A DNA stretch of 63,877 nucleotides, the filler included, from Kipferlia bialata (lineage: Eukaryota), in the NCBI GenBank assembly GCA_003568945.1. It is 6 parts of 5 records of this genome, joined end to end, with 100 filler letters (N's around TTAATTAATTAA, not from the genome) between each part and the next. Parts side by side here need not be neighbours in the genome. Positions count along the whole stretch, not along the records: positions 1 to 15,520 come from BDIP01000693.1; 5 more parts are not named here. One strand, given 5' to 3'. Position 1 is the first letter of the stretch, and each line of letters opens with the position of its first letter. The position numbers and the translations under genes were made by a program. Positions 1 through 63,877 of the stretch are shown here, piece by piece. The notes beneath the pieces were generated by a model. It was not told where the DNA came from, did not search any database, and was given only the letters and a program-made list of their open reading frames with translations.

Positions 1-55
<55 letters not shown>
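1..55. repeat. (CT)n-(TA)n compound microsatellite, representative of many intronic (TA)n, (CT)n and (GA)n tracts
   Basis: Direct reading. Confidence 0.95.
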
Positions 56-147
56 CTCACAACCCAGGATCCCTCTCTCTCTCTCCCTCTTCTCTCTCTA
101 TGTACGTGTATATATACATAATTCTTCCTATTTGTCTCACACCCCAG

Positions 148-640
148 GATCCATGCCCTTTGTGACCACTATGCCAGTTACAGGCTCTGCATACAGGTAT
201 AGAAGACACTTCATTAAGTATATTGTCTTCGCACGCAGCTATTGGGATTTAGTATTAAAAGGTAGAGAGACTATTTACTCATTAGGAGTATTGATGTGCA
301 TCAATATAAGGGCATCCTCTACTGATCTCTATGGATCAGATCTCTGGCCTGTACCTCCTAGCCTTTAGACAGACATACACGTATATCAATATATTCGAAT
401 AATATGTATATATATATCGATACTCACCCCTAGGAGCAGATCTCTGGCCTGTACCTCCTTGTGTACAGACAGAAGCTGAGGGTGGATCCATCCACTGAGG
501 GCACAGTGCAGAGGGGACTGAGGTATGCTACCTATATATGTACCTATGTATATATATATATATGTATATATATATATAGTGATACAGGAGAGCTGAGGGT
601 GGACCCATCCACTGAGGGCACAGTGCAACGTGGCCTGAGG

Positions 641-686
<46 letters not shown>

Positions 687-1641
687 GTTATGACACTCTC
701 TTCTTATATACATATATACACGAGAGGCGATGAGGGTGGACCAATTGACATTATTTGTATGCTCTATACATATATGTACTCTACACTATGTATGTGCGCT
801 AACACACAGACTGTGGCGTGAGATTGTGCTGTCCACCCCAGCCATGAGTATTCATACTGAATTCACTATGTATATGTATATGTACTAACTCATATACTCA
901 TACACTTCGGTGTTCTAACATACAGACTTTGGCGTGAGACTGTGCTGTCCAACCCTGCCATCAGTATTCCTACTTATATACACTATATATACTATTCCTC
1001 ATATACTATATATATATTATTCATTGTATATATTGAATTCCATATATACTATATTCACCTCTTACATATAGGCTGTGGCGTGAGATTGTGCTGTCCAACC
1101 CAGCCATCAGTATTCATATATACATACAATATATGCATAATATTCCATATATACTATATATATATTATTCATTGTATATATTGTATTCCATATGTACTAT
1201 ATATTCACCCCTTATTCATAGGCTGTGGCGTGAGATTGTGCTGTCCAACCCTGCCATTAAGTTTATATACACATTCACTGTTTGTACATACCTATTACTA
1301 TTCTGTATACTATTACATATACTGACACCAAGACTATGGCGTGAGATTGTGCTGTCCAACCCTGCCATCAGTGAGCATGTGCTCAAGGCAGCCGCACAGC
1401 ATCTCACGGGGTTACTCTTAGGTGCATTTCCTAGTATGTGTACATACTTATATTGTACCAATGTGTATGTATTATAGTATCAGTGAGCATGTGCTCAAGG
1501 CAGCCGCACAACATCTCACTGGATTGCTTCTGGGTATGTATCTATATATATATTGATGTGTATGTGGTTATGTACTATAGTATCAGTCAGCATGTGCTCA
1601 AGGCAGCGGCACAGCATTTGACTGGGCTCTTACTAGGTTCC

Positions 1642-1679
<38 letters not shown>

Positions 1680-1868
1680 TACCGTACTCACTGTAGATGA
1701 ACGTGAGCCTCTCCCTCTACCCTGGGGTGACACCCTGGTGGCCATGCTCATAGCCACTCTTTCAGTCTCTCTCTCTCTCTCACTCTCTCTCTATTAGTAC
1801 CCTAACTGTAGATGAGCGTGACCCCCTACCCTTACCTTGGGGTGACACACTTGTTGCCATGCTCATAG

Positions 1869-1900
<32 letters not shown>

Positions 1901-4900
1901 CTCACTGTAGACGAGAGAGAGCCCCTACCTCTACCTTGGGGTGACACCCTAGTGGCCATGCTCATAGCCACAGAGAGCAGTGTGGCACTCAATCATGCGG
2001 TGGAGGGGGTGCAGGCTGAGGCTAAGGTATTTATACTAATGTATTTATATATAGAGTGAGAGAATGAGAGGGAGAGAGAGCAGTGTGGCACTCAAGCATG
2101 CAGTGGAAGGAGTACAGGCAGAGGCTAAGGTATATATATATATATATACTATATTATCTCAATAATTACCATTATATAGTTGAGTGTATATTTATTGTAG
2201 GCCCTAACCTCCTACCTGTGAGTCTGGAGGAGTATATATGTAACATACATATATTGCAGCATACTATGTATATGACCTATATTTATCATATCTACTCTCT
2301 CACGCTAGCTCTGGGGCCACTCCCACCTTGACAGGGGGGTGAGTGTGGAGTATATATACATATTATTAGTATATGTTGTATATATATCCAGTATGGGTAT
2401 TCTATATCTTCTGACCACCAGCTCTGGGGCCACTCCCACCTTGACTCCGGTGTCTCTGTCGAGGAGTATACTATCAATATATATATCATATACTCCATAT
2501 CATGTACTCTATCCTCTAACCTCTAGCTCTGGGGCCACTCCCACCTTGACTCCGGTGTCTCTGTCGAGGAGTACATCAACCTGGTCAGTGAGGTCTGTGC
2601 AAGGTATGTATGTATGGAGATATATATGGATATATCTCTATCTGTTAGTTTATGTATATATATATGTATATATTGGTAATGAGTGGAGGAGTACATCAAC
2701 CTGGTCAGTGAGGTCTGTGCTAGGTATGTATGGATAGTGGATATGTCTATTAGTATATAGGTATTTATGAATATAGTCACATTGGTATAGTGTCGAAATA
2801 TTGCAAGACACAATCATCACATAGCTGTGATACTATTTTGTCCCACTCCTAACCCTCTCAGGATCGATGAGCTCCGTACAGGTGCCGAGCCTGAGCTGCC
2901 AGACATGCTGGTGGATGCAGTGCTAGAAGCGTTGATAACAGAGAACAGGTATTGTTAATGAATATGTTGTCATATATATATAGTAATAGTGCTGTGTTAG
3001 CTAATGAATAGTTAATTTATACTCTACTATACTACGAACTGCCAGACATGCTGGTGGATGCAGTGCTGGAGGCATTGATCACTGAGAATANNNNNNNNAG
3101 ACATGCTGGTGGATGCAGTGCTGGAGGCATTGATCACTGAGAATAGGTATATATATACTACATATATATATGTATATATTATGCTGTACTATACATACTA
3201 AACTATACTACGAACTGCCAGACGTGCTGGTGGATGCAGTGTTGGAGGCACTATGAATACATATATATATTATAGGCATAGTGAATGTACGAATATTGAT
3301 GAGTGCTTGATATATCTATATCGATATTCTTATCTCAGAGATAAGATCCTCACTGAGCTCCTCCCCCCTGTCCTCAACACCACCCCTCTCAATGTGCTGG
3401 GGACACTGCTGTTCGACCTGGCACCCAGGCTGCCAGGTACTCTATTATATACATATGTGTAAATACATATACACACATATTCAAGTATATCACATATATA
3501 CGTCTATAGGAAGAGAACATGAATACTCTAACTCTGTCTCTCCCTAAATCACCCTGCAGGCCTCTACTGGTCCATATCAATGCTCATAGTATATATACTA
3601 TATCCACAATTCGTGTCTCTCGCGAAGTAGTATTCTCTTTGTCAATTAGCTACTCACTCTCAGGCCTCTATGACGATGTGGTCCATGTCTAAGCTCTCTC
3701 TCTTTGCATATATACCCATATCTGCCATTCTGTCCAGTATAATAAGATGTATATATGATATATATATGATGTATATATGATATATATGCATATACACCCC
3801 TAACCCCCCAGGCCTCTATGACGATGTGGTGCATGTGGTTGCATCTGCCATGGGGGCATCCCTGGATGAGTGTGTGGAGGTTAGTGCAGTTTCGTATGTA
3901 TTTAGTATGTAGTTTAGTATGTTGTATGTTTATATCATCACTCATACTATATGTGGCATCTGCCATGGGGGCATCCCTGGATGAAATTGTGGAGGTTGGT
4001 ATTTCTGTCGAAAGGAGTTGGTTCTTACATATATATACAAAAATAATAACGATGTGCCTCTATTGTCTCACCCTAGAAGCACTCTGCCATGCCTGTCACA
4101 GATGCCTCTCTATTATTTATATCCATTTATACTCTCTATTGATGTGCATATACAGTATAGTAATCTGTGTTGCACTCTTACCCCTAGAAGCACTCTGCCA
4201 TGCCTGTCACAGACGTTGTAGCACTCTTTGAACAGGTCAACACCATCCTGGAGCACTACACAAAGGTATATATATATATATGTATATATCATTACATATG
4301 TATATATAAGACATGTGAATAGTAATTCGTTGTATTATGAGAGTCAACACCATCCTGGAGCACTACACAAAGGTATATCTGTATATATATATCACTATAT
4401 ATATATAGATGTGAATATGTATATTTTTGAACAGTAATATATTGTATAATGAGTGTCAACACCATCCTGGTAAAGGTGACAATGTATCAAAATTTGTAAT
4501 TTCATGCAACGGTCTACTATATACATTCTAAGAGTCACACGATGTAGTGTACTGATGTGTATAATAGTGATTACTGGTGCACTACACAAAGGTGACATCA
4601 TTCAGTAAGCAGTGTATTGTTACGCCAGAGGTCATATCATAAACACTTAGAATGATTCGCCATTATGTCATACGTGCCCTTCTAGTGTTGCCGCTGACCC
4701 CCAGACCGCCAAGGCTCTCAGGGACCCCAGCTGTCCAGACATAGCAGCCAGTCTGGAGTCAAGGTACAGTGAATATATGGATATATATATGTATACAAAT
4801 AGAGACGGGATATGCACGTATACTATATGGTAATTGGTAACCCAGCTGTCCAGACATAGCAGCCAGTCTGGAGTCAAGGTACGTATATTCATTCGGTTTC

Positions 4901-6183
4901 TCTTGTCTCAGTTCAGTTACTCAGGTTCAATCCAGAACTATGCAGTATACAGATGTACTTGTTTGTTGTGACCATTTTGTGATGTACTCACTTGAAACCA
5001 TCTTTCCCATATATTTCCACTATACATGACCAATGCTACTCACACCAGGATCAATGCCGAGTTTGGCCGCTTTGTTCAGAGGCACCCACCTCTTCCCATA
5101 TACACATCCAGACTGGTGCAGAGGATGATGATTGCCCCATCTGTCAAGGTACTTACAAGTTACACTATGTATCCATAGAGTGTTTGTTGCTGCTTTCACT
5201 ATTGTATGTAACTCATTGTAGGACAAGCTGGGTCTTGAGTCTGCATGGCTATTCCATACAATGTCTACATGAATATTACATTATTACGTATATATATAGT
5301 ATGGGGTAAGTACTAATTGCATATATGTCTCATCGTAGGACAAGCTGGGCCTTGAGTCTACCAGGACTCTGTCAAAATGTAGTATAGTATATATGATATG
5401 AAGTGTTCTCTTTCTCTTTTCCATATTATATATATACAATATATTTACTATCTGACAATAGGACAAGCTGGGTCTTGAAACTGACCTCTTCACTGTAGCA
5501 GCTCAGAACTCTGTCATATTTAGTACATGTGATATTAAGTTTCCTTTCTCTTTTCCATATTATAGATATACTATACATATACTGTCTCACCATAGGACAA
5601 GCTGGGTCTTGAGTCTGCCAAGACCGTTCATTAATATATATATGAAGGATTATGTATATGTGTATATAATATGCAATATATATTTACTATCTCACCACAG
5701 GACAAGCTGGGTCTTGAGTCTGCCAAGGGTCCCCTAGACCACCTTGCTGGACTGCCAGTCAGAATAGCAGCTGGTATGTGTGAATACATTATGCATAAGT
5801 GTATGTATATGCACTATTGTACCGATGTGATCATATAGGACTGCCTGTCAGGATAGCAGCCGGTACATTCTTGAATGTATGGGTATATACTTATGTATGT
5901 ATGTTATATATTCATTCTATATATTCTATCTATTCTTTCTATATATGTAGGACCCTTGACCACCTTGCGTGTCTGCCGGTCAGAATAGTAGCAGTTATAT
6001 ACTCTATTATATATAAGTATATGTGTATGTCTATTTGTACTTCTCTTTATACACATACATAGTATAAGAATAGTGATATAGTGTATATGTAGTATTGACT
6101 CTAGGCCTGCCTGTCTCTGCCCGGGATGACTTCTTCCTTGCACTGTATATATGTATTGTAACTATTCATATATACTGGCATTT

Positions 6184-6229
<46 letters not shown>

Positions 6230-7468
6230 CGAGTGCGACTAATGCTAGGCCTGCCTGTCTCTGCCAGAGATGACTTCTTCCTGGCCCTTGCCTCAGGTCT
6301 CGGTTGCAGGCTGATTAATGGGGTATGATACATATGTATATATAGTGTCTATATGTATCACTAACACTTGACACTTAATCAGAATCCTCGTGTGTGGTGG
6401 ATGCAATTTAGCGCATGTCTTTTGCGTTCAATCTTTACATTGAGACTTAGCAATTTGGCTATGCTGTGTATATACTATTATGAGTCTCACCCTCTAGCAG
6501 TCCAGTGTCACTAGAGAGCGTGACCTTGTGGGTGCGTTTGTGGCAGAGGGACTCAGTGGAAGGTACTCCTATATATAAATATGTATATGTATATATATAT
6601 ATATATCCATGGATATCTAACCCTAAGGTGTGGAGGCCTGGCCGATGTCCTGGCAGCAGATGTCATCACTAGTACTATAGTGTACACATATATACTATTG
6701 TATATATATATAGAGAGAAGGCATATGTGTATATATAGAGTGATATATGGATACACACACATATATATGCAACTACTCATTCCCTCCACTCAGTATGTAG
6801 TTCACTGTAAACATCTAGTACATTCCCACTTTACACTTATCCCCTAGGTTCAGCCAGAAGTTCTACAGGCGCAAGGTAGAGTTTCTCGCAAGGTGAGAGA
6901 AATCTATTGTCAGTGTCTTCTTCTTCCCTATACTCAATTTCATGAGCTAAATAGTATTGTATGCGTATTTGTCCTAAAACCTTCTTACACCAGCATTGGT
7001 ATTCTGTAGTGACTCTGTATACGAATATGTACTTCTCTAATACCAGCATGGGTGTGTGTGAGGTGGCTGCCACCTATGGAGAGGGCAGTACCAATACACA
7101 TATATTTACATATATATATATTCAATGATGCAGTTGTATGAGGACCCCTCTGACTTGTAGTATGGGTGTGTGTGAGGTCGCTGCCACCTATGGGGAGGGC
7201 ATACCCACCACCCTAGTAGTGCCAACGTCATGCTACATGATACTGGCAGCCATACCCCCATCTGGGCCAGTAACTCTCAGCCAGTTGAAGGTAAATATTG
7301 TATGCTCATATATATATATATAAATATATAGTATCAATAGTACACTATATTGCAAATTGGAGCAGGGAGTCAGGGCGGCAGCCCAGCATACATGTTATGT
7401 ACCTTCAACTGACTTAGAGTCACTTGTCCAGCAGTGGGTATGGCTGCCAGTATCATGGAGCATGACAC

Positions 7469-7509
<41 letters not shown>

Positions 7510-8425
7510 ACTTCTCACTCCAGGCTGCCGTCTCCCTCCCCGACCCCCTGCTCCTCCCATATATATATATAATGTATGCATGTATACTATACATATACTA
7601 TATACTATATATATACAAGTATTCACACACCTGATTACCAGGCTGCCGTCTCCCTGCCTGACCCCCTGCTCCTCCCTTCCCTAGCAGCTCTGGCCTCTCA
7701 TGCCCACCCACTTCTACTAGTCCACAAGGGAGGGGAGAGAGGGGAGGCAGTTATCACACACAACAGGGCATTTATACCAGCTGCAAGGGTATGTAACCGT
7801 TTCAATAATCTCAATTGTCTACTCGATTGATGTCTCACGTGACAGGTACATGTCACCATCTCTGAGGATGTTCTCGAGGCTGATATACTGGCCGAGGGAG
7901 AGGCTGATGCCGAGGAGTCCCTGTTCCCCAGTGACCACAGGGCAAAGCTCATACTCTACAAGTAAGTACTATATATGATGTAAAAAGTGGTAAAATATCC
8001 GTACCTAGTATATTTCATGTATGTATGTGTATTATATATATACCCAGCTCAAAGACATGGGCCAGATGCCTGAGGCAGAGCTATACATACACTATAGAAA
8101 TGTATCTGTGTGTGTGGATGTATATTCAATGATACAATATATACATTTAGTACATCATATATATGTAAACTCTGACTCTAGGCACCTCAAGGACGTGGGC
8201 CAGATGCCCGAGTCAGAGCTGCTGGAGTACTGTGTCACGGCTGGGAGGGGGTCAGTCTCTATCGAGGACGCCAAGGTTTGTATCCCAAGTATCTATTCTC
8301 AGTGGATGATGACAAGTATGTATTTGTATACTTCACTCAGCTTTAACTCTCAGGTTGCCCTAGAGCGTGCCTTGAATGTGTTTGACTTTGCCAGAGAGGG
8401 TGTGGACATAGTGTGGGAGGACTAG
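148..8425 (+). CDS. Divergent cullin-family protein (5'-partial, >20 exons, introns inflated by exon echoes)
   Basis: GT-AG exons read manually, e.g. 434-522, 1333-1421, 2527-2603, 6249-6322, 7161-7290, last exon ending TAG at 8425. LPVSARDDFFLALASGLGCRLING-QSSVTRERDLV resembles cullin KDVF..FY...LAKRLL..S.S.D.E. MGVCEVAATY..TTLVVPTSCYMILAAIP..GPVTLSQLK-AAVSLPDPLLLPSLAAL..LL...VITHNRAF resembles the cullin homology domain. The C-terminus (ILYKHLKDVGQMPESELLEYC...VALERAL) resembles the winged-helix domain. Family call by eye. Confidence 0.6.
799..809 (+). promoter_or_regulatory. Fused branch point / 3' splice site CTAACACACAG (general pattern YTNAC-n3-YAG)
   Basis: Same spacing or close variants at many acceptors: ctcacccctag (423-433), ctgaccaccag, ctaacctctag, ttacccctag. 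Confidence 0.7.
810..1636 (+). repeat. Exon-echo array around exon 1333-1421
   Basis: Four upstream copies of acceptor + CTGTGGCGTGAGATTGTGCTGTCCAACCC.GCCAT (810, 925, 1072, 1222) and two downstream copies of ATCAGT.AGCATGTGCTCAAGGCAGC... + GT donor (1479, 1582). Confidence 0.95.
5222..5995 (+). repeat. Exon-echo array around exon 5701-5773
   Basis: ag|GACAAGCTGGGYCTTGA at 5222, 5339, 5462, 5597 and 5701 (intact). Copies of the 3' half lie at ~5838 and ~5951. Confidence 0.93.
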
Positions 8426-8451
8426 AGAGATAGGTCAGATTGGTAGTACTC

Positions 8452-11053
8452 TACACAAGATTGAGGGTGAAGGATGGATGCTCAGGTGTGTGAAAGGTGT
8501 GATGTGTGGGAGATCCAGGGAGAGAGTAGACATATTGTTCGAGGACCAGAGTGTCTGGACTGTGATTCATTGAGAGAGAGGTGAGATGAAAGAGAGGTAG
8601 AAAGCGGTAGTTGCCGTTGAAACTGGCTCACTGAAGTCTCAAAGAGAAAATAGAAAGATGAAGTTCGACTGATAGTCACCGTAAGTATACAGGTCAGTAT
8701 ATATAACCCTGGACCAGGGACTGGTGACATAGACACAGCTGAAAGTCAGCTGCTGAATTACCAACACAGTATACTTTGAATATAGTAAATGTGCATTATA
8801 GTCCCGTTACATGGTGTTAGCCATGTCAATCTATTTCATTGTACGTTCTGCTTATACACCGGAGGTGCGTGGTTGTCCTCAACGATATTGTGTCATGGTG
8901 CACCACTGGTGCATCTGAGACCAGTGGACAAGACTTCTTACTTACTCCTAGGGAGGAGTCTTACCGCCGTGGTAATACCACGGACCCCCTCAGAAGATTA
9001 ATCAACTCAGAGCACAGGTCCTCCAATTCAGGACACCCACACACCTCGCGGCAGCGCTCTGCAAGTGGTGATATACCGATGTGCGACATATGGACTCGAT
9101 TACCTTCTGGGATTAGAAGTGTGAGTCAGTATGAGTGGTCAGTATCAGTATCAGTATGTATGAGTATCATATCTTGATAAATTGAACGCCACAATCGCAC
9201 TACAGGTATATCATACCCAACATATACCTCTACTCTATATATCTCTATGCTGATTATCAATTAGTGAGGTGATACCTATGTAGGCAGCATCTCTGCAGAA
9301 GAGAATGAAAAATCTCATAAAGGAGTCTGTCGCATTGTCTCGTGTCATGTCGTAGACACTCTCATGGCCCCCATATGTAAGTTGACAGGAGACCAGACCT
9401 GCCCTCACAGCGCCTGCCTGCACGATTGCCAGGCATCGCTCTCTGTTGATGTGACCGCATGTGGTGAGTATGAATGCACAAAGTACCTCAAGTGTGAAGT
9501 GTACAGTCACATACCTGGACGGCTCTCCTGCTCACTCACCAGTCGGCGTGTTTCTTCATAGGGTATTTCCGGGGCAGGATAGTGGCAGAGACAGAGTTGC
9601 CATAAAACCTGTAGACAATTGCCAGCCATGGTGGTATTGTCAACATAATGGCACATGATTCTGATGATTTCCCTGAGGTTAACAACTTTGAAGACTCAGT
9701 ACATAGTCACATTGAAAGTAGGGAGCAATATTACAACAATAGACTGCAAGTGACACTCACTCATAGTATGAGTCTGATATTGACACTATGGGATGTTACA
9801 AAATATAGTAATTCTGCATTTACCTGTGACAGCCAATCTCGAACAGATACTGAGCTACATCTTCTGGTGGATTAGCGTACTGTTGCAGAGGTATATTAAG
9901 AGAGAGAATCACAACTAATGACCTATTGATGTATGAAGGGAGTTTGGAGTTGGTCCATGTTGGAACTGATTACACTAACCTGTACAACACTGAGTCTTCT
10001 GCTTTACCAGGCCAACGGCACGGCATAGGTCGCTGTACCATTGTTGTCTGAGGCCATCGACAAGTCTATCCAGTTCGCGTCTGCCAGAAGTGTGTATTTG
10101 TAGTTGTGAAGACCTTCTGTGAACTGGCTCCGGACCATGGGAGAAGTCGGAAATTGGTAGCATGGAGAGAGGGTCAGTCCTTAGCCGTGCCATGTTCATA
10201 ATGAGAGTGACTGCATTGGCTCTAAAGTCAGACCCGACTTCACTGAATTTAGATAGGACTAGTGTTGCAAGGCGTGATATAAGAGAGTCTGGTTGTAGTA
10301 TTTCGATACCGAACGAGTGTAATGTCAAATTGACATGATACAATAAGCACACCTCTCTCTTTGCAGTTGCGGTCGTGATTGCAGTGGTGCTGTTGTCGCA
10401 GAGGACGCAAGACCAGCTATTGGAGGGGTCTCCTCCATTCGTGGAGAGGGCTCTATATCCGCATCCTCCTGATGTAACTGTGCTAGTAAAGGGATTGCAA
10501 TAGTAAGTTGTGTATTGTAGTGTACACGCATACAATACCTCCAAGTACAGAGGATAACACTGGTCGACAGACAGTGCTGTCCTGCACACCGGACACTGAC
10601 TGTGGGTCCTACTGTAGTCCTCTACCTGGTCTAAGGCGAAGCAACACTAATAGTGTTACACTATATATTCATGGTAAAAAGGTCAGATGTTATATGTACA
10701 CAGATTGCTTACAATATATGATTTGAGGATCTCTTGATGTATCACCTGAGTCTCCAGCCACTGGGTGAGACACCTCCTGTGAAAGTGATGGCCGCAAGGG
10801 GTAACAACGACAGAGTCCTCACACGCTGGGTTAGAATTGAGATACAGAGAATCATAACTGTGACGGTTCACTTGACATTGAATAATGTGAAAATGTGTGA
10901 AAATGAGTTCTATGGATCAGTAACTACGCAATACATTGTTTAGTGCACACTGAATACTATACCCAACGATTAACAGAGTCAGAACCTGTACACAGGATAC
11001 ACACATCAATATGGGATGAACGTACAGTCGTGGCAAATACTGCACCAGAGCAT
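8452..11053 (-). CDS. N-terminal RING-H2 finger protein (probable E3 ligase), paralog A; 3' extent approximate
   Basis: Exons 11053-11026, 10825-10746 and from 10625 splice to MLWCSICHDSCEDSVVVTPCGHHFHRRCLTQWLETQVEDYSRTHSQCPVCRTALSVDQCYPLYLE (C-x2-C...C-x-H-x2-H-x2-C...C-x2-C). Further short GT-AG exons continue to about 8.5 kb. Confidence 0.75.
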
Positions 11054-11427
11054 TGTTGGTACTGGCCCACTAGTAGTGGGAGTTGAATGCTTGGAGAGGC
11101 AAGAGGTAATAGGTTGGTAATTGAGATCAAACTAAAGTACGAAGGTTATGAGAGATACCCACCAACACAACTTGCGGGTATATACTCTCATACACCCCTG
11201 ACGTAGGAGTGTCATTACTCGCCAACTGTCTCACACAGAGAAATACTCAGAGACGATGGCAATGTGAGAAGGGTTTCAAATAGGAAGAAGGACATGTTCA
11301 AGAACTGTGTTTCTTGGAGTACTGATGTCTCTACTAGTCGAAGTCACACATACCCAGGATGGCAGTACGAAGTACTATCCTCAAATGTGTTTACTAGCGA
11401 CAACATACATTTGAGCATCTATTCTAA

Positions 11428-13947
11428 TCACTTGTCTAAGTTGCAGACCCACAGGATGGCGATGTAGTGGCATATGGTGCCTCCCATGACAAAGAAGTGC
11501 CACAGAAGGTGTCCAAAGGGTACTAGTATGAGATTAAGAGAGAGAATTGCTATATACTATAGACTATGTGCCACCCATGACAAAGAAGTGTCACAGAAGG
11601 TGGCCAAACGGTACTGTAATGAGAGAGAAATAGAGAGAAGCCATATAATATAGCCTCTGTGCCACCCATGACGAAGAAGTGCCACAGCAGATGGCCAAAG
11701 GGGACTGATATGAGATTGAAAGAGAGAACTGCTATATATTATAGACTATGTGCCACCCATGACAAAGAAGTGCCACAGCAGATGGCCAAAGGGGACTGAA
11801 ATTAGACGAAAGAAAGAGAGAAACTGAGATATATGGAGAAACTCTCTAGTAGTCTACTAGACTAGTAGAGAAGGAAGAGGGCGTGTTTGATAACGGTAGA
11901 TACACATATACTTACCAACGTGGTCAGTTGCATAGAAGATGACACCCAGAGAGTAGGAGAGACCGCCTGCAACCAGCCAGATGATCCCTGATGTTAGGGT
12001 GTAGAGAGAGATAAAGTAAAACAGACACCCTCCCTCCAGGGTAGATAACGTCTCTATTTAGAATGTAGACAGAGAAAGAGGGAGAGAAGGAGACACATAC
12101 CTGGGATTGGCATGACTGCCAATAAGGGCTTTGCCGCCAGGATGCCTATCCAGCCCATGACTAGGTAGAACCCAGTAGATGCCTGAAGGGTAATAGAACA
12201 GCACTCATAATAGTACACCCATATATGTATATCTATTCCCAAGGTATAGAAGGAATTTGAAAGTATATATGGAGAGTACCTGTGGGTGTGCGTGCGAGTC
12301 ACCGCACAGCTTGAACAGTATCCCCCCCACTGCTAGGCCCCACTCTGCTACCAGGAAGGGCCACCTGACATCAGATTGGCGAAGATATATACTATTTTAC
12401 TCATAATAGTGTATAATGACAGGGAGTTTCTCCACTCTGCCCCAAGGAAGGGCCATCTGATATCAGACACACAGTCTTCTATATACATGGCATGAAAGAG
12501 CCTATGTTCCCTTCATTGTTGTCTCATTGGATGCATACATAGAGAGAGAGAGTCTTACCTCCATGGGTCATCCAGGACCTCAAGGATGAAGGGGGTGTAG
12601 GTGCCTGACAGTGAGAGTCTTATGTATATATAGGAATGAATACACACTTTGTTATTGTGTTACAATTGTGAACAATACGACAAACTATACACATGCTATG
12701 AGAAAGAACTTGAGAGGTAGAAACAGAATAGACATAGGCATGTGTTGAGAAAACCCACCAGCGATGAGCAGGTATATCACTGTGTGGTCGACCAGTCTGA
12801 ACCAGGCCTTGAGGGCAGTGCACCTTGGGTAAAGTAGTAGAGTATCCTAGATATATACAATACACGTGGAAGATGTATATCTACAGCATTCTAGAATGTG
12901 CATGTATGCTGTCGTCAAATATATTGGTACTGGACTTTACATTCAGGAGTCTATACCTACTATGATGGTACTACTCTATATGAATATTCCTACCTTGTTG
13001 GCACTGCGTGGTAGATGGTGGAGCCGAGGTAGAGTATGAACCTGGAGAGTGAGTGGCAGCATACACGATGAGTGGATGTGTACTCACCTGCTTACTGCCA
13101 TGATTACTCCACCTACCACAGTGACACATTTCTAACAACAACAGAGTGACTTGTAAGTACTGTATATACTGTATACTATACAGCATGACTCACATGCTTG
13201 CCACAAAGACAGCTGTCCCCACCACTGTGACTGTGTCCCCGTGCTCGGCAGCATGGGAGCTGGCAGTAAGATGTATACATAGCATATATATATAGGTAAG
13301 ATAAACCAATTGAGAAAGAGGGAAACACGTATCCTCCAGGAAGAGTAGAAAGAAGTGCCCCTGCTACCATAATAGTTATACGGCATATTACTACGTACCA
13401 TATATGTATAGTGAATATACGTGCATATGATTGGTAAGCATTCAGCGCTACGCAACGTACAGCAGATTGGGTGCAAACACGAGTGCCCCAGCTGCCATGA
13501 GACCATGGCTGATGGTGTTGGCAATCTCCTCACCTAAAAGTAAGAAGACAGCTTATATAATAATCGCTGAACGGTCTATATTGAGAGAGAGCATGAACAG
13601 GGCCAATGATGGAAAGCACTAATTTGGCTTTGACTCTTGTCATATTTCAACAGTCACTCACCCGTGGTCTGAAGTCTCTCCCTCGATATGACCCTGGGGA
13701 GGAGAGCCTCCTCTCTTTCCTAGCAGTGAGAGAACACATGCACACTATAACTACTTCATATAGACTTGGGAGACGAGTACTATACTAGTTTCCATACCTT
13801 CTGCCTTGCTGCTATCCCATTGTGAGACACAGCGATGGTGTGCTTGTGGAGAGCAACTCCCTCCCCATCCCCCTCTCTCTCATTGTCGACACCCACATCA
13901 TACGTGTCAGCAGGTGATGACTGTACAGTAGTCTCAGAGTCAGGCAT
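11428..13947 (-). CDS. Hemolysin III / PAQR family integral membrane protein
   Basis: Spliced peptides EEIANTISHG, STIYHA, DHTVIYLLIAGTYTPF, FYLVMGWIGILA, WLVAGGLSYSLGVIFYA, PFGHLLWHFFVMGGTICHYIAI match the HlyIII/PAQR motifs. ATG at 13947, TGA at 11428-11430. Confidence 0.92.
11476..11797 (-). repeat. ~91-bp tandem array of acceptor + 5' part of the last HlyIII exon
   Basis: Four copies encoding PFGHLLWHFFVMGG. Confidence 0.95.
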
Positions 13948-14279
13948 AGTCTAGCACTACTATGGACACACTCACGCCTGAAGAAGGCTATTGTAGGCTT
14001 CGTGATGACGAATTTGGGGCTCTGTTGAAACTCTCACTGTAGACAACTGTTGTTAATGTAGTTGCGTCTTGCACAATTGATAGGGTCTGTTAACAGTAGT
14101 GATTGAGGTCCTCAATTTGAGGATATCTCCTGATATACAATGGGTTCGAGTGATCAGTGCGATGCACTAGTTGATGTGATCAATGGTGGAGAGCCTTCGC
14201 AGCTTAAAGGCATGAGATATTAACGCCAGGTGCCTGACTTGCAAGTGTGAAGGGCGAATCACAGGGTGTGTCTTCGACC

Positions 14280-15520
14280 ATGGTTGTTTCTGCCATTCAG
14301 TGCTGCATATGCCAGACCTGCGACAAAGCACCGTGGCTTGTCACGCCATGTGGACACCCGTTTCACAGGAGGTGCCTGGAAGAGTGGCTTGCAACTTCGG
14401 TTCCCACCTATAACAGGTAATGATTCTTGTACCATTGTCGTTGTTCTTCTATAACCCAAAGCCTTAATTCTTTAAGTGATTTCTTGATACATTATCCTGA
14501 TCGCATATGTGTTTTTGCGCGGTTAAAGCAGTTCAAATTATGATTACCTCCAGGAAGCAAGATACATGCCCTGTGTGTAAGAGTCATGTCAGTCTGGACG
14601 ACTGTACCCCACTATATCTGCAGGTATGTCTTTGTTAGTGAATACTGATATGTGTTGTCTGGTAGAGTTGGTGTATCGGACGGTGATACCTGAGTAGTAT
14701 TGTAAGCGGTACATGAGGAATCGGGTCTTACAACGGAGTCCTGTCTCTCACTACCAGGACAGCTTGGCAACGTTCTCAGATAGCCCTTCTCCAGACAGCC
14801 TTATGCCACGCAACTACAAGTGTACCAGTCAGAGGGCCAGCCAAGGGGTACTCCCCGTGACAACCCGATCTACTATTATTTCCCCAGATAGTTCGACACC
14901 TCTATTGTCTTCGAGGTCCTCTCTTGACTCCGTTGTGTCGTTGGTGAGACAATGGCGTAGATGGGGGCACCTGGTTACATCATACTCAGCATCAATAGGT
15001 GAGTACCAGATTGCTGGTCATATAGTTATGAACAATTCTGTTTACTCCATTGAACTTGCCTATCCACTCACCGTGAAGCACTCTCTTTCGACTCATACCA
15101 GCCTGTCCCTCGGTGATGTCCAGACGGTTAGAGGACCTTTGCCACCTCCTGATCACTCCCATAGGCATGTTCAGTCAACAGTCTGTTCTACAGATAACGA
15201 TGTTATCCTATGTGTTAGAATGAAACTCATCCCAGCTTTGCCTTCAGACGATGTGCACAATGTAGCCATAGAGCTCTCACAGTGGCAACATAACTGTCTT
15301 CTCTTCCTGCATACTGTGAACTTGAAGCGGTCAGGCAAGTCCCAAAATGCAACGTTAATCTCTGTCATGCTAGGTCTGATAGGATTCCCGTGTTGTAATG
15401 GCGTACCCGTTTTCTTCTCAAGTGACCAATTATATGAGACAGACGTACTGTACGAGTCCTATATCACTAGGGCTCGCGAGATCAAACGGTCGAAACGCTT
15501 CATACTTTCATCCATCCATG
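14280..15520 (+). CDS. N-terminal RING-H2 finger protein, paralog B (3'-truncated by contig end)
   Basis: Exons 14280-14416 and 14554-14623 splice to MVVSAIQCCICQTCDKAPWLVTPCGHPFHRRCLEEWLATSVPTYNRKQDTCPVCKSHVSLDDCTPLYLQ. The next exon starts at 14758. Confidence 0.8.
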
Positions 15521-15620
15521 NNNNNNNNNNNNNNNNNNNNNNNNNNNNNNNNNNNNNNNNNNNNTTAATTAATTAANNNNNNNNNNNNNNNNNNNNNNNN
15601 NNNNNNNNNNNNNNNNNNNN
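15521..15620. other. Artificial contig/scaffold spacer
   Basis: N44-TTAATTAATTAA-N44, stops in all six frames, exactly 100 nt. Confidence 0.97.
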
Positions 15621-15909
15621 AGACAGAGTGCACAAAGGGAGAGGGAGAGGGGGAGAGAGAGGGGGAGGGGGAGGGGGAGGGTGGCACGGTAGATAAGGCT
15701 GGTGATGCTGTGAGAGAGAGACTTGGCAGAGAGGGCGAGTGCCTCTCACACTATGTATCTAGGTATCGCTGGTCTGGTGAAATCTGCAATACTTGAGAGA
15801 TATACTGATTGGTACACGTCACTGATTCCCCCAGGCTATCCGGCGTTACCACGTTCCTCTCCGACATCGCCCCTGTGCTCAGGGAGGACACACCGCAGTT
15901 CACTAGGTA

Positions 15910-15957
<48 letters not shown>

Positions 15958-18900
15958 ATGCATGATGCAGCGCCCAATGTGCGGGACCTCACAGGTATAA
16001 TGACCGTTGAGCCTGGATATACACATCTCATACCAGCACCCTAGTCCAGACCTTTGGCTAAATATATCTTATATCTCATTTATATATATATATATATATA
16101 AAAATATATATATATCTTATCATATATATATCTTATCCTATATATACATCTCATACCAGCACCCTTGTGCAGACCTTTGGCCCCTTTGCTGCTGTGGCAC
16201 TGTCCACATACATAGCCAGGATAGAGGCACCCCAGGTACATATATGGATATAGACATACATATATATATATGTATATGTATATATATATGTATGTGTTTG
16301 GCAAACATATACACAGTAGGCAGGATAGAGACCCAGGTACATGGGATGTCTGTCGGCTATGACACTGATATGTCTTGAGATGTACATATGTCTCGCTGGG
16401 TCCTCCCTGCTATCATCCACATATTTTATATTATATATATATATATATTATATATTATTGTAAAGCTATATGTATTCACTACACTATTCTATGATGATAT
16501 GTGGTGTAGTATTATGATTTTGACCAACCACAGGGCTTTGAGGGCGAGAGAGAGAGAGACGGAGGGGTAGGTGACAGCGACCTGGGGGGATCCCTATCGG
16601 CAAGGTATACTCCCGTGTTATACACAAGTGTTCGACATTCATATATATATCGTACCGACACAGTGCAACAATGATACTTATAAGAGACGTGTATTTTCGA
16701 GAGTCTCACTTCTAGACTGTCCGGTCGCTCAGACAGAGAGAGAGAGAGACAGGGGCTGAGTCTTGAGGACTCAAGGGGCCACCCCCACCCCCACACTCTG
16801 AAGGGGCCAGATAGGAGTAGGCGCAGGGAGAGTGTCTCTCGGAGCAGACGGCGGATGAGTATAGGCTCAGGTACTGTATCCGGTAGTCTACACTGTCACC
16901 GGATTGCGATCACATCCTCTCTCTCTCTCCATATATATATGTATAAGGTATAAGTATGTATAGCCATACCATTCACTGTCAGGCAGTCTGAGTGGGAGCA
17001 GGATAGGCAGCATCAGACACCTCGACAGGGGCAGGGACATGGACGGGGACAGGTGGTGTAATTAGTATATATATATATACCAACTATATTAGTATATATA
17101 TATGTACTATAATGAGTCATGGCAGGGACATGGACGGAGACAGGTGCAGGGGTGTTTGTGATGTCGTGTGTTTGTGGGGAAGAGAGATGGTTTCATATTG
17201 TTATATTAGTCGTCCCATTAGTGACGCTCATACGATTGTTGGTCAGTATAGTGTGCTGTCCCTCTTGAGTCTGTCATACTGAGCGTTCTAATTGATATTT
17301 ATATGCACAATAATGAGTCTATTCTAATGGCAGGTGGAGAGCTGCCAAGATCCGTGAGAGAGAGAGAGAGAGAGGACGCGAGAGGGAGAGAGAGAGGCAC
17401 CCCCGGCAGATCTCTGGTGGATACACTGGATCTCTAAGAAGTGAGTGTTGCAGTGGTTGCTTTCATCCCTCCACGTGTCTTCATTGCTTCGCCCACATAT
17501 TCTCTCTCTCTTTCAGACCAACCCCAGACCCCCCTGTCACTGTCATCGGTCTCCCTCTCTCTCTCTCCCTCTCTCCCTCCTTCCTATATACTACATGTCC
17601 CCCTTACCCCAACCCCAGACCCCCCCATCTCCCCTGTCACTGTGATTGGTGTCAATGCCAAGGACCAGGACCCGTCCAGACTGGGCAGTGTGCTGTCATC
17701 GTTCAGGTACATGGCACATATCTCTCTACATAGACTCTGTATTAATGGTATATGCAATATATGACTAGAACATATCCGCATGGCAGTGTGCTGTCATCAT
17801 TCAGGTGCATGTGACTATATCACTATATGTAGTACGTTTATGCTATTGATTCTTTATACACAATTTATATATCATTGCCATTAGTGTAACACTCACCAGT
17901 ATCGAGACTGAGTAGTGTCCTGTCATTGTCCATTGTATGTATGGTATGTCTAGTGTATTGTGTGTATGTCCTGACCCCAGTGACAGTGAGTCCTTATATA
18001 TGTAGTGAATGTGTATATATGCACACTATGTATATATGTGTGATGCCTCTCCCCCCAGTGACAGTGAGTCCTCTGACATTGGGGTCGAGATGGTTGTGGT
18101 GTCCAATCACGACATGGACAGTGACACCGAGGAGAGCAGCGACATACAGGTGAGAGGGGTGTTGGGAATACTACCCACTCACAGAGGTGTGTGTGGTGGA
18201 TATACCAGTATGTATTGGATTGTATACACTGACACCATGTCAGTGTGTCGTGTCAGGATATACCATTACATATATATACATACATATATATATGTATTGT
18301 ACCCTTAATACCAGGTCAGTGTGACGTGTCAGGGTATACCACTATGTATATTGTGTTATTAATACCAGGTCAGTGTGTCGTGTCGGGGTGTGCTGCAGCG
18401 GGAGAGGGGGGGGGAGGGGGATGGGGATGGGCCTCTGTCCACTATTCTAGAGACAGAGACACAGGGAGATGGGGGTCCAACCCCTGCCGAGGATGCTATT
18501 CCAATGGAAGACCCTGGTGCAATGGAGCCCTTCAACTGCTCGTGCCTGCTGGCCCCAGGTGACATAGAGAGAGAGAGAGGGAGGGAGGGAGAGGCAGAGG
18601 CACAGAGCGGGGCAGCACAGGGGGAGGCCTCCTGTGTATTAACACCAAACCAGTACAAGGTACATGTGTGTGGATATATGTGTGGTTGTGTGTGTCCAGT
18701 GGTGACATTGGAGATCTGTATCCCCATTCCCAGGTTACCTCCCATCTCAGGGCCGCCTCCCAGTGATATCAGTTTCTTTTTGTGTATAGTGTGTATGATT
18801 ATCATTATATATATGGCCTCTAGATCATCAACTCACCCCATCCCCTGCTCTCCAACCATATATGATTATTATGTATAATTATAGTTGTATAGTATATATA

Positions 18901-20531
18901 TTTATAGTTAGTATAGTATATATAGTTATAGTTGTATAGTATATATATATGAGAATGTGTGTGTGTGTGTCATCACACCCACCCCCAGGCCCTACTCTCC
19001 AACCTGGTCTGCTATGCGGACATCCCACCCCCAGTCGGCAGAAACACAGGTGGGCTCATAGATATGTATACATATATAGATATATACATGCACATATGCC
19101 CAGCCACTCCTTAACTGTATAACTGTATTACTGTCCGTTGTCTGTTCGTTGTCCCCCACCCTCACCCCCAGCCAGCCATGTGATACCCGACATTGCAGTC
19201 CTGTGTGGCTACTCGGGTAGGGACATTGACACGTATATGATATACGTCTATGTGATGTTGATAGTGGCTACTCGGGTGGGGGTATTGGATTTAGCACATA
19301 TATATGATCTACTTCTATGTGATGTTGATTTGTTTGTGTTTGTGTGGTGGCTACTCGGGTAGGGGTATACTGCACGTTATATGTGTTGAATTTGTATCGA
19401 TGTGGTCCAAGTATACGGGTCTGCTGTTGGCCCTTCTTGTATCAGTACAAGCATCGGTATCATTACATCATCCGCTGTCATACATGGTACCTTGGCCGAT
19501 GCATGTATACCCTCACTCCCAGGTGATGACATGTATATATATATCTGTATATATACACTCACTGCCAGGTGATGACAGGTATATATATGTATATATATAT
19601 ATATATATACCCTCACTCCCAGGTGATGACATGTATATATATATNNNNNNNNNNNNNNNNNNNNNNNNNNNNNNNNNGTGATGACATGTATATATATATA
19701 TATATATATACCCTCACTCCCAGGTGATGACAGGCAGAGTGCAGAGCCAGTCTTCAACATAGCACAGGCAATGCTTCAAGGTAGGGGTGTCTATATATAT
19801 ATACAGTGATATATATATATACACAGGCACTGCTGCAGGGTATATATCCAATGTGGATATATATATATATATATATATATATATCAAGGTTTCTAACGTA
19901 TCATATGTACCCATCTCTCACTCCAGGCATCCTGGTTGATATATTTATATATATATAGCACAGGCCATCTCTCATCCCAGGCATCCTGGTTGAGTTCCAG
20001 CAGCCCCCCCACAGACTCACCCTCGCTCTGCTCAAGGTACTGTATACTATACTATAATATAGTATAATGTAATATATTATATTATAATATAGGTACTATC
20101 TGACATGTATGAATATATGTGAATATATATAGTATATGGATACCTCATACCTGTACAGAGGCAATCTGACTGGAAGTGTATAATAATCATGGACTATATT
20201 AGGCTCCCTCACTTCATATCCTCTGTGTCATGCCTCTCTGACGATACATGTATGAATGTATATATATCAATCTATATATACTTATGAATTTGTGGATGCA
20301 GTCTATATTTGTGAATAGTGATGAACACTTGTGTAATGAAAAACCCATTTAGAATGTGTTCCACACTCTCGACACATTATTGTGTTCGTGCACACTCTGT
20401 ATCTGACTCCAGGCCACACTGAGGCCCTCAGTACTGCGGAGAGAGGACAGGGAGAGAGAGAGGGGGACTGAGGCCGAGCGGCCTGCAGCAGAGACAGACG
20501 ATGCAGCCAGGTGAGAGATCCCATGCCACCA

Positions 20532-20567
<36 letters not shown>

Positions 20568-22116
20568 CTCTCTCTTCGTCTTCCTCTGATTTCCCAGGTG
20601 GCAGGGCCTGTGCCTGACCTTTGGGGCCGTGACATACACGCCCCTGACCCCTTTCAGAGCGGCACCTGCTGCGGCATCCACACTCAGTACGTATGTGTAT
20701 GTATATAACATGTGTATACATACGTTTCTATACCTATATCTAAGAGTGTTTATTAGTGTGTATCGTATGTCTTCCCAAGCACTGCCAGATGATTCGAATA
20801 CATATATACCAGTTCTTCATCTCCATACACGATTAACCCCAGCCAACTACCCCCACACTCCCCTGTCTCTCTCCCTCTCTCTGTCCCGGACCAAGAGCGG
20901 CAGGGAGAGAGAGCACCTGGAGACAGAGAGAGAGTTTGGCAGGGAGAGTGGCATGATGAGAGATCCACTGGTACGTATGATACACATATACCAATACAAT
21001 AATCTCTCATGTATAATCTCTTCTTACCCATACAATAATCTCTATTCTATATGTGTATTCTCTTCTTATGTATCAGGTCACTCCTAGGGCTGGGGAGAGA
21101 GAGAGAGAGGCCCATATAGAGAGGGAGAGAGAGACGGATACTGTCCCCCACACCCCAGCCGGTAGACTCTCCTTGCTAGAGGGGGATAGACCCCCTAGCT
21201 TCCTATCCCCACAGGTAGCCCATACATACATATATATATATATATATGTATGTATAGTGTATATATTACTGGGTCAATCAGTCAGTTTCCAGCGACTGAT
21301 AGCTGTGTTTCCTCTAATGCCACATATCCATTGCCAATGCGTACAGGGAGCCTTATGAAAGATACTTCTCTTACTGAATCTGATGAATGTCTCTGTATTG
21401 TCTCTATGTATATACATATTTACATCATGTCTGGATTGTGCCTCTACCCCCCAGGTCAGCGAGCTGACAGAGTCCAAGCTCAGACCAAGGTCACTCAACC
21501 CAGGTACCAGCATGTATATCTGTATGTGTGTCTGCATCGAATACCCCCTCCATTTAGCGTCGGACAGTGTCTTCTGGTATCACACGCATGCACTGTGTGT
21601 CTCATAGTACCTTTGTTGTCCTCCATCAAGTGCATCCCTCCCCCCCCCCTCTCTCTCTCTGTCTCTGTATCTCTCTCTCTACCCCAAGGCCGGACGGTGG
21701 GCCGGGACTGGGTGCCGGGTCGGTATCTGCAGTACCTGATGGTCAGATGGGGCAAGAGGGTGGTGGGGCATCTGGCGTACGTGACAAGTGGAAGTGTACA
21801 CGTATTGATGTAGACATATATTATGAGTAGTGAATACTATATATTTGTATTTATACAGCAGTGCTTCTCTGTATGGAGTCTGTTCAACCCCCCACCCCTA
21901 ATACAATATATATATATACATTACTCACCCCCCAGGTACATGCTCCTGTCTGGGCACACCGTCCTCATCACAGCTGCAGCGAGGTAGACAGGGAGTGGTA
22001 TTCATATATACTCAGCACATGTAGTATCAGTGTAGGATCTTGTGTATTAGTATTGTGCATAGTACACATTCTAGTACTCTGCCCCTGACTCAGCACATGA
22101 AGTGTCACTGCCAGTA

Positions 22117-22155
<39 letters not shown>

Positions 22156-22393
22156 AGTACACTGTGCTCTGCCCCTGACCCCAGGCAGGTTGGCCCCAGG
22201 ACGGCAGGGGTCATGGTCAGAATAGCAGAGGCCCTGTCCATATTCACACCCGGCGTCAACGGACAGGTACAGCGTCATCATGTGTGTCTTGTGTTAGTAG
22301 TATATCATTGAGGTAACGGTTACGAAGTGCCACACAACACCTTATCATGTCAAGAAGTATAGAACTGTCTGCCGCCTCTGTGTGATATATGTA

Positions 22394-22428
<35 letters not shown>

Positions 22429-25281
22429 CTATCTACACCCCCCACCCCAGGCCCAATCCGGTCATGTCACATGTACCCGTACTTACGGGCCATTTGTGGC
22501 CAACTCACTCGTTGCAAGGTACGTATATACCATATTGTTTGCGCATTTCTTTGCCATATTGTTATGAGACTCACTTTTGAGCAGTCTTGTATGTCTGTAT
22601 CGTGACGCCAGGATTGTCAAGACCCCAGCTGAGCCTAGACTGAGGGACATTAGGGACATGGAGAGAGAGAGAGAGTCCACAGGGCTCACTGCCATAGTGG
22701 ATGATGTCAGGTGCCAGAGTGTACAGTGACTATAACACTAGTTGGATGATGAAATACACTACACCACTTGTTCTAATGGATGCAGGGGCCAGGGATATCC
22801 ACAGACCCCTTGGGCTGAGAGGGAGAGGGGGCGAGAGAGCGACCGTACCCAGTACGTGGGGTACCTACCCCCCAACTGTGTGGAGATTGACAGCACACAC
22901 AACCTACTAGGTTAGTAGTAGGCCTAGTTGAGTACAAGAGTACAGTGCGACCTCAGTCTATTCACTCCATTCTTTTGTCTGTTCCACTATATACTGTATA
23001 TACAGGTATATTTGTTTACCCCCAGGTGTTCTCCGTCGTCCGTCTTCCTTTGGACGTATCCTTCTGTGCAAGGACGGCCACATTGACACGGACACGGCGA
23101 TCGACACAGACGACCCCATCGAGTACTTCAGGTGTGCATAGTATATATGGATGCATCTAGACATACACAATACATATATAAATATGACATATGCTCTCTC
23201 TCCATACCTGATTCTGTCTGTGTCTATAGATAGATACTGATACTCACCCCAGCAAGATTGAGGTGGACACTGAGTCTGCCAGGCTGGTGTTCATGCACAA
23301 GACTAGCAGAATGGAAGGTGGGATCAGTATCAGTATCAGTATCATAACAGAATGGAAGGTGGGATACGGATTGAGCCGTTGCATACCCAGCGAGTTATGT
23401 CAGTTGCACCTGTCTTAGTAGTACCATCCATTTGCATTGCTACAATAGTATTTGATGCACCTGCCAATTCATATTTGTATTGGTCTATACGTACATATAG
23501 GTGTATAGGTATGCCTCTGACTCCAGACAGGGACAAGGACAATGCTTGGCAGCGCAAGTACCACAAGAACTGGACACATACACTGGCAGGTGGGCTGGCT
23601 CTATAGTATCAATGTCTCTCACATAAATATATAGACATGTGAATATTCATGACACCCTAATAGTTGAACCCACACACTGGCAGGAAGGCCGACTCTATAT
23701 AGTGTATAGTATCTACTAACCGCCTGTCTGGTGAGAACCTCTCAATGTTAGGCCTCCTCGGTCCCCTCACTGACCCTAGGCATCAGCACATCAATGTCTC
23801 TCATGTATATATATATATATGGAAATTTCATGACACCCTTATAGTTAAACCCACACTGACTCTAGGCATCAACACTGAGACCATCAAGCACATGGTGGGG
23901 ACAAACACCCAGGTCATGCCCCCCTCCCCCCAGGCAGCCATGGCACACACACACGCACAGCTGCACTTGCTAGGTATACATACATGTGTGGATATGTCGG
24001 TGCACGATATCTCTCAATAGTACTGGGCTTCTGTGTGTTTCTGTCTGTGTTTATTGTGATTATTATATTACTTTAGTGAATTGTGAATTGTGAATACTCT
24101 GACTGCAGGTCAGCGGGCTCTGCGTGCATTCGTGGTTTCTCTCAGGGAAAGGGAGAGGGAGAGAGAGAGACTCGAGCTCAACACAAGGTGAGTTCCTAGC
24201 TACAGAATTGGCTGGATGGATACAAGTGAATATATGTATACATACTATTATTGGTAGTAGACCTATGTGTATAGTATTCAGTTATACTGGTGGAACTGCC
24301 ACGACTGACGTCAGGAGTGCTAGAGAGAGAGACTGGGACAGAATCAGGGAGAAGGAGAGGGAGAGGGAGAGGGAGAGAGAGAGAGAGAGAGAACCCCTCC
24401 CCTCTGACACCATTGTGGAGTATCTGGCCATTCTGGTGAGTTCTGTTGATTGATAATTATATGTATATAGTTGCTTGTATATAGATATATATATGCGCCA
24501 CACTTCTATTATATCGATTGTCATATATGTGCGGTCGTTGTCTGGCCATTCCAGTGAATGCACGTGTATAGGTCTCTGTGTATTCAACCACACACCGAAT
24601 TTCTATATGTATATACTTGTTATTCCTATATCTGTGTACTCACCCGCAGGTGGTGAATTTCTATGTATATTGTTGTTATTCATATTTCTGTGTACTCACC
24701 CTTAGGTGGGTGTCAATCTGGACCAGTGTAGAGCACAGCGGGAGAGGGAGAGAGGGAGAGAGAGAGACGCCCATGGGGACAGGGGGATGCACAGTGAGCA
24801 GATCCCGTTCCCATTCGACCACGCCGCAGGTGAGGCTCTCTCTCTCTCTCTCTTCTCTTTACTCTAGTGCATTCCCTGCATCCATTTCTATATATTCAGA
24901 GAGTGCAAGTCTCAGAATCTGACCCTTAGGCTCTAAGCAGCAGAAGAGGATCCGGCGTGTCTCTCTGTTTCCAGGTATGCAGCTTCTCTTCCTACCTCTC
25001 TTTCTCTCTGTCTCCGTCTGTCCACCTAGCCTCTTCACGATGATGTGTACGCTTATCACTCTATCAGTACCCCTATATATGCATATACCATATATACCCT
25101 GTATACCCTATATACATATTTACCCTCACCCCAGGGATCACCCCATCCCTCAGACACCCCGTACCCAAGCTCTTTGAGGATGTACACGAGGCATCCATGG
25201 AGCAGATACTGCCGTACAAGCCATTCTTCAGAAAGTAGGGGAGAGGGAAGTATTTACCGAAGACAGTCCTTTCAGGGATAG
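15621..25281 (+). CDS. Large multi-exon hypothetical protein (5'-partial; low-complexity RE/G/D-rich stretches); could be more than one gene
   Basis: About 30 GC-rich islands bounded by ...cccag/GT, e.g. TLVQTFGPFAAVALSTYIARIEAP, DPPISPVTVIGVNAKDQDPSRLGSVLSSF, GRYLQYLMVRWGKRVVGHLA, RDKDNAWQRKYHKNWTHTLA. No family recognised; the stop is at 25177 or 25281 depending on frame. Confidence 0.55.
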
Positions 25282-25466
25282 ACATAGATTCGTTCTTTCG
25301 AGAGATATCCCGGTTTATGGGAGAGATATAGACGGACTGACTTCCTCTTGCATGTATTATGTGCAGTATATAACATCTCAGATCAAATCAAGGGTCATAG
25401 ATGATCGTCACACATATATGCCATTGTTAGGGTAGTTACCCCCTATTTTTGACTATTTGAAATATT

Positions 25467-52800: not shown

Positions 52801-52915
52801 CTGGGGGTGAAGAGAGATAGAGAATAGGGGGGGGGGACTCTGCATCAAGGGTAGAGCGTCAGTAGTGCAAGTAAGGGAGGGGGGGGGGGGAGGGAAGAGG
52901 GGGGGGCGGGGGGGC

Positions 52916-53015
52916 NNNNNNNNNNNNNNNNNNNNNNNNNNNNNNNNNNNNNNNNNNNNTTAATTAATTAANNNNNNNNNNNNNNNNNNNNNNNNNNNNN
53001 NNNNNNNNNNNNNNN
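52916..53015. other. Artificial contig/scaffold spacer (flanked by poly-G)
   Basis: N44-TTAATTAATTAA-N44. Confidence 0.97.
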
Positions 53016-53357
53016 GGGGGGGGGGGGAGGGGGGGGGGGGGGGGGGGGGGGGGCCTGGGAGTCAGGGGAGGGGTATGGCATGGAATGCTGGCCACTATGT
53101 GTCAATATCCACACTCCATCCAGAGCCATACATCATAGTGCAAAACAGTACCGGTATCAATACTGACACCCGCTGAAATACTTTCGCCAATACACCACAT
53201 ACACGCGCAGCAGTAGTCATACACTACATATAACACAAGAAGAGCTACGTATGCCTTAAACATCCCAGAAGTAGGTCAATATCCAATGTAAGATACAACG
53301 GTACCGGTACCGGTACCAAATAGTATCCAACACTCACACAAACATGAGTGTCACTCA

Positions 53358-53617
53358 CCATCCTTCATCCATCACACACATGCGGGGCATACAGCTTCAC
53401 ACAACACGCAGAGAGTACATATACACATACAACATAGAGTATATAGTAGACACATACAGTAATGCAGTGCCATACATGCACTCCCCCACCACATAGAGCA
53501 CCACCCCAAACCCCTATCCATACAGCACCACCCCCACCCACCTACTGCATCGCATCTGGCCACTCTGTCCAGCAGGACAGAGTATATCTGGTACAGCTGG
53601 TCCAGAAGCTGAACCAT
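53358..53617 (-). CDS. 5' exons of a hypothetical gene truncated at the contig end
   Basis: MVQLLDQLYQIYSVLLDRVARCDA followed by a gtaggt donor; a second short exon ends at a gtgagt donor near 53358. Confidence 0.3.
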
Positions 53618-54094
53618 TGTTTAGAGGGGTCTCTCTAGCTGTGTCGGTCGGTGTGACTCTCTCAGTCTCTCGACTATCTGCTCTCTGCTCCTGTCTATAC
53701 GTATGGGTAGTCCCAGTACACCACTACCTCACTCACTCCGGTATTGAGAAGGCATGTGCTGTACACAATTTCAGCACTTCTCGAGTTTCCAAACACTTCG
53801 ATTTGCAAAAAGGGTCTAAATATAGACCACCTCAGAATATCGTCACACACTTCTCCAGTGCGATTCTTCCTTATGCTACCAATAGAGCTACGCACACGTG
53901 CTATCACTGTCGATGGGTAATAAAGAGATGCCCTTGCTCCTTCCGAAAACTGGCTCTGTGTTTTTGGCATTGGACCCTTACTCTTCAGTGCGTTGTGATT
54001 CACAATGTGAAACTCGATCGTGGCAACCACGCTGTTACTGATACATTTATTTGGGCACAGGTTCAGATACAGACTCACTTGAGATACAAAACTA

Positions 54095-55278
54095 CAGTCT
54101 CAGACCACCCTGGAACATACTGCAGCCTTGGTCACCAGGTGTCACGTGGATACATGTGTTAGCCATCACCTATACACCCGTTGATAAGGTGTAGAGTGTG
54201 TCTCCCTCCCAGCTGATCACTCCACCATCTTGAGCACGTCCTGCCTCCTCCTCTTCTCCCTCTTGATCAAGGCACGCACTCGGTCAGGGCCTGGGTCAGG
54301 GGGGAGGGAGGGGGTGGGGGGAGTGTCATGTATACACATATACACATATACTAATACTAGCCTGGGTCAGGGGGGAGGGGGAGGCAGGGGTTGGGGGACA
54401 CTAATATACAATTTTGTATATACAATGTGAGACTGAGACCACATCCCCTCACCTAACTGGTCTATCAACACTGGGAACTTGGCGGATGGAGTCTTGACTG
54501 ACACCTTGCCAATCTAAAGGGGTGAGGGGGAGACAGTTGGGTAGATATATATATTGAAGAATATTGCAATGTATGCCTATATATGTATCCATTGATATCC
54601 CATCCCCTCCGTACCATTGGGTCATCTGTAGGCACCAGGGTGAACTCGAGGGTGACTACAATCTAATAGGGTCAGAGACATGGGGGTATAGGGTATGAGG
54701 GTTCAGTGGTAGTATACTCATATATCACAGTGTCAGTAGTCGACAGACGGACCGTACTGAGGGTAAGTCGGAAGGTATGAGACATATGGAGATAGGAGGG
54801 GCAGGAGAGAGGAGGAGGTAGTCTTGCCATGTACCTTAGGGTATGGTGTGCCGGGCTTCAGCTCAAAGAACTCCACATTGACACTGAACTCCTGGGGGTG
54901 GGGGGAGGGGGCATACATGTTTGTGAGAATAGAGAGGCAGTCAGTGAATGGGTCACTCTGCTTTCATTATACCCCAGCAGCATCATAGTAGCTCCCCCTC
55001 TCTATAGGTATACACCGACTAGCTGCATCATCATATCCTCATTCTTCTCTCTCACTCTCTATACATATATGAGTATAGTACCTGCATCATCATATCCTCC
55101 TCCTCCTCCTCCTCCTCCCCGTCCCTGTCAGCAGCGGCAGAGTCAGCTATCTGGTGGTCCAGATCACCTATGGGTTAGCATCGTGTATGGGCAGACATAT
55201 ATATATATATACGTATATATATATCATATGCATACAATCAACTCGTACTTAGCTGTCTTGCGTTCAAGGTATGTGAAA

Positions 55279-55321
<43 letters not shown>

Positions 55322-55817
55322 GGAAAGGGGGGGGGGGGGGGAGAGAGAAAGGATGGATGTGCCCGTCCTGGGAATAAGGAAGAGGAGGGGGGTGGGGGTA
55401 TATATATATATCGTCTCCACAAGGAGTGAGTTGGGTGAGAGAGACGCAATGAGAGAGAGATGGAGGGCGGAAGGGTGGGGGGGGGGGGGAGAGGGAGAGA
55501 CCTCCACTTTACCTATATACACTATACTCTCAAACCACTGGATAGCTGGTGAACACCCACTCAACAGACATATATGGCACATAACCCACTATACACATCT
55601 CCGTATGAACCAATCACCACTGTCAGACCAATACACACACCTTAGCACCCACAGACTCCTCTAGAACCCCCATGGAGCCCCAAATCTCCTTCCCCAATCC
55701 CACATCAGCGCTCTTCTCATCCGTAGAGCAGTGGGCAGCGCCTAGAAACAGCAATACTGCTGCAAAGCAGCAGCATCGTAGAAACAACCCTCTATAAGGG
55801 TGTGTACTCGAAGTCAT
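54095..55817 (-). CDS. Hypothetical protein with putative signal peptide; 3' end approximate
   Basis: First exon MTSSTHPYRGLFLRCCCFAAVLLFLGAAHCS-TDEKS... Later exons EFSVNVEFFELKPGTPYPK, IVVTLEFTLVPTDDPM, IGKVSVKTPSAKFPVLIDQL have canonical splice sites. Confidence 0.5.
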
Positions 55818-56423
55818 AGCCGATACCCGGGTGCTGGTGTGTAAAAGACACCCCAAGACCCCAGGTTCAGGCTATTATTGGTGGAAAACACACCTGGGGG
55901 TCGATGTCCATGTGAATATCTGGGGGCAGGAGGCATCTCACTACAGTGCTTGCATTGAGGGTATCATTCGGCACAGACACATTCAGAAGTCAAGTACTTA
56001 GCCCATACTACTCGTATGCCAGTAATACTAGTGTATGGGCATGGTCAGGCTCGACTAGGACTCAATGAAGAGAGTAACACAGTTGTTACTAACAGATCTA
56101 CTCACTTCCATAAATCATTGGATACTGCACCCTTTTCTCTTTGAGAATAGCAACCTTCAAAACGCAATTTGGTTCGCATTACTCGAAGCGTCCTATGTCT
56201 CCACACAAAGATCAGTATAAGAACTAGTATATCTACTGATACCAAACGGCAGTGATTATGTAAAAACATAACATAGCGTACACTAGTAAGACGAGAAGTC
56301 TCCTTGTATGCACTGAGTTCAATTTGGAATTGGGTGTCCAATGGATAGCTCACAATACAGCATATAGAATAGATCTTCCATTGGGAGAACCACACATATT
56401 GTACATCTATTTGGACTGATGGG

Positions 56424-59400
56424 TCACCGGTACAGGACCTCATCACCCTCATAGTACCTAAGGACCTGGGGGTGAGTATTACAATCCATATATATATAGT
56501 ACCCATCACTGGTATGTATTCTGGGTATATACTAACCTGGTACTTCTTGTCCTGTGCCCTGGCCACTGCCTTGAGCTCCCTGACCCTGGGGTGAATATAT
56601 ATGTATATATATATATATATATGTATATAATTCTATATATAGACATTATAAGAGAATAAGAGGTGAGGGGGTGAATATATATATATAGATATAATATGTA
56701 GATATTATAAGAGATGTATGTGTGTAGACATGGCCACTGCCTTGAGCTCTCTGACCCTGGGTGAGGGTATGTATATAACTAGAATACATATGTATATATG
56801 ATATTATAGTTATGTATATATGACATTATAGTTATGTATATATGATATTATAGATAGAGATATATGTGTGTAGACATGGCCACTGCCTTGAGCTCTCTGA
56901 CCCTGGGTGAGGATATAGCACATTTGGTATTACACTAATCTATTAGTATATATACAAATATTACAATACACATATATATGAAAGAGAGGCACACTATCAT
57001 TTACCTCCCCTTCGTCCTGTCTCTCCCCCTCTCCACATCTGGGGGCAGCATGTAGTCAGGGTGGGACGGGCAGGACCTGAGGGATAAGTAGGTGTATACT
57101 AATACATATATATATATATATTTAGGGGCATCATCTAGTCAGGGTGGGAGGGACATGATCTGTGGTAAGTATATATATATATAGAGAGAGAGAGAGCATG
57201 TAGTCAGGGTGATAGGGGCATGACCTGGGGTTAGTATGTATACAAAGAGAGAGAGAGAGAGATCATCTGGGGGCAGCATGTAGTCAGGGTGGGAGGGGCA
57301 GGACCTAGGATTAGTATATATATATATATATATATATACATACACCCACCTATCCACATGCTCCAGGTCTATGCCTTCTGTGTCTGGCACAGTGCCGGGC
57401 TGGGGTGAGAGTGTATCTAGACGATATGCATTTATATGCCGACCAAAATGTGTCTGCAACAGTGCCAGAGGCTAGGATAAATAATAGTGTATAGAATACC
57501 CACATACAATATACTAAACCCTATACCTTTGGCATTGATGAGGGGTCCTTGTTCAAAAACCGTTCCGCATACACAGTATGGCACTTCTTCTCAACCCTGA
57601 GGGTGAGACTCATAGTCACAGGATACCAATGGAGTATGTGTTTCATATGCATATATTTACCTATATCTACATACCTGTCGAGTATGACACTCTGCATGGT
57701 GCACTGTAGTGGGTACTTGGGGGTACGGCCAGCTCGGGAGGCAGCAAACTAGGGAATTGGAGAGAGCAATATAGATGCTGAGGCAACAAACAAATATGTG
57801 GGACGCTGCATACAAGAAGTATATTGAGAGACTTGTTCCTCCTGCATATGACAAGAATGCATATATGAATCTATGTGAGAATTAATAAATATACCTGGGA
57901 TGCAGTGAGAGATGCCCGTGGAGACTGTGTGAAGTGGGAGGTTGAGTGGGTGGACATGGATGGGACACGGCTCTGGTTGTCTGGGGTCCTTGGCCCTAGG
58001 TACTTCTGGGTACTGCCACTCAGTAACGAGTCAGTACCAGCTGCAGGTGACACTGGGACAGCTATGGACAGTGGAGTGTGGTGCTCCCCAGCGTGTATAG
58101 GGGAGTGTGTATCCATGGCAGTACGCTCTCTCTGTCTGTATGTGTGTGCATCTGTGTGTGCATGTGGTACTGGTAGGCAGGGAATGGGTGAGGAGGAGGG
58201 GCTCTTTCTCTCCCTCTCTCTCTCTCTGCCCCTCTCTCTGCCCCTCTCTGTTGGTGACACCAACCCTCCACGCACACTCTGACTAACCATCTCTCTCTCC
58301 CTCCCCCTAGATACCTCTCTCTCCCTATCTCTCCCCCTTGATATCTCTCTCTCCCCTTGTGTTGGTGAGGGTGCGGGAGAACCCAGGATGCCGTAGGAGC
58401 CCTGCCTGACATATTAGATGGATTACGCAAACACATTACAGAAAAGAAATAATTCGGGCTCAATACTGCTCTATATATATTGTGAGAATAATATATATAG
58501 AGTCAACCACACAAATGTAAAAATGTATGTATACGAACCTACTCATCATGGGACTGGGACCGGCATCGTATGTGGCATGGTATGCCCTGACATGAGATCG
58601 ATACATATGTATGACATGAATGATATAATAGTATATCATATTTCTCGTCTGCATAGTCTCTGAAAGTACAATATACCTCTCTCGCACATTCAAAACAATG
58701 TATATAAATATGCATATACATAATATACCTCTTGCTCTGCCTCATCCTGGCAATGGCACCCATCTATATACATACACACACACTATATCTTATGCATATA
58801 TATACTATTCTATATACTATATACTACAAACTATAGATACCTCTTGCTCTGCCTCATCCTGGCGATGGCACCCTCAGTCAGCACAGAGGTCTGAGGGTAA
58901 GGGGTAGGTAGATATGTATGTATAGAGAGTGAGGGGGGGGGAGAGAGACACCCTTGAGACATATACAGAAAAGTTCTCATCCACAATAATACATAACATT
59001 TATACTTAGAGAGAGAGAGAGAAAGAGAGAGAAAGTTGATACCTCCTTTGGCGACAGACACACCCTGGAGACTTATACAGAATAGTTCTCATTCACAATT
59101 ATATTTAACTCTTACCGTCAGAGAGAGAGAGAGAGAGAGAGAGGGAGGGATAGAGAGAGATCTGTACCTCCTTTGGGGACAGACACACCCTCGAGGCTGG
59201 TGACCCACTGTGAATGGAGCGGGGAGAGGAACTGGCCCTGACAGACCTACTATGAGGTATACAGGTAGAGAGAGTAATGCAAGATGTACATATGATAACT
59301 TATGGCATTCCAGAAGCCCCAAGGACTGCTGGCTCTGACTGAAATACTTGTGTGTAAATATAGTACATTAATACATACACAATAACTATTGGAGGGTGGT

Positions 59401-60980
59401 GACCGCATCCATTGGGAGAAGGCAATATACAAACATGGTACATATAGAAATATAGTACATATATTAATAGTCATAGGTATATACAATATATATATATATG
59501 TATAATGCATGTTGGAAGTAAATACTTGGTACATATGTATATATATATAATACATACCTGTTGGAGGGTGGAGACCGCATCCACTGGGAGAAGACAATAT
59601 ATATCTATATATATATGATACATAGAATATATATATATATAAGAATATAGTACATATGTAGGAATACTATACCTGTTAGAGGGTGGTGACTGCATCCACT
59701 GTGAGAAGGACCCTCTCTCAGCCACAGTATCTCTGTCTCTCTCTCTCTGCCCTAGGGTAGGGGTGCCTAGTGGGGTACTCCTAGTACTGCCTCTCAGAGG
59801 GGTGGACCCCCTCCCTCTCTCCCTCTCTCTCCCCCTCCCACTCTGGTGGTAGGTGCCGTTGCCACTCCTCAACACCCTGGAGTGAGGGAGGGGAGGGGGG
59901 ATACATGTGTATGGAAGTAGCTAGAGAGGGAATAGTGGCATTGTCACTCCTCAGTACAATAGGTATGAGAGGGGGGGAGGGGAGGCGTGAGATATGCAAA
60001 TGGAATCACGGACAAGTTACATAGTGGCATATACCACGTATTGGTGGATACAAAAATAGGTATGGATACATAGATCCATATATACCTTGTGACATCCAAG
60101 AGGTAGTTCCTTGACCCCCTCTCCTCCCCGTCCTGGGTGGCTGCTCTAGCTAGGGACTGCAATGCCTGGTGTAAGGGAGAGAGATATACATACATAGAGA
60201 GAGAGAGAGAGAGGCAGCCCTGGCTTGGGACTGCAATGCCTGGTGTAAGGGTGGAGGAAGGCAGAGAGAGAGAAGGAGCGTATACTACATACCGGGTGGC
60301 AGCCCTGACAAGGGAGGACAAGGAGAAAGTGTTGGAAGAGAGTTGCATATATAATACAGATTGAGAGAGGGAGAGTCACGCCAGAGGAGACTGCACGTGT
60401 GAGAGAGTACCAATAGAGTACCTATACACAGATGAATACAGAGACACAGAAACTGGCAAACAAAGGAGCGACAGACAGTGATACAAGAGGCAACCAAGAA
60501 CAATATAAACACATCAGAGCGTCAATTGGGGACGCTACGATAACGTGAAAGGTGTCACTGGGAAACAGTGTGAGTAGTAGGGCTACTATATAGACCGACA
60601 CACACCTGACTGGGGGGTGATCCCTTAGACACCGACACAGGTGCCACGTGTGACCCTGTCCTGTGTCTGTGTGATGCAGCTATGGAGCGCAGGGTCGACA
60701 GAGAGTGGGTGCCATCCCCCCTCCCTCCGCTCATCGCATTCTCCTGCAGCCGGGTGGCTATCGGCGAGTACACCATGCGACCAGTGTTGCCCCTGGAGGC
60801 CCTAGGGGAGTCTGGGCGCTGTGTGGCCACAAAGAGTGACCCAGAGGACTCAGAACGGGCCAAATCCATCAGGGTCGGGTTTCCATCCCTCTCTGTGCCG
60901 CAATCCTCATCTCTCAGGTCGTCATAGCGCATAGTGTCCGAGCCAACCCTAAATCGTGGCTCTGAGTCACCAATCGGCAT
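56424..60980 (-). CDS. Ser/Pro/Arg-rich multi-exon hypothetical protein
   Basis: Starts MPIGDSEPRFRVGSD (60980). The last exons splice in frame FAASRAGRTPKYPLQCTMQSVILDR-VEKKCHTVYAERFLNKDPSSMPK-PGTVPDTEGIDLEHVDR-SCPSHPDYMLPPDV..-VRELKAVARAQDKKYQ-VLRYYEGDEVLYR-TGA (56424-56426). Confidence 0.65.
56560..57310 (-). repeat. Exon-echo arrays for two consecutive exons
   Basis: Three copies of ccag|GGTCAG.GAGCTCAAGGCAGTGGCCA and four copies of ag|.TC.TG..C.T.CCACCCTGACTA. Confidence 0.9.
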
Positions 60981-61139
60981 CTATTGGCACTACAAGAGCA
61001 CCTCAATCCCTGAAATGGCTCAAGGTGGCACTGAGCGACGGTTCAAGAATGGCGTCTGAAAAATGTGTAAGGGTGTAGGCGTCCACCTGATGTGCGCTCA
61101 TGGTGCTCTATCACTCAATAGCAAGGGCTACCGGTGTAG

Positions 61140-61302
61140 GTGCAGGCCGCTCTGCGTGTAATGGTGCGCAAGCCGCCCCCTCCCGATCTCCTGCTGGCCT
61201 CCGGTCTTCCTGCCTGCCTGTGGGATGAGACCTTCCCCACTCTAGATGCAATGCTGAAGCGTATGAATCTACTCACTTGCGGCAGCTGGACAAAGGGAGA
61301 AG
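61140..61302 (+). CDS. Probable exon of a divergently transcribed gene, truncated by the contig end
   Basis: GC-rich open frame VQAALRVMVRKPPPPDLLLASGLPACLWDETFPTLDAMLKRMNLLTCGSWTKGE ending at a gtagga donor followed by microsatellite. Confidence 0.35.
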
Positions 61303-61343
61303 GTAGGATATATGTATACATATGCAGGTCTCACTCTCCCTCC

Positions 61344-61380
<37 letters not shown>

Positions 61381-61401
61381 CCCCCCCCCCCCCCCCCCCC
61401 C

Positions 61402-61501
61402 NNNNNNNNNNNNNNNNNNNNNNNNNNNNNNNNNNNNNNNNNNNNTTAATTAATTAANNNNNNNNNNNNNNNNNNNNNNNNNNNNNNNNNNNNNNNNNNN
61501 N
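61402..61501. other. Artificial contig/scaffold spacer
   Basis: N44-TTAATTAATTAA-N44. Confidence 0.97.
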
Positions 61502-61589
61502 AAAAAGGGAGGGGGGGAGGGGGGGGGGGGGGGGGGGGGGATGGAGAATTGGTTCGATACTATTCTCCTACACTGTCTCTCCTGTATAC

Positions 61590-61768
61590 CTGTCTGTAGT
61601 TGAGTGTGAAGCTGTTGACCACCATGCTACTCTGGTTGAGGGTGGCAATCATCAGGAAGGCCCCACTGACCCCCACACATGACTTCAGCTTAGTCATCCT
61701 CAGCAACTGCATGCTCAACGACACAACCACACCCCCTATGATGGCAACGCCATAGAACACCTGGAAGG
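61590..61768 (-). CDS. Exon of a multi-pass membrane protein (gene truncated)
   Basis: ctcaccccag acceptor; AFQVFYGVAIIGGVVVSLSMQLL...CVGVSGAFLMIATLNQSSMVV (two hydrophobic segments); gtatac donor. Confidence 0.5.
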
Positions 61769-62319
61769 CTGGGGTGAGAGGGGATGTACCACGTGTCACA
61801 TCTACGTCTATCAACCGTTAGTTTCTATGGCTGTTGACACATTCAGATGCAATGATTGGTACATCGCACCTGTCTGGGAGGGACACAGCGAAGCGTACTC
61901 CGCAGAGGCCAAGCAAGTACCAGACATTGTCAGTGAGAGAATGGGCTTCTTTTTCTATATATATCGAAGGAAGGAGGTTCCCATTTCGGTGTGCAAGACT
62001 TGATTTGAACTGAACCCTTTTGTCACCACTATTCGCGGACAGCCATCCTCTGAACCGTTCTTCAGCATGTCTGTCATGTTGTGTTCTCTGTTGCCGACAT
62101 ACTAGGGATGGGCAGGCCTACATGTCAGTATGAAGGTTGTACATCATTGTAAGGAGTGTTACCATTACATTAGAGCCTGCTCAGTCCTGCCAAATTGACA
62201 CCCAACTTCTATTGAATCAGCATCTATCACACACACACATACATTACATACACTAAACACACAAACAAACACTGGAACCCGCCACAGACACTGTGGCCCA
62301 CACTCTAATCCCTGCTATG

Positions 62320-63812
62320 TCATACTACAGGGTCTCCCTGTCTGTCTGTGCCTGCCTCCACTCTGATACCACACTGGAGAGCAGAAACTACGGTGAGGGA
62401 TATGGGTGTTGGAGAGGGTTGGGGGGAGTGCAGTACAAATATGTGACTGGATATTCTACTACCCAAAGCTAGCATACACATACATACCTTGAACTGAGGG
62501 CACGACTGGATGGCGCTGGGGTTGCGCTGCAGCCTGAATGGTGAGGGAGATAGGGGGTGTCCAAGTGTCAGCAAGGTGATACACGTCAAAGACACCTACA
62601 CCCACCTGAGAGCCATGACTGTCTCCATGACCATCTCCACACAGTGTCTGAGGGAGGTCGGGGGAGGGATACCCTGGCCAGTGACTAGGGGTACTAGGTG
62701 GGACAGGGCAACAAAGGTGGAGGAGCGACCAAGGCCTGGAGGGTGGGTACGGGGGAGTAGTATACAGTAACCTTCACTAGAGATGCGGTGGTGTGCTAGG
62801 TGGTAATACACATACCTGCCGAGCAGTGGCTCATGATGGGGCATGTGTACCCCCCCTCCTCCTCGTCCGTCTCCTCAAACAGATGCATCATGGACATGCG
62901 GGGGATGCGCATGCGGGATGCTACGTTGGCCTGAAGTGAGGGGGGGGGGGGCAGTAGAATGATGATGCATGTCTTTGTTCACATAGTGCATACCTCTGCC
63001 CCTGGGGCCTCTCTGTACGATGCACACCTAGCCTGGACAGCGGGGTCTTCCATGTGTCTGGCAGCCAATCTGTTGGCATAGACACTGGGGGTAAGGTAAC
63101 ATAACAGGGAAGCTTTACGTTACGTGAGATATCGGTCTTACCTAGCAGTGATGAGGGGCCCTGCCCCCTGTGGTGCCTCGTAGTCAGGCCACTCACTGTA
63201 CACGATGAAGGTGACAGAGTGCGTGTACTGGGGGTCAGAGGGAGACAGAGGGTGTGAGACTGTAGGGACAGTATACATAATCATATTCACATACACGTAT
63301 GTATATACGCACACCCACCTCCTGTGCCGTGGGGTGCCGTCTGACCCTGAGGTCATGTGTGTATGACACCAGGTTGTCCTTGAGCTGGGCCACTCTCTTT
63401 AGTTCACTTGAGACAACAACCCTACCGTCCACGGTCAGGGGCTTCTCCCAGTAGGGGAAGATCTGGGGTGAGAGGGGTATCGAGAGAGGGTCACTCTTGC
63501 TGAGATAGGGTAACCACTTTCTACCCCACAACCACACATATACACAGACAATATGTGTAGTACATACACAGTGTGTACCTTCTGCATGAAGAGGTCGTCC
63601 TCCCTGAGTACAACCACCACGGCAGGGATGTCTGATGGTCAGCAAAGTATAGGTAGGGCATAGCTACCCTGACACCTCTGCATGCAATATACATGCCCAG
63701 ACAGTATCGACACTCACCATATGCTGCTATGAGCTGTGCGTATCTGGGCACGTTGTGTGCCTGGGGTGCCTCGCCTATCACATACTGGTCTCCATGGGCT
63801 AGACGGATGTGG
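62320..63812 (-). CDS. Multi-exon hypothetical protein (5'-partial)
   Basis: Exons with canonical splice sites: HIRLAHGDQYVIGEAPQAHNVPRYAQLIAAY, SDIPAVVVVLREDDLFMQK, IFPYWEKPLTVDGRVVVSSELKRV, YTHSVTFIVYSEWPDYE. Confidence 0.5.
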
Positions 63813-63877
63813 CTGGGGGTGAGGGGGGGGGGGGGGGGGGGGGAGGGGGGGGGGGGGGGGGGTTCTCCAATGATCCC

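What the first reader, a model, noticed from the sequence alone, without database searches (positions are those of the whole stretch)
148..8425. Polar 'exon echoes': introns are built from half-exon copies arranged symmetrically around each intact exon
Seen: upstream of an intact exon lie 1-4 copies of [branch/AG acceptor + 5' part of the exon]; downstream lie copies of [3' part + GT donor]. I saw no reverse arrangement among the direct copies I checked. Examples are exons 434-522, 1333-1421, 1911-2026, 2527-2603 and 5701-5773. The same design recurs on either strand in most blocks (16.0-23.9 kb, 32.3-33.8 kb, 36.2-37.4 kb, 38.4-46.6 kb, 56.5-60.3 kb). The flanking intron sequence usually differs between copies, so most are not simple tandem repeats. 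Inference: an exon is broken internally, a complete copy with its splice sites (e.g. from a homologous allele) is inserted into the break, and the old halves are pushed outward like Russian dolls. This would be an exon self-replacement / intron-growth process. I know of no description of it, but cannot check the literature.
Basis: partly seen in the sequence, partly recalled or inferred. Interest (0 to 1): 0.92.

Follow-up and report, generated by a model that had tools for sequence, protein, structure and literature searches.

The report
Introns built from fossil allele half-exons
In the genes examined from the free-living protist Kipferlia bialata, much of the intron DNA consists of strictly oriented copies of the neighbouring exon's edge with its splice site; they differ from the working exon mostly at silent positions and are likely old exon halves pushed aside when exons were repaired from strongly diverged alleles.

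Summary
The echoes are real. Independently assembled DNA contigs span echo junctions without differences, and an RNA-type contig splices only the intact exons. Across 120 exons, 56 5' halves lie upstream, 38 3' halves downstream, none reversed. The polarity follows from geometry, and the symmetric 'Russian doll' is not supported: 12 exons have both halves against 11.3 expected.

New here: echoes differ from their exon mainly at silent sites (0-fold 3.9%, 4-fold 25%), whereas a dead identical copy gives a ratio near 0.5. Their intron flanks are nearly unrelated to the working flank, inner echoes are youngest, and such repeats are exon-anchored. So echoes were coding sequence in diverged versions of the gene.

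Best reading (0.55): a break in an exon is repaired one-sidedly from a diverged allele, bringing a new exon half plus about 70 nt of intron and displacing the old half; unequal exchange enlarges arrays. No donor allele was found. Echo splice sites are strong but skipped, implying exon definition. Ten paper searches and three look-ups of this scan's notes found no description.

The parts
148..8425 (+). 20-exon gene (cullin-like, 5' end off the contig), 34 echoes in its introns
   Evidence: model equals P0001; Pfam Cullin E 5e-8, just under the curated cut-off; echo count
334..373 (+). 5' echo of exon 434-522 (exon nt 1-40), period 100
   Evidence: on one DNA contig (104-532) with two real exons, 0 differences
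434..522 (+). working exon
   Evidence: spliced in X2
591..639 (+). 3' echo of exon 434-522 (nt 41-89) with GT; 5 silent, 0 replacement differences
810..1257 (+). four 5' echoes of exon 1333-1421 (810-849, 926-965, 1073-1111, 1223-1257), each behind an AG acceptor, sharing one break point
   Evidence: DNA contigs 693-1030 and 1228-1366, 0 differences
1333..1421 (+). working exon
   Evidence: spliced in X2
1479..1632 (+). two 3' echoes of exon 1333-1421 (1479-1528, 1582-1632)
   Evidence: DNA contig 1367-1508
1707..1868 (+). two 5' echoes of exon 1911-2026 (first 10 nt masked as repeat in the alignment)
1911..2026 (+). working exon
   Evidence: spliced in X2
2080..2129 (+). 3' echo of exon 1911-2026
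2309..2468 (+). two 5' echoes of exon 2527-2603 (2309-2350, 2422-2468)
   Evidence: DNA contig 2439-2554
2527..2603 (+). working exon
   Evidence: spliced in X2
2683..2723 (+). 3' echo of exon 2527-2603
   Evidence: DNA contigs 2571-2715 and 2691-2924
3036..3249 (+). three 3' echo pieces of exon 2862-2948; the first two flank an 8-N gap and may be one copy
   Evidence: DNA contig 2895-3065
3664..3994 (+). exon 3812-3879 with 5' echo 3664-3688 and 3' echo 3953-3994
4077..4591 (+). exon 4188-4265 with one 5' echo and three 3' echo pieces
4836..4878 (+). 3' echo of exon 4705-4763, nearly identical, with a flank scoring no better than unrelated flanks
5222..5992 (+). exon 5701-5773 with four 5' echoes (different break points) and two 3' echoes
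6105..8082 (+). single 5' echoes at 6105-6144, 7060-7092, 7524-7558, 8045-8082
7385..7466 (-). inverted 3' echo of exon 7161-7290 with its GT and flank; the one strong exception in orientation
11428..13719 (-). 10-exon membrane-protein gene with 4 echoes, three upstream of the last exon
15835..25238 (+). long gene(s), 32 modelled exons, 7 echoes at score >=30
31720..33989 (-). AMMECR1-family gene with 5 echoes
38406..46603 (-). 24-exon gene with 34 echoes
56418..60165 (-). 12-exon gene with 10 echoes

Best explanation
Each echo is a splice-site-bearing half exon that sits about 105 nt from its working exon and differs from it mainly at silent sites, and it is likely the old half displaced when a break inside the exon was repaired one-sidedly from a strongly diverged allele. 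Shown: anatomy, polarity, silent bias, unrelated flanks, exon anchoring, inner copies youngest, echoes spliced out in the RNA contig. Inferred steps: (1) alleles are alike only in exons, so only a break in an exon finds homology; (2) one end invades the other allele and copies the rest of the exon, the splice site and about 70 nt of intron; (3) the copy finds no match in the diverged intron and is joined to the untouched second end by alternative end joining; (4) the old half and old intron end up outside the new splice site; (5) later events repeat this, or misaligned exchange between an echo and an allele's exon adds units sharing one break point; (6) the result is tolerated because the spliceosome pairs the closest acceptor and donor across an exon (exon definition).
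For: Silent bias: 202 of 289 differences at third positions, 0-fold 78/1995, 4-fold 138/552, pN/pS 0.14 (96 echoes); innermost echoes only, ratio 0.125, bootstrap 95% 0.07-0.20; simulated dead identical copies give about 0.5, minimum 0.35 in 180 runs; the bias holds for the 17 echoes of RNA-supported exons (11/468 vs 39/139) and between neighbouring echoes (6.8% vs 27.6%). Flanks not copied in cis: 0.61 vs 0.545 control, 1 of 93 at >=0.8, equally low for the 14 echoes with identical exon part. Age order: 0-fold 7/525, 24/499, 17/250 by rank, 4-fold flat, 14:3. Exon anchoring: 129 of 140 near-diagonal repeats touch an exon or echo, and the other 11, by my reading of the list, lie in echo units or beside unmodelled exons. 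One-sidedness. At least 12 nt of exon always remains unechoed, against 4.7-11.6 shorter cases expected. Machinery on record for K. bialata: PolQ, Spo11, Msh2 and four Dmc1 entries present, Ku70 absent (supplement rows of PMC8516963); Fornicata lack Rad51A; Dmc1 stabilises mismatched joints (PMC6719624); crossovers favour exons in a hypervariable fungus (PMC4209137 abstract).
Against: No donor was seen: two protein searches gave one member each and no second allele appeared at >=90% likeness on 1-3730. Flanks are more diverged than 25% silent divergence alone predicts. 22 of 35 neighbouring echoes end within 5 nt of each other, so repeated new breaks are not the whole story. The 30 nt next to the break are less diverged than the rest (52/301 vs 82/290 third positions by half; 0 of 150 uniform simulations reach this), which the simplest version does not predict. 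One echo is inverted. Junction microhomology cannot be read without the donor. The gene models other than two are my own predictions.
Confidence: 0.55

Rival explanations
1. Ordinary in-cis tandem duplication across a splice site came first; afterwards the working exon half and its flank were swapped by conversion or unequal exchange with diverged alleles. Echoes are still fossil alleles, but the creating event is mundane.
For: Explains polarity, shared break points (22 of 35 neighbours), lower divergence near the break and a few similar flanks (0.82-0.87 in three pairs).
Against: No innermost echo has a flank at >=0.8 identity, even with an identical exon part; no comparable repeats were seen away from exon edges in 47.6 kb of non-exon sequence (microsatellites masked).
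Confidence: 0.2
2. One reading: a whole exon with both splice sites is inserted into a break in the old exon and both halves are pushed out at once.
For: 5 of 12 two-sided exons have break points within 6 nt (2.1 expected, P=0.04); nested age order.
Against: Two-sided exons 12 vs 11.3 expected; 26 of 30 one-sided exons lack the complement; 7 of 12 two-sided exons do not fit within 6 nt.
Confidence: 0.07
3. Echoes are kept under coding selection because they are used now, as alternative mini-exons or by non-canonical jumps between exon and echo.
For: Silent bias; near-normal splice-site scores; the deposited model P0002 includes one echo as a 39-nt exon.
Against: The RNA-type contig skips all 17 echoes of six introns and matches the exons without differences; that run's share of words, 0.14, equals the exon-only share 0.137; echoes carry 4 stops and 9 gaps and decay outward. 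Contigs drop rare isoforms, so minor use is open.
Confidence: 0.07
4. The exon edge is recopied from itself by a highly error-prone process and only products with silent errors survive.
For: Needs no unseen allele; junctions are enriched in dinucleotide runs (30 of 96 vs 14%, p=1e-5).
Against: At 25% error a 40-nt tract is free of replacements only about once in several thousand events (my estimate), and flanks would stay about 75% identical rather than 0.61.
Confidence: 0.05
5. Assembly artefact: allelic variants stacked by a short-read assembler (the period is close to a read length).
For: Short-read assembly of a genome reported diploid (PMC5874029); some echoes abut N gaps.
Against: Independent contigs cross echo-to-spacer junctions with 0 differences at depth 292-407, the same as exon-bearing pieces; 0.92 of words held; no intact allele contains a half exon followed by intron-like DNA; dropping N-gap introns changes nothing.
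Confidence: 0.03

Closest known systems
One-sided invasion / incomplete SDSA finished by end joining (Puchta 1998 as cited in PMC9299229, passages seen)
   Same: One end of a break repaired by copying a homologous template, the other by non-homologous joining; predicts a duplication of the copied tract.
   Different: Known from gene-targeting experiments; here it would be a recurrent natural process at 49 of 120 exons with a narrow tract length (median 107 nt), and the template has not been seen.
Tandem genomic duplication / internal gene duplication (PMC3443670, passages seen; Gao and Lynch 2009, recalled)
   Same: Short local direct duplication that includes splice signals; gives the same polarity.
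   Different: Those copies start identical and decay neutrally; here differences are silent-biased, flanks nearly unrelated, and repeats exon-anchored. No new intron is created; existing introns grow.
Exon-focused crossing-over in hypervariable Schizophyllum commune (PMC4209137, abstract seen)
   Same: Exons act as homology islands between alleles about 14% apart.
   Different: Clean crossovers there; the abstract mentions no duplicated half exons.
Tandem exon duplication with mutually exclusive splicing (recalled)
   Same: Exon-like copies in neighbouring introns with silent-biased differences.
   Different: 0 whole-exon copies among 114 hits; echoes are skipped in the RNA contig.
Introner elements (PMC9860276, search listing only)
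   Same: Genome-wide remodelling of introns in a protist.
   Different: Each echo copies its own neighbouring exon; no dispersed family was found in the window.

Membership tests
In-cis tandem / internal gene duplication | Direct, adjacent copies | tested here: met
   109 of 114 hits direct; spacing median 109.5 nt
In-cis tandem / internal gene duplication | Whole unit, intron part included, is copied, so young copies have near-identical flanks | tested here: not met
   flank identity 0.61 vs 0.545; 0.56-0.69 where the exon part is identical
In-cis tandem / internal gene duplication | Dead copy decays without regard to codon position (0-fold/4-fold ratio >=0.5) | tested here: not met
   0.16 observed, 0.5 simulated
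In-cis tandem / internal gene duplication | Occurs independently of exon position | tested here: not met
   129 of 140 repeats anchored on exons or echoes, rest in echo units or beside unmodelled exons
One-sided invasion repair products | One side homologous, other side an illegitimate junction | tested here: met
   seamless exon on one side, abrupt echo-to-spacer junction on the other; sides independent
One-sided invasion repair products | Copied tract matches an identifiable homologous donor | tested here: inconclusive
   no second allele or relative found; donor inferred from silent bias
One-sided invasion repair products | End-joining signature (microhomology, templated inserts) at the junction | not testable with these tools
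   needs the donor sequence; only a dinucleotide-run excess was seen
One-sided invasion repair products | Dependence on recombinase and Pol theta | not testable with these tools
   genes listed for the species; no experiment
Tandem exon duplication / mutually exclusive exons | Copy has both splice sites | tested here: not met
   0 whole copies
Tandem exon duplication / mutually exclusive exons | Copy is used in mRNA | tested here: inconclusive
   17 echoes skipped in one contig; contigs drop rare forms; one echo is in a deposited model
Introner-type mobile introns | Dispersed family of similar inserts | tested here: not met
   no dispersed non-microsatellite family in the window; whole genome not held

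The most novel reading that the evidence does not exclude
Kipferlia exon edges and splice sites are continually overwritten by Dmc1-driven, mismatch-tolerant one-sided repair from alleles that differ at a quarter or more of silent sites and are nearly unalignable in introns. Introns are then ordered stacks of displaced alleles: a single genome records recurrent recombination between very divergent individuals in a fornicate, about 40% of intron DNA arises this way, and the protist splices by exon definition despite short introns.
Probability: 0.45. Interest if true: 0.9.

Novelty: new variant of a known kind. Interest (0 to 1): 0.8.

Why it matters
It gives a mode of intron growth and splice-site turnover that is not among the listed mechanisms of intron change: echo units make up 10,663 of 26,181 intron bases in the modelled genes. 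If echoes are displaced alleles, one genome holds a population sample and evidence of recombination in the lineage of Giardia's free-living relatives, where sex is poorly documented (my knowledge). It would link the unusual repair kit of fornicates (no Ku, no Rad51A, Dmc1 paralogs, PolQ) to a visible footprint. Strong but skipped decoy sites make splice-site choice in a deep-branching protist directly testable, and they can mislead gene prediction.

Tried and rejected
Whole-genome test: no genome held. RNA: no holder on record as RNA; X2 is a guess, though its contig is spliced at GT..AG. Reads were laid on 1-3730 only; some bins have no X1 cover, which proves nothing. Two metagenome scans for relatives found none (168 and 118 pattern matches, 0 confirmed). 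The repeat finder was swamped by TA runs. Direction of silent changes shows no clear GC or AT trend (35 vs 48), so a composition bias was rejected as the cause. In-cis conversion of echo by exon was rejected by reasoning: it removes differences but leaves a ratio >=0.5. Selection on echoes through occasional back-recombination was rejected by reasoning: rates high enough to purge replacements would also erase the 25% silent divergence. A strictly fixed tract length was not confirmed (echo length vs spacer, rho -0.20, p=0.13). Rows left out of counts: 18 of 114 hits (score under 30, inverted, or the internal piece at 38.9 kb); genes at 25.4-31.1 kb, 46.8-52.9 kb and the two exons nearest 36.2 and 37.4 kb were not modelled. 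Pfam gave nothing for the 1233-aa ORF and two single exons. Paper searches and note look-ups gave no description of this pattern.
Full report
Source and set-up. The window is six contigs joined by N-padded linkers. Two single-exon protein searches each returned one record, named Kipferlia bialata, on contigs of 15,520 and 15,499 bases. No whole genome is held. I built ten gene models, 120 exons and 110 introns, from a small gene finder and manual curation. The model for 148-8425 equals the deposited protein over 574 of 574 residues; the AMMECR1 model shares its end with the deposited protein but lacks one exon that the record includes. The other models are my predictions.

Is it real? Run X1 holds 0.92 of 858 sampled words of 148-8425 and run X2 0.14; exon-internal words alone would give 0.137. 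On 1-3730, the eight longest X1 pieces shown match with no differences at depth 292-407; one carries a real exon, a 5' echo and the next real exon (104-532), another two echoes (693-1030) (78 further pieces not shown). One X2 contig splices seven exons at GT..AG without differences and skips the 17 echoes in between; its last piece lands on the echo at 3664 only because the true exon lay outside the laid stretch, and its loose end reads on in that exon. No second allele appeared at 90% likeness; a more diverged one could be missed. X1 and X2 are one sample and may be the assembly's source, so they test the assembly, not generality. Stacked alleles are very unlikely, apart from copies at N gaps.

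Anatomy. Of 114 hits, 56 are upstream 5' halves, 38 downstream 3' halves, 15 direct internal pieces, 5 inverted, none reversed or whole; 215 of 25,960 control comparisons reached the threshold. I kept 96 direct echoes at score 30 or more, on 61 exon sides, in 49 of 120 exons and 50 of 110 introns. Spacing has median 109.5 nt (quartiles 96-123), innermost exon part median 33 nt. Intron length rises 100 nt per echo (r 0.82), and echo units cover 10,663 of 26,181 intron bases. In 10 of 10 introns with both kinds, donor echoes precede acceptor echoes. Two genes hold 68 of 96 echoes; two others with 26 exons hold none.

Polarity and symmetry. A duplication across an acceptor must leave the truncated copy upstream, and across a donor downstream, so polarity says little about mechanism (inference). 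Symmetry fails: 12 of 100 internal exons have both halves, 11.3 expected within genes, and 26 of 30 one-sided exons lack a complement of 20 nt or more. Five of 12 two-sided exons fit within 6 nt (2.1 expected, P=0.04), all in the first gene.

The decisive signal. Differences between echo and exon fall at codon positions 43, 44 and 202; 0-fold sites differ at 78 of 1995, 4-fold at 138 of 552; pN/pS is 0.14. With one echo per exon side the ratio is 0.125 (95% 0.07-0.20). A dead identical copy run through the same pipeline gives 0.49-0.52, never under 0.35 in 180 runs. The bias holds for RNA-supported exons, for the two genes with deposited proteins and without N-gap introns, and between neighbouring echoes. 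So most of the divergence arose while both versions were coding. Within arrays 0-fold divergence grows outward (1.3, 4.8, 6.8%) while 4-fold stays 22-29% (14:3 with 6 ties in 23 arrays, p=0.013; 4-fold 9:7). Silent distance is therefore present from the start, and too large to rebuild between events, which points to several standing, diverged versions (inference). Flanks are barely above unrelated introns (0.61 vs 0.545; 21 of 93 at p<=0.05), also for 14 echoes with identical exon part. Near-diagonal repeats are tied to exons (129 of 140; the other 11, by my reading, lie in echo units or beside unmodelled exons).

Mechanism. The simplest account is one-sided repair from a diverged allele: exons are the only homology, one end copies the remaining half exon, splice site and some intron, fails to re-anneal in the diverged intron and is end-joined to the old second end. 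This predicts one-sidedness, newest copy innermost, foreign flank, silent bias and a minimum unechoed arm (12 nt or more in 61 of 61; selection against near-whole copies explains this too). Shared break points in 22 of 35 neighbours suggest added units by misaligned exchange. Unexplained: lower divergence within about 30 nt of the break, which would fit staggered ends; near-saturated flanks; one inverted echo. The repair kit fits: PMC8516963 reports no Ku-type joining in metamonads and Dmc1 paralogs in place of Rad51A in Fornicata (passages), and its supplementary table lists PolQ, Spo11, Msh2 and four Dmc1 entries but no Ku70 for K. bialata (rows seen; one scanned file not searched). Dmc1 stabilises mismatched joints (PMC6719624, abstract and one section). 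Against: no donor was found and no relative in metagenomes, though the species is reported diploid by k-mer peaks (PMC5874029, passages).

Splicing. Echo acceptors score 8.5 bits against 9.7 for real ones (48 vs 110, p=0.05) and echo donors 9.0 against 9.4 (32 vs 110, p=0.65), far above other intronic AG or GT, yet the RNA contig uses the pair closest across the exon in six of six echo-bearing introns. Pairing across the intron would pick the echoes. Exon definition is the likely reading (inference, one gene, one contig).

Comparison and novelty. It works like one-sided invasion (PMC9299229, passages) in a setting like hypervariable Schizophyllum, where crossovers favour exons (PMC4209137, abstract). 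It fails three defining tests of plain tandem duplication and is not among the seven intron-gain routes in PMC3443670 (passages). In the genome paper the strings 'duplicat' and 'tandem' do not occur in the main text (methods section read; supplements not read). Ten paper searches and three look-ups of this scan's notes found no description; the library lacks most subscription papers and matches only exact phrases.

Verdict. That echoes are former coding halves from diverged alleles I put at about 0.8, the specific mechanism at 0.55. Interest 0.8.

Noticed in passing
window 15521-15620, 31137-31236, 46736-46835, 52916-53015, 61402-61501: N-padded TTAATTAATTAA linkers: the window is six separate contigs.
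   Followed up: yes
window 7385-7466: Inverted copy of the 3' half of exon 7161-7290 with donor and flank; it has silent changes and several amino-acid changes, like a diverged allele.
   Followed up: partly
window 33003-32965 (-): The deposited AMMECR1-family protein P0002 contains this 5' echo as an extra in-frame exon, repeating 12 residues: mis-prediction or real exonisation. The record's name, alpha-methylacyl-CoA racemase, does not fit its Pfam family.
   Followed up: partly
window 38898-38876 (-): An internal piece of exon 38812-38720 lies directly behind the previous exon's donor, one period upstream: an echo whose acceptor and older intron are gone.
   Followed up: no
window 3091-3098, 19645-19677, 43958-44043: N gaps inside echo arrays; copies on either side may be gap-overlap duplicates.
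   Followed up: partly
window 41229-41129 and 39525-39421 (-): Reading frame breaks inside two exons of the 24-exon gene; assembly error or real frameshift.
   Followed up: no
window 46954-50652 (+): Intron-free open frame of 1233 codons, no Pfam match and no local repeats, unusual among these intron-rich genes.
   Followed up: partly
echo junctions, whole window: CT runs follow 10 of 55 5' echoes and GA runs precede 6 of 41 3' echoes, never the reverse.
   Followed up: partly
window 20843-25238 and 62488-63812: Two genes with 26 exons have no echo at score >=30, while two others average more than one per exon.
   Followed up: no
window 16.5-24.8 kb and 58.0-59.9 kb: GA microsatellites inside predicted exons encode Glu-Arg repeats.
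   Followed up: no

What the first reader, a model, noticed from the sequence alone, without database searches (positions are those of the whole stretch)
1333..1636. Intronic echoes diverge almost only at synonymous sites
Seen: LTGLLL is CTC ACG GGG TTA CTC TTA in the exon, CTC ACT GGA TTG CTT CTG in echo 1479-1533 and TTG ACT GGG CTC TTA CTA in echo 1582-1636. Echo 591-639 has GAC/CAA/CGT/GGC where exon 434-522 has GAT/CAG/AGG/GGA, including a two-step Arg change. Echo 2309-2350 has GGG GTG AGT GTG for GGT GTC TCT GTC (AGT/TCT Ser swap). Dead intronic duplicates should mutate equally at all codon positions. Inference: each echo was, or still is, translated. They may be displaced former functional alleles, or an archive recycled into the live exon by recombination or gene conversion.
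Basis: partly seen in the sequence, partly recalled or inferred. Interest (0 to 1): 0.9.

Follow-up and report, generated by a model that had tools for sequence, protein, structure and literature searches.

The report
Introns hoard ends of old alleles
In a free-living protist, many introns carry short copies of the neighbouring exon's end with its splice site, differing from the working exon mostly at silent positions, so they are likely leftovers of other once-working alleles pasted in by DNA repair, which would make one genome a record of its population's diversity.

Summary
A codon-blind scan found 100 'echoes' beside 54 of 125 modelled exons. Each copies one exon end plus its splice site: acceptor plus exon start upstream, exon end plus donor downstream. 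Pooled dN/dS against the live exon is 0.12 (0.09-0.17). The correct null for a dead copy is about 0.5, not 1 (simulated; lowest 0.32 in 600 runs). AG is kept in 47 of 56 and GT in 30 of 35, while intron sequence beyond is near background. Live exon, near echo and far echo are equally far apart at silent sites (dS 0.27-0.31); only dN rises with distance. DNA contigs bridge echo junctions at single-copy-like depth; one spliced contig skips all 16 echoes in range. Named protein hits are Kipferlia bialata. Best reading (0.6): echoes are ends of other, long-diverged working haplotypes, placed by repair or unequal recombination that can pair only in exons, and dead only recently. 'Still translated' is unsupported; 'recycled archive' alone should not give low dN/dS. 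'Almost only synonymous' is overstated: 31% of differences change the amino acid. No second strain was found, so the allele source is inferred. Nine literature searches found no description.

The parts
148..8425 (+). Gene A (weak Cullin match), 32 echoes beside 12 exons; host gene of the finding
   Evidence: Model; equals P0002 except piece 6628-6681; Pfam Cullin E 5e-8, below cut-off; exons to 3436 spliced in contig X2
334..373 (+). Upstream echo of exon 434-522 start; acceptor lost, 3 amino-acid changes
434..522 (+). Live exon
   Evidence: GT..AG joints in X2 contig
591..639 (+). Downstream echo of exon 434-522 end, with GT
   Evidence: 4 of 15 codons differ, all silent
810..1257 (+). Four upstream echoes of exon 1333 start (810-849, 926-965, 1072-1111, 1222-1257), each with AG, three sharing one junction
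   Evidence: DNA contig 693-1030 bridges two junctions
1333..1421 (+). Live exon of the finding
   Evidence: spliced in X2 contig; in P0002
1479..1533 (+). Near downstream echo, exon end plus GT
   Evidence: 6 of 18 codons differ, all silent
1582..1636 (+). Far downstream echo, exon end plus GT, same junction as 1479
   Evidence: 7 of 18 codons differ, 1 amino-acid change
1705..1868 (+). Two upstream echoes of exon 1911-2026 (scored cores 1705-1757, 1814-1868)
1911..2026 (+). Live exon; downstream echo at 2075-2129
2309..2468 (+). Two upstream echoes of exon 2527-2603 (2309-2350, 2422-2468)
2527..2603 (+). Live exon; downstream echo at 2683-2723
11449..11795 (-). Array of three upstream echoes plus live exon, 91-bp units with alignable spacers; 13 of 13 scored differences at third positions, one making a stop
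15835..25234 (+). Gene model B, 9 echoes beside 6 of 32 exons
31722..33977 (-). AMMECR1 gene, 5 echoes beside 4 of 8 exons
36170..37502 (-). Gene model D, 4 echoes beside 3 of 4 exons
38409..46603 (-). Gene model C, 34 echoes beside 20 of 25 exon pieces
56428..60239 (-). Gene model F, 12 echoes beside 7 of 12 exons

Best explanation
The echoes are real tandem copies of one exon end plus its splice site and 33-145 bases of intron, skipped in the spliced transcript seen, and they likely came from other long-diverged working haplotypes rather than from the exon beside them. Shown: the structure, its strict polarity, dN/dS 0.12, kept splice dinucleotides, unalignable intron flanks, equal silent distances among live, near and far copies, and dN rising with distance. 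Inferred mechanism: when lineages whose introns no longer align meet in one cell, a broken chromosome can pair with its homologue only inside the short exons. Repair synthesis crosses one splice site and the end is rejoined without homology, leaving two versions of the same exon end in tandem. Misaligned crossover between an echo and a live exon then adds units that share the first junction. Only units that straddle one splice site survive selection, because they leave the protein intact provided the spliceosome takes the outermost sites (first donor, last acceptor). The copy left inside the intron has a long working past (branch dS 0.12-0.16) and a short dead one (branch dN 0.013 near, 0.033 far, against 0.005 live). 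It has no present function that I can show.
For: dN/dS 0.123, 0.075 for the 16 echoes beside transcript-verified exons, against a simulated dead-copy value near 0.5. Amino-acid changes are milder than random ones (BLOSUM mean 0.01 vs -0.46, P 0.007). AG kept 47 of 56, GT 30 of 35; splice scores 4.7 and 4.5 against 6.6 and 6.0 live and -2.4 and 0.3 background; identity to the live flank falls to 0.2-0.5 beyond about 8-11 bases, also for 24 echoes whose exon part is 97% or more identical. Echo-echo dS 0.288, live-near 0.310, live-far 0.271 over 46 pairs: a star, not a ladder of snapshots. Changes private to the nearest echo are silent in 23 of 30; to farther echoes in 21 of 40 (P 0.048). 53 of 58 upstream echoes begin at the exon start and 35 of 42 downstream echoes reach the exon end; none has the opposite polarity; donor echoes precede acceptor echoes in 11 of 11 mixed introns. 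13 of 24 multi-echo sides share a junction. In one array the spacer groups the live copy with echo 2 (6 of 44 differences) while exon sites group it with echo 1. Silent divergence is lowest at the junction (0.13) and highest far from it (0.51); trimming alone gives 0.25 to 0.29. PMC8516963 (passages) reports that fornicates lack Rad51A, have two Dmc1, and that metamonads lack canonical end joining.
Against: No second haplotype was seen: DNA contigs show no other letters in 100-3730 and two metagenome scans found no relative, so the donor pool is unobserved. It needs silent diversity of about 0.27-0.3 among several lineages, above the highest within-species values I recall (about 0.2), or repeated crosses between cryptic species. 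21 of 100 echoes are identical to the live exon over their scored length, which fits plain duplication or later conversion. Farther and nearest echoes have the same pooled dN/dS when all are counted (0.121 vs 0.123); the decay gradient appears only on shared codons. No incompatible site pair was found inside exon parts in 8 groups, with few informative sites. Spacers are never under 33 bases, which the model does not predict. Junctions are not enriched for simple repeats (23 of 98 vs 115 of 482). Frames outside gene A and the AMMECR1 gene rest on my own models.
Confidence: 0.6

Rival explanations
1. Archive recycling within one lineage: echoes arise by plain tandem duplication and are converted or crossed back into the live position often enough that harmful changes in them are purged.
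For: Shared junctions in 13 of 24 multi-echo sides; spacer and exon trees disagree in the 91-bp array; echo 2309 is identical for 24 bases and then differs at 5 of 6 codons; near-identity toward junctions.
Against: Reasoning, not simulated: exchange erases silent differences in both directions but harmful ones in one only, so dN/dS should stay at or above 0.5, and exchange frequent enough for selection should homogenise silent sites, which stand at dS 0.29. Spacers are mostly unalignable.
Confidence: 0.13
2. Decayed mutually exclusive exons: whole exons were duplicated, both were used for a long time, and one later lost half of itself by deletion.
For: Explains low dN/dS, kept splice sites and diverged flanks without any donor pool. 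Three echoes at 40764-41060 cover a whole 40-base piece and have AG and GT.
Against: Remnants of either polarity should be left, but 0 of 100 have the opposite polarity. No intact duplicate exon was found apart from those three, which depend on how one exon is split. Shared junctions and up to four copies a side need many parallel deletions.
Confidence: 0.07
3. Echoes are translated now, through alternative or unusual splicing that swaps an echo for the matching part of the live exon.
For: Splice scores of echoes approach live ones and equal or exceed them in 23 of 56 acceptors and 12 of 35 donors. The deposited AMMECR1 protein includes one echo as an exon. No snRNA candidates were found in this species (PMC6679479, passage), so its spliceosome may be odd.
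Against: The one spliced contig uses live exons only and skips 16 of 16 echoes in range. 91 of 100 echoes lack a GT/AG placement for a swap. 2 echoes carry stops; 14 of 91 scored sites lost AG or GT. Contigs drop rare forms, so low-level use is not excluded.
Confidence: 0.06
4. Dead snapshots with a fast-changing live exon: echoes are old copies of the same exon, and live exons take silent changes far faster than intronic DNA mutates.
For: In the 91-bp array the two farthest echoes differ by 1 of 44 bases while the live exon differs from them by 5-6.
Against: Live-far dS (0.271) is not larger than live-near (0.310), and nearest echoes carry 23 private silent changes against 7 others. Intron spacers are more diverged than exon parts, not less.
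Confidence: 0.06
5. Assembly artefact: haplotypes or strains of one locus were strung end to end.
For: Short-read scaffold with N gaps; one twin echo lies across a gap. The DNA run may be the sample behind the window, so it is not independent. The species is reported as probably diploid (PMC5874029, passage).
Against: Separately assembled contigs of depth 292-407 run through echo junctions: 373, 849, 965 and 2683 with 31 or more bases each side, four more with 30 on one side; no other letters at live exons (8 DNA pieces shown, 78 rows not shown). Up to five versions of one exon start exceed a diploid. Strict polarity and order are not what joined haplotigs give.
Confidence: 0.04

Closest known systems
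Human F7 intron 7 minisatellite spanning the exon-intron boundary (PMC1557585; abstract and outline seen)
   Same: Repeat unit straddles a donor site; downstream pseudo-donors are intact yet silent; the most upstream donor is used.
   Different: One locus with near-identical 37-bp units. Here 54 of 125 exons, both donors and acceptors, about 110-bp units with mostly unalignable spacers and protein-level constraint in the copies.
Intron gain by tandem genomic duplication of an AG/GT proto-splice site (PMC3443670, PMC2891723; passages seen)
   Same: Short tandem duplication leaves an exon-like copy inside an intron without changing the protein.
   Different: There the unit is exonic and creates a new intron. 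Here it includes an existing splice site and intron sequence and lengthens an old intron; the intronised copy there should drift freely.
Tandem duplicated, mutually exclusive exons (search listings only)
   Same: Neighbouring homologous exon copies with low dN/dS.
   Different: Those are whole exons with both splice sites and are spliced in. These are half exons with one site and are skipped.
Duplications from error-prone double-strand-break repair, SDSA and alternative end joining (PMC7407515; passages seen; one-sided invasion recalled)
   Same: Would give short tandem or partly tandem insertions near the break.
   Different: The passages seen describe local templates; here the template is inferred to be a homologue about 25% diverged at silent sites, at genome-wide frequency.
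Silent-cassette gene conversion archives (trypanosome VSG, Borrelia vls, chicken Ig pseudogenes; recalled, no call)
   Same: Unexpressed partial copies near an expressed gene that look protein-constrained.
   Different: Those store amino-acid variety for antigen or antibody genes. These are mostly silent variants and occur in ordinary genes such as AMMECR1.

Membership tests
Tandem duplicated mutually exclusive exons | Copy is a whole exon with acceptor and donor | tested here: not met
   97 of 100 echoes cover one end or an inner part only; 3 cover a 40-base piece whose exon status is unsure
Tandem duplicated mutually exclusive exons | Copy is included in mRNA in place of its twin | tested here: inconclusive
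   One spliced contig skips 16 of 16 echoes; contigs drop rare forms
Tandem duplicated mutually exclusive exons | Copies constrained at protein level | tested here: met
   dN/dS 0.123
Intron gain by tandem duplication of AG/GT | Duplicated unit is exonic and its AG/GT supplies both new splice sites | tested here: not met
   Units include 33-272 bases of intron; 9 of 100 have a compatible GT/AG
Intron gain by tandem duplication of AG/GT | Intron position is new against relatives | not testable with these tools
   No related locus found
Splice-junction-spanning minisatellite (F7 type) | Unit straddles an exon-intron boundary; outermost site used, pseudo-sites intact | tested here: met
   Polarity, kept AG/GT, joints at outermost sites
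Splice-junction-spanning minisatellite (F7 type) | Near-identical head-to-tail units | tested here: not met
   Only 18 of 86 flanks align better than 98% of foreign flanks; the 91-bp array comes closest
Silent-cassette conversion archive | Donor sequence appears at the expressed position in other clones | not testable with these tools
   One sample only
Silent-cassette conversion archive | Cassettes store amino-acid variety for surface or immune genes | tested here: not met
   69% of differences silent; hosts include AMMECR1 and a Cullin-like gene
Haplotype concatenation artefact | Junctions absent from the DNA, reduced depth, alternative letters at the live exon | tested here: not met
   Contigs of depth 292-407 cross junctions; no other letters. 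Contigs, not raw reads

The most novel reading that the evidence does not exclude
Kipferlia introns are a genome-wide fossil record of alleles: each exon edge keeps up to four ends from other lineages of a gene pool more diverse at silent sites (about 0.3) than any I recall being measured, stacked by age, and misaligned crossovers cycle these exon-edge-plus-intron modules back into the live position, so that introns turn over by module replacement and one isolate reveals its species' diversity and hidden sex.
Probability: 0.3. Interest if true: 0.93.

Novelty: new variant of a known kind. Interest (0 to 1): 0.82.

Why it matters
If right, a single assembled genome holds several past alleles per exon, giving silent diversity, constraint and evidence of outcrossing for a protist whose sex has not been shown here. 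It would expose a repair route that inflates introns (median length 128, 242, 363, 417, 552 bases for 0 to 4 echoes) in a lineage lacking Rad51A and canonical end joining. It is also a natural experiment in splice-site choice: up to four intact acceptors or three donors are passed over in short introns, which points to pairing across the exon (inference). Practically, echoes mislead annotation: a deposited protein carries one as an exon.

Tried and rejected
No whole genome was held, so the scan covers nine gene models in this window only; the genes at about 25.5-31 kb and 47-54 kb were not modelled, though self-comparison shows no GC-rich near repeats between 23.7 and 31.7 kb or 46.6 and 54.9 kb. 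No RNA holder was listed as such; X2 is a guessed RNA run of the same sample as X1. Contigs were laid on 100-3730 only; 6 of 30 bins had no DNA cover, among them echo 2309, which proves nothing. Raw reads were not available, so heterozygosity and rare splice forms are untested. Two metagenome scans found no relative (0 of 168 and 0 of 118 candidate stretches). Two look-ups of earlier findings were empty. Junctions at dinucleotide repeats: rejected. Four-gamete test inside echoes: 0 incompatible pairs in 8 groups, too few sites. Amino-acid changes lie nearer the junction in trimmed alignments (P 0.01), but this fades when echoes are extended to the splice site; not used. Five echoes I doubted were left in; without them dN/dS is 0.113. 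PMC12895298 (passages) gave no ceiling for silent diversity. Supplements of the species' genome paper were not read and may bear on novelty and ploidy.

Full report
What the window is. It is AT-rich, intron-dense eukaryotic DNA in six segments separated by N linkers. Two exon queries each returned one protein, both named Kipferlia bialata by their source, at 98% and 100% identity: an AMMECR1 protein and a 574-residue protein with a weak Cullin match. The second equals my model of the gene that holds the finding, bar one piece. One contig of run X2, a guessed RNA run, joins exons 148-196, 434-522, 1333-1421, 1911-2026, 2527-2603, 2862-2948 and 3339-3436; six GT..AG joints are listed, the jump after 1421 shows only in the piece table, and the last joint lands on an echo because the live exon lay outside the stretch laid.

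The observation. The quoted codons are correct; some amino-acid changes beside them were left out. To avoid picking cases I built nine gene models (125 exon pieces, curated by hand, some donors moved and one exon split) and searched flanking introns with a codon-blind ungapped scorer. It found 101 echoes; one twin across an N gap was dropped. They lie beside 54 of 125 exons, in 7 of 9 genes; foreign introns give 1 hit in 500. Over 1012 codons, differences fall 37/39/180 on positions 1/2/3 and dN/dS is 0.123 (0.086-0.169), 0.075 beside transcript-verified exons. Per gene it runs from 0.03 to 0.33 on small counts. The right null is not 1: a dead copy compared with a live exon that still changes at silent sites gives about 0.5, and 600 simulations through the same scorer never fell under 0.32. 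The non-synonymous share is 0.31 against 0.61 expected (P about 2e-22; echoes of one exon are not independent, but one echo per exon gives 0.094-0.187).

Anatomy. Upstream echoes copy the acceptor and exon start (53 of 58); downstream echoes copy the exon end and donor (35 of 42); the other 12 match inner parts near the same end; none has the opposite polarity. In 11 of 11 introns with both kinds, donor echoes come first. Units measure about 104-112 bases, and intron length grows by about that per echo. This polarity is what selection would leave from short duplications: only those that straddle one splice site keep the protein unchanged (inference). A 3.8-kb intronless reading frame has no such repeats.

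Real DNA. Contigs of run X1, at depth 292-407, cross echo junctions at 373, 849, 965 and 2683 with at least 31 bases on each side and four more with 30 on one side; no alternative letters are listed. X1 may be the sample behind the window and these are contigs, so this argues against an assembly join but is not independent support.

Each echo behaved as a working exon edge. AG is kept in 47 of 56 and GT in 30 of 35, and splice scores approach live values, while identity to the live flank drops to 0.2-0.5 a few bases further in; only 18 of 86 flanks align clearly better than foreign ones. On codons shared by two echoes, dS is 0.288 between echoes, 0.310 live to near and 0.271 live to far, while dN is 0.045, 0.017 and 0.037. 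Branch lengths are dS 0.147, 0.164, 0.125 and dN 0.005, 0.013, 0.033 for live, near and far. A series of snapshots of one exon would give a ladder and position-blind private changes in the nearest echo; instead 23 of its 30 private changes are silent. So three or more versions of an exon edge each spent most of their separate history under protein and splice constraint, and the echoes have been free only briefly, the far ones longer.

Not used now, as far as seen. The spliced contig skips all 16 echoes in range and always takes the first donor and last acceptor. Only 9 of 100 echoes could replace their twin by GT/AG splicing. Rare use is untested.

Mechanism. Versions that were all working yet coexisted must have lived on different chromosomes. 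No second copy shows in this sample, so I infer other lineages met through outcrossing and were later lost by homozygosis. With introns unalignable, pairing is confined to exons of 50-120 bases; repair that copies across one splice site and rejoins without homology gives exactly one exon end, one splice site and part of an intron in tandem. Break-in-exon and break-in-intron versions give the same geometry, so displaced resident and imported copy cannot be told apart. Shared junctions on 13 of 24 multi-echo sides and the spacer-exon mismatch in the 91-bp array point to later misaligned crossovers. Silent divergence rising from 0.13 at the junction to 0.51 away from it, beyond what trimming gives, fits pairing that starts where the partners are most alike, though other causes are open. 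PMC8516963 (passages) reports loss of Rad51A, two Dmc1 copies in fornicates and no canonical end joining in metamonads; that Dmc1 tolerates mismatches is recalled. All of this paragraph is inference. Its cost is a donor pool about 0.3 apart at silent sites, which I did not observe. The minimum spacer of 33-40 bases is unexplained.

Known kinds. The nearest case is the F7 minisatellite with silent pseudo-donors (PMC1557585, abstract), a single locus of near-identical units. Intron gain by tandem duplication (PMC3443670, PMC2891723, passages) and mutually exclusive exons fail defining tests. The species' genome paper has no occurrence of 'duplicat' or 'exon' in its main text (PMC5874029, passages and section 12; supplements not read). 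Nine full-text searches listed nothing that describes this pattern; I judged most hits from titles and abstract openings, and the library lacks most subscription papers.

Verdict. A real, frequent and apparently undescribed genome feature built from known parts. The selection signal is firm; the allele-pool origin is the best of six readings at 0.6 and is directly testable with a few more isolates. Interest 0.82.

Noticed in passing
window 6628-6681 +: Exon-like piece with an acceptor, open in frame with gene A in my model, absent from P0002; no echo relation to a neighbouring exon was found. Possibly an alternative or orphan exon.
   Followed up: partly
window 41168-41184 -: A 17-base GT..AG piece inside a gene C exon; the frame shifts across it. 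Either an unusually tiny intron or an assembly slip.
   Followed up: no
window 32965-33003 -: The deposited AMMECR1 protein P0001 contains this echo as an exon, repeating 12 residues; probably an annotation error, possibly real inclusion.
   Followed up: partly
window 11449-13719 -: Ten-exon membrane-protein gene with a weak haemolysin-III-related Pfam match on one exon (E 0.037, below cut-off); holds the 91-bp array.
   Followed up: partly
window 46836-50655 +: Intronless reading frame of about 1270 codons, repetitive beta-rich look with a late hydrophobic stretch; no internal near repeats.
   Followed up: no
window 37274-37303 -: Echo lacks 6 bases in frame against its live exon end, an indel that would preserve the protein frame.
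   Followed up: no
window 3036-3146 +: Two echoes identical over 47 bases on either side of an 8-N gap, probably one echo assembled twice; one was dropped from counts.
   Followed up: yes
window 724-748 and 2219-2240 +: More decayed echoes, seen by eye farther from their exons and below the scan's threshold; the second appears to carry silent variants.
   Followed up: no
window 54226-55167 and 62488-63812 -: Two gene models with GC-richer introns (0.47-0.49) have no echoes, against 0.32-0.43 in echo-bearing genes: echo density varies by gene.
   Followed up: partly
whole set of echoes: At four-fold sites transitions are 36 and transversions 74, so no transition bias.
   Followed up: no
window 15521, 31137, 46736, 52916, 61402: Five linkers of N runs around a 12-base spacer: the window joins six separate scaffolds.
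   Followed up: yes
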